Virus record (IMG/VR): IMGVR_UViG_3300001918_000035 | Span: 1-50,625 of that record | DNA from: a virus | Lineage: Duplodnaviria; Caudoviricetes | Direction: 5' to 3' (one strand) | DNA: 50,625 nucleotides | Shown here: piece by piece, positions 1-50,625 of the stretch | Layout of the letters: each line of letters begins with the position of its first letter | How positions within the stretch are numbered: position 1 is the stretch's first letter | Notes under the pieces: generated by a model | Told to the model about the DNA's origin: nothing | The model's database searches: none | What the model saw: only the letters and a program-made list of their open reading frames with translations | Program-made: the position numbers and the translations under genes

Positions 1-726
1 TCACAGCCACTCCGTCATAGAAAGCGCCCAGGCTGTGTCGTTCGGGTCGCGGCGCTCGTAGGCGTCGAAGCGATCAAAGGTGCCGTAGTGAATGCGCTCG
101 TTGCCACCGGCATTCTCGGAATCCGGCTCCTCGACCACTAGGACCGGCCGGCGCTCGCCGCGATCGTAGACGAGCGCCCATAGCTGGCGTCGGATCGCAT
201 CAGGGAGCCCGACGAAGCGCCACTTCAGCGAGCAGAGGACAACCCCATCCTCTCCACCGACGCCCCCGTCCGGCAGAAGCTCTTTCGTGCCTGTGTCGAT
301 CAGCTGCCGACCGCCGCCGCGCTCGTGAGGCGCCTGGAAGCGTGCGCCGGCCATGAAGATCCCGGCCGTAAAGGGAAAGCTGTCGCCTCCGGCCCGCACC
401 CGCAGATAGCGCGCCTGCCGCGGGGCGGGCAGGAGCGCGAGGCCATGGATCGGTCCGATTGCATCCAGGGCCCGGACCGGCTGATCCACGATGGTTTCTG
501 ACGTGCCGCCACCGAACTCCGATGTCAGATCGACCGCGAAGGACGCGTTCAGCGCATTGGTGAAGCCTAGGAAGATGGTGTCGATCGTCTTCACGGCGCC
601 AAGGTCGATGCCAATCGCGAAGAACCCCACCCCCGGGGCGACGTACACCTCCTTCGGCGATGGAGTTCGCAGGTTCTCGGCCCCGTTGGTGACCAGCGCG
701 ATGGGCTCGGGCCTGACGATGATCAT
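1..726 (-). CDS. phage minor tail protein (hypothetical, 241 aa, MIIVRPEP...)
   Basis: ATG at 726 overlaps the stop of the upstream gene (ATGA); the upstream part of ORF 1..1428 is a shadow; position in the tail operon. Confidence 0.7.
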   Translation of the reverse strand: MIIVRPEPIALVTNGAENLRTPSPKEVYVAPGVGFFAIGIDLGAVKTIDTIFLGFTNALNASFAVDLTSEFGGGTSETIVDQPVRALDAIGPIHGLALLPAPRQARYLRVRAGGDSFPFTAGIFMAGARFQAPHERGGGRQLIDTGTKELLPDGGVGGEDGVVLCSLKWRFVGLPDAIRRQLWALVYDRGERRPVLVVEEPDSENAGGNERIHYGTFDRFDAYERRDPNDTAWALSMTEWL

Positions 727-1085
727 AGCGCGCGCAGGACGGTGAGCACCGTCTGCTCCCGATCTTCGGCTTCCTCCACTCCGATCACGAAGGCGGGGAC
801 TCCGCCGGCATAGCCGAGCCGCTCCGATTCGATCGTGACGGCCCGGCCGTACAGGTCTGAGCGCAGGCCGGGCACCACATGAAGGTCGATCGCCAACGGC
901 CCACCAAGGAAGGCGATCTGCCGCGCGCCTTCGGCGTGGGCATCCGACTTGATCGCGAACGGTGTCACGATTTCGCTTTCGCCGGCGTCGCCGGCCCAAG
1001 CGGCGTCGATGGACGCCGCCGCAGCCGTCGTGAACAGCGCGCGCTCCTTCAGCCAGTCGGCGAACCCCGGGTCGACCGCCGCCAT
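723..1085 (-). CDS. phage tail-associated hypothetical protein
   Basis: Tightly packed in the operon; phage-like composition. Confidence 0.65.
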   Translation of the reverse strand: MAAVDPGFADWLKERALFTTAAAASIDAAWAGDAGESEIVTPFAIKSDAHAEGARQIAFLGGPLAIDLHVVPGLRSDLYGRAVTIESERLGYAGGVPAFVIGVEEAEDREQTVLTVLRAL

Positions 1086-1087
1086 CG

Positions 1088-1489
1088 TCAGCTCGCAGGC
1101 TCGGCCGGCGCAGCGGAAACCGCGTATCGGCTCGATGGCGCAGGATCCTCCGCCGGTTCGGGGTAGACAACGCCGAGCGGCGGCGGCTCACCGGTGTCGC
1201 GCATCGCGGCCAGCGCAATCGCCCGCCCCCGGCCGTCGCGCAGCTCGTGCCAGCCGTTGTCGCCGGCGAACGCGGCCAGGCTGCCGGCAAGCTGCTGGCC
1301 GGCCACGCCGGCCTCGTCGCGGCGCGCATAGAGCAGCTCGGCCAGGTTCGCGATCTGGTCGACCGGCGAGGCGCTCGAAGCGATCTCCTGGACTTGGTCG
1401 CGCAACTCTGCAGGCAGCGCCCCCGCATGGCTGACGAGGAACGCCGCGATCGCGCGCCTCGCCTCCGATATATCGCCGAAAAACTGCAT
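1088..1489 (-). CDS. hypothetical phage protein (MQFFGDI...)
   Basis: AGGAGG RBS at 1495-1500 before ATG 1489. Confidence 0.65.
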   Translation of the reverse strand: MQFFGDISEARRAIAAFLVSHAGALPAELRDQVQEIASSASPVDQIANLAELLYARRDEAGVAGQQLAGSLAAFAGDNGWHELRDGRGRAIALAAMRDTGEPPPLGVVYPEPAEDPAPSSRYAVSAAPAEPAS

Positions 1490-1500
1490 ATTGGCCTCCT

Positions 1501-4173
1501 TCACCCGACGCTCAGAAAATTCTGGGAAAGCAGCCCGGGAGCGACGCTCAGCCCGCTGGTCTGGTCGGCATTCACCCGGAAGCTGAAGAGCTGCTTGATC
1601 CCCGTGTTGTTCGTCCAGAAACCGACGATCGTGTCGCCATAGGGCTCGCTCGGGAATGACGGCTGGGGCGACCCAGATAACGCTGTCGAATAGGAGCCGC
1701 CCGAAGGCGCCACCTCGATCCGCGCGGTCCGTGTCGCGCTGATCGAGCTGTTCATCACAATGCTCGCATCGAGCGCGACCACTCCGCCCGCCGGAACCAC
1801 GCGCTGAACCACTCCTGATGGAAGCCCGCTGAAGCCGATGAAGGCGCGGCCGTTGCCGTCCATCTGCGGCTTGTTGAGGATGTCGGCGCTGTTCCAGTCG
1901 ATGTTGTTCCTCGTCGCGAGCGACCCCTGGCCGGCGATGGCCGCCGCCGTCCCCAGCGACGTTTTGATCATCGTCAGCGTGAGAAGCGCGCCGGCGAGCG
2001 CGTCTAGAAGGTTCACGCCGGCCACAGCGCCCACCGTCGCGTTGTCCGCCGGCTTGCCTGCTCCGGTCACCTGACTCGCCCAGGCGGCGGCATTCTGCGT
2101 CGCGAGCTGCCCTTGGCCGCTGATTGATCCCGCCATTCCGAGGATCGTCTTGAAGGCTGATAAGGTCGCGGCGATGCCGTCAATGCTCTCGAACATGTTG
2201 AACCCGAAGACGGCGTCGGCCGCGCGCGGGTTGGCGACCGTCCTGAGTGGACCAAAGCTGTTGATCGCTGGCGAGGTGTCCAGGCTGATCGACCAGCCGT
2301 CGTCCCAAAGCGCCTCGTCGATGTTGAAGTATCCGGCCTGGAAGTCGCGGACGCGGATCACAGGGAATTGCCAGAAGGTGTTTGGCTCACCGATCCAGAC
2401 GCAGCAGCGCGATTCATCATGGCCGAAGCGTACCGGCAGCGCGCGTTGGTGAGGCCCGATCATTTGGGCGAACTCGGCAACCCACTGTCCCCAGGTGTTG
2501 TAGCCTCCGATCAGATACGAGACCGAGTTGCCGACGACATAGTCATACAGATCGACGTGAAACCGGAGCATCGTCTGCGTCCAGCTCTGGGGGAGCCGGA
2601 TCTTCACCGCGCCGACCATGTTCGGAGAGCCGCCGCCGAAGGTCGCCCCGACAGGGCTTGGGATTCGCAACACCGCATCCGATAGCGAGTTGTTCAGCAC
2701 CTTGTCGGCGGCTGCCGTGGCGCCGGGACCTTGGCCGCTGATGGCGGCGGCGGTGCCGAGAATCGTCTTGAACGCCTCGAGCAGCGCAACATTGCCGCCG
2801 AGCTGCTCGAGAAGGTTGGCCCCGAAGATTGCTCCGACGGTGGCGTTGTCGGCCGGTTTGCCGGGGCCGGCAACCTGGCTGCCCCACTGCGCGGTGTTCG
2901 CGGTCGCGAGCGCTCCCTGCCCGGCGATCCCGGCCGATGTCCGCGTCTCCGTCTTGTTCGCTCCGCCTTCCTGGGGCCGGAGCGCGTCGATCGGCGTGTT
3001 GTCCGAATAGGCGACGTCCGATCCGCGCAGCACCGCGGCGATCTCGCCATCGCTATGCTGGCGCTGATTGCGCCGGTAGCCGACGCGCCGTGCCCGGGTC
3101 GGCCGCAGCTGCTGCTGCCGTGTCGAGCTGATCGGCTTCAGCACCTCGACCGGATTGTCGAAGCTGATCTGCCGGAGTTGGATCGCACCGGCGGGATCCA
3201 GGACCCAGAGGAGCGAGCATCCGAGGAGCAGCCTGTCGATCGCCTGGGCGGCGGTCTCGTTCTCGTCTCCAATGTGCAAGCCAGCCGGTCCGGGCCGCCA
3301 GGCTGCCGCCTCGACCGCGTTGCCGATGACCGGGCCGCCTGCGGCCGCGAGCACCCGCCCCGCCAGGCCGACGACGTCGTCGACATAGCCCGGGCCAAGC
3401 TCACCGCGAAGATCGGCCGTGATCGGGCCCGAAGGCTGCGTCCACCATTTCGCGCACGCGATCGACGGCGCGACCACCCCGCCGCCCTGCGGCGCTTGCG
3501 CCGCCTGAAGCGCCGCGAACGTCGCCGCGACCGATCCCTGCCAGGCAACGCCGACGAAGCTGCCGGCGCTCCCCTTGTCGCGCAACGCGTCAAAGCCCTG
3601 CAGCGGCCGGGCGGGGTCGCCGAACTCGTAGATGCTGTTCGCCTTGTCGAGGATGCGACCCTCGACATTATAGACACGCCCCCAGGAGCGGCGCTTGAGC
3701 CGGCCTTCCGCCTCCGCCACACCCTCGATCCCGCCGGTGCCCGCGAACCGCGACGTCACAAGAGGCTTGTCGATTCCCGCCGAAAGGTCGGCGATGGTGA
3801 GCACCAACCGGCCGCCGGCGGCGCTCGCATCCGCCACCGTGCCGCTGAGCCGGGTGGCGAATGGCCCTTCCTCAGGCCCGACCTCAACGACGATCGAAGC
3901 TCCCGGCCAGTAGAGCGCCGCCAGCTGCTCGAGCAGCGACGCCTCGGCCGGCGCGAAGGCGATCGTGCCCGTCGTCGGCAAGGTGCCGCCGGTCCACCCA
4001 TTTTCGTCGAACGACAAGCGGGCGGCAAAGCGCGGACTGCGGACCAGGCCAGCGCGATAATGCTGCCCATCATGGTAAAGCGGCGCGCGCCCACCCCCTC
4101 CCAGGCGCACCGCCTGCGCGACACCCGTCGCAGGATTTCTCGGGTAGACGGTGATGAGCGTGCGGCGGCTCAC
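1501..4173 (-). CDS. phage tail tip / fibre protein with internal repeats
   Basis: Directly follows tape measure; N-terminal tail-hub-like region (FAGTGGIEG...KRRSWGRVYNV); repeated GQGxLAT...GKPADNATVGA modules. Confidence 0.75.
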   Translation of the reverse strand: MSRRTLITVYPRNPATGVAQAVRLGGGGRAPLYHDGQHYRAGLVRSPRFAARLSFDENGWTGGTLPTTGTIAFAPAEASLLEQLAALYWPGASIVVEVGPEEGPFATRLSGTVADASAAGGRLVLTIADLSAGIDKPLVTSRFAGTGGIEGVAEAEGRLKRRSWGRVYNVEGRILDKANSIYEFGDPARPLQGFDALRDKGSAGSFVGVAWQGSVAATFAALQAAQAPQGGGVVAPSIACAKWWTQPSGPITADLRGELGPGYVDDVVGLAGRVLAAAGGPVIGNAVEAAAWRPGPAGLHIGDENETAAQAIDRLLLGCSLLWVLDPAGAIQLRQISFDNPVEVLKPISSTRQQQLRPTRARRVGYRRNQRQHSDGEIAAVLRGSDVAYSDNTPIDALRPQEGGANKTETRTSAGIAGQGALATANTAQWGSQVAGPGKPADNATVGAIFGANLLEQLGGNVALLEAFKTILGTAAAISGQGPGATAAADKVLNNSLSDAVLRIPSPVGATFGGGSPNMVGAVKIRLPQSWTQTMLRFHVDLYDYVVGNSVSYLIGGYNTWGQWVAEFAQMIGPHQRALPVRFGHDESRCCVWIGEPNTFWQFPVIRVRDFQAGYFNIDEALWDDGWSISLDTSPAINSFGPLRTVANPRAADAVFGFNMFESIDGIAATLSAFKTILGMAGSISGQGQLATQNAAAWASQVTGAGKPADNATVGAVAGVNLLDALAGALLTLTMIKTSLGTAAAIAGQGSLATRNNIDWNSADILNKPQMDGNGRAFIGFSGLPSGVVQRVVPAGGVVALDASIVMNSSISATRTARIEVAPSGGSYSTALSGSPQPSFPSEPYGDTIVGFWTNNTGIKQLFSFRVNADQTSGLSVAPGLLSQNFLSVG

Positions 4174-7100
4174 AGCAACGACACCCGCTCGGTGCGCGAG
4201 AAGCTGCCGCCGATCAGCTGCGCGGCCGTCTGCGCCGGAGTGTTCGCCAGGCGCCGCAGATAGCTGTTCTGCTCCGCCAGCAGATCGTTCGTCTCGTTGG
4301 TCAGCGAATTGTTCGTGTCGAGCTTGTCGTTCGTCGCGCGCGCGGCCTCCGCCTGGGCTTTGACCCGCTCATTCTCGAGCGCGATGATCTGCTCGGCCGA
4401 GCTGCGGGAGCTGGCCAGGTCGGACGCGTATTCGGCGCCGGCGGTACCGAAGGCTTCTCGACTGATCTCGATCAGCTGCCGCCTCAGGTCGGCCACGCGC
4501 TGGGTCGCGCCCTCGCCGCCCGACCGGGCATCCGCTTCTGCGCTCGCGATCTCCCCGAGCAGCCGATCCCGCTGCTCGGCAAGCGTGCCCTCGAACAGGT
4601 TGCCGAACGACAGATCCTTCAGCAGCGCCTGAAGGGGCCCGGTGCGCTCGGCCAGGACGCGCTCGAGCGCCTGGTTCCGATCCTTCGCGTTCTGCTCCTC
4701 GAGCTTCACGAGGTCGAAGCCGTACTTGCGGGCGATCCGGTTCCGTTCGGCGATCTGACGCTCCAAATCCCTGAAGGTCTGGCCGATCGCGGCGTCGATC
4801 CCGCCGAGCAGCGTTTCCAGCTCCTGGACGTTCAGGGCTTCCTTGATCGCTTTCTCGATGTTGTCGTTGGATCCGAGAGCCTGAGCGACCTTCGGGCTCA
4901 GCCCGGTGATCGCGCCATCGGCGATCGCGTCTGCTATGGCGAAGGCGATCGCGCCGCCTTCGTCCTGCCCGAAGTCGATCGCGCCTCGCTTCGTTTTCGT
5001 GACGCCGCGGCCCGTCGGGTCGACACGCAGATTCTTGTCCCTGACGCCGATCGAGACGGCAAAGCTCCCGAGCGTCCCGCCAAGAGCTTCCGCAATCTGC
5101 TGCAACCCGCCTTGCACAGAGGTTGCAAGGCCGGATGCCGCCTGCCGAAGCCCAGCATTGTTTCCGGCAACGTCCGCCTTCTGATCGACGCTCGTGATGG
5201 TCGCCGAGGCGCGCGGCGTCGACTTCAGAAGGTTGCCCACCACACCGCCGAGAATGCCGCCAACGATCGATCCAAGCGGCCCAGCGGCACTGCCGAGCAT
5301 CCCGAAGAGCTGCTCGCCGGCGAGGCCGCCAAGGGCGCCGCCGATCGCGCCACCGGTGCTGCTGCCGACCAGGCTGCCGACCGACCCGCCCGCCGCACCA
5401 TAACCGAGCGTCTTGCCCAGAGTTTTCGAGAGGCCCTCCGGAAAGATGCCGCGCTCGCCGAACACGCGGCCAAACACCTTGTCCAGCGACTTCTCGAACG
5501 CGCCCGTCACGCTCTGGAAGCCGTCAGCGAAGCCATTGCCGCTTCCGCTGCCGAAGCGCCGGGCCAGATCGGCGCGACTGCGCGTGGCATAGTCTTCCAG
5601 GCTGCCGATCGGCGCGTCTGTTGGCCTGATCGGCGGAGTACCGGGCCCGCGCCGGGACAGAAGGGTCAGGATGCCGCCAGCTCGGCCCCCGACGGTGTTG
5701 AAATTGCCGGTTTGCGCGCCGGTCAGCAGCCCGATCAGCGGCCCGACGATGCGGCCGAGCCGGCCGCCGAGGATCTGGGCGATGGCCTGGGCAGCATCGA
5801 GACCCGTCTGGCGGAACGCGTCACCGCCGCTGCGACCGGCGTCCGCCATGCGGACCTTCAGGTCATCCGAAACATCGATCAGCGGGCGATCGATCGCCTC
5901 GGTGAGCGCTTTGCCTGCCTCGCCCAGCCGGTCCTTCAGCTGCTCGGCCTGGAGACGGGATATCTCCTGCGCATTGCGAACCCCGGCCTCCACCTGCAGG
6001 CGTTCGGACTGCTCCTGCGAAAGCATCCCGGCCGAGCGAAGCTTTATGATCTCGCTAAGGTCTTCGGTGTAGCGGCGGTTTGCTGCCGCGACGCCGTCAT
6101 AGCGGCTCTCGAGCCCCTCGAGCGCGCTCTGCAGCTCCCTGACCGATCGTGCGGCATCGCGCGTCGCCTTGGCGCCGGACTGGCGGGCTTCCCTCGCGCC
6201 TCGCTCGGCGGCCTCGGCAGCGTTCAGTTCGTTGGTGGCGGCGAGCAGCTGCTCGCGATAGGTCGCCGCGGCCTGCCCGCCGGCCTTAGCCGCGTCGCGA
6301 CCGCGCAGCTCGACGAGGCGCAGTTCCGCACGAGCCTTTGACGTCCGGTCGGTCGCCGCCGCAAGCGCCACCTCGGCCTCGATCAAAGACGTGTTGACCG
6401 GCGCCGCGGCGCGCCGGCTGTCGACCAGTCGTCGCTGAGCCTCGGTGGCGGTGCCCGCGGCAACCGCGATCTTCGCGACCTCGAGCCGCGTGTTCTCGGC
6501 GGCCTTGGCGCTGTCGACGGTTGCCCCGGCCAACTGCCGGATTCGGGTGGCCAAGCCACGGATCTTCGGATCGGAGCGGGCGATGCCGTCGACTGCGCGG
6601 CTGAACTGCTCTGCGTTGACCCGCCCCTGGGCGTAGGCCGCGGCAAGGCTCGCGACCTGGCGTTCGCTCCGCGTGATCTCAGTCGGCACGGCGATCTGGA
6701 AGCCGCGCTCGCCAACGGCCGTCCGCTGCTGACCGACCTCGAGCCCGGTTGTGATGAGCGCCGTGCGACGCCGCTGATATTCGAGACGCTGCCGGCCGAA
6801 CTCGACCGCGCGCTGATCTGCCGCTGCGAGCGCCTGGATGACAGAGATCTGGCGCGCCAGCTTGCCCGTCGTCTCGTCGACGATTCTGCCGAGATCGAAC
6901 TGCTTTTCCTCGAGCCGCTTCGTCGCGTCGGCGCCGTCGCGCATCGATGTTGCAAACAGGCCGATCAGCGTCGTGGCGCCGATTACCGCCGCGCCCCATG
7001 GACCGGCAAGGAAGCTCGCCACAGCGCCGACACGCCCGCCTACATTCGCCATGGCGGCCGCCAGCTGCCCGCCCTGCTGGCCGAGGATCAGGAATGCGTT

Positions 7101-7469
7101 GGTGCCGGCGATCGCCTGGACCTGGATATCCGACAGCTGCTGCGAGACCTGGACCATCGAGGCGCGCTGCTGGCGGAGTGCTGTGTCGGCATCCCTGCTC
7201 GCCCGAGAAAGGCGATCCTTCGACACGGCCACGCCCCCCGCGGCCGCGGCCGCGCCTCGCTCCGCCCGGGCCAATTGCTCGGCCGAGTTCGCCGCCTGCC
7301 GCATCGCCGACCCGACTCTGTCGGTGCTGGCGCGCAGCGTCTCGCCGCCGGCGGCGGCGCCCTTGGCGGCGGCGGCGACGTTTTGCATTTCCCGTTCGGT
7401 CAGGTTCAGCTGGCCGACCAGCCCGCCATCCTTGGCTGTCAGCCGGACAGAGACTGTCAGGTCGGTCAT
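4170..7469 (-). CDS. phage tail tape measure protein
   Basis: 1099 aa Ala-rich helical protein; QLSDIQVQ...GQQGGQL lambda-like TMP motif; Gly-rich C-terminal repeats; follows the tail chaperones. Confidence 0.9.
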   Translation of the reverse strand: MTDLTVSVRLTAKDGGLVGQLNLTEREMQNVAAAAKGAAAGGETLRASTDRVGSAMRQAANSAEQLARAERGAAAAAGGVAVSKDRLSRASRDADTALRQQRASMVQVSQQLSDIQVQAIAGTNAFLILGQQGGQLAAAMANVGGRVGAVASFLAGPWGAAVIGATTLIGLFATSMRDGADATKRLEEKQFDLGRIVDETTGKLARQISVIQALAAADQRAVEFGRQRLEYQRRRTALITTGLEVGQQRTAVGERGFQIAVPTEITRSERQVASLAAAYAQGRVNAEQFSRAVDGIARSDPKIRGLATRIRQLAGATVDSAKAAENTRLEVAKIAVAAGTATEAQRRLVDSRRAAAPVNTSLIEAEVALAAATDRTSKARAELRLVELRGRDAAKAGGQAAATYREQLLAATNELNAAEAAERGAREARQSGAKATRDAARSVRELQSALEGLESRYDGVAAANRRYTEDLSEIIKLRSAGMLSQEQSERLQVEAGVRNAQEISRLQAEQLKDRLGEAGKALTEAIDRPLIDVSDDLKVRMADAGRSGGDAFRQTGLDAAQAIAQILGGRLGRIVGPLIGLLTGAQTGNFNTVGGRAGGILTLLSRRGPGTPPIRPTDAPIGSLEDYATRSRADLARRFGSGSGNGFADGFQSVTGAFEKSLDKVFGRVFGERGIFPEGLSKTLGKTLGYGAAGGSVGSLVGSSTGGAIGGALGGLAGEQLFGMLGSAAGPLGSIVGGILGGVVGNLLKSTPRASATITSVDQKADVAGNNAGLRQAASGLATSVQGGLQQIAEALGGTLGSFAVSIGVRDKNLRVDPTGRGVTKTKRGAIDFGQDEGGAIAFAIADAIADGAITGLSPKVAQALGSNDNIEKAIKEALNVQELETLLGGIDAAIGQTFRDLERQIAERNRIARKYGFDLVKLEEQNAKDRNQALERVLAERTGPLQALLKDLSFGNLFEGTLAEQRDRLLGEIASAEADARSGGEGATQRVADLRRQLIEISREAFGTAGAEYASDLASSRSSAEQIIALENERVKAQAEAARATNDKLDTNNSLTNETNDLLAEQNSYLRRLANTPAQTAAQLIGGSFSRTERVSLL

Positions 7470-7816
7470 GGGCGCGCCGCCGCGGCCTCGATGGCCGCCG
7501 CCTCCATGATCAGCAGATCCGCGAAAAGTGCCGGCGTCATCTTCAGCCCCAAGCCTTCGGCCGTCGGCGCGACCGCCTCATAACGGATGCCCAGCCGCAC
7601 CCCGACGGTGGGGTGCCAGATCCATTGCGTGCCGAGCGCGGTGAACAGCGCGACAGCGTCCACTTCGTCCGGGCCGATCTCGATCGGCCGATCGGCCGTT
7701 GCGGGCCGCTCGACCCAGTCGGGCAGCGCTGCCGCCGCGGTCAGCGCGTCCGTCTCCGCCCGCTTGCCGCCGCCGCGCCCGCGGGCCCAAGCCTGCGCGG
7801 CGGCCTTCAGTTTCCC
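7466..7816 (-). CDS. tail assembly chaperone frameshift extension (DUF1799-like, gpGT equivalent)
   Basis: FTALGTQW...GIRYEAV...F.DL.IME.A motif; no own start; entered by -1 shift at GGGAAAC (7810-7816). Confidence 0.8.
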   Translation of the reverse strand, partial: GKLKAAAQAWARGRGGGKRAETDALTAAAALPDWVERPATADRPIEIGPDEVDAVALFTALGTQWIWHPTVGVRLGIRYEAVAPTAEGLGLKMTPALFADLLIMEAAAIEAAAARP

Positions 7817-8238
7817 TTCCTGATCTCCGCACCGCCGCGCACGCAGACGGAAAAGGCTTGGCACGCGGCCTGGAACACGCCGTTCACCTTCACGAGGCGG
7901 ACCAGGTTGTCGCGGCTGAACGGCAGCGGCTCGCCATTGGCGGCCGCCACCTTCCGCCAGTCGACGGTGAAGCGAAGCAGGAAATCCGCCCATTCGCCGC
8001 TCACAATGGCGGCGGGCTGCTCCGGTCGATCGCTTCCGTCCTCGCCGACCGCATCCATGCCGAGCCGGGCGACGCGCTGATCGACGCGGATGCCCTCGAT
8101 CTCCAGCGCCGCGACCTGATCGGCGTCCAGCAGCCGAAACTGCAGCTCGATCTCGTTCTGGACGATCGCACCGTCCTCCGCGACGCCGGGCCAGCGCACC
8201 GGCCACCAGGCTCGCTGCTCGTCGACCAGCTTGAACAT
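7807..8238 (-). CDS. tail assembly chaperone (gpG equivalent)
   Basis: Between tail tube and tape measure; ends G-GGA-AAC-TGA. Confidence 0.8.
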   Translation of the reverse strand: MFKLVDEQRAWWPVRWPGVAEDGAIVQNEIELQFRLLDADQVAALEIEGIRVDQRVARLGMDAVGEDGSDRPEQPAAIVSGEWADFLLRFTVDWRKVAAANGEPLPFSRDNLVRLVKVNGVFQAACQAFSVCVRGGAEIRKGN

Positions 8239-9176
8239 CAGCGCGCCTCCAGGATCAGATCGTCCTGGCCGGCGCGGACGTTCGCGCCATAGCCGATCGT
8301 GTACATCAGGTCGTCGCCATCCTCCTGCTCTTCGATGGAGAGGATCTGGACGAAGCCGAGCGTCAGCTCGACGATATTCCCGGCGACGGTCCCGTGCGTC
8401 ACCTGCGCCGCCACCTCGGCCCCGGTGCGGAGCGTGCCGAAATAGTTGCGCTCGCTGGCCTTGGGCGCCTTGATGACAATCTGCCCGGTCAGCGCATGGT
8501 TCCCGCGCTGGACGCTGTTCTCGCCGACCAGGTTGCGAACCGCCGGCTGCGCGCCGATCTCACCCGTGAACGACTGGAGCTTCGCCGCATAGCCGTCGAG
8601 CGTGAACTCGGTATTGGCCGTGTTCACCTCGAGCGGCGCGCGCCAGCGGCTGAAATCGGGGACGCCCGGAGCTGCGTCGGTGACCGGATCGCCCGCCGGC
8701 AGGAGACCGATCATCGAGAGGTTCAGAAAGGCGTATGCGCCCGCGGTGAAATTGAAGCCGAAAGTGCCGCGACAGCCCAGCGCCACCACCCTCTGATCGC
8801 CGCGCCAGCTGTAGACGGTCGCCGAGCTGAGCACAGCGCCGGCCGCAGCGAACCGCTGAGTCGCGCTCGTGTCGGCCACCAGCTCCGGCGCGACCATGCC
8901 GCACGCCTCGAGATGTTCCATCCAGCCAGGCGCGACGCCGGCGTCACCGGACCCGGCAAGCTCCAGCTCGTAGCTGAAGGCGGACCGCGCATTGGTGTTC
9001 GCGCTGGGCGATCGCCCGCGGGACGGCACGTCGAGATTCCGCTCGAGCGTGTCCATCTGTACCGGCGTTCGCTGGAAGTTACGCGTGAGCGCGGCGTTCG
9101 CAAGCGCCGTCGGGGCCGCGTCCGTGCCGTAAACGGCTTCCTTCTTCAGCAGGATCGTCTTGACGATATCGACCAC
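8238..9176 (-). CDS. phage major tail tube protein
   Basis: KKEAVYGTDAAP N-terminus, ELAGSG..G..P...LEACG motif; GTG start with GGAGG RBS; synteny. Confidence 0.8.
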   Translation of the reverse strand: MVDIVKTILLKKEAVYGTDAAPTALANAALTRNFQRTPVQMDTLERNLDVPSRGRSPSANTNARSAFSYELELAGSGDAGVAPGWMEHLEACGMVAPELVADTSATQRFAAAGAVLSSATVYSWRGDQRVVALGCRGTFGFNFTAGAYAFLNLSMIGLLPAGDPVTDAAPGVPDFSRWRAPLEVNTANTEFTLDGYAAKLQSFTGEIGAQPAVRNLVGENSVQRGNHALTGQIVIKAPKASERNYFGTLRTGAEVAAQVTHGTVAGNIVELTLGFVQILSIEEQEDGDDLMYTIGYGANVRAGQDDLILEAR

Positions 9177-9179
9177 GGG

Positions 9180-9377
9180 TCAGCCCTCCTCGGCTTGATC
9201 GGGATTTACGGCCGCCTCGGCCGCCTCGGCCGGCGCCAGCGCCGGATCCGCCTTCCCATTCAGCGCGCGCATGCGGGCGGGCCCGACGAGCGGCAGGCCG
9301 TGGCGGTCAAGCTCATAGCCCGCGTCGTTCATGCGGCGCGGCGCGGTCGGGGCGGCAGTTCGGGGGCGCTTTGTCAT
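9180..9377 (-). CDS. small hypothetical phage protein
   Basis: Fills the gap between terminator and tube genes; overlaps the upstream stop. Confidence 0.55.
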   Translation of the reverse strand: MTKRPRTAAPTAPRRMNDAGYELDRHGLPLVGPARMRALNGKADPALAPAEAAEAAVNPDQAEEG

Positions 9378-9787
9378 GTCAGCCTCAGTCTCCAGGCGGT
9401 CCTAAAGGTCACCCCCCACGCCATCATGCTTCCGTCAGCGGATAGCAGCCGGCCACCGGCCAGCTCGCACGCGCGCGAGGCGTCAGGATGCGTCCAGCCC
9501 GCGATCGCGCGGATCACTGCCTGGACCGCCTCCTCCAGCGCCTCGGATATCGCTTCGGCTCGGCGCGCGGCCGCCGGGAGCACGATCACCACCATGAAGG
9601 CTTGCTCGACCTTCTGGTCGATCGCGTGTTGGCCGGAGAGCGAGTTCGGGCTGGCCGCTTCACGCTCTGGAACGACGTAGAAGCTCTGTCCGGCCGGCGC
9701 CGCCTTCAGCCCGGCGAACTCCATGACGCCGTAGACGTGCGGCAGGCCAGCTCCCTTCAGACGGTCCACGAACGGCTGCAACCTCAC
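9374..9787 (-). CDS. phage tail terminator-like protein (VRLQPFVDRL...)
   Basis: GTG at 9787 overlaps the stop of the gpG-like gene; YVVP..E...AIAGW.HP...GG.LL..W pattern. Confidence 0.65.
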   Translation of the reverse strand: MRLQPFVDRLKGAGLPHVYGVMEFAGLKAAPAGQSFYVVPEREAASPNSLSGQHAIDQKVEQAFMVVIVLPAAARRAEAISEALEEAVQAVIRAIAGWTHPDASRACELAGGRLLSADGSMMAWGVTFRTAWRLRLT

Positions 9788-10311
9788 GGCGCCACCGCCG
9801 GCGCCGCGCCGCCGCTGGTGAAGGCCTGAAAGAGGTGGTCGGCGATCGCATCCAGCGCAAAGGCCCGGTTGACCTCGTCGAACCCGAGGAACGGCCGCGC
9901 CGGGATCACGACCTTGGCGACGATCCGACCGGCGAAGCTGAGCGCGCCAGCGGCGCGAGGGACGATGGTCGCGCCGAACTGATGTGTCGCCGCGTAGACG
10001 GCGGGGCCGCCTGACGCCTCGACGCCGGCAGCGGCATAGTCGGCGCCCCAGTCCGGCTGGACCGCTCCTCGGAGCATGCCGGAGAGCTGCAGGATCTTCT
10101 CGCCCGGGTTCTCGCGCGTGCGCTCCGTCTGCTTCCATGGCACGCCGTCCGGCCCGCGCTCGGCTTCGAAACGATCATCTGTGGTGGCCGCCAGGTGAAC
10201 GGCGATCTCCTGCATCGGCGCACTCAGATCGACCGCAAGCTCCGCCGCGCGCCGCAGCGCCCGGGTCAGCTCGTCGCCCAGCTCGATTTCGACGTCGATG
10301 CCTCCGCTCAC
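9784..10311 (-). CDS. phage virion morphogenesis protein (Mu gpG / P2 gpS family)
   Basis: RFEAERGPDGVPW, ILQLSGML, YAATHQFG, IPARPFLG motifs. Confidence 0.9.
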   Translation of the reverse strand: MSGGIDVEIELGDELTRALRRAAELAVDLSAPMQEIAVHLAATTDDRFEAERGPDGVPWKQTERTRENPGEKILQLSGMLRGAVQPDWGADYAAAGVEASGGPAVYAATHQFGATIVPRAAGALSFAGRIVAKVVIPARPFLGFDEVNRAFALDAIADHLFQAFTSGGAAPAVAP

Positions 10312-11039
10312 AGGCCATAGTCCTTGAGCCCGCCCGGATAGGCGCGGTCGCCCGGGGCGAAGAGCACCGGGTCGCTCGCCTGCTCCGCCGGCACGAGCGG
10401 TGCGGCCGACGGCACCGGAAGCTTGCCGTCCCGGATACTCTCAAGCATCCGGGTGCTGGCCTTTGCCGCCTCTTCGACGCCTTCGGGCGCGCCGTTCGGA
10501 TAAAGGCTGGCGCGCGCGAGATCGGCGATCGCCTTTTCGATGATGATCGGCACCGAAGCGAGCGGGAGCTGATAGCGGCCCGCCAGGTGCGCCTCGACGA
10601 CGGCCTGCGCATCGGTCAGCCGCGCGACGAGGAGATCGCGGTCGATCCTGCCCGAGCCATCCGCGTCGGTCATCCGCACGACTTCCGGCAGACCGAACCG
10701 GCGCACGAAGCTCTCGATCGTGAGATACGGAGCGCCCCCGTCCGGCATGACCCACGCGCCGTCGATCACCACGATCTCGGCATCGCTTTCGCGCGTCGAG
10801 CCATCCGCCAGCTCGGCGCGCGCGGTGAGCAGATAACGCTCGCCGTCCGTGCCGCCGCCGATCGTCGCCGTAGCGCGCCCGCCGAAGAGCGCCCAGTTCA
10901 GCGTGAGCGGAGCGGCGCCGGCGACGAGGCCTCGCGCGACTGCGCCGATCTCGATCAGCTGCGCGACCGCAATATCGCGGTCGAACTGAAGGTCGAGCTT
11001 GAGCTCCTCGGCCGGCTGCTTGGGGATCGTCTGCATCAT
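10308..11039 (-). CDS. Mu gp36-like head-tail adaptor (DUF1320) with extra ~100-aa N-terminal domain
   Basis: C-terminal PYLT...RFG..E...TD...AHLAGRYQLPL...IADLAR..LY motif. Confidence 0.8.
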   Translation of the reverse strand: MMQTIPKQPAEELKLDLQFDRDIAVAQLIEIGAVARGLVAGAAPLTLNWALFGGRATATIGGGTDGERYLLTARAELADGSTRESDAEIVVIDGAWVMPDGGAPYLTIESFVRRFGLPEVVRMTDADGSGRIDRDLLVARLTDAQAVVEAHLAGRYQLPLASVPIIIEKAIADLARASLYPNGAPEGVEEAAKASTRMLESIRDGKLPVPSAAPLVPAEQASDPVLFAPGDRAYPGGLKDYGL

Positions 11040-11275
11040 TCCAGCCCGAGCGCCGACCGATAGGTCTCGAGGAGCGCATCCGCTTCCTGGCGGACGTTCT
11101 TCTCCATGCGCCTCAGGCGCACGATCGCCCGCATCGTCTTCACGTCATAGCCGTTGGCCTTCGCTTCGGCGTAGACGTCGCGGATATCGTCGGAGATCCC
11201 CTTCTTCTCCTCCTCGAGGCGCTCGACGCGCTCGATGAAGAGCCGCAGCTGCTCGGCGGCGACAGCGTCCGACAT
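11036..11275 (-). CDS. gapR: GapR-like nucleoid-associated protein (DUF2312/UPF0335)
   Basis: AAEQLRLFIERVERLEEEKKGISDDIRDVYAEAKANGYDVKTMRAIVRLR, the hallmark DUF2312 sequence. Confidence 0.92.
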   Translation of the reverse strand: MSDAVAAEQLRLFIERVERLEEEKKGISDDIRDVYAEAKANGYDVKTMRAIVRLRRMEKNVRQEADALLETYRSALGLE

Positions 11276-11892
11276 CAGGCGGCACCCCGCGCGGTCAGGC
11301 GGCCCGCCTCGATCTTCTGGACCAGCTCAGCCTTGGTGTCGTTGCTGTCCCAGGCGATGCCCTCCTCCGTCGCGACCCGCCGCAGCTCGTCGCGCAGCAT
11401 GTCGACCGACACCGGCTTGGGCGCGGTGGGAGTCACGGGCTCGGGCGGAGCGGCGGCTTCCATCGGCGGCGCCGCGGGATCGGCGAACGGCATGCCGCCG
11501 CCCGAGGCCTTCAACGCTTCAATCTCGGCGGCCTGGTCGGCGATTTTCTGCTGGAGATGCGCGATCTCCTCGCCGGTTGCGTCCGATCGAGCCCGCGCCT
11601 TCGCGACACGTTCGCGCTCCAGGGGCTCCAACGCCGCCGCCGCGCCGGCGAGGTTCGCGAACTCGCCGAGGAACTGCGGCCGGCCGGACTCGTCGAAGTA
11701 GTAGACGGCGCGCAACTTGACCGCCTCGCCACCCGACGAACCCTCAGCCTGCTCCAGGACACGCACAGCACCCAGTCGCTCGAGCGCCCGCGCGTCGGCC
11801 GGCGCCATCAGCAGCCGGTCGCCCGGCGCGGCCGGAGTGCGCCCGCCGTTCCGCACGGGGCTGATCGCTTCAACGAGGATGTGGGTGTCCAT
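11275..11892 (-). CDS. hypothetical head-region protein with coiled coil and C-terminal HeH/Rho-N-like motif
   Basis: Follows the capsid gene; C-terminal MLRDELRRVATEEGI...DTKAELVQKI. Confidence 0.6.
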   Translation of the reverse strand: MDTHILVEAISPVRNGGRTPAAPGDRLLMAPADARALERLGAVRVLEQAEGSSGGEAVKLRAVYYFDESGRPQFLGEFANLAGAAAALEPLERERVAKARARSDATGEEIAHLQQKIADQAAEIEALKASGGGMPFADPAAPPMEAAAPPEPVTPTAPKPVSVDMLRDELRRVATEEGIAWDSNDTKAELVQKIEAGRLTARGAA

Positions 11893-11939
11893 GAAAATGC
11901 CTTTCAGCTTGGATGCAAGCGAGCAGTGGGCGGCCCTTC

Positions 11940-11973
11940 GGTGGCGCGGCGCGCCGGAGAGCGCCGCGCCACC
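11940..11973 (-). terminator. strong hairpin downstream of major capsid gene (terminator or processing element)
   Basis: GGTGGCGCGGCGC-gccggaga-GCGCCGCGCCACC, perfect 13-bp stem; no clear U-tract. Confidence 0.5.
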
Positions 11974-11991
11974 TTCAGAGCAGCGACAGGA

Positions 11992-12924
11992 TCAGATCGC
12001 GCCCTGGATCAGGAAGCCGGCGTCGGCGCCGACCAGCTCGGGGCTGAACTCGTCGAAGACATCGTTCAGCCAGCTCCGCACGCCGCCTTCCCAGCGCGCC
12101 GGCGCGACATAGGGATGGTTGCGCAGCTGGTAGGTGTAGCCGAAGCTGGGCAGCCCCATCGCCCGGCCCGCCGCCGCGGCCGGCACATAGGCGAGGATCG
12201 CGTCATCGCCCCAGATGTCGATCGACTCCCCGGCCTCGGTGTCATAGATCGCGTCGCCGAACGCGATGTTGTCGACTTCGAAGTACATCTTCAGCTGCGC
12301 GAGGGTGACCGAGTCCTGCGCGGTGTACTTGAAGTTCTCGAGGATCTTCGGGTGGATCTGCAGCTTCGTCCCGACGGCGCCGCCCATCACCAGCGTGTTG
12401 GGGCGGCGACCGATGCGCTTGCGGATCGTCTCCTTCGCGTCGAACACCACTTCCTTCGGGCTCGAGGCAGGATCGCTCCACTTGTCGGCACCGGCGAGCG
12501 CGAGCTTGTTGCTCGCGGCATAGGCTGCGGCGTTGCGCGCGGCCTCCGCTTGGCTGATCTCCTTGTCGAGCGCGACGACGTTCAGGACGGTGTCGACGCC
12601 GATCCGCTGCAGATCGAGCCCCGGGACGGCCTCGGCCTCCTCCAGATGCTCCTGCGGCGTCTTCGCGGAGAGCGCGCGCTGGATCAGGGAGACGGGCTTG
12701 CCTTCATAGCCGAAGTCCATCTGCCCGATCTGGGCGCCAGGCGCGCGCTTGATCCGCGGGCGCTTGAAGCTCGATCGGTCGAACTCGATTCGCTTCGCCG
12801 CGCGGGTCGGCATCGGAACGGTGGGGAACAGCGCCGAACCAACGAAATCGGCATTCTGATAACCGCGCGCATGCTCGGTCAGCAGGGGATCGACGAGACG
12901 CGCCTGATCGGGGGACATGCTCAT
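11992..12924 (-). CDS. major capsid protein
   Basis: 310 aa after protease and decoration genes; VDPLLTEHARGYQNADFVG..LFP, KWSD..S.P, PSFGYTY, GADAGFLI motifs. Confidence 0.85.
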   Translation of the reverse strand: MSMSPDQARLVDPLLTEHARGYQNADFVGSALFPTVPMPTRAAKRIEFDRSSFKRPRIKRAPGAQIGQMDFGYEGKPVSLIQRALSAKTPQEHLEEAEAVPGLDLQRIGVDTVLNVVALDKEISQAEAARNAAAYAASNKLALAGADKWSDPASSPKEVVFDAKETIRKRIGRRPNTLVMGGAVGTKLQIHPKILENFKYTAQDSVTLAQLKMYFEVDNIAFGDAIYDTEAGESIDIWGDDAILAYVPAAAAGRAMGLPSFGYTYQLRNHPYVAPARWEGGVRSWLNDVFDEFSPELVGADAGFLIQGAI

Positions 12925-13090
12925 TGGGATTGGACCTTCTGCCTTTCTGACGCCGCCTCTGATCGACGGCCGCTGCTGGATGCCGGGCTTCCACCGGCTG
13001 CGGCTTGCGCCTCTTCCACTCCCCCGCGGCGGGGCCGGAGCACGCCCTCCGGCTGGCCCGGACGCATGACGCGCCCGGCTCTCAGGTGTC

Positions 13091-13438
13091 TCAGTTTCGG
13101 ATCTGCAGGATCTCGACCATGCTGCCGGCGCCCGCGGACGGCTGCAGAGCGCGAGCGAGGGTGACGCCCGCCGCCTTCAGGATCGCGCGACCCTGGGCAT
13201 CGGACTGGACCTCCTGCCCGGCGGCAAAGGCGCCGCCCGCTTCGACGATCGTGGTCCCGAGCGCGTTGACCGGGAACTGCTTGCCTGCCTCGACGCCATA
13301 TTCGGAGACACCCATGGCGACGGCGCCGGCGCCAGCCTGGGCCGATTGGCCATTGGCGTCGGGATAGGCGATGAACCGACGGGGGGCGACGGCCGCGGCG
13401 GCGATGGCCGAGAGGGTCAGGATGGGGATCTGCTGCAT
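13091..13438 (-). CDS. capsid decoration/cement protein (DUF2190-like)
   Basis: GVSEYG...G...V...G...VEAGG.F.AG..V.SDAQGRA pattern; between scaffold and capsid genes. Confidence 0.8.
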   Translation of the reverse strand: MQQIPILTLSAIAAAAVAPRRFIAYPDANGQSAQAGAGAVAMGVSEYGVEAGKQFPVNALGTTIVEAGGAFAAGQEVQSDAQGRAILKAAGVTLARALQPSAGAGSMVEILQIRN

Positions 13439-13463
13439 GTTCGTTCCTCAGATGAAGTGCGGG

Positions 13464-14420
13464 TCAGGCGGCCAGCTCGGCCTCGGCCAGCGACACCGCG
13501 GTCATCCACGGCATCTCGGGCTTCTCCGCCTGGATCGCCTTCGCGCGACCATGGATCTTGAGCGCCTTCGGATCGGCGCTGTGCCCGGGCGGCATGGCGA
13601 AGCTGACCGCCGTCTTGGCGCCGGCGCCGGCACCCTTGTCGGCAGGCGCCGCCTCGCCGAGCGACACGAGCGGCTGGGCGCCCGACAGGAGCGCGCGGAA
13701 CTCGTCGGCCGGCGACTTTTCGCCCTCCTCCCCGAAGGAGACCGGCGCGAGCGGCGCCAGCACGTCCAGGATGCCGATCACCTTGGCCTTTGCGGCCGGA
13801 GCCAGCTTGGCCTGGCCGACCAAACCTTCGACGAAGGAGACGTTCGCGGCATGGAAAGCGGCGCGCGCATCGGCGGCGGCTTTCGCTTCGCGCGCTGCGA
13901 TCTCCGCCTCGCGCGCGTCGAGTTCCGCTTCGCGCTCGGCGAAGCTGGCGTTCTTGTCGGTCACCTGGGTCTCCTCGTTTTCGAAAGTGGCGAGGGGCGC
14001 GCTGTCGCTCGCCTCGCTGAAATGGACGGTGCCCAGCCCCTTCACCGCCGGCGCCGCGCCGCCCAGAAAGCCGATGTGCTTCAGGTACCAGGCGCCGGGC
14101 TTCGGGTTCGCGGGATGATCGGGCGGATAGAAGCTGGATGAGATCTTCGGATAGCGGCCGGCATTGACCGCCTCGGCGAAGGCAGGCTCGATCTTGTCGG
14201 CATCGGCGACCAGGCGGTCGCCCTCGACCTTCAGCCCCGCCGCCCAGCCATAGGCGGGGGCGTCGAGCTGCGGATGGCCGACCACCAGCGGCGCCGGATC
14301 GCTCGCAGCATCATAGGACGCGGCGATCGCCGCCAGGTCCGACGCGCCGAAGCTGACCTGCGTGCCCTCCACGGACGTGAAGGTGCCGGTGCGCATGATG
14401 GTGATGGGCTTGCGATCCAT
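13464..14420 (-). CDS. Mu-like prohead protease / scaffold (gpI-like)
   Basis: PLVVGHP...PAYGW, RYPKISSSFY, YLKHIGFLGGAAPAVKGL; Ala/Glu-rich C-terminal scaffold; start at MDRKP preferred over 14495. Confidence 0.85.
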   Translation of the reverse strand: MDRKPITIMRTGTFTSVEGTQVSFGASDLAAIAASYDAASDPAPLVVGHPQLDAPAYGWAAGLKVEGDRLVADADKIEPAFAEAVNAGRYPKISSSFYPPDHPANPKPGAWYLKHIGFLGGAAPAVKGLGTVHFSEASDSAPLATFENEETQVTDKNASFAEREAELDAREAEIAAREAKAAADARAAFHAANVSFVEGLVGQAKLAPAAKAKVIGILDVLAPLAPVSFGEEGEKSPADEFRALLSGAQPLVSLGEAAPADKGAGAGAKTAVSFAMPPGHSADPKALKIHGRAKAIQAEKPEMPWMTAVSLAEAELAA

Positions 14421-14456
14421 GCCCGCCTGAGTGCGGGCTGCGCGCATTGAAAAATG

Positions 14457-14472
14457 CTTCTGCGAACAGAAG
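14457..14472 (-). promoter_or_regulatory. putative late-activator binding site (7-2-7 palindrome) for head-tail operon
   Basis: CTTCTGT-TC-GCAGAAG on minus strand, about 36 nt before the protease ATG; related copies at 16304, 26647, 33203. Confidence 0.55.
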
Positions 14473-14660
14473 CGGCGCGAGGACGGGCCGTCCAATGGCT
14501 CTCGGACCTAAGCCACTAGGGCCGTCCCGCCAAGGCGCTTGTTGGCGAGCTCCCAATCTCAACGATAGCGTACGTCCGACGAATGACGCGAGAGACTCGA
14601 CTCGCGCTTGTCCGATTGCCTAAGCTTACATCTTGCTAGGAACGCTCAGGGGGCACAGGC

Positions 14661-15638
14661 ATGCTGCAGGCAACAGACCGGGAGGTGGTCCGGTTTGATC
14701 TCACCTTCGATACCAACCCGTCTGGGCTTACCGTTCCGATGACCGAGATCGGCACCTATCTTCTGGACCGAGTTCAAGCGGGGCTGGCCGTTTCTGCAAT
14801 CGAGGCCGAAAGATATCTCTTGCTGATTGCCGACGGTCGGATGGTGGCGCTTCCATCCGGCGCTCGAGCCCTATCGCTTCTCTTCCACCTCGGCGATCCA
14901 GATGCGTCTGATGCCTCCGTCATTCATCTGAAGAAGCGCACTTTACGACATTTCCAAAAAGAAGAGGAAGAAGGCCGGGCTGTGTCCGCTCATCTGCTAC
15001 TTTGCCTCGAGCCGGCGACCCCCAGAGGCAGGATTTATCGCGCACTCTTGGAGAAAGTTGTTGGCCTCGGACAGAGCAGGGTGAAACCCGAGTTACAGCG
15101 TCAGCTTAGGCAGGTCTTCCGCGATAAAGAGATTCCAGTCACTGATATTGATGGAAACGAGCGAAAGGCCATCCCAAGGGTAGAACTCCAGCCGGTTGCC
15201 TCGGAACGGCTGAAAGCGGAGCTGCAGGACGGAACAAAAATCGGAACGGTCCGCCTCGTGAACAGCCGAATTGAGGACGGCGGCTTCGATCCGCCCGCCT
15301 TCGCCGAGATAAAGCGCCGCGAGATGGCTTTGAAGGTCGATGTTCCGCTTGGCATGAAGGCTGAGGAGGCGCTTCGGGCTCTCCAGCTTTTCGCGCGCGA
15401 GAACCGATTCGATGAAATGTATGTGCAGTGGGAGCGTCCGAAGCCTGCGTCGGCTGACGAGAGGGTCATGCCGAACCGCGCGAAAATCGATGTGATGAAC
15501 GACGATATCGGAGAGACGCTCTTCGCGCAGCGGCATATCATCAAGCTAGCGGAGCGCATGAACGATTGCGTGCCCGCCCTGCGGGACGATATGATCGATG
15601 CGATGGCCGCCCTGCTCGACCAGGCGCAACGCGGGTGA
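14661..15638 (+). CDS. accessory soluble protein, unknown function (candidate defence component)
   Basis: 325-aa ORF with GGGG/AGG RBS, lower GC than flanks, divergent from the structural operon. Confidence 0.75.
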   Translation: MLQATDREVVRFDLTFDTNPSGLTVPMTEIGTYLLDRVQAGLAVSAIEAERYLLLIADGRMVALPSGARALSLLFHLGDPDASDASVIHLKKRTLRHFQKEEEEGRAVSAHLLLCLEPATPRGRIYRALLEKVVGLGQSRVKPELQRQLRQVFRDKEIPVTDIDGNERKAIPRVELQPVASERLKAELQDGTKIGTVRLVNSRIEDGGFDPPAFAEIKRREMALKVDVPLGMKAEEALRALQLFARENRFDEMYVQWERPKPASADERVMPNRAKIDVMNDDIGETLFAQRHIIKLAERMNDCVPALRDDMIDAMAALLDQAQRG

Positions 15639-15653
15639 AATTGGGCTAACGCT

Positions 15654-16244
15654 TTGACGCTGCTTGCACCTCTACGTTTTTTGACGATTCGGCACCGGTT
15701 TTGGTTCCGATACAACCTCGTTTTGCCCGCAGCAGGGGGCGGAATCGCAGCCGCAACCGTGATGTTCTGGCCTGGCGCAAGTTCACTGGCGGGTAACGCC
15801 GGCCTCCTGAGTCAGCTACAAAATCCACTCGCCATCCTCGGTGGATTTTTCGTGGCTGCGCTGACGCTGATTACTACAGAGAAGAATGGCGTTCTCTCCG
15901 CCAAGATTGGCGGTTCATCGCCGCCCCGCTTGCCACGCGAGCCTGAGCCGCTGAGCCGAAGGAGATTTCTCGCGTATCTGTTTGGATACCTATCTTTCTC
16001 GGCATTCTCATTAGTCATGATTTCGGTAGCAGTGAGCACACTAGCTCCTGGCGCATCTGAAATGATGCCACCGATGGCGCGGCCTTACGTAAAGGGCTTG
16101 GTCACATTCATTCTTGCGACGTGGACATCGCACGTTTTCGTGTCGACGCTTCTTGGCCTCTATTACTTTACGGAGCGCCTGCAGCAGATGGACGTGGAAC
16201 CTCGAGCTGGCCGACCTGCGGCAACTCCTACGCCGGCTGAATAG
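15654..16244 (+). CDS. accessory 4-TM membrane protein (candidate defence effector)
   Basis: Four hydrophobic segments; 15 bp after the previous gene; low GC; TTG start is uncertain. Confidence 0.7.
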   Translation: MTLLAPLRFLTIRHRFWFRYNLVLPAAGGGIAAATVMFWPGASSLAGNAGLLSQLQNPLAILGGFFVAALTLITTEKNGVLSAKIGGSSPPRLPREPEPLSRRRFLAYLFGYLSFSAFSLVMISVAVSTLAPGASEMMPPMARPYVKGLVTFILATWTSHVFVSTLLGLYYFTERLQQMDVEPRAGRPAATPTPAE

Positions 16245-16303
16245 CGCAAACCTCTCGGCGTCGTTCAAGCCGCGCAAATCCTTCGATGTCTACGCCGGCT
16301 GCA

Positions 16304-16319
16304 AGTATGCCCGCTGAAG
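16304..16319 (+). promoter_or_regulatory. putative late-activator binding site upstream of methyltransferase
   Basis: AGTATGC-CC-GCTGAAG, a degenerate copy of the 7-2-7 motif. Confidence 0.4.
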
Positions 16320-16341
16320 CAGTGCGATCTCCCGCGCTGTG

Positions 16342-16449
16342 GCTGACAGGGGAGGCCGGGGCGTAGCAGCGCCCCAAGCCGCGGGATTGCAGCCCGCACC
16401 TCCTGCAGCCCGGGCTGCAGTCAGTTCCCCCGGCGGGCACCCCGCTGGG
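16342..16449 (+). ncRNA. candidate structured cis-regulatory leader RNA of the methyltransferase gene
   Basis: Nested stems GCTGAC/GTCAGT, GGAGG/CCTCC, GGGGCG/CGCCCC, GCGGG/CCCGC, CCCGGCGGG/CCCGCTGGG. Confidence 0.5.
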
Positions 16450-16471
16450 CACGTAGAGCAGATTGAGAAAC

Positions 16472-17308
16472 ATGGAGTCGAGTCCCTTGGAGCCGGTGCG
16501 TCCGGTTCGACCCGCGGCTGCCTATATCGGCGGCAAGCGGAACCTGTCCCGCCGCCTGGTCGCCATGATCGATGGCGTCACTCATGAGGCGTATTGCGAA
16601 CCGTTCGTCGGCATGGGCGGTGTTTTCCTGCGCCGGACGCGGCGGCCGAAAGTGGAGGTCGTGAACGACATCAGCGGCGACGTCGTGACTCTCTTCCGGG
16701 TCCTGCAGGAGCACTATCCATATTTCGTCGACATGCTTCGATGGCGCCTGACCAGCCGGGCAGAGTTCGAGCGTCTGCTGTCCCTGCCTGGTGATCGGCT
16801 GACCGATCTGCAGCGCGCTGCGCGCTTTCTCTACGTCCAACGGACAGCGTTCGGCGGCAAGGTCGCGGGCCGCACCTTCGGCGTCTCGCCAATGACGTCC
16901 GCTCGTTTTGACGTCACGAAGCTGGAACCTCTCCTCGCCGATTTGCACGAACGCCTGGCGGGTGTGGTGATCGAGCGACTTGCATGGTCGGAGTTCCTGG
17001 ATCGCTACGATCGACCTGGAACGCTGTTCTACCTCGATCCGCCTTACTGGGGCTGCGAAGACGACTATGGCCCCGGCGTTTTCGACGGTTCGAACTTTGA
17101 GCGGCTGGCCGACCACCTGGCGCGCCTGAGAGGGCGCTTCATCTTGTCGATCAACGACCGCCCAGAAATTCACCGCTTGTTTTCGCGGTTCCACATTGCT
17201 CCCGCGACGCTGACATATCGGATCAGTGGCGCTCCGACCGACGCCCACGAACTGATTATAAGCAGCCCTGATATTTGCGGTGGACTGAGTGGTCATAACG
17301 GGTGCTAA
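16472..17308 (+). CDS. DNA adenine methyltransferase (Dam/D12 class), orphan
   Basis: YIGGKRNL, YCEPFVGMGGVF, VVND, FYLDPPY, FILSIND motifs. Confidence 0.93.
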   Translation: MESSPLEPVRPVRPAAAYIGGKRNLSRRLVAMIDGVTHEAYCEPFVGMGGVFLRRTRRPKVEVVNDISGDVVTLFRVLQEHYPYFVDMLRWRLTSRAEFERLLSLPGDRLTDLQRAARFLYVQRTAFGGKVAGRTFGVSPMTSARFDVTKLEPLLADLHERLAGVVIERLAWSEFLDRYDRPGTLFYLDPPYWGCEDDYGPGVFDGSNFERLADHLARLRGRFILSINDRPEIHRLFSRFHIAPATLTYRISGAPTDAHELIISSPDICGGLSGHNGC

Positions 17309-17344
17309 CACCTTGACCCGCACGCTGGCCAACTTCATGAATCG

Positions 17345-17613
17345 GCCAGGTGTCCGTACCGTCCTTTTCCTCCGGCTCCGGCAGCGCTCCCTAATCGGCG
17401 CGGGGGGCCAGTCGGGCTCTCCGGAGGCCGGGCTCTGCCCGGGGCAAGAAAAGGAGACCGCCTATGCGACGCGTCTTTGTGCGCTCGTATACGCGCTGGC
17501 GGCTTGGCCGGGTGGAGGCTGTGAGGGCCCACACCCGGCGCTGGCCTAACCAGTTCGTGTTCTCGTTCGTGAAGTAGCAACACTCTCGATCGGCGGTACG
17601 GGCACCACCTGGC
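17345..17613 (+). ncRNA. candidate structured transcript with paired 5'/3' ends enclosing a small ORF
   Basis: GCCAGGTG-TCCGTACCGTC (17345-17363) complementary to GGCGGTACGGG-cac-CACCTGGC (17592-17613); TTGACC at 17313 upstream. Confidence 0.5.
17464..17577 (+). CDS. 37-aa Arg-rich peptide MRRVFVRSYTRWRLGRVEAVRAHTRRWPNQFVFSFVK
   Basis: AAGGAG RBS at 17451-17456, ATG 17464, TAG 17575-17577; below the ORF-track size cut-off. Confidence 0.65.
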   Translation: MRRVFVRSYTRWRLGRVEAVRAHTRRWPNQFVFSFVK

Positions 17614-17760
17614 AGATCATTCGAACCACCAGCCGAATGATACCGGTCCGCAAGCGCGACGATACGAATCGCGCCCGCCGTATGTCAAACGTTGTATGGC
17701 CATTTCGGACGAGCTGCGCAGACCTGCAGAACAAAGCCGGTGTGCTTGCGCGAATCGGCA

Positions 17761-17775
17761 GAACGCCGCCAGAAC
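17761..17775 (+). promoter_or_regulatory. alphaproteobacterial LexA (SOS) box
   Basis: GAAC-GCCGCCA-GAAC, exact GAAC-N7-GAAC, intergenic, just downstream of a TTGCGC -35-like hexamer. Confidence 0.65.
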
Positions 17776-17841
17776 ATTCCGGTGCTGTCGCCCACGTCGT
17801 CATCGATTCGCCTCCAGCCAGCCTTCCCAGACAAGGTCGAG

Positions 17842-18033
17842 ATGTATCGGTTCGTGACGCCGGCACGCTGTGGCGAGTGGCGGGAGTCGCGCCGGCGCGC
17901 GATGCTGGACGCCGCGCGCGCCGGCTTCGGCTCGATCGACGAACACCCCGCCGCCCCGGGCGAGGAGCGCCGAATCTATCTGCACCCGTTCGTGGCGATC
18001 GAAACGACCGTTCTGGCCGAGCAAGCAGCCTGA
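17842..18033 (+). CDS. small hypothetical protein (63 aa, MYRFVTPARCGEW...)
   Basis: AAGG RBS before ATG 17842; downstream of the SOS box. Confidence 0.55.
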   Translation: MYRFVTPARCGEWRESRRRAMLDAARAGFGSIDEHPAAPGEERRIYLHPFVAIETTVLAEQAA

Positions 18034-18196
18034 GATTGGACGCGCGGGGCTTGGAGCGGATACCTCCGCTTCGAGATGCCGCTAAATCGCCGTGGGCACG
18101 ATGCCCACGATAGTTAGAGGCGTCTTGGGTGGTTTCGGTCGGAAGCCGCCGGTTGGCCGCTGGCGGGGCTTAAAATCGGCTTGATCCTGGCACCGC

Positions 18197-18868
18197 TCAC
18201 CATTGCTTGCCGGACCAGACGACGCGACCGAGAACGCGGAGTCGCTCGTCGACTTCGGCCGCCGGCACATCAATTGGCCCATAATCCGGGTTTTTGCTGA
18301 GAATGAGGATCCCGATGGCCGATCTCTGAAGCCGCTTCACCATCAGCTCGCCGTCAAACACGATGACGTACATCGCCTCGGCTCGATATCGCTGGCTCTT
18401 ATCGTACATTACAAGATCGCCGTCGCTGATGTCCGGCAACATGCTCTTCCCGCGAGCAATGACGATCTCGAGGGAGGATAACGAGCCCAACGTCCGAGCG
18501 TAGCTAGCGGGGAAAGGCAGCTCGTCTACGACCGCCGGCTCTGCCCCGGCAGACCGACCATATCCGGCCGAAGCCTCAACCTCGACGATCGGAATATTGA
18601 CTATCGCGTCCCGGAGGTCGCTCGCCGATTGACCTCCCGTCAACAGGAAATCGACACTGACCCCGACTTCGGCTGCGATCGCGGCGAGCCTAGCTGCGCC
18701 GATCCCTTGGCCGGTCCGCAGGACGTTGTTCAGGTTCTGCCGGCTGATTCCTAAGCGACGCGCGATCTCAGCCTGACCGCCCGCTTTCTTCACAGCCGTG
18801 GCAAGCCGTTCCCGAGCCTCGTCGGATAGCCCTTTCGCTTCCGAGCGAGACTTACTTGACATGTCCAC
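18197..18868 (-). CDS. CI/LexA-like prophage repressor (XRE HTH + S24 peptidase)
   Basis: HTH GQAEIARRLGISRQNLNN; ASAGYG cleavage site; GKSM (Ser) and VKRL (Lys); divergent from ner; start may be 18862. Confidence 0.92.
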   Translation of the reverse strand: MDMSSKSRSEAKGLSDEARERLATAVKKAGGQAEIARRLGISRQNLNNVLRTGQGIGAARLAAIAAEVGVSVDFLLTGGQSASDLRDAIVNIPIVEVEASAGYGRSAGAEPAVVDELPFPASYARTLGSLSSLEIVIARGKSMLPDISDGDLVMYDKSQRYRAEAMYVIVFDGELMVKRLQRSAIGILILSKNPDYGPIDVPAAEVDERLRVLGRVVWSGKQW

Positions 18869-18902
18869 TTTGCTTGTCCATTGAAATGCGACACATCGTC
18901 AA
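18856..18902. promoter_or_regulatory. immunity switch: opposed promoters between repressor and ner
   Basis: TTGACA at 18856-18861 (+), TTGACG at 18902-18897 (-), TGTCCA direct repeat between them. Confidence 0.5.
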
Positions 18903-18914
18903 GGAGCTGTCGCG

Positions 18915-19196
18915 TTGGCGCAGGACTGGCACCCGGAGGACATCAAGGCGGAGGTTCGCAAGCGCGGGATGACGCTCGCCGAGATCGGCCGCCTCAACGG
19001 CTTGTCTCGTCAGACGATGGCACATGCGCTGGTCCAGCCGAGTGCTGCTGCGGAGCGGGTGATCGCCGATGCGATCGGGATCGCTGCTCATCATATCTGG
19101 CCCTCCCGCTACCACCCGGACGGGAGCCGCAAGCGTCCGCAGCCTCCCGTCAATTATCACCGTATGCCGCGCTTCGTCGCAGAGGCGGCCGCGTGA
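18915..19196 (+). CDS. ner: Ner/Nlp family transcriptional regulator
   Basis: DWHPEDIKAEVRKRGMTL...AERVIADAIG...IWPSRY; TTG start with AAGGAG RBS. Confidence 0.92.
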   Translation: MAQDWHPEDIKAEVRKRGMTLAEIGRLNGLSRQTMAHALVQPSAAAERVIADAIGIAAHHIWPSRYHPDGSRKRPQPPVNYHRMPRFVAEAAA

Positions 19197-19297
19197 GCCT
19201 CACCTACCAGCATATTTCCCGCGTTTTCCACCTGCAAATGTGGACAGTCCGCGACGCCGTCTCGCTCTGGGACTGCGGTGAAGGCGCGCGACGCTGA
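19193..19297 (+). CDS. possible 34-aa peptide coupling ner to transposase
   Basis: GTGA overlap with the ner stop and TGATG overlap with the transposase start. Confidence 0.35.
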   Translation: MSLTYQHISRVFHLQMWTVRDAVSLWDCGEGARR

Positions 19298-21099
19298 TGC
19301 GGGCCGGGGGGACGCATCTCAGCGCAGGCGATCTGGCCCAGCTGGAGCTTGACGGGCTGCCGTCGACGAAGCGCGGTGTCGCTCTGCTGGCGGACCGGGA
19401 GGGCTGGTCCTGGACGGATCAACCCGGCAATGGCGGCTTGACGCGTCTCTACGCGATCGCCGACCTGCCGGTTCTCGCTCGCCGCGATCTCGCCGCCCGC
19501 TGGGCGGACCAGGCGCCGAGCAGCTTGCGCGGACGCGGGCGGCCGAAGGGCACGGACTTCTTCACGCGCCACCCCGATGTGGCCAGCGCGGTCGAGGCGA
19601 TCCTTGCCGAGCGGCAGCTGTCCGTTCCTCGCATTCTCGAGCTTCTGGAAACCCGGTTCGACGAGCTGCCGTCGCTCCGCACGCTGCGGCGGTTCGTGAC
19701 CACGGTCGAGCGCGCTAAGCCTGCTCTGCTGGCCTCCACGCGCGATCCGGACGCCTACAAGAGCCGCTTCCGCGTCTCACTTGGCCGCGCCGATGGCGGC
19801 GTCACCCATGCCCACCAGGTGTGGGAGCTGGACACCACCAAGGCGGACGTCATGACCAGGGGCGGCCGCCGCATGGTCCTGGGCGTGATCGACCGTTGGT
19901 CGCGTCGTGCGCGCTTCCTGGTGGCGCCGTCGGAGAGCGGGCAATCCGTCCGGCGCTTGCTGATCGACACGATCCGCGGCTGGGGCGTGCTGCCGGAGGC
20001 GGTCGCGACCGACAACGGTGCCGGCTATATCAATGCCTCGATCAAGACGGCGCTCGAGGCGCTCGGGATCGAGCACCGGATCTGCCCGCCGGGAAGCCCG
20101 GAAAAGAAGCCGTTCGTGGAGCGGCTGTTCGGGACATTCACCCGCGAACGGGCGGAGCTGCTGCGCGGCTACGCCGGCCACAGCGTCGCCGAAGCGCAGA
20201 AGCTGCGCGCGATCGCCCGCAAGCAGACCGGCCGGGCCGTGATCGTGCCGGAGCTTGAGGCCGACGAGCTGCAGGCGATTCTCGATGCTTGGGTAGATGG
20301 CGTCTACCACCAGCGGGAGCACAGCGCCCTCCGGATGACGCCGATGGCCAAGTGGCTGTCCTCCCCGACGCGGGCAGCAGCTGCGCCCGCCGAGGATGTG
20401 CTGAAGGTCGCGCTCTCCGCCTATGTCGGGACGCACAAGGTCGGGAAGCGCGGCTTGGTGTGGCGAGGCGGACGCTATTGGGCCGCGGAGCTGGCGCCGT
20501 TCGTCGGCCGGCCGGTCACCGTTCGCCGGGACGAAGAAGATCTCGGGGCGCTGTTTGCCTTCGACGAGAACGGCCGTTTCATCGGCACGGCAGTCAATGC
20601 CGAACGGGCTGGGTTGTCCGAAGAGCTGTTCGCTAGGGAGGCGCGGCGCCAGCAGGCCGATTGGATGAAGGCGGCGCGCGCGGAGCTGCGCGACCGCCAG
20701 CGTGATTTCTCGATCGAGAAGGCCAAGGACCAGCTGCTGCGCCGCGACGCCGAGCGCGCAGGCAGGCTCACCGCCCTGCCGCTTCCGACCACGGAACGGG
20801 CAACCGCCACCATGCTCAGTATCGCTCTGGCGCCGGCGCCATCGATGCCGACACCTGAGCGCCTGGCGGACGCCGTTCGCCGTTCCGCGCCTGGCCCACG
20901 CTTGGAGAGCCTCGCCGATCGGATCGCCCGCGTCGACGCTGTCATCGCCGCCGCCGATCGCGGCGAGGCGGTCGATCCCGACGAGCTGCGCCGCGCAAGG
21001 CTCTACGCCACCTCAACGGAATACCGCGCCGAGAAGCTGACGGCAGCGGTCTTCCGGCCCCGAACAACCGCCCCGATCCCCGGCCGCAAGGTCGGCTGA
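19297..21099 (+). CDS. Mu-type DDE transposase (MuA-like)
   Basis: N-terminal Mu HTH (GLPSTKRG...REGW); WELDTT, TDNGAGY, KPFVERLF catalytic motifs; Mu-transposase C-terminal region. Confidence 0.95.
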   Translation: MRAGGTHLSAGDLAQLELDGLPSTKRGVALLADREGWSWTDQPGNGGLTRLYAIADLPVLARRDLAARWADQAPSSLRGRGRPKGTDFFTRHPDVASAVEAILAERQLSVPRILELLETRFDELPSLRTLRRFVTTVERAKPALLASTRDPDAYKSRFRVSLGRADGGVTHAHQVWELDTTKADVMTRGGRRMVLGVIDRWSRRARFLVAPSESGQSVRRLLIDTIRGWGVLPEAVATDNGAGYINASIKTALEALGIEHRICPPGSPEKKPFVERLFGTFTRERAELLRGYAGHSVAEAQKLRAIARKQTGRAVIVPELEADELQAILDAWVDGVYHQREHSALRMTPMAKWLSSPTRAAAAPAEDVLKVALSAYVGTHKVGKRGLVWRGGRYWAAELAPFVGRPVTVRRDEEDLGALFAFDENGRFIGTAVNAERAGLSEELFAREARRQQADWMKAARAELRDRQRDFSIEKAKDQLLRRDAERAGRLTALPLPTTERATATMLSIALAPAPSMPTPERLADAVRRSAPGPRLESLADRIARVDAVIAAADRGEAVDPDELRRARLYATSTEYRAEKLTAAVFRPRTTAPIPGRKVG

Positions 21100-21119
21100 C
21101 CACCGAAGGAGGACTGCCT

Positions 21120-21881
21120 GTGACCCAAGCTTTCGAACCTCAGCTGGAGCTGGAGCCGGCGCGGCCGGTCCATGCGCAGCTGACCAACATGAGCCTCGCG
21201 CTGCGCACGCTGCTCGATTGCCAGGAGGCGCCCGAGGGGAGCCCGCGCCTCGGCCTGTTCTATGGGCCATCCGGCTACGGCAAGAGTGTGGCCGCTGCCT
21301 TCTGCGCCGGCCGGTTCGAGGCCGCGTTCATCGAAGCGAAGTCGGTCTGGGCTCAGCGCTCGATCCTCGAGGCGATCGCCCGCGAACTGGGCGTAAGCCG
21401 GCTGGAGCGGACCAACCCCAAGATCCTCCAGCAGATCATCGACGCGCTCCGGCACGAGCCCCGCGCGCTGATCATCGACGAGATGGATCACCTGGTGAAG
21501 AAGCAGTCCGTCGAGGTGATCCGCGACATCCACGACGGCGCGGGCGTGCCGATCATGATGATCGGCGAAGAGGCGCTGCCGGCGAAGCTCAAGGAATGGG
21601 AGCGGTTCGACAACCGCATCCTGGTCGCCACCGCTGCTCAGCCGGCAAGCTTCGACGACGGTCGCAAACTGCGCGATCATTACTGCAACCGGGTGTCGAT
21701 CGCCGACGATCTCGTCGCGCTGTTCGTCGAGCGCACGAAGGGCGTCACTCGCCGGGTCGTGACCAATCTCCAGCAGGCGCAGCGCCTGGCGCTCGAGGAG
21801 GGCGCAGACGCGATCGACTGCGATTGGTGGGGACGCCGCCCGGTGCTGACCGGCGAAGTCGCGCTGCGGCGGGCAGCGTGA
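21120..21881 (+). CDS. MuB-like AAA+ transposition ATPase
   Basis: Walker A GPSGYGKS, Walker B LIIDEMD, IRDIHD; follows transposase. Confidence 0.93.
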   Translation: MTQAFEPQLELEPARPVHAQLTNMSLALRTLLDCQEAPEGSPRLGLFYGPSGYGKSVAAAFCAGRFEAAFIEAKSVWAQRSILEAIARELGVSRLERTNPKILQQIIDALRHEPRALIIDEMDHLVKKQSVEVIRDIHDGAGVPIMMIGEEALPAKLKEWERFDNRILVATAAQPASFDDGRKLRDHYCNRVSIADDLVALFVERTKGVTRRVVTNLQQAQRLALEEGADAIDCDWWGRRPVLTGEVALRRAA

Positions 21882-22471
21882 TGCAGCCCGGCTCCTCTCC
21901 GATCGCCGAGCCGCTGTGGACGGAGCTGCGCCGCCGGCGCCGCCCCGCAACGATCCGCGAACTCCAGCTCGCCACGGCCACGCGCCGCAGCTCTGTCGTC
22001 CAGCAGATCGGACGCTGGGAGCGGGCCGGGTTCGTCCGCCGAATCCCCGACACGAGGCCGCTTGCAATCGCCATGATCCCGACCGTCGCAAAATTTTCGA
22101 AGCCGCCCCGCGCCGTCTGCTCGGATCGCCCGGGTGCGCATCAGCGCCAACGCATCTGGGCCGCGATGCGGATCCTGAAGCGCTTCGACATTCCCGCCCT
22201 GGAAATCGCCGCACAGGCCAGCCGGCGCGGGGTCGAGACCTATCTGAACGTGCTGCTGCGCGCCGGTTACGCGAAGCGACTCAGCCGCGGCCACCACAAG
22301 CTCGGCACCTGGTCGACCTACCAGCTGGTGCGGGACACCGGGCGGAAATCCCCGGCGGTGTCGAACCGGGCCGGGGCCTGCCGGCTCGTCGATCGAAACG
22401 ACGGGTCCAGCCATGTCCTGAGCGCGGCGGTCTCCCCCTCTGAAGGGGGGGATATTAACCATGTTCGTTAA
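21881..22471 (+). CDS. early protein with tandem winged-HTH-like domains
   Basis: TGATG coupling; QRIWAAMRILKRF...YLNVLLRAGY...YQLVRDTG..P pattern typical after MuB in such phages. Confidence 0.7.
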   Translation: MQPGSSPIAEPLWTELRRRRRPATIRELQLATATRRSSVVQQIGRWERAGFVRRIPDTRPLAIAMIPTVAKFSKPPRAVCSDRPGAHQRQRIWAAMRILKRFDIPALEIAAQASRRGVETYLNVLLRAGYAKRLSRGHHKLGTWSTYQLVRDTGRKSPAVSNRAGACRLVDRNDGSSHVLSAAVSPSEGGDINHVR

Positions 22472-22850
22472 CCATAATTCCTCCGCCACCAACCTTACAA
22501 AGGCCGCCGCTGCCTGGGCGCCCGACATGCCCGAATGGGTCCGGCTGCTGGCGAGCGCCTGTGACGCGACCAACCAGCGCGCTGTGGCCGAGAAGCTGGG
22601 CAAGTCGAGCGGCTATGTCAGCCGCCTCATCAATCGCAGCTATGCCGGCAGCTATGCCGAAGCCGAGGTCCAGGTCCGCGCCGCCTTCGGCCGCGAAGGC
22701 GTGATCTGCCCGGTCTGGGGCGAGGCCATTCCGCTCTCCAGCTGCCTCCGCATCCGGCGGCGCAAGGACCCTCCCGATAACCAGGCGCGCCGCCTCTACG
22801 CGCGCGTCTGCCCGACCTGCCCGAACAACACCGATCGAGAGGAGGCCTGA
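22461..22850 (+). CDS. XRE-like HTH protein with Cys cluster
   Basis: NQRAVAEKLGKSSGYVSRLI; CPVWG...C...CPTCP. Confidence 0.75.
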   Translation: MFVNHNSSATNLTKAAAAWAPDMPEWVRLLASACDATNQRAVAEKLGKSSGYVSRLINRSYAGSYAEAEVQVRAAFGREGVICPVWGEAIPLSSCLRIRRRKDPPDNQARRLYARVCPTCPNNTDREEA

Positions 22851-22851
22851 C

Positions 22852-23106
22852 ATGCCTGTTTCAAGGCTGCTGCGCGGCCGTTGCGACGCCCGGGAAACGG
22901 CCAGGCCCGATGCGCTCGGGCGGCCCTTGAACGCTTACGTCCGGGAATGCCCCGCCTGTGCGGCCACCGGCTTCACCGCCCAGGGCTGGTGCGGCGAGTG
23001 TCGCGGCCTTGGCTGGTACGCCGTCGTTCGCCGGATCGACGTGCTGGCGACCGTCCTGATCGGCAGCGGCGCAGGCGCTGTCGCGATCCTGGTGCTCGCG
23101 CTGTGA
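22852..23106 (+). CDS. hypothetical Zn-ribbon protein with C-terminal hydrophobic helix
   Basis: CPAC..TG...CGECRGLG; GGAGG RBS. Confidence 0.55.
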   Translation: MPVSRLLRGRCDARETARPDALGRPLNAYVRECPACAATGFTAQGWCGECRGLGWYAVVRRIDVLATVLIGSGAGAVAILVLAL

Positions 23107-23318
23107 CCCGCCCCAGCGACGAACGAGGCCTTGTCGCCCTGATCGCCGGCCGGGGCGACGTGATCGTCTACCGGCCGGCCGAGCCCAACCACTGCCCGCG
23201 CTGCGGCCGCGCCAACTGGCTCGTCGGTCGCGTCACGGCGGAGTGCGCCAGCTGCGGGACCGCGCTTCCCCTTGTCCATCCATCCCCGTCCGCATTGCCC
23301 GAAAGGATCGAAGAATGA
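23103..23318 (+). CDS. small Zn-ribbon protein
   Basis: HCPRCG...AECASCG; GTGA/ATGA couplings at both ends. Confidence 0.6.
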   Translation: MTRPSDERGLVALIAGRGDVIVYRPAEPNHCPRCGRANWLVGRVTAECASCGTALPLVHPSPSALPERIEE

Positions 23319-23896
23319 CCGCGAGACCGCGCCGCAAGGCGCCGCGCCTGCAGGCGCCGCAGACGATCGAGGAAGCGACCGCATTGCTGGCCGACTATGC
23401 CGCCTGCCTCACCCAGGCGGAGCAGCTCCGCGCCGATGCCGACGCGTCGATTGCCAAGATCGAAGGCGCCCGCGACGAATTTCTGAAGCCGCTCGAGGAG
23501 CGGATGAAGGACAACTTCCGGCAGCTGCGCGCCTGGTGGGCCGTCGCCGGCGAGGCGATCACCGAGGGCAAGCGCAAGTCGGCCGAAATCGCCGGGTGCG
23601 TTCTGGGCGAGCGCATGACGCCGCCGAAGCTCGCCTTCGCGGCAGGGATGGATGAGGCAGACGCCGTAGACGAGATCCTCGCCAGCGATCTCGACGACGA
23701 GAAGCTGATCGTCACGACGATGAAGCTGATCAAGCCGGTAATCATCCAGCTGCTCAAGGACGAGAACAGCGACGACGCGCGCGAACTGCGAACGCGTGGT
23801 CTGTTCCTGAAGCAGACGACGGAGTTCTTCATCGACCGCGCGGCTCCGAAGCCGCCTGCGACCGAGCAGATCGAGACGGAGGGCGCTGGGCTGTGA
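23315..23896 (+). CDS. gam: Gam-like host-nuclease inhibitor / DNA end-binding protein
   Basis: Long helical N-terminus, GKRKS....G..G.R.TPP.L, Q..EFFI C-terminus; Mu early region. Confidence 0.8.
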   Translation: MTARPRRKAPRLQAPQTIEEATALLADYAACLTQAEQLRADADASIAKIEGARDEFLKPLEERMKDNFRQLRAWWAVAGEAITEGKRKSAEIAGCVLGERMTPPKLAFAAGMDEADAVDEILASDLDDEKLIVTTMKLIKPVIIQLLKDENSDDARELRTRGLFLKQTTEFFIDRAAPKPPATEQIETEGAGL

Positions 23897-24174
23897 GCGG
23901 ATCCTTCCTTCATGAAGCCGACGGCATTCGCGTGCCGGTCATCCATTCGGTGCTTCCAGCCGCCGCCGATCGCCGCCGCCTTTTCTGCGGTATCGCGGCC
24001 GGCGACTGCTCTGGCGGGATCGCCATCACGATCTGGGCCGAAGACGGCACGCAGCTGTCGGTCGAGCTGAACGACGACGCCTTCGATGTCTTCGCGGGCA
24101 TTCTGGCGGCCGCGATCGAGCGCCGCTCCGTTGCCATCCTCGGCAACCGGACGGGCGGGGAGACGATCCAGTGA
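23893..24174 (+). CDS. hypothetical early protein
   Basis: Overlapping start/stop with neighbours. Confidence 0.55.
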   Translation: MSGSFLHEADGIRVPVIHSVLPAAADRRRLFCGIAAGDCSGGIAITIWAEDGTQLSVELNDDAFDVFAGILAAAIERRSVAILGNRTGGETIQ

Positions 24175-24557
24175 CCGATCCTCGTCTCGAAGCTCTGGAG
24201 CAGCGCGTCACCGCGATTGAAGCGCGCCTCGGCGATCCTGCCGCCGAGCGCGCGGCGCGTGAAGCGATCGTACTCCGCATCGTCGATGCGGTTGCCGCTG
24301 TCCGCAACGTGCCGCGCGGAGAAATCCTGGGCGCCGCCCGCGATCACCAGGCGGCCGCCGCGCGCGCGATGATCTGCTGGATCGCCCGGCAGGCGACGAC
24401 GATCAGCATCTATCAGCTTGGCGGGCTGCTCGGCGGTCGCGACCATGCGACCGTCCGGTCGGCCATCGCGCGCGCCGAGCAGCTCCGCGCACGCGACTAT
24501 GAGTTTCGCGAGGCCGCCGATCGCGTCCTGGCTGCGGTTCGAGGGGACGCCGGATGA
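24171..24557 (+). CDS. DnaA C-terminal-like HTH protein
   Basis: EILG..R......AR...CWIAR......QLG..LGGRDHATVRSAI, DnaA domain IV signature. Confidence 0.85.
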   Translation: MTDPRLEALEQRVTAIEARLGDPAAERAAREAIVLRIVDAVAAVRNVPRGEILGAARDHQAAAARAMICWIARQATTISIYQLGGLLGGRDHATVRSAIARAEQLRARDYEFREAADRVLAAVRGDAG

Positions 24558-24856
24558 CGCCGAAACAGCGCCGCGCCCTGGAGTTCATCGGCGGCTTTGT
24601 CGAGACGACTGGGGTCAGCCCTTCCTACGAGGAGATTGCCGAAGGCATCGGAATTCCGCGCTCGAGCAAATCGCGCGTGTTCGCGATCGTCACATCCCTG
24701 ATCGAGCGCGGCTATCTCACCCGCGAAGGCGGCGCGGGACGGCCGCGCTCGCTGAGGCCGACAACAGCGGGCCGCGCGGTCATTCCTCAGGTCAGCCTGG
24801 CCGGCATCCCGACGTCGGCGCTCTATGCCGAGCTCGAGCGCCGCCGCCATGGGTAG
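24554..24856 (+). CDS. stand-alone LexA DNA-binding-domain protein
   Basis: MTPKQRRALEFI......GVSPSYEEIAEGIG..SKSRV...V..L.ERGYL; no peptidase domain. Confidence 0.8.
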   Translation: MTPKQRRALEFIGGFVETTGVSPSYEEIAEGIGIPRSSKSRVFAIVTSLIERGYLTREGGAGRPRSLRPTTAGRAVIPQVSLAGIPTSALYAELERRRHG

Positions 24857-25565
24857 ATCCTTCGCGAGCATCGCCGGTCGAGCGATCCGCACCGCCGAGG
24901 GCAAAGCCGACAGCCGGATAAAGCTGATGGCAGCGGTTCACGCCGCGGCGAAGCGCCACGGGATGGACGACGACGATCGCCGGGAGATGCAGCTGCAGCT
25001 GACCGACAAGCGGTCCATGGCGGACATGACGCTTGCCGATCTGGGGAAGCTCCTCGACCATCTCAACAAGGGCTGGAAGGGGCAGAGCGGCGGCCGCGCC
25101 ACCACGGGCAAGATCCGCGCGCTATGGTGGACGCTCTACTGGCTCGGCGCTGTCGCCGATCCGAGCGACCGCGCCATCGATGGCTTTGTCCGCCGGCAGG
25201 GCGGCCCCGCCAGCCTCCGCTTCGTCGACCATCGGGCGGCGCAGCCGATCATCGAGGCGCTCAAGAGCTGGGCCGCGCGTGAGGGCGTGAAGTGGCCCGC
25301 CGAAGCCGAGCTTGCGGAGATGCAGGCCGGCAATCCGGGGCTCACCATGCCGCTCTTCGAGCGCCACGCGGTCCTGCGCGCGATCGGGCGCAAGCTTACA
25401 GAGCGCGGCGCCCTGCACTTCGCTGGCGAGGTTGCCTACGCCCAGACCGCGCTCGCGCTCGGGCCAAATCATTTCGCCTGGGGCGCCCACGAGCTGGACG
25501 CCGCCATCCGGCTGCTCGGCAAGAAGCATCGCCGGCTGATCAATCCGAGAGGGAGCGTCGAATGA
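24849..25565 (+). CDS. gemA: Mu GemA/gp16-like regulator (DUF1018)
   Basis: HAAAKRHGMDDDDRR...TDKRSMADMT, KIRALWW.L, IIEALKSW..R. Confidence 0.85.
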   Translation: MGRSFASIAGRAIRTAEGKADSRIKLMAAVHAAAKRHGMDDDDRREMQLQLTDKRSMADMTLADLGKLLDHLNKGWKGQSGGRATTGKIRALWWTLYWLGAVADPSDRAIDGFVRRQGGPASLRFVDHRAAQPIIEALKSWAAREGVKWPAEAELAEMQAGNPGLTMPLFERHAVLRAIGRKLTERGALHFAGEVAYAQTALALGPNHFAWGAHELDAAIRLLGKKHRRLINPRGSVE

Positions 25566-26152
25566 GGATTCGCGTCCATATCGCGTTCAAGCCGCACGTC
25601 GTCCTCCCGGTCGGGCTGGCGCGACAGCACATCGTCGCCTGGGATCCGTCGGCGGGGCCGCTGATCGCCCAGCCAGAACCGGCGCCAGAGGGGCGGCGGA
25701 GCTGGAGCCAGGCGGAGCTGCAGCTCCTTCGCAACCTTTATCCGGCGGGCGGCGTCCCGGCCGTGCGGGCCGTCCTGCCAGCGCGGTCCGATCGGTCGAT
25801 CGAGAACAAGGCGGCCCGCCTCAGCCTGAAGCGCCTGGTCGCGAAGCGACACGACGAGCCGGTCCTGCCGGCGCCTTCAGCGACCCCACCGAGGCCGTCT
25901 ACGGCTTCGGCGCCGGCCAGGCCCGCCACTGCGGCGCCTCGCAAGCCAGTGCCGCCCAGCTGGGTCGAGCAGCAGATCGCAAAGCTCCAGGCGGCCAGAA
26001 ACGTGCTGCGCGGCCGAGGCGTCTCCGTCACGCCGAACGGGCGCGATCCGGGCACCAGCGGCTGGTGGGTCTCCGGATTCACGGCAGTGCTGACGTCGGC
26101 AGAGGTGATCGCTTACGCCGAGCAGCTGACTGCACCGACGGCGCCGGCATGA
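25562..26152 (+). CDS. hypothetical protein with Myb/SANT-like repeat
   Basis: WSQAELQLLRNLYP...LPARSDRSIENKAARL. Confidence 0.6.
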   Translation: MRIRVHIAFKPHVVLPVGLARQHIVAWDPSAGPLIAQPEPAPEGRRSWSQAELQLLRNLYPAGGVPAVRAVLPARSDRSIENKAARLSLKRLVAKRHDEPVLPAPSATPPRPSTASAPARPATAAPRKPVPPSWVEQQIAKLQAARNVLRGRGVSVTPNGRDPGTSGWWVSGFTAVLTSAEVIAYAEQLTAPTAPA

Positions 26153-26640
26153 ACGACGATCTTCCCACGATCGACGAGCTGCCGATCCCGGAGGACGTCC
26201 AGATCTCCGACAAATGGTCGGAGCAGATGGTCGAAATGGCGGGTCACATCGGGGCCTATCAGACCCTCCGCCTGCTCGAGCATTATGGCGGGCAGCAGCT
26301 GTCGTTCACAAAGGAGCTGGTCGAAGGCGATCTGGCCGAGCTGCTCGGCGCCGAGGCCGCGCAGATGCTCCGCAAGATTTATCTCGGCGAGCGCGTCCAG
26401 CTGCCGACGGGCAAGAACGCGATCGCCTACGCCAAGCGGCAACCCGTCCTGGCCGCTGTTCGATCGGGGGATCTGACCGGCCAGGACGCGACGAAGATCC
26501 TGAAGACGTCACGGACCTACGTCTCGCACTTGATCAACGACACGCTGGAAGGCACAGGTGTCGTCCCGCCGCCGCAGTTCCGGCGGCGCAGGCGCGGCGA
26601 TCCGCGCCAGATCGAGCTGTTCGAACAACAGCATAGCTGA
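26149..26640 (+). CDS. Mor/C-like late transcription activator
   Basis: HIG...TL.L..HYGGQ..; C-terminal HTH; last gene of the early operon. Confidence 0.65.
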   Translation: MNDDLPTIDELPIPEDVQISDKWSEQMVEMAGHIGAYQTLRLLEHYGGQQLSFTKELVEGDLAELLGAEAAQMLRKIYLGERVQLPTGKNAIAYAKRQPVLAAVRSGDLTGQDATKILKTSRTYVSHLINDTLEGTGVVPPPQFRRRRRGDPRQIELFEQQHS

Positions 26641-26646
26641 GGAGCG

Positions 26647-26662
26647 CTTCCGCCCGCGTAAG
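26647..26662 (+). promoter_or_regulatory. putative late-activator binding site for packaging operon
   Basis: CTTCCGC-CC-GCGTAAG near-perfect 7-2-7 palindrome. Confidence 0.55.
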
Positions 26663-26759
26663 GCGGATTTCTGAGGCGCCACGGGCATCGTCCCTCCACG
26701 TCGTTGGGGGAGGTTGTCCGGGTGCGTATCGTTCATCGCCGCTGGTCGGGGCGTCGGCT

Positions 26760-27053
26760 GTGAGCCTTCGCGACTTGGTCGAGATCGGCACCGCCCTGGC
26801 CGGGCTCACACCCATCATCCTGCTGGCCGGCTTCTGGTGGCTGGGACACCGCCTCGCGAACGCCGAGGCGCGGATCCACGCGATCGAGAGCGCCCGCGCC
26901 GGAGACCCGACGCCATCCGGCCTGTCCAAGGACATCGGCAAGGTTGCCGAGCGCGTGAAGGGAGTCGAGGCTCAGATCGACTCGCTCGCAGACCAGCTCG
27001 GGACGACGAACAACTACCTTCACGCTCTGATCGAGAAAGGGCTCAGCAAGTGA
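26760..27053 (+). CDS. DUF2730-like membrane-anchored coiled-coil protein
   Basis: N-terminal TM helix, then coiled coil; conserved position before gp26/gp27 in Mu-like phages. Confidence 0.65.
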   Translation: MSLRDLVEIGTALAGLTPIILLAGFWWLGHRLANAEARIHAIESARAGDPTPSGLSKDIGKVAERVKGVEAQIDSLADQLGTTNNYLHALIEKGLSK

Positions 27054-27343
27054 GCAGACCGTCCGCCATTCTCGAAATCATCCGTCGTGCCATCCTCGAT
27101 CTGCTCGACCAGATCGGCGGCGAGCATAATGACGACGTCATTGCACGAATGCTCGCAGGCCTCGGCCACCGGATCGCGCGGCGCGAGGTGCGTGAGCAGC
27201 TGCTGTGGCTGAAAGGCCAGGGCCTGGTCTCGGCCGAGGAAATCGGTCCATTCCTGGTCGCGAGGGTGTTGCCCGATGGCCGCGATGTCGCCGCCGGCTC
27301 GCTCGCCATCGACGGAGTCAGCCGCCACAAGACGGGGGATTGA
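27050..27343 (+). CDS. Mu gp26-like winged-helix protein
   Basis: RRAIL..L......N..V....L...G......VR.QL.WL..QGLV...GRDVAAG...IDGV. Confidence 0.8.
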   Translation: MSRPSAILEIIRRAILDLLDQIGGEHNDDVIARMLAGLGHRIARREVREQLLWLKGQGLVSAEEIGPFLVARVLPDGRDVAAGSLAIDGVSRHKTGD

Positions 27344-27883
27344 GTGGCGAAGCGGTCCACGATCGACAAGCTGCCGCCGCCGATCCGCGAGGCGGTCGAC
27401 GCCGCGATCAAGCGGGGCGCGACGATCGACGAGATCGTCGAGCAGCTGCACGCGCTCGGCGCCGATCATGTCAGTCGCTCCGCCGTCGGCCGCTACAGCA
27501 AGAACTATCGCGAGCTGGCCGATCAGCAGCGGCAGATCTCGTCGGTCGCCAAGGCGTTCGCGAGCGAGTTCGGAGAGGCGGACAATCTCCAGGGGCGGCT
27601 GATGATCCAGCTGCTCAACACCGTGATCACCCGGGCCATCCTGCCGGTGGCGAGCGGCGACGAGATCGAGCTCGACGGCAAGGAGCTCCACTATCTCGCG
27701 CGCGCCGTGAAGGACGTCGCCTCGGCCGCGAAAACCGACGTCGATCGCGAGGCGAAGATCCGCGAGGAAACGAAGAAGCGCGCCCGGGAGGAGGCCGCTG
27801 CTGCGGCCGAGGCCGCGGGCCGCCGTGGTGGAGCCAGCGAGGAGCTGATCGAACTCGTCAAGCGCGAAATCCTCGGCATCTGA
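27344..27883 (+). CDS. DUF3486 / Mu gp27-like small terminase
   Basis: RSTIDKLP..IRE, VSRSAVGRY, C-terminal REILGI. Confidence 0.88.
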   Translation: MAKRSTIDKLPPPIREAVDAAIKRGATIDEIVEQLHALGADHVSRSAVGRYSKNYRELADQQRQISSVAKAFASEFGEADNLQGRLMIQLLNTVITRAILPVASGDEIELDGKELHYLARAVKDVASAAKTDVDREAKIREETKKRAREEAAAAAEAAGRRGGASEELIELVKREILGI

Positions 27884-27884
27884 C

Positions 27885-28265
27885 GTGAGCCGCACCCAGC
27901 GCCTCGTCACCGGCCACGGCACCGCCAAACCATCCGATCTCGCGCAGCTCGCGATCGGCGCCGCTGACATTGCCCGCCGCCTCGGCCTGCAGGTTCGCCG
28001 CACCGGCTGCAGCCACTGTCGCACGTCGGGCTCGCGCTATCTCGAAATCGCCGACAAGTTCGGCCTCGTCTGGCGCTTCCGCATCTCCAACCATCGCCGG
28101 CCGAGCGCCAACCGCAACGCGGCGCCGCACTTCGACCTCGTCTCGATCGACGGCCGTTCGGGCCTGTCGCAGATCGAGTTCTGGCTGGGCGAGATCGCGG
28201 CCGGCCGCATCGCCTGGTTCGAACCCGAAGCCGCGCCGGCGCCGCGCATGCGGAGGCGGCGATGA
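27885..28265 (+). CDS. hypothetical protein between small and large terminase
   Basis: Coupled to terL (ATGA); SGSRYL...RFRISNH motif. Confidence 0.55.
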   Translation: MSRTQRLVTGHGTAKPSDLAQLAIGAADIARRLGLQVRRTGCSHCRTSGSRYLEIADKFGLVWRFRISNHRRPSANRNAAPHFDLVSIDGRSGLSQIEFWLGEIAAGRIAWFEPEAAPAPRMRRRR

Positions 28266-29836
28266 CGCGGAGCAAGGCGCTTGCATCGACGGCGCTCTCC
28301 ACCCCCACGGACAAAGCTCCGGCCGTCTTGCTTCCATATCAGGCGGAGGCATTCCGCCTAAGTTACGATCACCAACTCCTCTTCATCGAAAAGTCGCGAC
28401 GGACGGGCCTCACCTACGCTTTCGCTCCCAAGGCGGTCCTGGGCGCGGCTGCCGAGAAGCGTCCGAAAAACTTCTACTATGTCGGCTACAAGCTCGACAT
28501 GGCGTCGGAGTTCATCGGCTACTGCGCCCTGTTCGCGAAAATGTTCGACAAGCTTTGCACCATCAGTTCGGAGTTTCTCTTCGACGACGGCTCGGAGGAG
28601 GGGATCAAGGCGCTGAAGATCGACTTTCCTTCGGGCAAGTCAATCGTCGCGCTAAGCTCGCAGCCACGTTCGTTCCGCGGCATGCAGGGCGACTGGCTGA
28701 TCGACGAAGGCGCGTTCCACGACAACCTGCGGGAGGTGCTGAAGGCTGCGATCGCGCTGTTCATGTGGGGCGGCCATGGCGTCGTGATCTCCACCCACGA
28801 CGGCGAGGATAACCAGTTCAACACGGTCATCCAGGAAATCCGCGAAAAGAAGCGCGCCGGTTACGTCCAGCGGATCACGCTGAAGGAAGCGCTCGCGCAG
28901 GGGCTGTACAAGCGCATTTGCCTGGTCACGGGCGAGGACTGGTCGCCCGAGAAGGAAGCGGCCTGGGAGGCAAAGCTCCGCGACACCTATGCCGAAGCGG
29001 CAGAGGAAGAGCTGGACGTCATCCCCTCCGAAGGCTCTGGCTCGTACCTCGCCTACGCGACCATCAAGCGACGCATGACGCCGGACTTCCCGGTCGTCCG
29101 TCTGACCTGCCCGGCCGGTTTCGAACGGCAGGATGAGGCGGATCGCAGAAGTTTCATCCTCGACTGGCTGCGAGTCACGGTCGAGCCGCTCATCGGAGGG
29201 TTCCACGCCGATCGGGACAGCTACTTCGGTCAGGACTTCGCGCGGAGCGGCGACGTCTCGCCGCTCGCCTTCGGGCAACATGACGATGCCAAACGCCTGC
29301 TGGCGCGGTTCATTCTCGAAATGCGCAACGTGCCCTTCTCGGATCAGCAGTTCGTGCTGTTCTGGATCCTCGATCGCCTGCCGAGGTTCGCCGCCGGCAA
29401 GATGGACGCGCGCGGCAACGGCTCCGCTCTGGCGGAGGCGGCGCAGCAGAAATTTGGCTTCGATCGGATCGAGGCCGTCCAGGCGTCCGAAAAAACCTAC
29501 CTGGCCTTCATGCCCAAGCTAAAGTCGGCGATCGACGATGGCCAGCTGATCATGCCCGAAGACGAAGGCACGCTGGACGACCTCCGCCTGATCAAAATGG
29601 TTCGCGGCGTACCGATGATCCGGGGGCGGACTGTCGACAGCAAGGCAGATGGCGCGAAGGGCAAGCGTCACGGCGACAATGCGATCGCGCTGATGCACCT
29701 CGTAGCGGCTGCCGAAACAGCCGCCGGTCCTTTCGAGTTCGAGTCTGCCGGCTCACGCGAGGATGCCGGCGGATGGACGGACGGCTTCGCCGGCTTCGGC
29801 ATCGGCGGTCGCGACAATCTGATGGGGTTCTACTGA
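28262..29836 (+). CDS. terL: terminase large subunit (Mu gp28 family)
   Basis: LLPYQ, KSRRTGLT (Walker A), LIDEGAFH (Walker B), GQDFARSGD, HGDNAIA. Confidence 0.93.
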   Translation: MTRSKALASTALSTPTDKAPAVLLPYQAEAFRLSYDHQLLFIEKSRRTGLTYAFAPKAVLGAAAEKRPKNFYYVGYKLDMASEFIGYCALFAKMFDKLCTISSEFLFDDGSEEGIKALKIDFPSGKSIVALSSQPRSFRGMQGDWLIDEGAFHDNLREVLKAAIALFMWGGHGVVISTHDGEDNQFNTVIQEIREKKRAGYVQRITLKEALAQGLYKRICLVTGEDWSPEKEAAWEAKLRDTYAEAAEEELDVIPSEGSGSYLAYATIKRRMTPDFPVVRLTCPAGFERQDEADRRSFILDWLRVTVEPLIGGFHADRDSYFGQDFARSGDVSPLAFGQHDDAKRLLARFILEMRNVPFSDQQFVLFWILDRLPRFAAGKMDARGNGSALAEAAQQKFGFDRIEAVQASEKTYLAFMPKLKSAIDDGQLIMPEDEGTLDDLRLIKMVRGVPMIRGRTVDSKADGAKGKRHGDNAIALMHLVAAAETAAGPFEFESAGSREDAGGWTDGFAGFGIGGRDNLMGFY

Positions 29837-29837
29837 C

Positions 29838-31811
29838 ATGGCGGAGAAGCTGCCGGCCGAGCTGGCGCAGGAAATCGCGACCACCGCGGACGGGCGGGAC
29901 ATCACTCGGCCCTTCGTGCGCGATCTGGAGGAGCCGAAGGACCCGCGCCTGCTCGGCGCCGTCGACTGGGGCGTCTACGATCGCATCCTGCTCGACGATC
30001 AGGTCAAGTCGACCATGGCGCAGCGGATCTCCGCCGTGGTGTCGCGGGATTGGGACGTCCTGCCGGGCGACGACGAAGATCCCCGCGCCGTCGAGGCCGC
30101 CGATCGCCTGAAGTTGGTGCTCGAGGCGGCGTCGATCGACCGCGTCCAGGAGAAGATGCGCTGGGCGAGCTTCTACGGCTATGCGGTCGCCGAGCTGCTC
30201 TGGTTCGCCCGCGACGGCCGGCTGGATTTCACCCTGCGCGTCCGTCACGCCCGCCGCTTCCGCTTCACGCCGGCAGGTGAGCTGCGCCTGCTGACGATGG
30301 CGGCGCCGCGCGGCGAGCCGCTGCCCGATCGCAAATTCTGGGTCGTCCGCGCCGGCGCCACCGACGATGACGAGTTTTACGGCCGCGGCCTGGCCGAGTG
30401 GCTCTACTGGCCGGTGCTGTTCAAGCGCAACGGCCTGCGCTTCTGGAACAAGTTCCTCGATCGCTTCGCCCTGCCCACCGCGCTCGGCAAATATCGGCCG
30501 GGCGCGCCGCGCGAGGAAATCCAGCGGCTGTTGCAGGCGCTGCAGGCGATCTCGAACGACAGCGGCATCGCCATCCCGGACGGCGCGGCGGTCGAGCTGC
30601 TCCAGGCCGCGAACGCCGGCCCCGAATTCGCCGCCATGCCGCGCTACATGGACGAGGCGATCGCCAAGATCGTGCTTAGCCAGACGATGACGACGGAGGA
30701 CGGCGCCGGCGGCCGCGCCACCGGCCAGATCCATGCCGGCGTGAAGCTGGAGGTCATCAAGGCCGATGCCGATACGGACAGCGACAGCTTCAACGAAGGC
30801 CCGGCGCGGTGGTGGACCGATCTGAACTTCGGCCCCGACGTCGCGAGCCCGCGCTTCGTCCGCATCGTCGAAGAAGAGGCCGACCTGAAGCGCCAGGCGG
30901 AGGTGGACGAGGCGCTGGATCGGCTTGGCTGGGCGCGCAACGACGACAGCTTCCGCGACACCTTTGGCGACGGATACGATCGGAAGCCCGAGCCGCAGGC
31001 GCCGGCCGTCGTTCCGCGCCTTCCCGCCAACGACGACGCTGACCCGGATGACGAGCAGCAGCAGAGCCCGCGCGCCGAGATCAGCTTCGCCGCGAACGAT
31101 CCGGCGCCGCTCTACGTCAAGCGGCGGCTGAAAAACGCCTCCAGGCTCGTTGCATGGGCGAAGAAGGCCGGGTTCAAGTCTACGATCGACCCGGCCGACA
31201 TGCACGTCACGGTGCTCTATTCCCGGCGCCCGGTCGATTGGTTCAAGCTGGCCGACGACTGGGGCGGCGGCGAGCCGCTCGTCATTGGTCCGGCCGGGCC
31301 GCGCCGGATCGTCCGGTTGGGCGACAAGGGCGAGGCTGTTGCCCTGCTTTTCGGCAGCGGGCGGCTCCAGTGGCGGCACGACGACATGATCTCGCAGGGA
31401 GCGAGCCATGACCACGCCGAATATTTGCCGCACGTGACGATCAGCTACGACGCCGGCGACGTCGATCTGGACGCGCTCGAGCCGTATGACGGCCCGCTGA
31501 CCTTCGGGCCCGAAGAGTTCGAGCCGATCCAGGAGGGCTGGCACGAGAATGTCCGGCAGGTCAGCCTCGCTGAGGGCGAAGGCGACATCGTCGATGCGGT
31601 CGCCGCGCAGCTGGTCGAGCAGGGCCTGACGCCGATGAGCCCCCTGCTGATCCCGCTGGTCGAGGCGATCGAGAAGTCCGGCTCGGCCGAGGATCTGGAG
31701 GCGCACCTGCTTGCCGCCGTCGGAGCCGGGAAAGCGGAACAGTTGGCCGATCTGCTGGCGCGCGCCGGCTTCGGCATGCGCTTGGCTGCCGAAGGCGACG
31801 CCGACCGCTGA
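29838..31811 (+). CDS. DUF935/Mu gp29 portal protein with inserted Acb1-like 2H phosphoesterase domain
   Basis: Portal motifs YGRGL...YWP..FK...FW..F.DRF..P...GKY, IVLSQTMTT; insert aa ~415-575 with MHVTVLYS and PHVTISY. Confidence 0.9.
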   Translation: MAEKLPAELAQEIATTADGRDITRPFVRDLEEPKDPRLLGAVDWGVYDRILLDDQVKSTMAQRISAVVSRDWDVLPGDDEDPRAVEAADRLKLVLEAASIDRVQEKMRWASFYGYAVAELLWFARDGRLDFTLRVRHARRFRFTPAGELRLLTMAAPRGEPLPDRKFWVVRAGATDDDEFYGRGLAEWLYWPVLFKRNGLRFWNKFLDRFALPTALGKYRPGAPREEIQRLLQALQAISNDSGIAIPDGAAVELLQAANAGPEFAAMPRYMDEAIAKIVLSQTMTTEDGAGGRATGQIHAGVKLEVIKADADTDSDSFNEGPARWWTDLNFGPDVASPRFVRIVEEEADLKRQAEVDEALDRLGWARNDDSFRDTFGDGYDRKPEPQAPAVVPRLPANDDADPDDEQQQSPRAEISFAANDPAPLYVKRRLKNASRLVAWAKKAGFKSTIDPADMHVTVLYSRRPVDWFKLADDWGGGEPLVIGPAGPRRIVRLGDKGEAVALLFGSGRLQWRHDDMISQGASHDHAEYLPHVTISYDAGDVDLDALEPYDGPLTFGPEEFEPIQEGWHENVRQVSLAEGEGDIVDAVAAQLVEQGLTPMSPLLIPLVEAIEKSGSAEDLEAHLLAAVGAGKAEQLADLLARAGFGMRLAAEGDADR

Positions 31812-33097
31812 TGACCGATATTCGCGCCTCGATCGGCTTGCCGCCCGACGATACGGTCGAGGCCTTCCGCGCGAAGGGCGTCTATCCGGTCACGCCGAAC
31901 TGGGATGCGGTGTGGCAGGAGGAGAATGCTCGCGCCTTCTACGTCACCAAGCTTCTCGATCGCACGCTCGCCGAGCGCGTCCGCGCCTCGCTCGACGATG
32001 CCATCGCCAAGGGTGGCACGTTCGAGCAGTGGAAAGCAGCGATCGTTCCCCAGCTCCAGGAGGCGGGCTGGTATGGCCGCGTCGAGAACCGGCCCGAGCT
32101 GACCGGCGTCGACTATCCGATCTTCGTCGGCAGAAGCCGCCTGCGGACGATCTACGACACGAACCTGCGGATGGCGCGCGCCGCCGGCAAATGGAAGCGC
32201 ATCCAGGCGCTGAAGCGGGTGGCACCCTATCTGCGCTACACGGCGATCCTCGACACCCGAACCCGGCCGGAACACCGGCTGTGGCACGGCACGATCCTGC
32301 CCGTCGACCATCCCTGGTGGGACACGCATTTTCCGCCATGCGGCTGGCACTGCCGTTGCAACGTCGTCCAGCTCTCCGATCGCGATCTCCGCGCCCGCGG
32401 CTGGAAAGTGACCGCCGAACCGCCCGGCGGCCGTAACCGGCCATGGCGCCGCTCTGACGGCACGATCGTCCAGGTACCGAACGGCATCGACCCGGGCTTC
32501 GCCTACAACCCCGGCAAAGCGCACATGCGCGGCCTGGTACCCCCGCCAGTCGAAGGGCCCCTCGCGACGCCCGCCATCCGACCAGCCGATCTGCCGCCGC
32601 TGCCGGCGCCGCGCGAGAGACGCGAGACCCTTCCGGACGAGCTGAGCGACGAGCAGGCGATCGGACGCTTCCTCGCGCGCTTCCCCGGCCGCCGTGCGGC
32701 CGACGGCACTGTCCTGACACAGGACGCGGCTGGTGAGCCGCTGATCCTCGATGATCGCTTCTTCCGCAGGGGTGAAGGCTCGCCGCGCGAAGGCGCGCTG
32801 AAGCTCCGCGCGGACCGGAAGCGCCTCCTGCTGCAGCTCGCCGAGACGCTCCTCGATCCGGACGAGATCTGGTGGACGTGGCAGTCGATCGAACTGGCCA
32901 ACGGCCGAACCATCCAGCGCGTGGCGCGCCGCTATGTCGCCCGATTCCTGATCGACGGCCAGGACCTGCCGCTCGTCGTCGTGATGCAGACGGATGCCGA
33001 CGGGTGGCGCGGGGTGACGGCCTATGTCGGGAACAATCTCGGCTACGCGGACAAGGAGCAGGTGCGGGGAGGCTGGCTTGCCTACCGCCGCCAATGA
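31811..33097 (+). CDS. Mu gpF (MuF) minor head protein fused to PBECR2-like nuclease domain
   Basis: RLRTIYDTNL, D.RTRPEH..WHG, PPCGWHCRC, DPGFAYNPG; C-terminal LAETLLDPDEIW...RRYVARF...W.GVTAY...RGG.L.YRR. Confidence 0.88.
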   Translation: MTDIRASIGLPPDDTVEAFRAKGVYPVTPNWDAVWQEENARAFYVTKLLDRTLAERVRASLDDAIAKGGTFEQWKAAIVPQLQEAGWYGRVENRPELTGVDYPIFVGRSRLRTIYDTNLRMARAAGKWKRIQALKRVAPYLRYTAILDTRTRPEHRLWHGTILPVDHPWWDTHFPPCGWHCRCNVVQLSDRDLRARGWKVTAEPPGGRNRPWRRSDGTIVQVPNGIDPGFAYNPGKAHMRGLVPPPVEGPLATPAIRPADLPPLPAPRERRETLPDELSDEQAIGRFLARFPGRRAADGTVLTQDAAGEPLILDDRFFRRGEGSPREGALKLRADRKRLLLQLAETLLDPDEIWWTWQSIELANGRTIQRVARRYVARFLIDGQDLPLVVVMQTDADGWRGVTAYVGNNLGYADKEQVRGGWLAYRRQ

Positions 33098-33101
33098 GAA
33101 A

Positions 33102-33121
33102 GGCCGGGGTCTCCCCCGGCC
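33102..33121 (+). terminator. GC hairpin after MuF gene
   Basis: GGCCGGGG-TCTC-CCCCGGCC immediately after the stop; no U-tract on +. Confidence 0.4.
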
Positions 33122-33202
33122 CTCCCTGCGCTGCAGCCGACCTTCTGAAGCAACACCGCCAGCATCGATAGGCCCGGCGCGCTCGCCGTGCGGTCTCGCT
33201 GA

Positions 33203-33218
33203 CGTACGCGCGCGGAAG
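33203..33218 (+). promoter_or_regulatory. putative late-activator binding site for fibre operon
   Basis: CGTACGC-GC-GCGGAAG followed by TTTTCAA, as in the 14457 copy. Confidence 0.5.
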
Positions 33219-33252
33219 CGGCTTTTCAAGCGGCACTATGGGAGGGGAGGAT

Positions 33253-33573
33253 ATGGGTAAGCTATCACCAACAGCAGAGGATCGCGCCGTCTCGGTGGCG
33301 GAGGGCGTGCTGGATGCGCCGGGTGCGTCGCGGCCGGTCCGGGTGAACGGGCGCACCAATGTCTCCGTTTCCGGGGTGTTCACCGGCACGCTCCAGCTAG
33401 AGCGCAGCTTCGACGGCGGCGACACCTGGATCGCGATCACCGCCGCGGGCGCGCCGATCGAGTTCACTGGCCCCTTCTCGGAAGAAATAGAGGAAGCGGA
33501 AGCCGGCATGCTATACCGCTTGAACGCGGTTGCATTGAGCGCTGGCGCAGCGAACTGGCGCTTCAGCCGATGA
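33253..33573 (+). CDS. small beta-rich virion protein (possible spike base)
   Basis: GGAGG RBS; [24 protein letters not shown]...YRL; ATGA-coupled to the giant gene. Confidence 0.65.
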
Positions 33574-36500
33574 TCCGCAGCGTCCTAAAGGGCGCCGGAC
33601 GCGGAGGCAGCGGCGATCTGCGCCTGACGCCGCCCGTCATCCCCCAGGACGCCGAGGGCGATGTGTCGCGCCTGCGATCAAACCTGCGCGGCGCGCTTAC
33701 GTTCACGAAGCTCTCGGGCGCCTCCGTGATCGCTATCGCCGCGAACGGAGACGTCTCGCTATCGGCGGCTCTCGGCGAAGGCGGCACCGCCGTTTTTCGC
33801 GCCCGCGCCCAGAACACCAGCGGCGATGCGATTGAGCGCGAGCTCACCCTCCGCGCCGCCGGCCCGGGGCCTGCGCCAGCGCCGGCGCCCAGCGACACGA
33901 TGCCGGATCCTTTCGCATTTCAGGGGATCGACGACGCCGAGCCGGAGACGCTGTACACCTCGAACGCTGTGACCCCGACCGGCTTCGATTCGCCGGCGCC
34001 GATCAGCATCGGCGGCAGCCATGCCGACCAATATCAGATTAACGATAGCGCGTGGACCGCCGCACCGGGCACCTTCCCACCCGGAGCGAGCGTCCGGGCT
34101 CGGCTGACGACGTCCGCGAGCTACGAAGCAACGGCGCGCGCTGCGGTGACGATCGGCGGGGTGACGGCGTACTTCGACGTCACGACCCGCGCTGCGCCCG
34201 CCCCGACGCCCAGCCCGACTCCGAGCCCAACGCCCACGCCGACGCCCACTCCCACCCCGGCCTTCAGCCCGGCGGACCTGTTCGCCAGCGGCGAGTTGGG
34301 CGCATTCGCCGATTTCGGCCGCGCCGAGACATTGTTCGCCGACACCGCTCGCACCCAGCCGGCCGGCGCTGGAGGCGCGATCGCTGGCGTCACCGACCTA
34401 AGCGGTCGCGGCAATCACTTCACCAGCGGGTCGGTCAACAGCCGGCCCGCGATCGCCGATCTGGGCGGCGTCCCCTGCGCGTTCTTCGAGGGGCAGGGCT
34501 GGTCAGGCAGTCCTAACGAGCCGGACCATCTCCGCACGCCCAATCTCACTATCCCTCAGCCCTGCACGATGCTCGTGATTGCTCGTCCGGCAGTCCGACA
34601 GACGTCCGTGATCGTCGCCGGGAACAACTCGGTCTGGGAACCCGGGATCGCGATTGAGCAGCAGGGCGCCAGCCCGGCTTATGAACGCTTCCGCATCCGC
34701 GCCGGATCGGTGCTGGCCCCGGTTGCCAACGCGTCGCTCTGGGACGGATGGAGCGTGCTCCTGGCCGAGTTCAACGGCACGTCCAGCACTCTCTGGCTGA
34801 ACGGGGTGCAGCATGTCACCGGCAACGCGGGTGCCGCAGGCTTCGCGAACCTGGCTTGGCGGCTCGGCGGCTCGAACTTCGGCAGCGGCTTCAACGGCCA
34901 CATTGCCGCCGCTCTGCTGATCGGTCGACAGCTCACGCCGGCCGAGCGCGCGGATCTCACTGCCTGGGCCAACGGCCGGATCGTCCCGGGCGGCTCGCCG
35001 TCGCCCAGCCCGTCACCCAGCCCAACGCCAACCCCATCTCCGACGCCCAGTCCGTCTCCGACGCCCAGCCCATCGCCAACGCCGAGCCCGTCGCCATCCC
35101 CCAGCCCGACGCCGAGCCCGACCGGGACGATCGTCCAGCCCGCCGCGAGCTACGTCGGTCAGAACACCGCGCCGATCGCGATCAACAATGCCGCGCACAC
35201 CCCGGAATATTACGCTCTCTGGTCGGGCTTTGGCGGCAAGGCCGCGTACGACGCGATCCAGCCCGATCTGACGCCGCCACCGGACGGCGATCCGGTCACC
35301 AGAAACGGCGAGCCCACTTTCACCTGGAACATTGACCAGGACGATTTCGAGATCGAGGCGCAGGATTTCGCGCTCGACATGACCTGCCTCGCGCCAGGCC
35401 TGGGGCCGATCGATGGCAGAACAGACCGCATCGATCTCTACCTGGAGAACGCTCAGCCGACTTCGCTTGATGGCCACAGCTATCAGTGGATCACCAGCGA
35501 CAAGGCGCATGGCGGCTATCCGGCGATCCGCGCGGTCCTGCGCTTCGATCGGAACGGAAAGCACGCGCTGAAGGCGATTTTCCGCTGTCAGGGCGGGATC
35601 GAGGCGATGCGTGAGGCGGTGCTGTGGGTGAACATCCCGTCGCTGCCGAACTATATCAATCGGCACGAGCGGAGCCTCTATGTCGATCCTGTCAACGGCC
35701 AGGACCGCATCGACGACGGTGCCGATCGCGGCGGGCCGACCAAACCGTTCCGGACCGAAGAGTTCGCGCTCGGCTTGATGCGTGGGACCGGCGTCGCCTT
35801 CAATGGCAGCAACTGGCTGCATGCGACGCACGAGGGCGGCTACATCTACATGCTGCCAGGCCTCCATCTGTTCGATGGCGTCGCGCAGGCGAATGCGGGC
35901 GACAATCCGAACTGGGCCAACACCCAGCTTCCCGTGCGGATGCGGCCTGCTCCCGGGGTGGCAAAGAGCGAGGTGATTGTCACCCGCTCCGAGCAGTACT
36001 TCGAGATGTCGTCGGCCTCCGCCGACGACGGGCATTGCCTTTTGCGGATCGCCGGGTCGATGAGCGGCACGACGATGACCGTCACCCTGCTCGACGATCA
36101 GGGAAGCGGCGTCCGCGTGCACGACGGCATGCTCATCCACTATCGGCGAGCCGACGGTTCGAACACACGCGCCAACACCCGCGTCGTGCGCCAGATCCTG
36201 CCGCTGCAGGCAGGCGAGGCGATCGGCGGCGTCGGCCGCTACACCGTCGGGAACATCCCGGAGCCGACCGGGCCAATAAGCCTATGGGCTTTCTCGATCC
36301 CGAACATCGTGCACCGCAAGATCCGCTTCGCGGACTGTCTGGTCGACGGTCATCGGTGGCATCGCATCGCTGGCAGCTCGCTGATGTTCTCGGTCCATTT
36401 CATACGCTGCAGCTGGAGAAAGGACTTCGACATACGCGGACCGGAAAGCCCGGTACGACCCGGAGCGCCGATGTTCCCGCGCGACACCAGCAGTTTTGGC

Positions 36501-37991
36501 AATGTCATCGTGCAAGCCGCGGACGCGCGGGTCGCATTCTTCGACTGCGATGGCGACATCAACAGCCTGGGCGGCGCCGAGACCCTGATCAACTGCGGCT
36601 TCAACGCCTCTTGGGACGCTCTCTACAATGGCCGCACCGCCGCCGCGACGGCCACGCACCTGAACCTGATGAACGTCCAGATCAATCAGGTGCCGAAACA
36701 CAAGTGCCGCCTGCATCATGCGCCGGAGATTGAGGTCGTCAGCACGGAGTTCCTGCCGGCCGGCTCGCAGGCAATCGGCGGCGAAGCGGCCGTGGACACG
36801 GTGCGCCTCCATTTCAGCGGCAACGACTATGCGACGCCCGAGGCTGACATTTGCGTCACGGTGCTCAACGGCGACCGCACCCACATCGACTATTTCTCCG
36901 GCGTTTCCGACTGCGTGGTCCAGAACGGCCGGCTGATGAGCGTACGTCTTCGCCGCCGCCTTGATCAGGACCTCGTCGATCTCGAGAACAGCAATGGCGG
37001 TCAGCCCGTCAAGGTCATGATCTCGAAGGTGAAGCACGCGGACAGCGCGATCCAAACCTTCGAGAATGCGCCGCTCACCAACGTCGGCATGATCGGCTTT
37101 TCGGCGACGACCGACCTCGGCGGGCAGATGATGCTGCTGACCACGAACACCGTGCAAAGCTTCAACGCCTCTACCGGGCAGCCGGGCAGCGGCACGAACA
37201 GCTTCCAGGCAACGGTGGCGGCGGATGGCCGGACACTGACGCTGGTCAATGCGCCTGGGCTGCGGTTGCGCCATGGCTGGTTGGTCGGCCGGTCGGCCGC
37301 GGAGCGAGCGTTTATCGTTCCCGGCGGGACTGCGGACAACGTTGTCGGCACCGCTTGGCGCCTCTCGGAGCCGCTGACGCCGGGCACCTTTTCGGGGTGG
37401 CAGTTCATCACCTGCTTCTCTCGCGCGGCGCTCGTGAACACGGTGATGCAGCGCCGGCCGATGGGCACCAACTCGACCTGGGGCACCAACGCCGGTCAGA
37501 ACCTGGCCAGTTGGACCTCGCAGATCGCGAACCGGGGCGTGCGCGATGTCGGCTTGATGTTCGCCACCTTGCTCGGCCGCCATCAGATCGGCCACCATTC
37601 TCTGGGATTGTGGCTCCTGACCGACACCTTCATGAAATTCGAGCGGTTCCGGATCGATGCCTCGATTTTGGACGATATCAGCACCGGCGGCGCTCGCCCG
37701 CTGACCGCCGCCGAGCTACGCGGCGAGCGCGTGCGTCTGCTGTCGCAGGGAGGGCCGCTGCCGAGCAGCAGCGGCTCACCGGTCCCGCCAGGCCTGGTGG
37801 CTCCGGTGCTCGGCGATCTCGATTATGCGTCGATCAGTCCAGCAGCGTTTCGAATGCCGGCGGAATATTCGACGCTCGGCCCCTGGTGCACGCAAGCAGA
37901 TGTCGACTTCATGCCGTTCGACCTGTTCGGCAATCCGCGCCGAGTGGGAGACCCCGTCGGCGCGGTCGCCAGGCTTCAGGGTCAGGCGTAA
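33570..37991 (+). CDS. giant modular fibre/spike-like protein (Pro-Thr/Ser linkers, LamG-like domain, probable beta-helix C-terminus)
   Basis: 1473-aa ORF; FSPADLF...DLSGRGNH...FNGHIA..LLIGR.LT..ER LamG-like block; YVDPVNGQD...GGPTKPFRT motif that often starts beta-helix domains. Confidence 0.7.
34194..34260 (+). repeat. (Pro-Thr/Ser)n coding linker repeat
   Basis: [22 protein letters not shown]. Confidence 0.85.
34994..35123 (+). repeat. (Pro-Ser/Thr)n coding linker repeat
   Basis: About 21 SP/TP dipeptides with varied codons. Confidence 0.85.
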
Positions 37992-38578
37992 ACGACGTGA
38001 GTTCTGCGACGCGCGCGCAGTGCCCCGCCCATCAGGCCGAAGCCACCGAGCATCATCGCCCAGCTCGCGGGCTCTGGCACGACAGCGAACGCCGCCGGCG
38101 CCGACCAGTAGCCGCCCGGGCTGTTGGCGCTGGTGATCACGAACTCGGTGACCAGCTGCTGGCCGCGGAACGCGCCCTCGATCACGCCGCGCATGTCGTT
38201 CTCGGTCTCGGAAAGCGCCAAGCCCCCAACCGAGCCGAAGATCCGGAGGCGATCGTCGGCGGCGGTGTAGATCACGTCGAAGCTGGACGGGACGAAGCGT
38301 TCGAAGCGCCAATTGATCGAGGGCGGCAGGCCGCTCAGGGCGAAATCAGCGCTTGTGTCGACGTCAATCAGCTTGACCACCTGCGCGTTGCGCCGCCACT
38401 CCCCGGCGGACGGGTCGAAAGGGTCGTTCGGCGTGATGATCAATGGCGTTTCTGCGCTCGGCGCGCCAATGCGGTCGAACGCCGACGCTATCACTCCGAT
38501 TTGGGTGGTGATCGTCGCAGCGCCTGTTGGCGCAGCGCTGAGAGTTGCGGCAGCCGCCGCGGCAAATATGAGTCGCAC
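37982..38578 (-). CDS. PEPxxWA-CTERM sorting domain protein
   Basis: Signal peptide [17 protein letters not shown]; C-terminal [26 protein letters not shown]. Confidence 0.92.
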
Positions 38579-38772
38579 ATCAAACCCCTTTGTCAGTGGA
38601 GAAAAGAGCCTCAGTCATGTGGTTAAGCGGCGCAAGTGGTGATCGTGCGAGCGCGCCGAATTGGGACGGCTAGCCCCGATCGGCCGATAGCGCCCAGAAT
38701 TAACCAGGTTGGAACCCTGGCTTTGTAGCCGAGCGCTGCAGCCTTCGAGCCCCGCTATCTGCCCGTTTTTCT

Positions 38773-39024
38773 CTGTTTTCCGCGCCTTCCAGCACAGACG
38801 GACTTGTTTTTTCGAAAGGTGGGAAATCGCTTCGATGCTCAAGCTGAGAATGGCTGTTTTCCGCGCTTTGCAAGGGCGGTGCAGCGCGAAGGTGGGAATC
38901 AATCGGCCAAAAAATCGATTCGAGCTCGCGGCGGTCAGAAAACGGCGGTTTTCGGCCCCTTTTGTCCCGCTTCGGGCCCCGTAAATCCCGCCTCTTTCTC
39001 TCGATGATTTATTGGCCAGTCACA
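38773..39024. repeat. prophage right end with putative transposase-binding repeats
   Basis: CTGTTTTCCGCGC x2 (38773, 38854), AAGGTGGGAA x2 (38816, 38889), inverted relatives TCCCGCTTC (38965) and TCCCGCCTC (38986); terminal CA at 39023-39024. Confidence 0.65.
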
Positions 39025-39428
39025 ACCGCCGGCTGGCGCGCGCCGACCACTTGCTGCCCGTCGATCCGGACCGTCGAGAAGCGCCCTTCCCCGGCCCGCC
39101 AGGCGCCGGCGACGTGGCAGACGAACAATTGCTGGTCGACGGCCCAGACCAGCATGCCCTCGCGCGGGCGGAGGAAGCGCCAGCCGCCGTCCGTCCAGCC
39201 GGCGAGCGCGCCGGCCGCGTCCGCCCAGAGGCCGGTCGGCGCGTCGCCGACCAGCCAGCACTGGCCGATCGCCGGGTCGGCCGGCGGCGCGTTCACGCCC
39301 GCCGCCTCGACCGCCGCGCACAGGCCGAGGTCGATCAGCACGAGCGCCTCATTATGGGTGAGATCCTTCTGCGCCTGGGCTGCCTCCAGAAAAGGGAGGC
39401 CGTGGCGCGCGGTCGCGACATCGGTCAT
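39009..39428 (-). pseudogene. DUF2793 protein, C-terminally truncated by prophage insertion
   Basis: LPFLEAAQAQKDLTHNEAL..ID, W....G.LA.W..GGWRF..P..G; ends abruptly VVGARQPAV|VTGQ* in phage-end sequence. Confidence 0.8.
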
Positions 39429-41587
39429 AGAGTCTCCATCAGCGGCACGATGAGGTGGGTGGGCAGCGACGCCGCATGGGTGCCCAGCTGCCGGAGCGAG
39501 ACGCGCGCCTCGGCAGCGAGCAGCCGGTCCGCCGCGACGGCCGCGGCGTCATAGTGGAAGCGGGGCGCCATGGTCTCGACCGTGCGGACCGCGTCGCCGA
39601 GCGCGATCTCCAGCGCATAGGCTTCGCGCTCTTCGGCAAGCGGCACATCGCCGCCGTCCGGCCAGCGCCAGCCGCTGCGGCTGCAGCGGACCCAGCCGAG
39701 ATCGAAGCCGCCATCGGCGCGGCGGGCGGCGCGGAAATGCACCGGCGGCAGCGGCCGCAGCGCGGCCCCGATCGCGGCCGCCGCGGCCGGGACCGGCGCC
39801 GGATCGCCCGGCCCCGCCGCCAGCAGCTGCACGGTCGCGCTGAAGGCCGCGACCGGCGGATCATGGGCGATGAGCGCGTCGGGATCGATCAGGACGAAGC
39901 GTTCGCCCAGCTGGTGGCGAGCCGCGGCAGCGGCCGTGCCCCGCCGGCCGCGCAGCAGCTCCGCCAGCCGCCAGCGGCTGCCGCCCAGCGGCTCGGCCCG
40001 GCCGAACTGGACCAGCTCGTCGCCGAGCAAAGCGAGATTGGCCCCCGCCTGCAAGCGATGCGCGTCGGCATCGGCAAGCAGCATCCCGTCGTGCAGCAGA
40101 TCGACCGTCACCTGATGGCGTCGGTCGGCGATCGCCGCGCCCGCCGGCGGCAGCACCGATGCCGCGACGCCGATCACGGCCGGCGGCGCCGTCCGGCCGA
40201 TCGGCTCCCAGCTGGTGCCGGCATCGCGGCTCGCCAGCAGGCTCGCGCGGCGCCACCCCGGCAGCGGCCCGGCCGCGGCGATCCACAGGCGCGGCGTCGC
40301 CGGCGGCGCGTCGCCGAGCGGCGGCAGGTCGATCAGATGGACGATCGTGGGCCCATGGGGAAGATCGGGGGCCGCCAGCGCCCGTCCCGCCGCCGCCGTG
40401 ATCGGCACCCGCGGCCCGGCGTCGATCCGTTCGAGCTCCAGGCGGACGCCGTCGCGATCGATCGTCTTCCCGATAAGGCGCCAGCGCCCGCCGTCCGCGG
40501 CGAGGGCGAGATCGGCGCCGACCGGCAGCGCCATCAGCCGCCAGCCGCCGCGGACGGCGCGCAGCCGCCGCCCGCCTTCGGCGCGGCGGAGCGCGTCCGC
40601 CGCCACGCTTTTCGCCTGCGCGGCGGTCAGCGCCGCGGGCAGCGCGAAGCGGATCGGCGGCCCGGATCTGCCCGCCTGCCGCGCCCGCTGGAGCCCGGCC
40701 AGATAGTCACGGGCCGGATCGAAATAGGCGAGCTCCGCTTCGACAGGCGCCGCATCGCCGTCCAGCTCCTCTTCCTCCCAGGCGATCGCGTCGCCGGCGA
40801 TCTCCGTCACCGGCGGGTCGGCGGCGGGCCAGGCCAGCCGGCAGCCGCGCTCGACGGCGGGGCCGCGGGTCAGCGGCGCCAGCGTCTCGATCAGATCGGC
40901 GAGGCCGGCATCGCTGGCTGCATAGCCGTGCACCGCCTCGCCCGCATCGGGCGGCACCACGGCGTCGCCGGCCAGATCGGCCAGGATCGCGCCGATCGCG
41001 ACCGGACCGGCATCGGCCTCGATCTCGAAGGTCAGCGCCGGGATGCGGTTGCCGAACGGTTCGAGCGCCAGATTCTCGAACACGGCATAGGCGCCGCCGC
41101 GATAGGCGGGCGCCAGCCCCTCGGCGGCCGCGATCAGCGGATCGGGCGCCTGGTCTTCGCTGCCGAGATGCAGCCGGAAGGCGGTCTCGCTTTTCCAGTC
41201 GCCGGCGGCGCCGCGGAGCAGATTGCCGTCGGCCCAGATGCGGTGGACGGCGCGCAGCGGACGCGCCGACAGGAGGACTGCGAACGACGCCGAATAGCTG
41301 TAGCTGACCGTCGCCGGCCGGCCCTTGCCGCCGCCGGTCCGCGACCGGCTCTCGATCAGGTCGGTCGCCCAGATCACGCTGCCGGCGACGCGCATCCGGC
41401 CGTACAGCCGGGGGATCGGCGCGCCATAGGTCGAGCTCTGCACCCGCAGATCCTGGAGGCGCGGCCCTTCGCGCGCCTTGGGCGGGAACAGGCGCTGGTC
41501 GATCGCCTGGCCCACCAATGTCCCGATCGCCCCGCCGACGCGGGCGCCGATCAGCGTGCCGACGGCACCAAGGAGCAGAGTCGCCAT
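39425..41587 (-). CDS. GTA g15-like tail protein (short form)
   Basis: MATLLL...REGPRL.DLRVQSSTYG.PIPRLYGRMRVAGSVIW, PAYRG.AY.VFE.L.L..FGNRIP, LLRGRRGT. Confidence 0.9.
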   Translation of the reverse strand: MATLLLGAVGTLIGARVGGAIGTLVGQAIDQRLFPPKAREGPRLQDLRVQSSTYGAPIPRLYGRMRVAGSVIWATDLIESRSRTGGGKGRPATVSYSYSASFAVLLSARPLRAVHRIWADGNLLRGAAGDWKSETAFRLHLGSEDQAPDPLIAAAEGLAPAYRGGAYAVFENLALEPFGNRIPALTFEIEADAGPVAIGAILADLAGDAVVPPDAGEAVHGYAASDAGLADLIETLAPLTRGPAVERGCRLAWPAADPPVTEIAGDAIAWEEEELDGDAAPVEAELAYFDPARDYLAGLQRARQAGRSGPPIRFALPAALTAAQAKSVAADALRRAEGGRRLRAVRGGWRLMALPVGADLALAADGGRWRLIGKTIDRDGVRLELERIDAGPRVPITAAAGRALAAPDLPHGPTIVHLIDLPPLGDAPPATPRLWIAAAGPLPGWRRASLLASRDAGTSWEPIGRTAPPAVIGVAASVLPPAGAAIADRRHQVTVDLLHDGMLLADADAHRLQAGANLALLGDELVQFGRAEPLGGSRWRLAELLRGRRGTAAAAARHQLGERFVLIDPDALIAHDPPVAAFSATVQLLAAGPGDPAPVPAAAAAIGAALRPLPPVHFRAARRADGGFDLGWVRCSRSGWRWPDGGDVPLAEEREAYALEIALGDAVRTVETMAPRFHYDAAAVAADRLLAAEARVSLRQLGTHAASLPTHLIVPLMETL

Positions 41588-41946
41588 GTTCCGATGATCT
41601 CCCAATCCGGCGCGCCGGGCCGTTCGACGACGCGGCCCAGGCCGGCGTCCGCATGGATCAGGCCGCCGTCACTCAGAATGCCGAGGTGAAGCTGGCCCGG
41701 CCCCGGCCGCATCAGCAGCACGTCGCCCGGCCGCCGCTCCGCCGCCGCCGGGACGAAGCCCGCCGCCTCCAGCGCCGCCGCGATCCGGCGCGGATCGCCG
41801 CCGCGCAGCGCATAGCCGGTCGGGGCCGGCGCCTCAGCCGCCCAGGCGACCAGCCCGATACAGTCGAGACCCGTGGCGGGGTCCCGCCCGTGAAGGCGGA
41901 AGCGGGCGCCGATCAGGGCGCGGGCGCGGGCGGCAAGGTCGCTCAT
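41551..41946 (-). CDS. NlpC/P60 peptidoglycan endopeptidase (GTA g14)
   Basis: ARALIG.RFRLHGRDP.TGLDCIGLV...HLGI...IHAD. Confidence 0.88.
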   Translation of the reverse strand: MSDLAARARALIGARFRLHGRDPATGLDCIGLVAWAAEAPAPTGYALRGGDPRRIAAALEAAGFVPAAAERRPGDVLLMRPGPGQLHLGILSDGGLIHADAGLGRVVERPGAPDWEIIGTWRLCSLVPSAR

Positions 41947-42755
41947 TCGCCGGGATAGCGCGTCAGGAGGTCGGTGCCGGGCAGATGCGGCTCGCCGCGG
42001 AAATTCTCCCAATTGCCGAAGCGGTCGCGGCAGGTCGCGAAGCTCTTGTCGCAGCCCTCGATGATCTCCGCGCGGTCGCCCGGGGCGAGCGGAAAGCGCG
42101 GCGCCGCCGCCAGCGTGACAGTCGCGCCGGCGCTGGCGAGGATCGCCTCGGCCAGCCCGCCATTGTCGCCGTCCAGCCAGCGCAGCCGGCCCCAGCCCCA
42201 GGCGTTCGGCGCGGGCTCGGCCCGGTCGAGCATGACCTCCGCCCCGGCCGCGGCGACGACGCGCACCAGCCGCCGGCGGCCGGCGAGATCGACTCGGCAG
42301 CGCCGGTCGCCCAGCTCGGCGCGGCATTCGGGCGACGTCACTTCGGTGATCCGCTCGGCAAGCCGGCTCTCGACGCCGCGCAGCGCGGCATGGAATTGGC
42401 CGCGGGCGATGCGCACCGGCCCGAGCGTGCCGCGCGCCAGCTCGACGAAGCGGGCGGGATCCGTCCAGTCGACTGCCAGCAGGCGGATCGCCGCACCGTC
42501 CCAGCGGCCGGCCTGCAGGTCGGCAGCGGTGATCGCATCCGCGCTCAGGGCGCCGCTCAGGTCGACCGCGCCGCCCTCGGCCGGCAGGGCGGCTTCGATC
42601 GCGGACGGGACGATGCCGGGCGCCGCGCGGTAAAGAAAGCCGTCGACCAGCAGCGGCCGGTCGTGCGCGGTGAAGCCCATCGCCACCCCGTCGCGCCGTT
42701 CCAGCCGCCAGCAGAGCGCCACCGTCAGGCTGTCGCCGTCGAGAAAGGCCGTCAT
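41943..42755 (-). CDS. DUF2163 baseplate hub protein (GTA g13)
   Basis: CWRLERRDG...GFTAHDR.L, CRAELGDRRC, GCDKSFATCRDRFGN..NFRGEPHLPG. Confidence 0.92.
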   Translation of the reverse strand: MTAFLDGDSLTVALCWRLERRDGVAMGFTAHDRPLLVDGFLYRAAPGIVPSAIEAALPAEGGAVDLSGALSADAITAADLQAGRWDGAAIRLLAVDWTDPARFVELARGTLGPVRIARGQFHAALRGVESRLAERITEVTSPECRAELGDRRCRVDLAGRRRLVRVVAAAGAEVMLDRAEPAPNAWGWGRLRWLDGDNGGLAEAILASAGATVTLAAAPRFPLAPGDRAEIIEGCDKSFATCRDRFGNWENFRGEPHLPGTDLLTRYPGE

Positions 42756-45028
42756 TCGCGCACCTCGATCAGCGGCACGCTGCCCGCCTCTCCGGCCAGG
42801 AAGGTCGCCCGGCTGACTTCCAGCCGGTCCTCGGCGAAGCGCACCGGCACGTCGAAGCGGTAACCGGCCGTGATCACGGCGTCCGCCGCCGGCGGCACCG
42901 CGAAGACGATCACGCCGCGATCGTCGAGCGACCAGGCGGCGGTCTCGGCGCCGTTCACCGCCACGCGGACGCTGCCCGCGACCGGGCGCGTGATCCGGCG
43001 CGTGGCGGCGCCGTAATTCTTGACGAGCGGGAAGTGGCTCCTTGTGCCGTCCCCGATGCCCAGCGTCTGGTCGAGCGGGCCGGGCACGCCCGTCATGCCC
43101 GCCGAACTGTCGTCGAGCGGATCGCGGAAGCGGAAGCCGCGCAAGGGCCCGTGCCGCGCCCGGAAGAAAGCGAGCAGCCGGCCGAGATCCGCTTCGGACC
43201 TGAGGCCGGGCCCGGCGTCGAAGCGCAGCCGGGCTTCGGCCCATTCGGCGTTGCGCTGCTCGCGTCCGCCCGCCCCGCTTGCGATCGCGGTCGCCGTCAT
43301 CGCCTCGACCGCCGCGTCGCGGCCGATGTCGAGCGGAAACAGCACGTCGTCGAAAGCCTCCATCGCCGCCTCCTCGCTGAACCATGTGAAGCCGTCCCGC
43401 ATCACCTGCGGCAGCGCCCAGAGCACCGTTTCCGCCACGCCTCGCGCGCGGGCACGCGCGGCCGCCGCGGCGATCGCCTGCCACTGGCGGGACTGGTCGG
43501 GGCGCAGCACGAAGCCCGCCAGATAATGCTGTTCGGGAACCGGATAGCCGAGCCGCGCGGTCAGCTCGGCCAGCCCCGCGGCGCTGGCGGCGATCCGCTC
43601 CTCCGTCACCCAGGTATAGTCTTCGAGCTGGAGCACGTCGAAGGCGGGCTTCGCCCAGCCGATCGGCGCCAGCGCCCGCTTCAGCTCCGGCGCCGACAGC
43701 ACCGTCGGCAGATAGACGAGCACGAGCGATTCCGCGTCCGGCGCCTCGATGCGGACCGCCGCGACCAGCGCTGCCGTCGATGCCGCGAGCAAGGCGCCGG
43801 CGGCGTCGAGCGCGGCGATCTGCGCTGCCGACATCGGCGCGGTGACATCGTCGATCACCGGCGGGTCGCCGAGCGCCTGGCGGGCGGCGGCGTCGTAGAT
43901 GTGGAGCCGCCGGTCGAACCCCACCCACCACCAGGGCTCGCCGACCTGGAAGCGGACGCGCAGCCCCGCCTCGCGGCCGATCGCCGCGAAGGCGCGCCCG
44001 ACCGCCTGCAGATAGGCCATGGCCTCGGCGACCGCCGGCGACAGGAGCGTCGACGGGGGCGACCAGCCGGTGTGCGCGGGATCGCCATTCGCCGCCCGCT
44101 GCTTCCACGGCTCCGGGCAATGGGCGTCGAACAGCTCGTAGCTGAGCGACCAGATCAGCTCGAAGTCGAGCGCCCGGGCGCGCACGGCGAAGTCCCGATG
44201 CCAGGCCGCGGCCGGGGCGCAGAGCGCCCCGCCGCTGGTCGTCACGAGGCCATTTTCCAGCCGGAAATAATGGCTCATGCCGACATAATGGTTGATCAGC
44301 CCGCGATAGCCGAGCTGGAGGATGGTGCGCAGCACCCGTTCGGGCGTCAGATTGTAGCAATCGTCATAGCCGGTCGCGATCCTGAGCGGGTGGGGCGGCA
44401 CCAGCGGGTCGCCGATCGCCAGCACCGATGCGCGGCCGGTGCTGGCGATCCCGGACAGCTCCACCCAGCCTTCGGCCGCCGCCGCCAGGCTGCCCCCGGC
44501 CGGATCATAGCCGGGCGGCACCAGCGAAATGAACATCCGGTCGATGTCGCCGGCCCAGACCGGATCGGCCTCCCCCGGCAGCAGGAAGCCGCCGGACAGG
44601 GCATCGAAGTCGATCCGGATCTCGGCATCGTCGGGCGTGCCATCGGCATAATTCCACAGCCGGACATACCAGGCGCGCGCATGGCCGGCGGCGTCGCGCC
44701 CTTCGATGGTCAGCGTCGGGCCATGGACGGCGTCGAGCGGCAGCACCCCCGCCGAGCGCCAGTGGAAGCGCACGGCGCAGCCGCGATAGTCCCGCGCCGT
44801 CTCATAGGCGAGCAGCGGATGGTCGTGCCGGTCCTCGGACCACCAGATCAGCCCCGCCAGATCGTTGCGGCGATAGCAGACCAGGTCGACGCGCAGCGCA
44901 TCGGCCGCCTGCGTCACCACCGCCGCCATCATCGGGCGCGGGAAATCGATGGTCCAGAAACGCGGATCGAAGCGCTTGATGAACCCCTTTTCCTGCGCGT
45001 CCGGCGCCGCTGCCAGCCAATAGCCCAT
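42752..45028 (-). CDS. DUF2460/TIGR02217 distal tail protein (GTA g12) with long N-terminal extension
   Basis: C-terminal FDDVLFP...GREQRN..W, FFRAR.G...GFRFRDP.D, AG..FDVPVRF..D; ~550-aa N-terminal region (RFDPRFWTIDFPRP, VGEPWWW, LQLEDY). Confidence 0.88.
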   Translation of the reverse strand: MGYWLAAAPDAQEKGFIKRFDPRFWTIDFPRPMMAAVVTQAADALRVDLVCYRRNDLAGLIWWSEDRHDHPLLAYETARDYRGCAVRFHWRSAGVLPLDAVHGPTLTIEGRDAAGHARAWYVRLWNYADGTPDDAEIRIDFDALSGGFLLPGEADPVWAGDIDRMFISLVPPGYDPAGGSLAAAAEGWVELSGIASTGRASVLAIGDPLVPPHPLRIATGYDDCYNLTPERVLRTILQLGYRGLINHYVGMSHYFRLENGLVTTSGGALCAPAAAWHRDFAVRARALDFELIWSLSYELFDAHCPEPWKQRAANGDPAHTGWSPPSTLLSPAVAEAMAYLQAVGRAFAAIGREAGLRVRFQVGEPWWWVGFDRRLHIYDAAARQALGDPPVIDDVTAPMSAAQIAALDAAGALLAASTAALVAAVRIEAPDAESLVLVYLPTVLSAPELKRALAPIGWAKPAFDVLQLEDYTWVTEERIAASAAGLAELTARLGYPVPEQHYLAGFVLRPDQSRQWQAIAAAAARARARGVAETVLWALPQVMRDGFTWFSEEAAMEAFDDVLFPLDIGRDAAVEAMTATAIASGAGGREQRNAEWAEARLRFDAGPGLRSEADLGRLLAFFRARHGPLRGFRFRDPLDDSSAGMTGVPGPLDQTLGIGDGTRSHFPLVKNYGAATRRITRPVAGSVRVAVNGAETAAWSLDDRGVIVFAVPPAADAVITAGYRFDVPVRFAEDRLEVSRATFLAGEAGSVPLIEVRE

Positions 45029-45033
45029 CGGCG

Positions 45034-45609
45034 TCAGCGCTCGAGCGCGCGGCGGACCGCCCGCGCGATCTGGCGGCCGGAACGTTGCAGCGCCTGCGCC
45101 GGTTCGGTGCCGCCGGGCGCCATGATGGTGATGGCGACGCGCACGTCCCGGCCGCCGCCCGGCCCGGCAGCCGGGTTGGGCAGGATCGATCCGGCCTGGG
45201 CGGGGGCGAACAGCTCGGGCCCGCGCTCGCCGACCAGATAGGCGCGGCCCGGCGCGACCGGCCCGCCGGCGGCGCGACCGGGCGCGCCCCCGGCACCGGC
45301 GAACAGCGCCGCCGGGCCGCGCCAGCCGCCGCCGGTCGCCAGCCCGCCCAGAATGGCCGCCAGCCCGGCCCGGTCGGCGCTCGCCGCGATCTCCGCGAGC
45401 AGCGCGAGCGTCGCCCGCGCCAGCTCCTCCAGCCCCAGCCGGCCGGTGCGCGCGGCGCGCACCAGCACGGTCTCGAGCGTCCGTCCCGCCCGTTCGGCGC
45501 CCTGCGCGAACGGACCGTCCAGCTCCGCCCGCATCGCCGCCACGTCGCGGGCGAAGCCGGCAGTGTCGGCGCGCACCGCGACGACCAGCCGTTCGATTTC
45601 CTCATCCAT
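45034..45609 (-). CDS. short tail tape measure protein (GTA g11)
   Basis: MDEEIERLVV.VRADT.GF, GRAAGGPV.PGRAYLVGERGPELF. Confidence 0.85.
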   Translation of the reverse strand: MDEEIERLVVAVRADTAGFARDVAAMRAELDGPFAQGAERAGRTLETVLVRAARTGRLGLEELARATLALLAEIAASADRAGLAAILGGLATGGGWRGPAALFAGAGGAPGRAAGGPVAPGRAYLVGERGPELFAPAQAGSILPNPAAGPGGGRDVRVAITIMAPGGTEPAQALQRSGRQIARAVRRALER

Positions 45610-45793
45610 CGGGGAAACTCTCCTGTAGCCGGGCGAGGAGCGCGCCGTCGCCGGCGCCGTCCTCGGGCGGCGCCAATGCGGTCAGCACCGTCGCCAGTTC
45701 CGCCGGGGTCGCGCGCCAGAACTCGTCCGGCCGCCAGCCGAGCACCGCGCCGGCAAGACCGGCGAGGCCGGTCGCGCGGTCGGCGAACCTCAT
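45602..45793 (-). CDS. tail assembly chaperone (GTA g10.1)
   Basis: LGWRPDEFWRATPAEL...L...FPD. Confidence 0.85.
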   Translation of the reverse strand: MRFADRATGLAGLAGAVLGWRPDEFWRATPAELATVLTALAPPEDGAGDGALLARLQESFPDG

Positions 45794-46101
45794 CGGCCTT
45801 GCAGCACCTGCTGGAGCAGCGGCTTGAGCGCGGCGGCACTGGCCGCCAGCCCCGCTGCCGCCACGCCTTCGCCGAACGCTTCGCGGCTCAGCCCGTCCGG
45901 CCGGTCGGCCAGGCAATGCCAGAACAGCGCCACCATCTCCTGGATGGTCAGCCGGCCGCCCGCCGCCCGGTCGACCAGCGCGAAGAGCGGGCCGAGCTCC
46001 TCCTCGGCGGCGACCAGCGCGGCGAAGCTCGGCCGCAAGATGAGCGTCGCGCCCGCCACCTGCAGGCGCGCTTCGCCGCGCGCCGGGTTCGCGCCGCTCA
46101 T
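45790..46101 (-). CDS. GTA gp10 family protein
   Basis: ANPARGE...LRPSFAALVAAEEELG.LFALVDRAA. Confidence 0.88.
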   Translation of the reverse strand: MSGANPARGEARLQVAGATLILRPSFAALVAAEEELGPLFALVDRAAGGRLTIQEMVALFWHCLADRPDGLSREAFGEGVAAAGLAASAAALKPLLQQVLQGR

Positions 46102-46505
46102 GCCGGCACCACCGGGCCGGAGCTTTCCAGGCTCAGCGCATAGCTGCGCTCGCCGTTGAAATCGCCGGCATAGTCGAGGCGGGACACGAGGAAGCGGCCG
46201 CGCATCCGCTCGCCGCTCTCGAAGCTCAGCTCGAAATCGTCGATCGCGCCCGCCAGCGCATGGGCCCGCAGCCGCGCTTCGGCGGCCGATCCGGTGAACA
46301 CGCCGGCGCCCGAGACCGAGACCGAGCGGATGCCGGCCCCGGCGAGCAGCTCCCGCCAGCCGCCCGAGCCCTTGTTCGTCACCACGACGGCTTCGCCGTT
46401 CACCGACATCTGCGTCGTCCGCAGCCCCGCCACCGTCGCATAGGCGGGCGGGCTCGCCCCGTCGCCGATCTTCAGCAGAAAGGCGCTTCCTCGTTCCATT
46501 GCCAT
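46098..46505 (-). CDS. major tail tube protein, TP901-1 family (GTA g9)
   Basis: G.AFLLKI..G...TVAGLR, GGWRELL.GAG.RS.SVSG.GVF, LDYAG..NGE. Confidence 0.92.
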   Translation of the reverse strand: MAMERGSAFLLKIGDGASPPAYATVAGLRTTQMSVNGEAVVVTNKGSGGWRELLAGAGIRSVSVSGAGVFTGSAAEARLRAHALAGAIDDFELSFESGERMRGRFLVSRLDYAGDFNGERSYALSLESSGPVVPA

Positions 46506-46518
46506 CGCACCTGCTCCC

Positions 46519-46911
46519 TCAGTCTTCGATCGCCCGCACCCTGAGATCGACGGCGCCGATCCAGCCCGGGCCGTCGCGGCCGCTGCGGCTGCGCACGAAA
46601 GTGGCGCCGCCGAGCTGCCAGCCGGGCAGCGTCCGCGGCAGCGCGGCCGCGGCCCGGACGATGCCGTCCATCAGCCGGCGCAGCCGCGCCGGATCGGGGC
46701 CGACGTCGCGCACGGTCGCGCCCAGCCGCAGCTCGCGGCCCTGCCGGTCCTGGAGCGACCAGTCGGCGGCGATCACGTCGCCGATCTCGATCCAGGGCGG
46801 CGTCGCCCGCGGCGGCCGGCCGATGAACACGCCATGCGCTTCGCTCCGGACCGCCGGCTCGGCCGCGATCGCGGCCCGGAGCGCGTCCGCCACATGCTGT
46901 TCGACACTCAT
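46519..46911 (-). CDS. DUF3168 tail completion/terminator (GTA g8)
   Basis: PP.A..PW..IG.....DWS.....GRE; synteny. Confidence 0.8.
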   Translation of the reverse strand: MSVEQHVADALRAAIAAEPAVRSEAHGVFIGRPPRATPPWIEIGDVIAADWSLQDRQGRELRLGATVRDVGPDPARLRRLMDGIVRAAAALPRTLPGWQLGGATFVRSRSGRDGPGWIGAVDLRVRAIED

Positions 46912-47111
46912 CTCAGCAGCTCTCCGATCCAGCGCAGCCGCGCATCCTCGAACCAGCGGCGCCGGAGGCCACGGCCGCGGAGCCGCACCTCGCCGTCCGC
47001 CGCCTCGGCCGTGACGCCGGGGACGGCGATCGTGCGCGCCAGCCGCGCCGCCAGCGCCGCCGCGCGATCGGCGGCGCGCTGCCCGGCCCGGGCCTGAAGT
47101 CGTTCGAACAT
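46908..47111 (-). CDS. small hypothetical GTA protein (MFERLQARA...)
   Basis: TGATG coupling to the adaptor gene; V.L.GRGL.RRW..D.RLRW. Confidence 0.6.
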   Translation of the reverse strand: MFERLQARAGQRAADRAAALAARLARTIAVPGVTAEAADGEVRLRGRGLRRRWFEDARLRWIGELLR

Positions 47112-47659
47112 CAGGCGAGCCGCAGCCGCTGCCATGGCCGCCACAGCGCGGCGACGGCGGCCGGCGGCACCGCGGCGGCGGAGGCGTCGTCGCGATTGAC
47201 GAACAGATGCAGCGCCAGCCGCACCACGCCCTGGGCGACCGGCGGCGGCACCTGCGCCCAGCCGGATGCCAGCCCCGCCTCGTACCGCACCCGCACCCGC
47301 CCGGCGGCGCCGGGCTGCGTCACCCGCACCCAGCCGCCGCCGTCCGGCGCGATGTCGATGCCATAGGCCTCGACCGGCAGCGGAAAGACCGCGCCTTCGG
47401 CCGGGAGTCCGTCGACGCCGGCGATCGCCCGCACCGGGCGGGCGGCCAGGGCCGTCCAGGTCGCGGCCGCCCCGATCACTTCCTCGGCCCCGCGCGCGAT
47501 CAGCACCTGGCCGCAAAAGCTTTCGCACAGCAGCAGCGCGGTCGCGGCCAGGGCGTCGATCACCGGATCCTCATCCTCCTGCACGATCCGCGCAAATTGC
47601 TTGACCGCTTCCCGCGTCGCCGCGATTTCGGCCGCAGGCAGCTCCGCCAGCGTCACCAT
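47111..47659 (-). CDS. head-tail connector/adaptor (GTA g6)
   Basis: K.F.RI....ED......A...CESFCG..L, P..VAQGV.RL..HL, PPAAV.ALWRPW. Confidence 0.85.
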   Translation of the reverse strand: MVTLAELPAAEIAATREAVKQFARIVQEDEDPVIDALAATALLLCESFCGQVLIARGAEEVIGAAATWTALAARPVRAIAGVDGLPAEGAVFPLPVEAYGIDIAPDGGGWVRVTQPGAAGRVRVRYEAGLASGWAQVPPPVAQGVVRLALHLFVNRDDASAAAVPPAAVAALWRPWQRLRLA

Positions 47660-47713
47660 CAGCCTTGCCCTCCCTGCCCGGGCCTGGCGGCCCGGGCTTT
47701 CTGGTCCATCCGG

Positions 47714-48772
47714 TCACGCCGTCGCGAAGCGCATCAGCTTGATCGCCTCGCTGTTCGTCACCGCGCCGCCGACGCGCTTGACCGCGTAGAAATGGACGAA
47801 CGGCTTGTGGGAAAAGGGATCGCGCAGGATGGTGGTCTCGCGCCGCTCGGCGATCAGATAGCCGAGCCGGAAATTGCCGAAGGCGATGGCGAAGCTGTCC
47901 GCGGCGATGTCGGGCATGTCCTCCGCCTCGATCACCGGATAGCCGAGCAGCAGCGCCGGCTCGCCGTTCGCCAGCGCCGGCTGCCACAGGAACGCGCCGT
48001 CGCTGGTCTTGAACTTGCGGATGCGCGCCAGCGTCGCCGAGTTCATCACCCACGCCGCGCCCTGGCGATAGGGCGCGCGCAGCAGCTGCACCAGGTCGAT
48101 CAGCCGGTCGGCCGGGTTGCTTGCCGGAAAGCCGCCGGCGAGCCCGGAAGGCAGATATTGCAGCGCGCCGAACGGCCGCACCGCATCGTTCTGCGTGGTC
48201 GGCGTGCCGGTCAGAAAGCCGCGCGGCTTGTTGACGCCGTCGCCCAGGATGAAGGCGCTGCCCTCGGCGCGGGCGAATTCGGTGGCGATCTCGCCGGCCA
48301 GCCACGCTTCGACGTCGAACGCCGCATCGTCCAGCATCGCCTGGCTGGCCGCGGGATTGGCGTAAAGCTCGCCCATCGGCGGCGCGATCTCGCGAAAGTC
48401 CGGCGTGTCGGTCTCCGGCCGCGCCGCCACTTCGCTGACCCAGCCCGAGGGCGTCCCGCCCGTCGTAACCAGCTTGCGATAGCCGGCAGAGCCGACCTGA
48501 ACCACATTGGCGATCGACCGGATCGGCGAGATCGCCTTCAGCGTCGCATCGATCTGCGCGTCGATCTCGCGCGGGACGGCGAAGCCGCCATCGGCGCCGG
48601 TGGTCGCATCGAAGCTCTTGAGCTCGAGCTCCGACCCGCGGCGCAGATAGCCGTCGACGAAGGCGGATCGGCCGGCATCGGCACGGGCGCCGGCAAGCGC
48701 CGGGCGGTCGGGCGCCGGCATGGCGGCAGGGTCGGGCGCGGCCGAAGCGAAGCCGCTGGTCATCTCGTCCAT
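47714..48772 (-). CDS. HK97-family major capsid protein (GTA g5)
   Basis: AAGGAG RBS before MDEMT; DGGFAVP.EID, LYANPAASQAMLDD, GDGVNKPRGFL, LRDPFS.KPFV.FY..KRVGG. Confidence 0.93.
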   Translation of the reverse strand: MDEMTSGFASAAPDPAAMPAPDRPALAGARADAGRSAFVDGYLRRGSELELKSFDATTGADGGFAVPREIDAQIDATLKAISPIRSIANVVQVGSAGYRKLVTTGGTPSGWVSEVAARPETDTPDFREIAPPMGELYANPAASQAMLDDAAFDVEAWLAGEIATEFARAEGSAFILGDGVNKPRGFLTGTPTTQNDAVRPFGALQYLPSGLAGGFPASNPADRLIDLVQLLRAPYRQGAAWVMNSATLARIRKFKTSDGAFLWQPALANGEPALLLGYPVIEAEDMPDIAADSFAIAFGNFRLGYLIAERRETTILRDPFSHKPFVHFYAVKRVGGAVTNSEAIKLMRFATA

Positions 48773-49176
48773 TCCACTCTCCTTGCGGTCGGCGCCTCCG
48801 GGGTCGGAGGCGGGGTCAATCGGGGGTCGGCGGCGACGCGCGCCACGCGGGCCAGAGGCTGCATCGGCAGCCGCACCAGGCTCACTTCGACCAGTTCGAG
48901 CGCGATCAGCTCGCGGCCGATCGCCAGGCGCCGCGCCGCCTGCACGCGAAAGCCGATCGACAGGCCGAGACCGGGCCAGACCGGCCGGTCGCAAATGCCC
49001 GTCACCCACAGGCCGATGGCGTTTTCGCCCAGCGCCTCGATCGTGCCGGCGACGGCGCCATGCTCCCAGCACAGCGCGACCGGCCTCGGCCGCGGCCCGA
49101 AGGCGCCGCTGCGGATCACGTCGCCGCTGCGGTCGGCGCGGTCGAACAGCGCGGCATAGCCGGCGAACCGCGTCAC
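48760..49176 (-). CDS. HK97-family prohead protease (GTA g4)
   Basis: RFAGYAALFDRAD.SGD.I..GAF, GLSIGFR, LVEVSLV..PMQP.AR. Confidence 0.88.
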   Translation of the reverse strand: MTRFAGYAALFDRADRSGDVIRSGAFGPRPRPVALCWEHGAVAGTIEALGENAIGLWVTGICDRPVWPGLGLSIGFRVQAARRLAIGRELIALELVEVSLVRLPMQPLARVARVAADPRLTPPPTPEAPTARRVEWTR

Positions 49177-49481
49177 CGGAGATGCTCCACCAGCCCGGCG
49201 CGGACGGTCAGCCCGACCAGCAGCACCGCCAGCAGCAGCCGCACCGCCCAGCCGGCGACCGCCTTCACGGCCGAGCTTTTCACGTCCCGCCATGCGCGCA
49301 GCAGATCGCGCAGCTCGCGGACGTCGCGGCCGGCGAGGTCGTCGGCCAGGCCGAGATCGGCGAAGGCCCGGCGGGCGCCGAGCTGGCTCGCCTCTTCGAT
49401 CAGGCCGCGCAGCGTCGCCATCGGCGCGCCTTCCTCATGCGCCTGGGCGAGCAGCGCCGCGAGCAGCGTCTCGTTGGACAT
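49173..49481 (-). CDS. DUF6127-like GTA head protein (g3.5 equivalent)
   Basis: LIEEAS..GA.RA...LGL.D..A..D..ELRDLL.AWRD.K; C-terminal hydrophobic helix. Confidence 0.8.
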   Translation of the reverse strand: MSNETLLAALLAQAHEEGAPMATLRGLIEEASQLGARRAFADLGLADDLAGRDVRELRDLLRAWRDVKSSAVKAVAGWAVRLLLAVLLVGLTVRAGLVEHLR

Positions 49482-49530
49482 TCCTGCCCCTCTCAAAATC
49501 TTGGCGCCCCCGCGCCGCTGCGTCCGCGCC

Positions 49531-50625
49531 TCACAGGCCGACGACGCGGCGCTTCTCCTCGGCGGTCAGGAAATCGGCCTGGCTCGCCATCGCCCACACC
49601 CGCTCGCGATCCTCGGCCAGTTCCGGGATGCGGTCGAGCTCGACGCGCAGGACCGGATCGGGCCACCACCCGCCCAGCGCCTGGGTCAGGCCGGCCAGGA
49701 TCTTGGTGGCAAGCGGCAGGATGGTGAGCCGCCACAGCGCCCGGTTCGCTTCGCGGTAATTGGCGTAGGTCGCGTCGCCCGGCAGGCCGAGCAGCATCGG
49801 CGGCACGCCGAAGGCCAGGGCGATCTCGCGCGCGGCCGCCGCCTTCAGGCCGACAAAGTCCATGTCGGCCGGGCTGAGGCTCATCGCCTGCCAGCGCAGG
49901 CCGCCTTCCAGCAGCAGCGGGCGTCCGGCATTGCCGGCGCCCTGGAACTGCGTCTCCAGCTCGCCGCGCAACCGGTCGAACTGATCGGCGGACAAGGGCG
50001 CCGGCCCATCGGCGACCAGCGCGCCGGAGGGCCGCGCGGCATTGTCGAGCAGGGCCTTGTTCCAGCGGGTCGCCGCATTGTGGATCGCGATCGCGCCCGC
50101 AGCGGCGCCGAGGCAGCCGAGGCCGAGATGGTCGTCGAGCGGATGGAAGCCCTTCAGGTGGACGATCTGCGGCCGCGGCCCGGCGGCGTCGAACCGCTCG
50201 CAGATCTCCCCGACCCGGTAGAGATAGGTGGACGGCCAGCCGCGCGCATCCGCCTCGACCGCCACGCGCTCGGGCCGGAGCGCGAACAGCTCGGTCAGCG
50301 CGCCGCCCGGGTCGGTCAGCAGCCGCACGAACCCGTTGCCGTTCAGCATCAGGTGCGCGGCGACGGTTTCGAGCAGGCCCTGGCCGCCGGACTGGGCGGT
50401 CAGCAGGCGCAGCATCGCCGGATCGGACGCGGCGATCGGCGTCTGCCCCAGGCTCTCGCAGACCAGCCGCACCGCGCGCTGGGCGACGGGATTGGCCAGA
50501 TAGCCGTCCCGCACCTGCGCCTCATAGCCGCGCGGCCATTGTCCCGCCGCCGTCACCGGCGCGAAGCCGCGCGTCAGCGACGGGCGCGCGCTTGCCCGCG
50601 CCGCCTTTCGTCCGAACCATTGCAT
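49531..50625 (-). CDS. HK97-family portal protein (GTA g3)
   Basis: GY..NPVAQRAVRLV, WNKALLDNAARPSGAL, NAGRPLLLEGGL.W, REIALAFGVPPMLLG.PGD.TYANY.EANRA. Confidence 0.93.
   Translation of the reverse strand: MQWFGRKAARASARPSLTRGFAPVTAAGQWPRGYEAQVRDGYLANPVAQRAVRLVCESLGQTPIAASDPAMLRLLTAQSGGQGLLETVAAHLMLNGNGFVRLLTDPGGALTELFALRPERVAVEADARGWPSTYLYRVGEICERFDAAGPRPQIVHLKGFHPLDDHLGLGCLGAAAGAIAIHNAATRWNKALLDNAARPSGALVADGPAPLSADQFDRLRGELETQFQGAGNAGRPLLLEGGLRWQAMSLSPADMDFVGLKAAAAREIALAFGVPPMLLGLPGDATYANYREANRALWRLTILPLATKILAGLTQALGGWWPDPVLRVELDRIPELAEDRERVWAMASQADFLTAEEKRRVVGL

Follow-up and report, generated by a model that had tools for sequence, protein, structure and literature searches.

Almost all type I-like toxins are small hydrophobic membrane peptides, which is their usual form and not a universal one, and in some Gram-positive type I systems the antitoxin is a convergent antisense RNA. 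[quoted passage not shown] RipA, of the Rosmer system of S. pneumoniae, is likewise described as a toxin acting on DnaN (PMC12795458). The full-length AapA1 mRNA is described as 253 nt long, with a 5'-3' interaction and a sequestered Shine-Dalgarno (SD) sequence, and as being activated by 3' processing; the 5'-3' helix itself is reported to end transcription (PMC5416894).

The locus discussed here looks like a toxin gene of a hitherto undescribed type. Like hok/Sok and AapA1/IsoA1, it would encode an mRNA of about 250-300 nt with a long-distance 5'-3' helix and a sequestered SD, and it also shares with them an ORF of 30-50 aa, a promoter of its own and carriage by mobile elements. Unlike the hok and AapA1 products, its peptide is Arg-rich and β-structured, not a hydrophobic membrane helix; its leader fold is a motif of its own, with no Rfam match, and its 5' arm may re-pair with the SD region. 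The antisense side, compared with hok/Sok and AapA1/IsoA1, consists here of candidate promoter sites alone. As with SocB and RipA, the peptide is proposed to act at the protein-binding pocket of DnaN and to cause replication stress. SocB and RipA, unlike this peptide, are larger proteins under the control of protein partners or proteolysis, and no match in Pfam, NCBIfam or PADLOC joins the peptide to either.

The locus lies in an IMG/VR provirus record of 50,625 bp, analysed at its full length and called the window hereafter. The parts of the unit are as follows.

17313-17341, + strand: promoter-like site TTGACC-17 nt-CATGAA (TTGACC at 17313-17318, CATGAA at 17336-17341)
17345-17363, + strand: 5' arm of the closing (5'-3') helix, GCCAGGTG-TCCGTACCGTC
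17362-17369, + strand: anti-SD segment TCCTTTTC, which pairs with GAAAAGGA (17448-17455) in the minimum-free-energy fold
17370-17375 with 17421-17426, + strand: leader helix P3, CTCCGG with CCGGAG
17387-17391 with 17402-17406, + strand: leader helix P4
about 17428-17442, + strand: leader hairpin P6
17448-17456, + strand: SD region GAAAAGGAG, sequestered in the predicted fold
17464-17577, + strand: 37-aa ORF with product MRRVFVRSYTRWRLGRVEAVRAHTRRWPNQFVFSFVK, core residues 3-28 and then the tail QFVFSF
17592-17613, + strand: 3' arm of the closing helix, GGCGGTACGGG-cac-CACCTGGC, from the inverted-repeat search
17616-17641, + strand: hairpin ATCATTCG-10 nt-CGAATGAT, directly 3' of the 3' arm and without a T-run, an uncertain part of the unit
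17659-17688, - strand: candidate convergent antisense promoter TTGACA-18 nt-TATCGT (10/12 matches), which points back into the element

The -10 element CATGAA is weak, with three of six positions matching TATAAT, and a stricter promoter scan of the window did not return the TTGACC-17-CATGAA site; the element is similar to the TATGAA of several relatives and ends 4 nt ahead of the 5' arm. The leader helices that are conserved occupy 17370-17447, and 7 nt separate the end of AGGAG from the ATG. The RNA from 17342 to 17625 has a minimum free energy of -146.3 kcal/mol, compared with -125.85 +/- 5.28 kcal/mol for 200 dinucleotide shuffles (z -3.87), none of which was as stable, and the closing helix is part of the minimum-free-energy fold, as is the TCCTTTTC:GAAAAGGA pairing. 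Taken together, the promoter-like site, the arms, the anti-SD pairing and the ORF are far above chance. Over the whole window, Rfam gave no match at or above the gathering threshold of any family, and ARAGORN found no tRNA or tmRNA.

The 37-aa product matches phrog_21154, a phage protein family without annotation (E 1.5e-8, 35.7 bits; 7.4e-9 in a six-frame search). The match covers only positions 20-46 of the 47-position profile, and the phrog_21154 entry carries no RNA context. Pfam, NCBIfam and PADLOC hold no family for the peptide, ESM Atlas and cluster look-ups returned only "hypothetical protein", and blastn and tblastn against cultured phages and plasmids gave no match, with a sensitivity limited by the short, biased queries. 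Among the main texts searched, the peptide motif HTRRWP occurred in no paper, and searches on clamp-binding small prophage toxins and on Alphaproteobacterial type I toxins did not bring up the family.

A HMMER scan of 1.84 billion cluster representatives returned 17 proteins at E<=1e-3, the best at 1.8e-13. In the 17 sequences formed by the window peptide and 16 of the HMMER matches, residues R7, Y9, R11, R13, H23, R25, W27 and P28 are invariant, and relatives were gathered with a degenerate codon pattern for the invariant residues. This pattern occurs in 47 stretches of viral contigs, one of which (L034) looks like a chance match, and in at least 120 stretches of one-genome-per-species contigs. 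Among the matches listed, the hosts are mostly Alphaproteobacteria (Sphingomonadales, Hyphomicrobiales/Rhizobiales, Rhodobacterales and Caulobacterales), with a minority made up of a few Beta- and Gammaproteobacteria, Bacteroidales and one Acidobacteriaceae. Across 24 ORFs of 105 nt without gaps, the entropy at the three codon positions is 0.49/0.45/1.18, and 2813 of 3413 single-base codon differences (82%) are synonymous; each of the minus-strand frames is interrupted by stops in some of these ORFs (7, 22 and 16 of the 24). By these measures, the 37-aa ORF is a real gene under purifying selection.

The AlphaFold2 model of the peptide alone has a mean pLDDT of 81.8 and places strands at residues 3-6, 9-13, 16-20 and 23-26, with a core at pLDDT 87-94 and a floppy tail at about 53; no PDB entry matched this model in Foldseek at E below 2. 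The Arg-rich sequence lacks a hydrophobic stretch, and the core of the peptide is β-rich and carries Arg, Tyr, His and Trp. An initial annotation of this DNA, made from the letters alone, had judged that the peptide is not a typical hydrophobic type I toxin, and both the composition and the four short predicted strands agree with that judgement. The twofold V-x-x-[Y/H]-x-R motif that it pointed out corresponds to V6/Y9/R11 and V20/H23/R25, invariant in 75 relatives, and where it suggested a basic β-hairpin that binds nucleic acid, the model predicts four short strands and not one hairpin.

Conservation of the RNA was assessed in the relatives by an alignment-free helix test and by alignment. 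The first covered 139 loci with full flanks, in which the stretch from -170 to -75 relative to the ATG was paired with the stretch from +1 to +90 after the stop. The best helix between the 5' and 3' flanks has a median score of 33 in cognate pairs versus 21 in non-cognate pairs; 45 of the 139 loci are above the 99th percentile of the controls, and 18 are above the control maximum. A closing helix at the expected position is present in 70 distinct elements. RNAduplex applied to 100-nt flanks was over-fitted, giving cognate energies equal to those of the minus strand, and the local helix search was used instead.

The alignment test used a plain, unfitted MAFFT alignment of 35 of the 70 elements. 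From it RNAalifold recovered a 15-bp closing helix, and of the 23 pairs that the program predicts, 17 are maintained despite changes in both partners. The homologous 15-bp closing helix is 95.5% paired in the 35 relatives, with both-side changes at 13 of the 15 pairs. When this helix is taken together with P4, 93.9% of the cells are paired versus 79.6% in column shuffles, a value reached by 0 of 500, and the double-change cells number 126 versus 37 in the shuffles; sliding the 3' partners by 1-3 columns brings the pairing down to 35-60%. The closing helix has 58 G-U cells versus 23 other non-standard ones (our own sum of the per-pair table), one of its pairs being U-G in 13 sequences, and across 62 helices there are 95 G-T mismatches versus 59 A-C. 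The excess of G-U over other non-standard pairs fits an RNA of the + strand, and points to a closing helix that works in this form.

The anti-SD pairing is found in the minimum-free-energy fold of 41 of the 70 elements, and in all 70 this fold engages 5 nt or more of the SD window in pairs. Cognate anti-SD duplexes have a mean energy of -15.7 kcal/mol versus -12.5 kcal/mol for non-cognate ones, and 43 of the 70 cognate duplexes rank in the best quartile. In the relatives, the anti-SD helix is 78.5% paired, with both-side changes at all 14 pairs. A leader structure drawn by hand, composed of P2 (the anti-SD helix), P3, P4 and P6, is 79.5% paired in the unfitted alignment versus 73.4% when shuffled (0 of 500 reach it), with 88 double-change cells versus 40; in a model-fitted alignment, which leans towards the structure, the values are 83.0% and 72.0%.

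A covariance model of this leader, R1, was searched against the 168 scan loci and the window at E<=0.01. It matches 57 loci and none of 30 control loci, and each of the 57 stops shortly before a peptide ORF of the same strand; in the window it covers 17356-17466 (66.6 bits, E 4.7e-13). The multi-helix leader RNA is kept even in relatives without the 5'-3' closing helix. A second group of elements, with peptides beginning MLKPKLVAVRAY and Ochrobactrum-type hosts, has another leader that R1 does not match, and a closing helix of up to about 30 bp. Furthermore, several relatives offer the 3' half of the 5' arm two possible partners, the 3' arm and the bases that directly follow the SD, which suggests alternative folds of the mRNA. 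Because the 5' arm may re-pair just after the SD, removal of the 3' arm might leave the SD closed, unlike what happens in hok and AapA1.

As judged by fold prediction and by covariation in the relatives, the product would be an mRNA with a sequestered ribosome site and end-to-end 5'-3' pairing. The initial annotation had proposed both that the arms pair over a distance of about 250 nt and that 17362-17369 pairs with 17448-17455; the former pairing belongs to the fold with z -3.87 and is preserved by compensatory changes, and the latter is present in the window fold and covaries in relatives. Peptide and flanking complementarity, whose joint conservation it had treated as decisive, are kept together in 70 distinct elements, with covariation. 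Its self-contained, post-transcriptionally locked small-peptide module of an unnamed family is supported by the fold, the covariation and the lack of a Pfam, NCBIfam or PADLOC family; the addiction, defence or switch function that it suggested for the module would be one of several possible roles. It missed the C-terminal clamp-motif tail and the conserved multi-helix leader RNA.

Among the 70 elements, sigma-70-like sites with a -10 ending 2-14 nt before the 5' arm number 27 versus 1.6 expected at a threshold of 8/12, and 11 versus 0.22 expected at 9/12, the expectation being taken from flanking DNA. The 27 leave out the window's own promoter site, over which the helix search had extended the arm; this site is nevertheless present at 17313-17341, as first annotated, and matches the position of the promoter-like sites of the relatives. 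Given this enrichment just before the 5' arm, the arm is very probably the 5' end of the transcript. On the other side of the unit, palindromes similar to the 17616-17641 hairpin follow the 3' arm in several close relatives. A terminator hairpin beyond the 3' arm is not a general feature of the 70 elements, the 45 nt after the arm folding at -10.1 kcal/mol versus -11.05 in control windows. The closing helix and a canonical intrinsic terminator are nearly exclusive, both being present in 7 of 137 loci; the helix seems to stand in for the terminator and may itself end transcription, as reported for AapA1.

Promoter-like sites are also found on the minus strand, 0-90 nt beyond the 3' arm. At 9/12 they occur in 11 of the 70 elements versus 1.5 sites expected, and at 8/12 in 29 of the 70 versus 11.4 expected. 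This enrichment is weak evidence and may be overstated, because the background is mostly coding DNA.

The C-terminal tail places the peptide in relation to the sliding clamp. Clamp-binding motifs are described as Q-phi-xLF, with the consensus QL[S/D]LF, and Q-phi-xLxL, examples being QLSLPL in Hda, QLVLGL in Pol IV and QVELEF in Pol III alpha (bioRxiv 10.64898/2026.05.27.728225; PMC4549789). A tail of the form Q-[LYMFIVH]-x-[LFM]-x-[LF] or Q-phi-x-[LF]-F ends 81 of the 135 distinct peptides, and in 79 of these 81 the motif is at most three residues from the C-terminus; 43 of the 135 end within four residues after WP, without any tail, and 11 have other tails. The window tail is QFVFSF, two residues from the end, and further examples are QLSFDF, QYSFNF, QLAFDF, QLELPL, QLSLPF, QLSLFT and QLTLFS. 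Gln30 is invariant in 75 tail-bearing peptides. Like the motifs of Pol IV, Hda and Pol III alpha, the tail is a Q-phi-x-hydrophobic-x-hydrophobic hexapeptide at the extreme C-terminus, and some family members have exactly QLSLF, QLELPL or QLSLPF. Unlike in those proteins, the tail is joined to a 26-residue core, position 4 is usually Phe where the consensus has Leu, and the binding is modelled. The tails fit the β-clamp-binding motif, and that of the peptide can be called β-clamp-binding-like. The invariant core is retained in the tail-less peptides as well and must therefore do something in its own right that a simple competitor for the pocket would not need.

A complex was modelled from a Sphingopyxis-borne relative of the peptide (locus L124) and the DnaN of the same genome, which is identified as a sliding clamp by its match to solved clamps (E 1e-118). 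The inputs were our own alignments, with 28 relatives for DnaN and 74 for the peptide. The three runs gave an ipSAE of 0.71, 0.70 and 0.70, compared with 0.00 for the best of three controls; the ipSAE mark applied is attained in 58 of 80 solved complexes, compared with 2 of 110 mismatched pairs. The partner has a pLDDT of 49-57, and the runs agree in at least 62% of the contacts. Confident contacts involve peptide residues 27-35 only and, in DnaN, residues 152, 176, 178-179, 181, 247, 249, 252, 283, 285, 325, 349, 351, 365 and 367-370, which would correspond to the two subsites of the E. coli peptide-binding pocket, a hydrophobic pocket between domains II and III. The seat of the tail on DnaN is thus a modelled one. 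The pass may reflect memory of the many clamp-peptide structures that have been solved, and it therefore shows that the tail is clamp-motif-like and not that this copy binds. The tail shifts the most likely target from nucleic acid, which the initial annotation had favoured, to the sliding clamp, a likely target on motif and model and a new proposal that can be tested.

In the window, the unit is inside a stretch, from 14 to 19 kb, where the GC content is lowered to 58-63%. Its near neighbours are the following.

14661-15638: first gene of a candidate defence pair, PDC-M53A/B (E 1.4e-13), upstream of the unit
15654-16244: second gene of the same candidate pair (E 5.9e-24), upstream of the unit
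16463-17308: D12 N6-adenine DNA methyltransferase, after the PDC-M53A/B genes and before the unit
18197-18868, - strand: S24/CI-like repressor, downstream of the unit

Genes for a Ner-like protein, a Mu-type transposase and a MuB-like ATPase are present further downstream. Since its neighbours are defence genes, a methyltransferase, a repressor, Ner and Mu transposition genes, the unit is accessory-island cargo adjoining the lysogeny module of a Mu-like prophage. A search for the terminal inverted repeats of this prophage gave no clear pair.

The relatives occupy other kinds of sites. An S24 repressor gene is near the unit in 16 viral loci as well as in the window. In 9 viral loci the unit is on the opposite strand between the genes for the terminase large subunit (TerL) and the portal protein; these are on contigs of about 14 kb, which by size and gene order look like head clusters of the gene-transfer-agent type. 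In 22 portal-related loci, the peptide was found in one only, the contig used as the query; the TerL-portal gap is 28 nt or less in 5 of the 22, and others have unrelated inserts at the junction. IS1595-family transposase genes (PF12762, E 4.2e-39) are near the peptide in 15 loci, often on both sides, and 9 of these 15 peptides are tail-less. Judged by these surroundings, the unit is accessory cargo of mobile elements. Like phage morons, it has its own promoter, occupies variable sites and is often on the opposite strand to the flanking operon, and in related elements the junction where it lies is filled by other cargo. What defines morons is position and not mechanism, whereas here the RNA architecture is the conserved feature.

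Tail and lock occur together. Of the tail-bearing loci, 64 of 97 have the closing helix, versus 5 of 40 tail-less loci, and in 18 of these 40 an ordinary intrinsic terminator is found without a closing helix; many of the loci are related, and these counts are not of independent events. As the closing helix is commoner in tail-bearing loci, the pattern fits the idea of a clamp-binding form that would be the dangerous one and would need the tighter lock.

The best reading of the locus, to which we give about an even chance, is a hok/AapA-like, translationally locked mRNA for a clamp-targeting peptide carried on mobile elements. Purifying selection on the ORF, covariation of the RNA helices and the conserved promoter position come directly from the computation, and as far as RNA architecture is concerned, there is good support for a type I-like, locked mRNA. 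On this reading, the unit, about 270-300 nt long and borne by mobile elements as accessory cargo, would be transcribed autonomously, beginning at the 5' arm. The finished mRNA would be closed by the 5'-3' helix, and the segment adjoining the 5' arm would pair with the SD region, so that the locked message would be stable yet untranslatable, as are the hok and AapA1 type I toxin mRNAs. Processing or the loss of a regulator would open the lock and allow the synthesis of a 35-40-aa peptide, in which a small basic β-sheet core is followed by a flexible C-terminal tail of the form Q-phi-x-[LF]-x-[LF]. This tail would then enter the protein-binding pocket of the DnaN sliding clamp, where the peptide would compete with polymerases and other clamp clients, and the resulting replication arrest would make it a toxin for addiction or for abortive-infection defence. 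We infer the toxicity, the trigger and a convergent antisense antitoxin RNA.

Three other explanations deserve to be weighed against this one. The peptide could be an autoregulated RNA-binding mini-protein, whose basic core binds its own leader RNA (P2-P6) in a translational feedback like that of ribosomal-protein leaders and whose job is regulatory and not killing, for instance as a clamp-tethered or RNA-bound regulator of the mobile element. Such a role would suit the joint presence of leader and core in all 57 R1 matches, tail-less forms with ordinary terminators included, the conservation of the core with or without a tail, and the invariant R7, Y9, R11, R13, H23, R25 and W27, residues that would be typical of nucleic-acid contacts. 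However, the group-2 elements keep the peptide and the closing helix with a different leader, and the correlation between tail and closing helix is left unexplained; we regard this explanation as unlikely. Slightly less likely again is a helper of mobile DNA, in which the core binds DNA and the tail recruits the sliding clamp, or the replication fork, to the element, aiding the transposition or replication of Mu-like phages and IS1595-family elements, in the manner of the many transposases that bear clamp-binding motifs. Transposases of many IS families are described as binding the clamp through a C-terminal QLxLF motif (PMC4549789), the window unit is beside Mu-like repressor, Ner and MuA/MuB genes, and the 15 loci with IS1595-family transposase genes are in keeping with this idea. 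Most of the IS-associated peptides (9 of 15) are tail-less, however, the unit is also found in head-gene clusters without a transposase, and a helper would need neither a translation lock nor placement on the opposite strand.

The arms could also be a feature of the DNA, either as terminal inverted repeats that bound a miniature mobile element or as a site of recombination, with the ORF incidental. The inverted repeats of up to about 30 bp in group 2 and the varied genomic sites of the unit would suit such a feature. Unlike transposase-bound ends, however, the arms vary freely in sequence and keep their pairing by compensation, and the promoter is outside them; the G-U pairs are biased towards one strand, covariation extends to the internal anti-SD and leader helices, and the ORF is under strong purifying selection. 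A miniature inverted-repeat element is disfavoured on these grounds, and a DNA-level explanation as a whole is very improbable.

The locked mRNA for a clamp-targeting peptide therefore stays the preferred reading, and it admits a wider form, which we put forward tentatively and hold to be clearly less probable than the reading itself. In this form, the locus would be the first representative of a class of toxins under an RNA lock that is widespread but so far undescribed. The class would combine a plug for the clamp pocket, in place of an attack on the membrane, with a hok/AapA-like mRNA and a convergent antisense RNA that hold the peptide in check and a core that recognizes its own leader, and it would have spread in Alphaproteobacteria by prophages, gene-transfer-agent-like clusters and IS1595-family elements. 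The module is abundant, with 47 viral loci and at least 120 genomic stretches, yet it is unnamed in any library searched. If the reading is true, a non-membrane peptide that targets replication would join the type I-like toxins, and the closing helix together with the covarying four-helix leader, which has no Rfam match, would constitute a new family of structured RNA. Furthermore, the peptide would be a natural 35-residue ligand of the bacterial sliding-clamp pocket.

The unit lies between two blocks of genes in the provirus, and its immediate neighbours are the following:

14661-16244, + strand: PDC-M53A/PDC-M53B candidate defence pair (PADLOC E 1.4e-13 and 5.9e-24)
16463-17308: D12-class N6-adenine DNA methyltransferase (Pfam E 2.2e-17; PADLOC MTase_II E 1.2e-58)
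17692-18033, + strand: candidate gene, an ORF no longer than 113 aa that separates the unit from the repressor gene
18197-21881: Mu-like early region, with the repressor on the minus strand

Against PHROG, the two adjacent genes of the candidate defence pair hit phrog_16499 and phrog_8257, neither of which has a known function. The promoter-like site of the unit begins 4 nt past the end of the methyltransferase gene, for which no cognate nuclease was noticed. On the other side of the unit, searches of Pfam, PHROG and PADLOC with the candidate gene returned no matches. The Mu-like early region that follows encodes an S24/CI-like repressor, a Ner-like HTH_35 protein, a Mu-type transposase with rve and Mu-transpos_C domains, and a MuB/TniB-like AAA ATPase; terminal repeats of a Mu-like prophage were looked for in the window and were not found.

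The G+C content of the record rises abruptly at about 39 kb, from about 63% to 74-78%. The minus strand at the left (1-11100) carries genes for tail, tape-measure and adaptor proteins together with a portal fragment, and two further structural genes are found elsewhere:

29838-31811: portal-like protein gene (phrog_113, E 1.7e-93)
41943-44360, minus strand: tail-assembly gene, within the high-G+C right part (39000-50625)

Two phage-like elements may be present in the record, or one element may have received a Mu-like phage as an insertion. The C-terminal region of the portal-like protein (residues 425-570) matches phrog_755, an "RNA ligase" PHROG (E 3.6e-21). In the portal-related comparison loci, contigs of about 14 kb (L202-L207), the terminase-portal gene junction acts as a hot spot where unrelated cargo is inserted: L202 has an ORF of 190 aa, opposite in strand, and L204 and L206 carry bigger inserts, against a gap of at most 28 nt between the two genes in five relatives. 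The insert in L207 resembles a GIY-YIG-type nuclease, as judged by eye only.

Tandem copies are seen both of the unit and within a variant of its peptide. Two differing paralogous units stand in tandem in L031 (8165-8746) and L033 (2174-2777), with peptides beginning MLKPKLVAV and MKKIIERLVYV and with a separate closing helix for each. At a smaller scale, the natural 53-aa variant P0001 contains a tandem internal duplication of the segment YKRWRFGREELVTAHTR(P/R), in agreement with the twofold repeat inside the peptide core.

Mobile elements also accompany related peptides. In 15 loci (L094, L103, L109, L141, L142, L145 and nine others), IS1595-family (ISXO2-like, PF12762) transposase genes lie about 0.2-1.5 kb from the peptide gene; in six loci they flank it on both sides, facing inward in five of these six. 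The peptides so associated are chiefly of the tail-less class, which lacks the beta-clamp-binding-like motif. The unit may be a passenger of IS1595-family insertion sequences, or a target for them.

Follow-up and report, generated by a model that had tools for sequence, protein, structure and literature searches.

An Acb1-family phosphoesterase domain in the portal protein of a Mu-like phage, bordered by motifs repeated in the head scaffold

The portal gene and its surroundings

The window examined here is a stretch of 50,625 nucleotides, positions 1 to 50,625 of the IMG/VR virus record IMGVR_UViG_3300001918_000035. Its portal gene (29838–31811, plus strand) encodes a 657-residue, 72.7 kDa protein that is matched by two Pfam families, PF06074 (Portal_Mu, or DUF935; E 3.7e-93) and PF23474 (E 1.3e-37), and by the portal family phrog_113. 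The gene for the terminase large subunit (28262–29836, plus strand; PF03237) lies directly upstream, and the next gene (31811–33097, plus strand) codes for a MuF-like head protein whose C-terminus holds a PBECR2 nuclease-like domain (PF04233, E 2.8e-22; PF18810, E 7.9e-20), itself a second candidate for a packaged effector. The family HMM match and these two neighbors place the protein among the Portal_Mu portals, and its source is a Mu-like (transposable) prophage.

The portal open reading frame is organized as a Portal_Mu core, an acidic and proline-rich linker, an Acb1-family insert and a helical tail, all on the plus strand. The core, delimited by Pfam (aa 46–377; 29973–30968), has high pLDDT over most of its length in the full-length model. 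The linker (aa 395–414; 31020–31079) is predicted to be disordered, with pLDDT below 50 at residues 395–419 and gap-rich columns at 408–412 in an alignment of 120 homologues. It leads into the motif ISFAA (aa 415–419; 31080–31094), the 2H phosphoesterase domain (aa 424–570; 31107–31547), a second motif, VSLAE (aa 575–579; 31560–31574), with pLDDT below 50 at 579–582, and a conserved C-terminal tail (aa 580–657, 7.9 kDa; 31575–31808) in which AlphaFold predicts four helices at residues 584–652. Both motifs are putative protease sites. Read in the portal frame, 31080–31574 is ISFAANDPAPLYVKRR...MHVTVLYSR...GASHDHAEYLPHVTISY...VSLAE, and all of the sequence features that a first-pass annotation had named in this interval are found in the translation (H456/T458, H532/T534, LYVKR at aa 425–429, ISFAA and VSLAE).

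The head maturation protease and scaffold are encoded by one open reading frame at 13464–14495 on the minus strand (phrog_976, E 8.2e-84; probable start at 14420, giving 318 aa), and the protease, capsid and tail genes all lie on that strand, 15 kb upstream of the portal gene. A rearranged or broken prophage was considered as an artefact behind this layout and rejected, since the portal flanks retrieved for the 26 Sphingomonad-type loci (L009–L033 and L064), some of which are short, contain no protease homologue. The other 54 loci, again with some short flanks, have a protease homologue in 27 cases, and in 26 of these it is downstream of the portal.

An Acb1-family domain within the portal

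The presence of an Acb1-like 2H phosphoesterase in the portal had been proposed from the letters of the sequence, and comparisons with Acb1 by both HMM and fold agree with the proposal. PF23474 scores 129.2 bits on the whole portal, 133.7 bits on the insert alone (cut-off 27 in both cases) and 133.3 bits when the match is recovered from the DNA at 31107–31547. The 2_5_RNA_ligase2 model (PF13563) reaches only 14.6–18.9 bits against a cut-off of 27, and the domain likewise falls under the family cut-offs that define the LigT / 2′-5′ RNA ligase-type 2H enzymes (PF13563 and PF02834). Sequence matches in the PDB include the C-terminus of the Pam3 portal (E 4e-30) and Acb1 7t26 (E 7.6e-7). The best Foldseek match of the insert model (pLDDT 87.4) is also 7t26, the Acb1 of phage FBB1 (E 5.9e-9, TM 0.80 normalized by target length); 7t26, 7t27 and the BCSR5 phosphodiesterase rank ahead of LigT (5.9e-9 versus 7.4e-5), whose structures are still detectable but stand under every Acb1 entry. 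Membership of the Acb1 family is thus supported, and a closer relationship to LigT-type enzymes is ruled out by the sub-cut-off HMM scores and the order of the fold matches.

The catalytic residues were placed by mapping to T4 Acb1. The first HxT (H456-V-T458; 31203–31211, plus strand) corresponds to H44/T46 and the second (H532-V-T534; 31431–31439, plus strand) to H113/T115. This tetrad is conserved in 111–118 of the 118 insert-bearing homologues among the 120 nearest listed (H in 115 and T in 118 for the first HxT; H in 117 and T in 111, with S in five, for the second). Acb1 stacks nucleobases on the aromatic residues Y12, W74, F107 and W147 and contacts adenine through E141 (Hobbs et al. 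2022). Residues E141 and W147 correspond to E562 and W568, and both of these, along with the tyrosine of the LYV motif, are conserved in the homologues; the match of Y12 to this tyrosine (Y426) comes from a reading of the motif, since the hmmalign alignment does not extend over the T4 N-terminus. At the positions of W74 and F107 the domain has the non-aromatic V492 and H526, in a region where the alignment is uncertain. We are confident, though short of certain, in predicting that the portal carries a complete and active Acb1-like enzyme.

The relation of the domain to free-standing Acb1 proteins (T4 gp57B and the Erwinia phage FBB1 enzyme, PDB 7t26/7t27; Hobbs et al. 2022) is one of shared Pfam family, 2H fold, HxT/HxT tetrad, counterparts of E141, W147 and the LYV tyrosine, and size, with 160 residues in the fragment delimited by the two motifs as compared with 152 in T4. 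It differs from them at the W74 and F107 positions and in being inserted in a portal gene, where it would be expressed with head proteins, and it is no more than about 22–33% identical to T4-type Acb1.

The first-pass annotation had the helical tail resuming after the insert, and a survey of DUF935 homologues with and without the domain bears this out. The Acb1-portal architecture is present in 118 of the 120 nearest homologues listed. Relative P0005 (500 aa, 87–89% identical) lacks residues ~415–575 and relative P0060 (501 aa) lacks the Acb1 domain, and both keep VSLAE/ASFAE and the tail. Because so similar a relative as P0005 retains the C-terminal tail without the domain, the domain is a true insertion. 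No isolated phage with Portal_Mu, Acb1 and tail was identified, as none of 382 matching phage records covers at least 80% of the portal. The composition of the insert (GC 0.669, GC3 0.873) is near that of the portal core (GC 0.697, GC3 0.906), leaving a recent foreign acquisition unsupported. Direct DNA repeats around the insert, considered as an insertion scar, match at about 10 of 14 bases by our own count, and are uninformative because shared codons explain the match.

Acb1 domains are also found at the C-termini of portals of a second family, PF06381 (Phage_portal_3), in five of five isolated phages tested. In Pam3 gp3 (Pseudanabaena phage; PDB 8hds), Rhizobium RHEph04, Pseudomonas phiPSA1, and Synechococcus Ssp-JY40 and Yong-M2-251, the domain is 35–53% identical to the one described here and likewise occupies the capsid-interior end of the portal, but the portal is of the PF06381 type rather than Portal_Mu and Acb1 is terminal with no tail behind it. 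No motif matching the scaffold was seen by eye for the fusions of this type in Pam3, RHEph04 and phiPSA1. The Acb1 domain goes unmentioned in the Pam3 paper, and the absence of 8hds from the fold matches suggests that it was not modelled in that structure.

Fusions of 2H domains to portal and MuF proteins have been described among the 'polyvalent proteins' (Iyer, Burroughs, Anand, de Souza and Aravind 2017; Iyer et al. 2022), and the available portions of these papers predict that 2H-portal fusions are packaged in the head, injected, and counter nucleotide-based immunity. With an enzymatic domain on a portal in a head-gene context, the present protein belongs to the head-packaged effector fusions as outlined in the available text of Iyer et al. 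(2017), and it shares with both accounts the architecture class and the functional prediction; their accessible sections do not, however, discuss processing by the head protease, the flanking motifs, or internal placement before a retained tail. Portal-fused proteins may already be included among the 273 Acb1 homologues of Hobbs et al. (2022) and in the architecture files of Iyer et al. (2017). The first-pass annotation therefore overstated the novelty of an anti-CBASS enzyme built into a portal, as the fusion is common and, from what is accessible of the two Iyer papers, already predicted in print; the novelty is limited. A literature search for cleavage, virion proteomics or enzyme assay of a portal-fused Acb1 found none.

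Flanking motifs shared with the scaffold

Both flanks of the insert, ISFAA and VSLAE, are conserved copies of a motif repeated in the scaffold, as had been suspected at first reading. There are several components to this relationship. First, SF[A/G][E/A] occurs five to seven times in the scaffold part of the protease open reading frame, and the form S[FL][AG]E has four copies in that frame where 0.05 are expected, a count reached in none of 500 shuffles; it is present once in the portal and in none of the other 37 open reading frames (39 tested including scaffold and portal). Second, the flanks are conserved across the 120 listed portal homologues, both upstream (S in 91, F in 110, A in 114, A in 111) and downstream (S in 98, F in 82 or L in 37, A in 115, E in 103). 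Third, the scaffold family has its own conserved motifs among 120 homologues (SFAE, VSFGE, VS[LF]GE and VSFAAP), with VSFAAP being close to invariant (S 113, F 119, A 118, A 116 and P 120 of 120). The shuffles and the conservation in both portal and scaffold homologues rule out a chance motif. Finally, both portal copies sit in low-confidence or disordered linkers at domain junctions in the models. The motif is not rigid: its fourth position is E, A or M here and E, V, Q, M or D in Mu, the upstream flank ends in A rather than E, and one copy lies within the protease domain itself (aa 80–83).

A corresponding arrangement is present in phage Mu, where AALSAE occurs both in gpI (223–228; gpI/Z) and in the portal gp29 (gpH; 427–432), 80 aa before the portal end, and predicts an 80-aa (8.9 kDa) C-terminal fragment. 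The last 124 residues of gp29 are described as missing in the available portion of the Mu cryo-EM paper, which puts this down to probable cleavage by protease I, and the predicted fragment is consistent with that absence. Mu gp29 and the present portal have homologous cores and a scaffold-shared motif 78–80 aa from the C-terminus, and differ in that Mu has no cargo domain and its motif is AALSAE, not VSFAE/VSLAE. The placement of the portal flank motifs where the Mu portal is reportedly processed is thus supported.

Possible release and function of the enzyme

The position of the domain suggests a scheme in which the Acb1 cargo would sit in a flexible C-terminal arm of the portal pointing into the capsid. 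The enzyme would be produced late, alongside the head proteins, and the portal ring would bring twelve copies into each prohead. The gpI-like head protease would then cut at VSLAE (residue 579), with loss of the 78-aa tail as in Mu, and a probable second cut at ISFAA (residue 419) would free the 160-aa, 17.8 kDa enzyme within the head; fragments of 47.0, 17.8 and 7.9 kDa are predicted if both sites are cut. The enzyme would hydrolyze CBASS-type immune signals, cyclic di- or trinucleotides, in the cell that makes the phage or, after ejection, in the next host. Taken as a whole, with its inferred cleavage, activity, substrate and in-head location, this is the explanation that we moderately favor. 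Its parts are not equally secure: cleavage of the tail at VSLAE is probable, release of a free Acb1 domain is slightly better than evenly balanced, and ejection into the next host is doubtful. Of the interpretation given in the first-pass annotation, the Acb1 family, the conserved tetrad and the scaffold-type flanks at the place processed in Mu have stood, and the claim to novelty has not.

Excision of the enzyme inside the prohead is plausible, because the flanks are conserved, shared with the scaffold and disordered, and Mu follows the same logic. The closeness in size of the motif-delimited fragment to stand-alone T4 Acb1, and the motif copies and InPase cargo of other Mu-like loci described below, point the same way. 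If the protease requires Glu in the fourth position, the upstream motif would be left uncut, so that the tail alone would be removed and the enzyme would stay tethered, with no ejection. The 17.8 kDa fragment is acidic (pI 5.3), and ejection would need this folded domain to traverse the tail channel, which counts against it.

In T4, the internal proteins and Alt are loaded into the prohead, cleaved by gp21 at a short hydrophobic-x-E motif (L/I-x-E), and ejected with the DNA. The logic proposed here of loading, freeing by protease and delivering with DNA is similar, but the portal Acb1, known here from sequence, would be targeted by covalent fusion with its copy number fixed at 12, and it has no T4-type N-terminal capsid-targeting sequence, being internal to the portal polypeptide. 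Packaging of Alt is covered in the available text of Iyer et al. (2017).

Could the enzyme act solely in the phage-producing cell, with the fusion serving to tie Acb1 production in time and space to head assembly and nothing useful being delivered onward? This is possible but unlikely. The trigger of CBASS is placed late, at head assembly, Edwardsiella phage ZHS has a stand-alone Acb1 (PF23474, E 2.8e-22) between its terminase and portal genes, and the enzyme would remain tethered if the upstream SFAA is uncut. However, such a role would not account for two unrelated portal families (PF06074 and PF06381) carrying Acb1 on the end that faces the capsid interior, nor for the conserved scaffold-type motifs on either side of the insert, and the few portal subunits per virion are a poor route to much enzyme.

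It is less likely still that SF[A/G][E/A] is a contact motif among scaffold, portal and capsid rather than a cleavage site, with Acb1 kept as a permanent decoration inside the portal. The variable fourth position and the copy within the protease domain are in keeping with this, and a literature search for the cleavage site of a Mu-type protease found none. Against it, the motif coincides with the domain junctions, where the linkers are disordered, the Mu copy predicts a fragment in line with the missing gp29 C-terminus (as far as the accessible part of the cryo-EM paper describes it), and multiple sites in the scaffold are what clearing of the prohead by a protease would require. That the 2H domain targets RNA or other substrates (2′,3′-cyclic phosphate ends, 2′-5′ oligoadenylate-like molecules, or an Usb1-like RNase activity) is improbable, for although the available text of Iyer et al. 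(2017) proposed an RNase or 2′-5′ oligoadenylate-degrading role for MuF- and portal-fused 2H domains, the PHROGs entry for the domain family (phrog_755) is named 'RNA ligase', LigT folds are detectable and the W74/F107 equivalents are non-aromatic, the Acb1 model and structures match best, conservation extends to E141 (adenine contact), W147 (lid) and the LYV tyrosine, and no RNA ligase partner gene is present among the 36 window open reading frames scanned with Pfam.

The distribution of CBASS shows no enrichment in hosts carrying the fusion, by an underpowered test: SMODS is above cut-off in none of seven Acb1-positive genomes and in 24 of 401 Sphingomonadales genomes sampled, and in one of five Acb1-positive genomes in a second sample. 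The record of the window itself has no SMODS match, its host sequence being limited to the flanks.

To our knowledge, every characterized anti-CBASS protein needs to be synthesized after infection, and a pre-made enzyme carried in the virion would, if the proposal is true, act ahead of host signalling. The case is directly testable because it offers two catalytic histidines, two predicted sites with fragment sizes, natural relatives in which the insert is absent, and related fusions in phages available in culture (Pam3, RHEph04 and phiPSA1).

The recurrence of the scaffold-repeat motif in the portal tails of Mu and its relatives makes it a candidate for the site that the Mu-type head protease recognizes and a possible means of finding packaged cargo in other phages, a by-product that may outweigh the Acb1-portal finding in usefulness. 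As a tentative extension, the disordered C-terminal arm of Mu-like portals could be a general protease-gated slot for cargo inserted between scaffold-type motifs, Acb1 or InPase, from which twelve freed copies would accompany the DNA into the next host and disarm cyclic-nucleotide immunity ahead of phage gene expression. Among 27 other Mu-like loci inspected by eye, the scaffold repeats follow a hydrophobic, small, E/D pattern and in about a dozen the portal tail has a copy that corresponds to them; where the scaffold has D (L040, L052 and L053) the portal copy also has D. Comparison of L070 with L074 places an InPase cargo, in a cyanobacterial relative, at the corresponding position in the portal, directly after AALFSE.

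An Acb1 domain within the portal arm

The portal gene of the window (29838–31811, plus strand) encodes a 657-residue protein in which a Portal_Mu domain (PF06074, residues 46–377, E 3.7e-93) is followed by a match to Acb1 (PF23474, residues 424–570, E 1.3e-37, 129 bits against a cut-off of 27). The HxT pair (H456/T458 and H532/T534), the LYV motif, and the ISFAA and VSLAE flanks described in the first-pass annotation are all present in the translated portal where that annotation placed them. A sequence search of the PDB returns first the C-terminus of the Pam3 portal (8hds, E 4e-30) and next the FBB1 Acb1 (7t26, E 7.6e-7). With 117 homologues as input, AlphaFold gives a model of residues 415–579 whose pLDDT averages 87.4 and falls below 50 only at model residues 1–4 (ISFA) and 160–165. 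In a Foldseek comparison of this model with the PDB, 7t26/7t27 are the top matches (E 5.9e-9, TM 0.80 normalised by target length), followed by a Burkholderia phage BCSR5 phosphodiesterase, with E. coli LigT lower (E 7.4e-5, TM about 0.52). The suggestion that the insert might be closer to LigT-type enzymes fails, as it is nearer to Acb1 by Pfam (the LigT-type family PF13563 scores only 14.6 bits), PDB search and Foldseek.

When T4 Acb1 (gp57B) is aligned to the insert-family profile, its residues H44, T46, H113, T115, E141 and W147 (roles as given in Hobbs 2022) correspond to H456, T458, H532, T534, E562 and W568. T4 W74 and F107 fall at V492 and H526, and the N-terminal tyrosine of gp57B is unaligned; the LYV motif is common to both. 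The catalytic tetrad was scored in 118 insert-bearing proteins among 120 aligned homologues, with H456 in 115, T458 in 118, H532 in 117, and T534 in 111 (with serine in 5). Judged by sequence and modelled fold, the insert is a genuine member of the Acb1 family, with predicted activity; the initial observation was correct, and the enzyme assignment is firmer than could have been known at first pass.

The homologues are the best 120 of 416 proteins with E ≤1e-3 (8000 scored), and PF06074 and PF23474 occur together in 118 of them. One of the two without the insert, P0005, is 87–89% identical to the window portal and passes from the acidic linker directly into VSLAEGEGDIVD and then the same tail. 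The full-length portal model has low confidence at residues 395–419 and 579–582 and a tail of four helices (584–652), so the description of an insert after which the helical tail resumes holds. Because P0005 lacks the insert, and because the GC and GC3 of the insert are similar to those of the rest of the gene, the Acb1 cargo is old in this lineage yet dispensable for portal function. A further homologue, P0076 (1088 aa), has Portal_Mu, Acb1 and Phage_Mu_F domains in one protein; the two genes of the window overlap by one base, 31811, which belongs both to the stop of the portal and to the start of MuF.

Flanking motifs and the scaffold repeats

Both flanks are conserved. Across the 120 aligned homologues the upstream flank has S in 91, F in 110, and A in 114 and 111, followed by DDPRPLYV, and the downstream flank has S in 98, F in 82 or L in 37, A in 115, and E in 103; linker columns 408–412, just ahead of the upstream motif, are mostly gaps. 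The protease/scaffold ORF (13464–14495, minus strand; phrog_976, E 8e-84) contains VSFGAS, PAFAEA, ASFAER, VSFGEE, VSLGEA, VSFAMP and VSLAEA. The pattern S[FL][AG]E is present four times in this ORF against 0.05 expected (0 of 500 shuffles reach four) and once in the portal against 0.04 expected (reached in 18 of 500 shuffles), and is absent from the remaining 37 ORFs tested. Five motif copies are conserved across 120 scaffold homologues: [SA]FAE (F in 119, A in 120, E in 116), SFAE (E in 116), VSFGE (F in 120, E in 117), VS[LF]GE (E in all 120), and VSFAAP (S in 113, F in 119, A in 118 and 116, P in 120). The proposed match between insert flanks and scaffold repeats is thus borne out for both flank types, and since the A-type upstream flank has an exact conserved counterpart in VSFAAP, the main objection to cleavage there is weakened. 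The comparisons lend real support to the idea that these putative sites are cut by the protease.

Similar patterns were sought by eye in 27 genome loci that have a protease homologue close to the portal (downstream of it in 26). In the scaffolds of these loci a hydrophobic-[AGS]-[ED] pattern recurs several times, and about a dozen loci have a clear matching copy in the portal tail, 40–107 residues from the end; where the scaffold uses Asp (L040, L052, L053), the portal copy has Asp too. In phage Mu (NC_000929, locus L002), gpI/Z contains [AV][ASV]LSAx five times (AALSAE, ASLSAV, AALSAQ, AALSAM and AVLSAD, gpI 223–337), with LSA present six times against 0.25 expected (0 of 1000 shuffles). Residues 427–432 of the Mu portal gp29 are AALSAE, identical to the gpI hexapeptide, with an 80-residue, 8.9 kDa C-terminal fragment beyond; the equivalent fragment of the window portal is 78 residues. 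From these comparisons AALSAE is a candidate gpI cleavage motif, and our literature search found a description neither of it nor of the motif flanking the insert. The original work on gp29 processing by protease I is reportedly that of Grimaud in 1996. The available text of the Mu cryo-EM paper gives the last 124 residues of gp29 as absent and ascribes this to protease I cleavage.

In a cyanobacterial Mu-like portal (L070, 740–2977) an InPase domain (PF18823, E 2.7e-26) lies directly after AALFSE and is followed by a tail with further motif copies. A relative (L074, 8959–11646) has no InPase at this position; its C-terminus is instead longer by about 330 residues, which match nothing in Pfam. 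With InPase inserted in one portal and Acb1 in the other, the portal arm accepts different cargo.

Carriage in the head and its alternative

Portal C-termini point into the capsid interior, so twelve Acb1 copies would be built into each prohead, carried there by the portal ring. We propose that the scaffold-clearing protease also cuts the portal, at VSLAE579 and probably at ISFAA419 as well; the fragments computed for both cuts are 47.0, 17.8 and 7.9 kDa. The predicted fragment, at 160 residues, is close in length to the free-standing Acb1 of T4 (152 aa), and the C-terminal lid tryptophan of the fragment is 11 residues from the predicted new end. By analogy with T4 internal proteins, the freed enzyme may leave the head together with the DNA. 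In T4 itself (L007, 3592–4411) acb1 (57B) directly adjoins ipI, the gene of a packaged internal protein, and Edwardsiella phage ZHS (L006, 2116–2715) has a free-standing 199-residue Acb1 (PF23474, E 2.8e-22), annotated 'prohead protease', between its terminase and portal genes.

A serious alternative is that Acb1 acts in the phage-producing cell, where an enzyme coupled to a head gene would be on hand when the CBASS alarm is raised; a 2026 review, in its available text, describes type I CBASS activation as determined by head proteins, the prohead protease among them. Host genomes show no enrichment of CBASS (SMODS) with Acb1 fusions, in numbers too small to weigh (7 of 401 genomes; 5 hosts). 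Acb1 matches are present in 7 of 401 sampled Sphingomonadales genomes, each in an open frame of 610–701 residues, and SMODS is above cut-off in 24 of the 401, in none of the seven Acb1-positive genomes (one has a sub-threshold match), and in one of five hosts of fetched loci.

Packaging of 2H domains fused to portal or MuF proteins has already been predicted in the literature. The available text of Iyer et al. 2017 suggests that such domains degrade the nucleotides of nucleotide-activated defence systems, and that of Iyer et al. 2022 that the fusions point to head packaging and injection against SMODS, cyclic mononucleotide and CRISPR signalling; in both it is autoproteolytic MPTase domains rather than the head protease that are treated. 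For ICP3 Gp15, a protein ejected from the virion, inhibition of CBASS by a different route has been reported. The words 'portal', 'fused' and 'virion' are absent from the text of Hobbs 2022, as are 'phosphoesterase', 'ligase' and 'cleav' from the Pam3 structure paper, and no experiment on a portal-fused Acb1 turned up in our literature search. Among isolated phages, Acb1 is at the C-terminus of PF06381 portals in all five tested (Pam3, RHEph04, phiPSA1, Ssp-JY40 and Yong-M2-251), whereas the window has a Portal_Mu protein with the domain ahead of the tail; none of 382 deposited phage records covers 80% of this Mu-type portal. As an architecture the portal–Acb1 fusion is common and already catalogued, and its function has been predicted in print; most worth pursuing are the protease-gated cargo slot and the candidate recognition motif of a Mu-type head protease.

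Organization of the provirus

The 50,625-base window is a provirus record in IMG/VR. Mu-like early and packaging genes occupy the plus strand, with transposase A (19297–21099; rve, Mu-transpos_C), transposase B (21120–21881), Gam and GemA, gp27 (27344–27883) and TerL (28262–29836) preceding the portal; the S24 repressor (18197–18868) is on the minus strand. Beside the portal, a MuF-like head protein (31811–33097, plus) has at its C-terminus a PBECR2 nuclease-like domain (PF18810, E 7.9e-20) and is, by its domains, a candidate second packaged effector of the same phage, an architecture already described in Iyer 2017. The protease gene and those for the cement protein, major capsid protein, gp36, tail tube and tape measure (within 1–14.5 kb) are on the minus strand at 1–14495, upstream of the early genes (18197–33097, plus), whereas in Mu they come after MuF. 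As no protease homologue was found in the fetched flanks of 26 Sphingomonad-type loci, this opposite-strand block looks like the normal layout of the group.

From 39.4 kb on, GC climbs to about 0.74, and a gene-transfer-agent-like tail cluster (39400–50625, minus; Rcc01698_C, Phage-tail_3, NCTSP, DUF2460), accompanied by a PEP-CTERM protein (37982–38578), indicates that this region is host flank within the provirus record. After MuF and a 111-residue ORF, a 1473-residue ORF (33570–37991, plus) with long Pro/Thr/Ser-rich linkers has no Pfam match and only a weak one in PHROGs (short tail fibre, E 8.8e-7); it may serve in host recognition. The stretch 14600–18100, which separates the protease gene from the repressor, has a low GC of 0.61–0.63 against about 0.68–0.70 in the flanking phage genes; family matches of its ORFs are absent or weak (phrog_16499), and moron or defence genes may be carried there.
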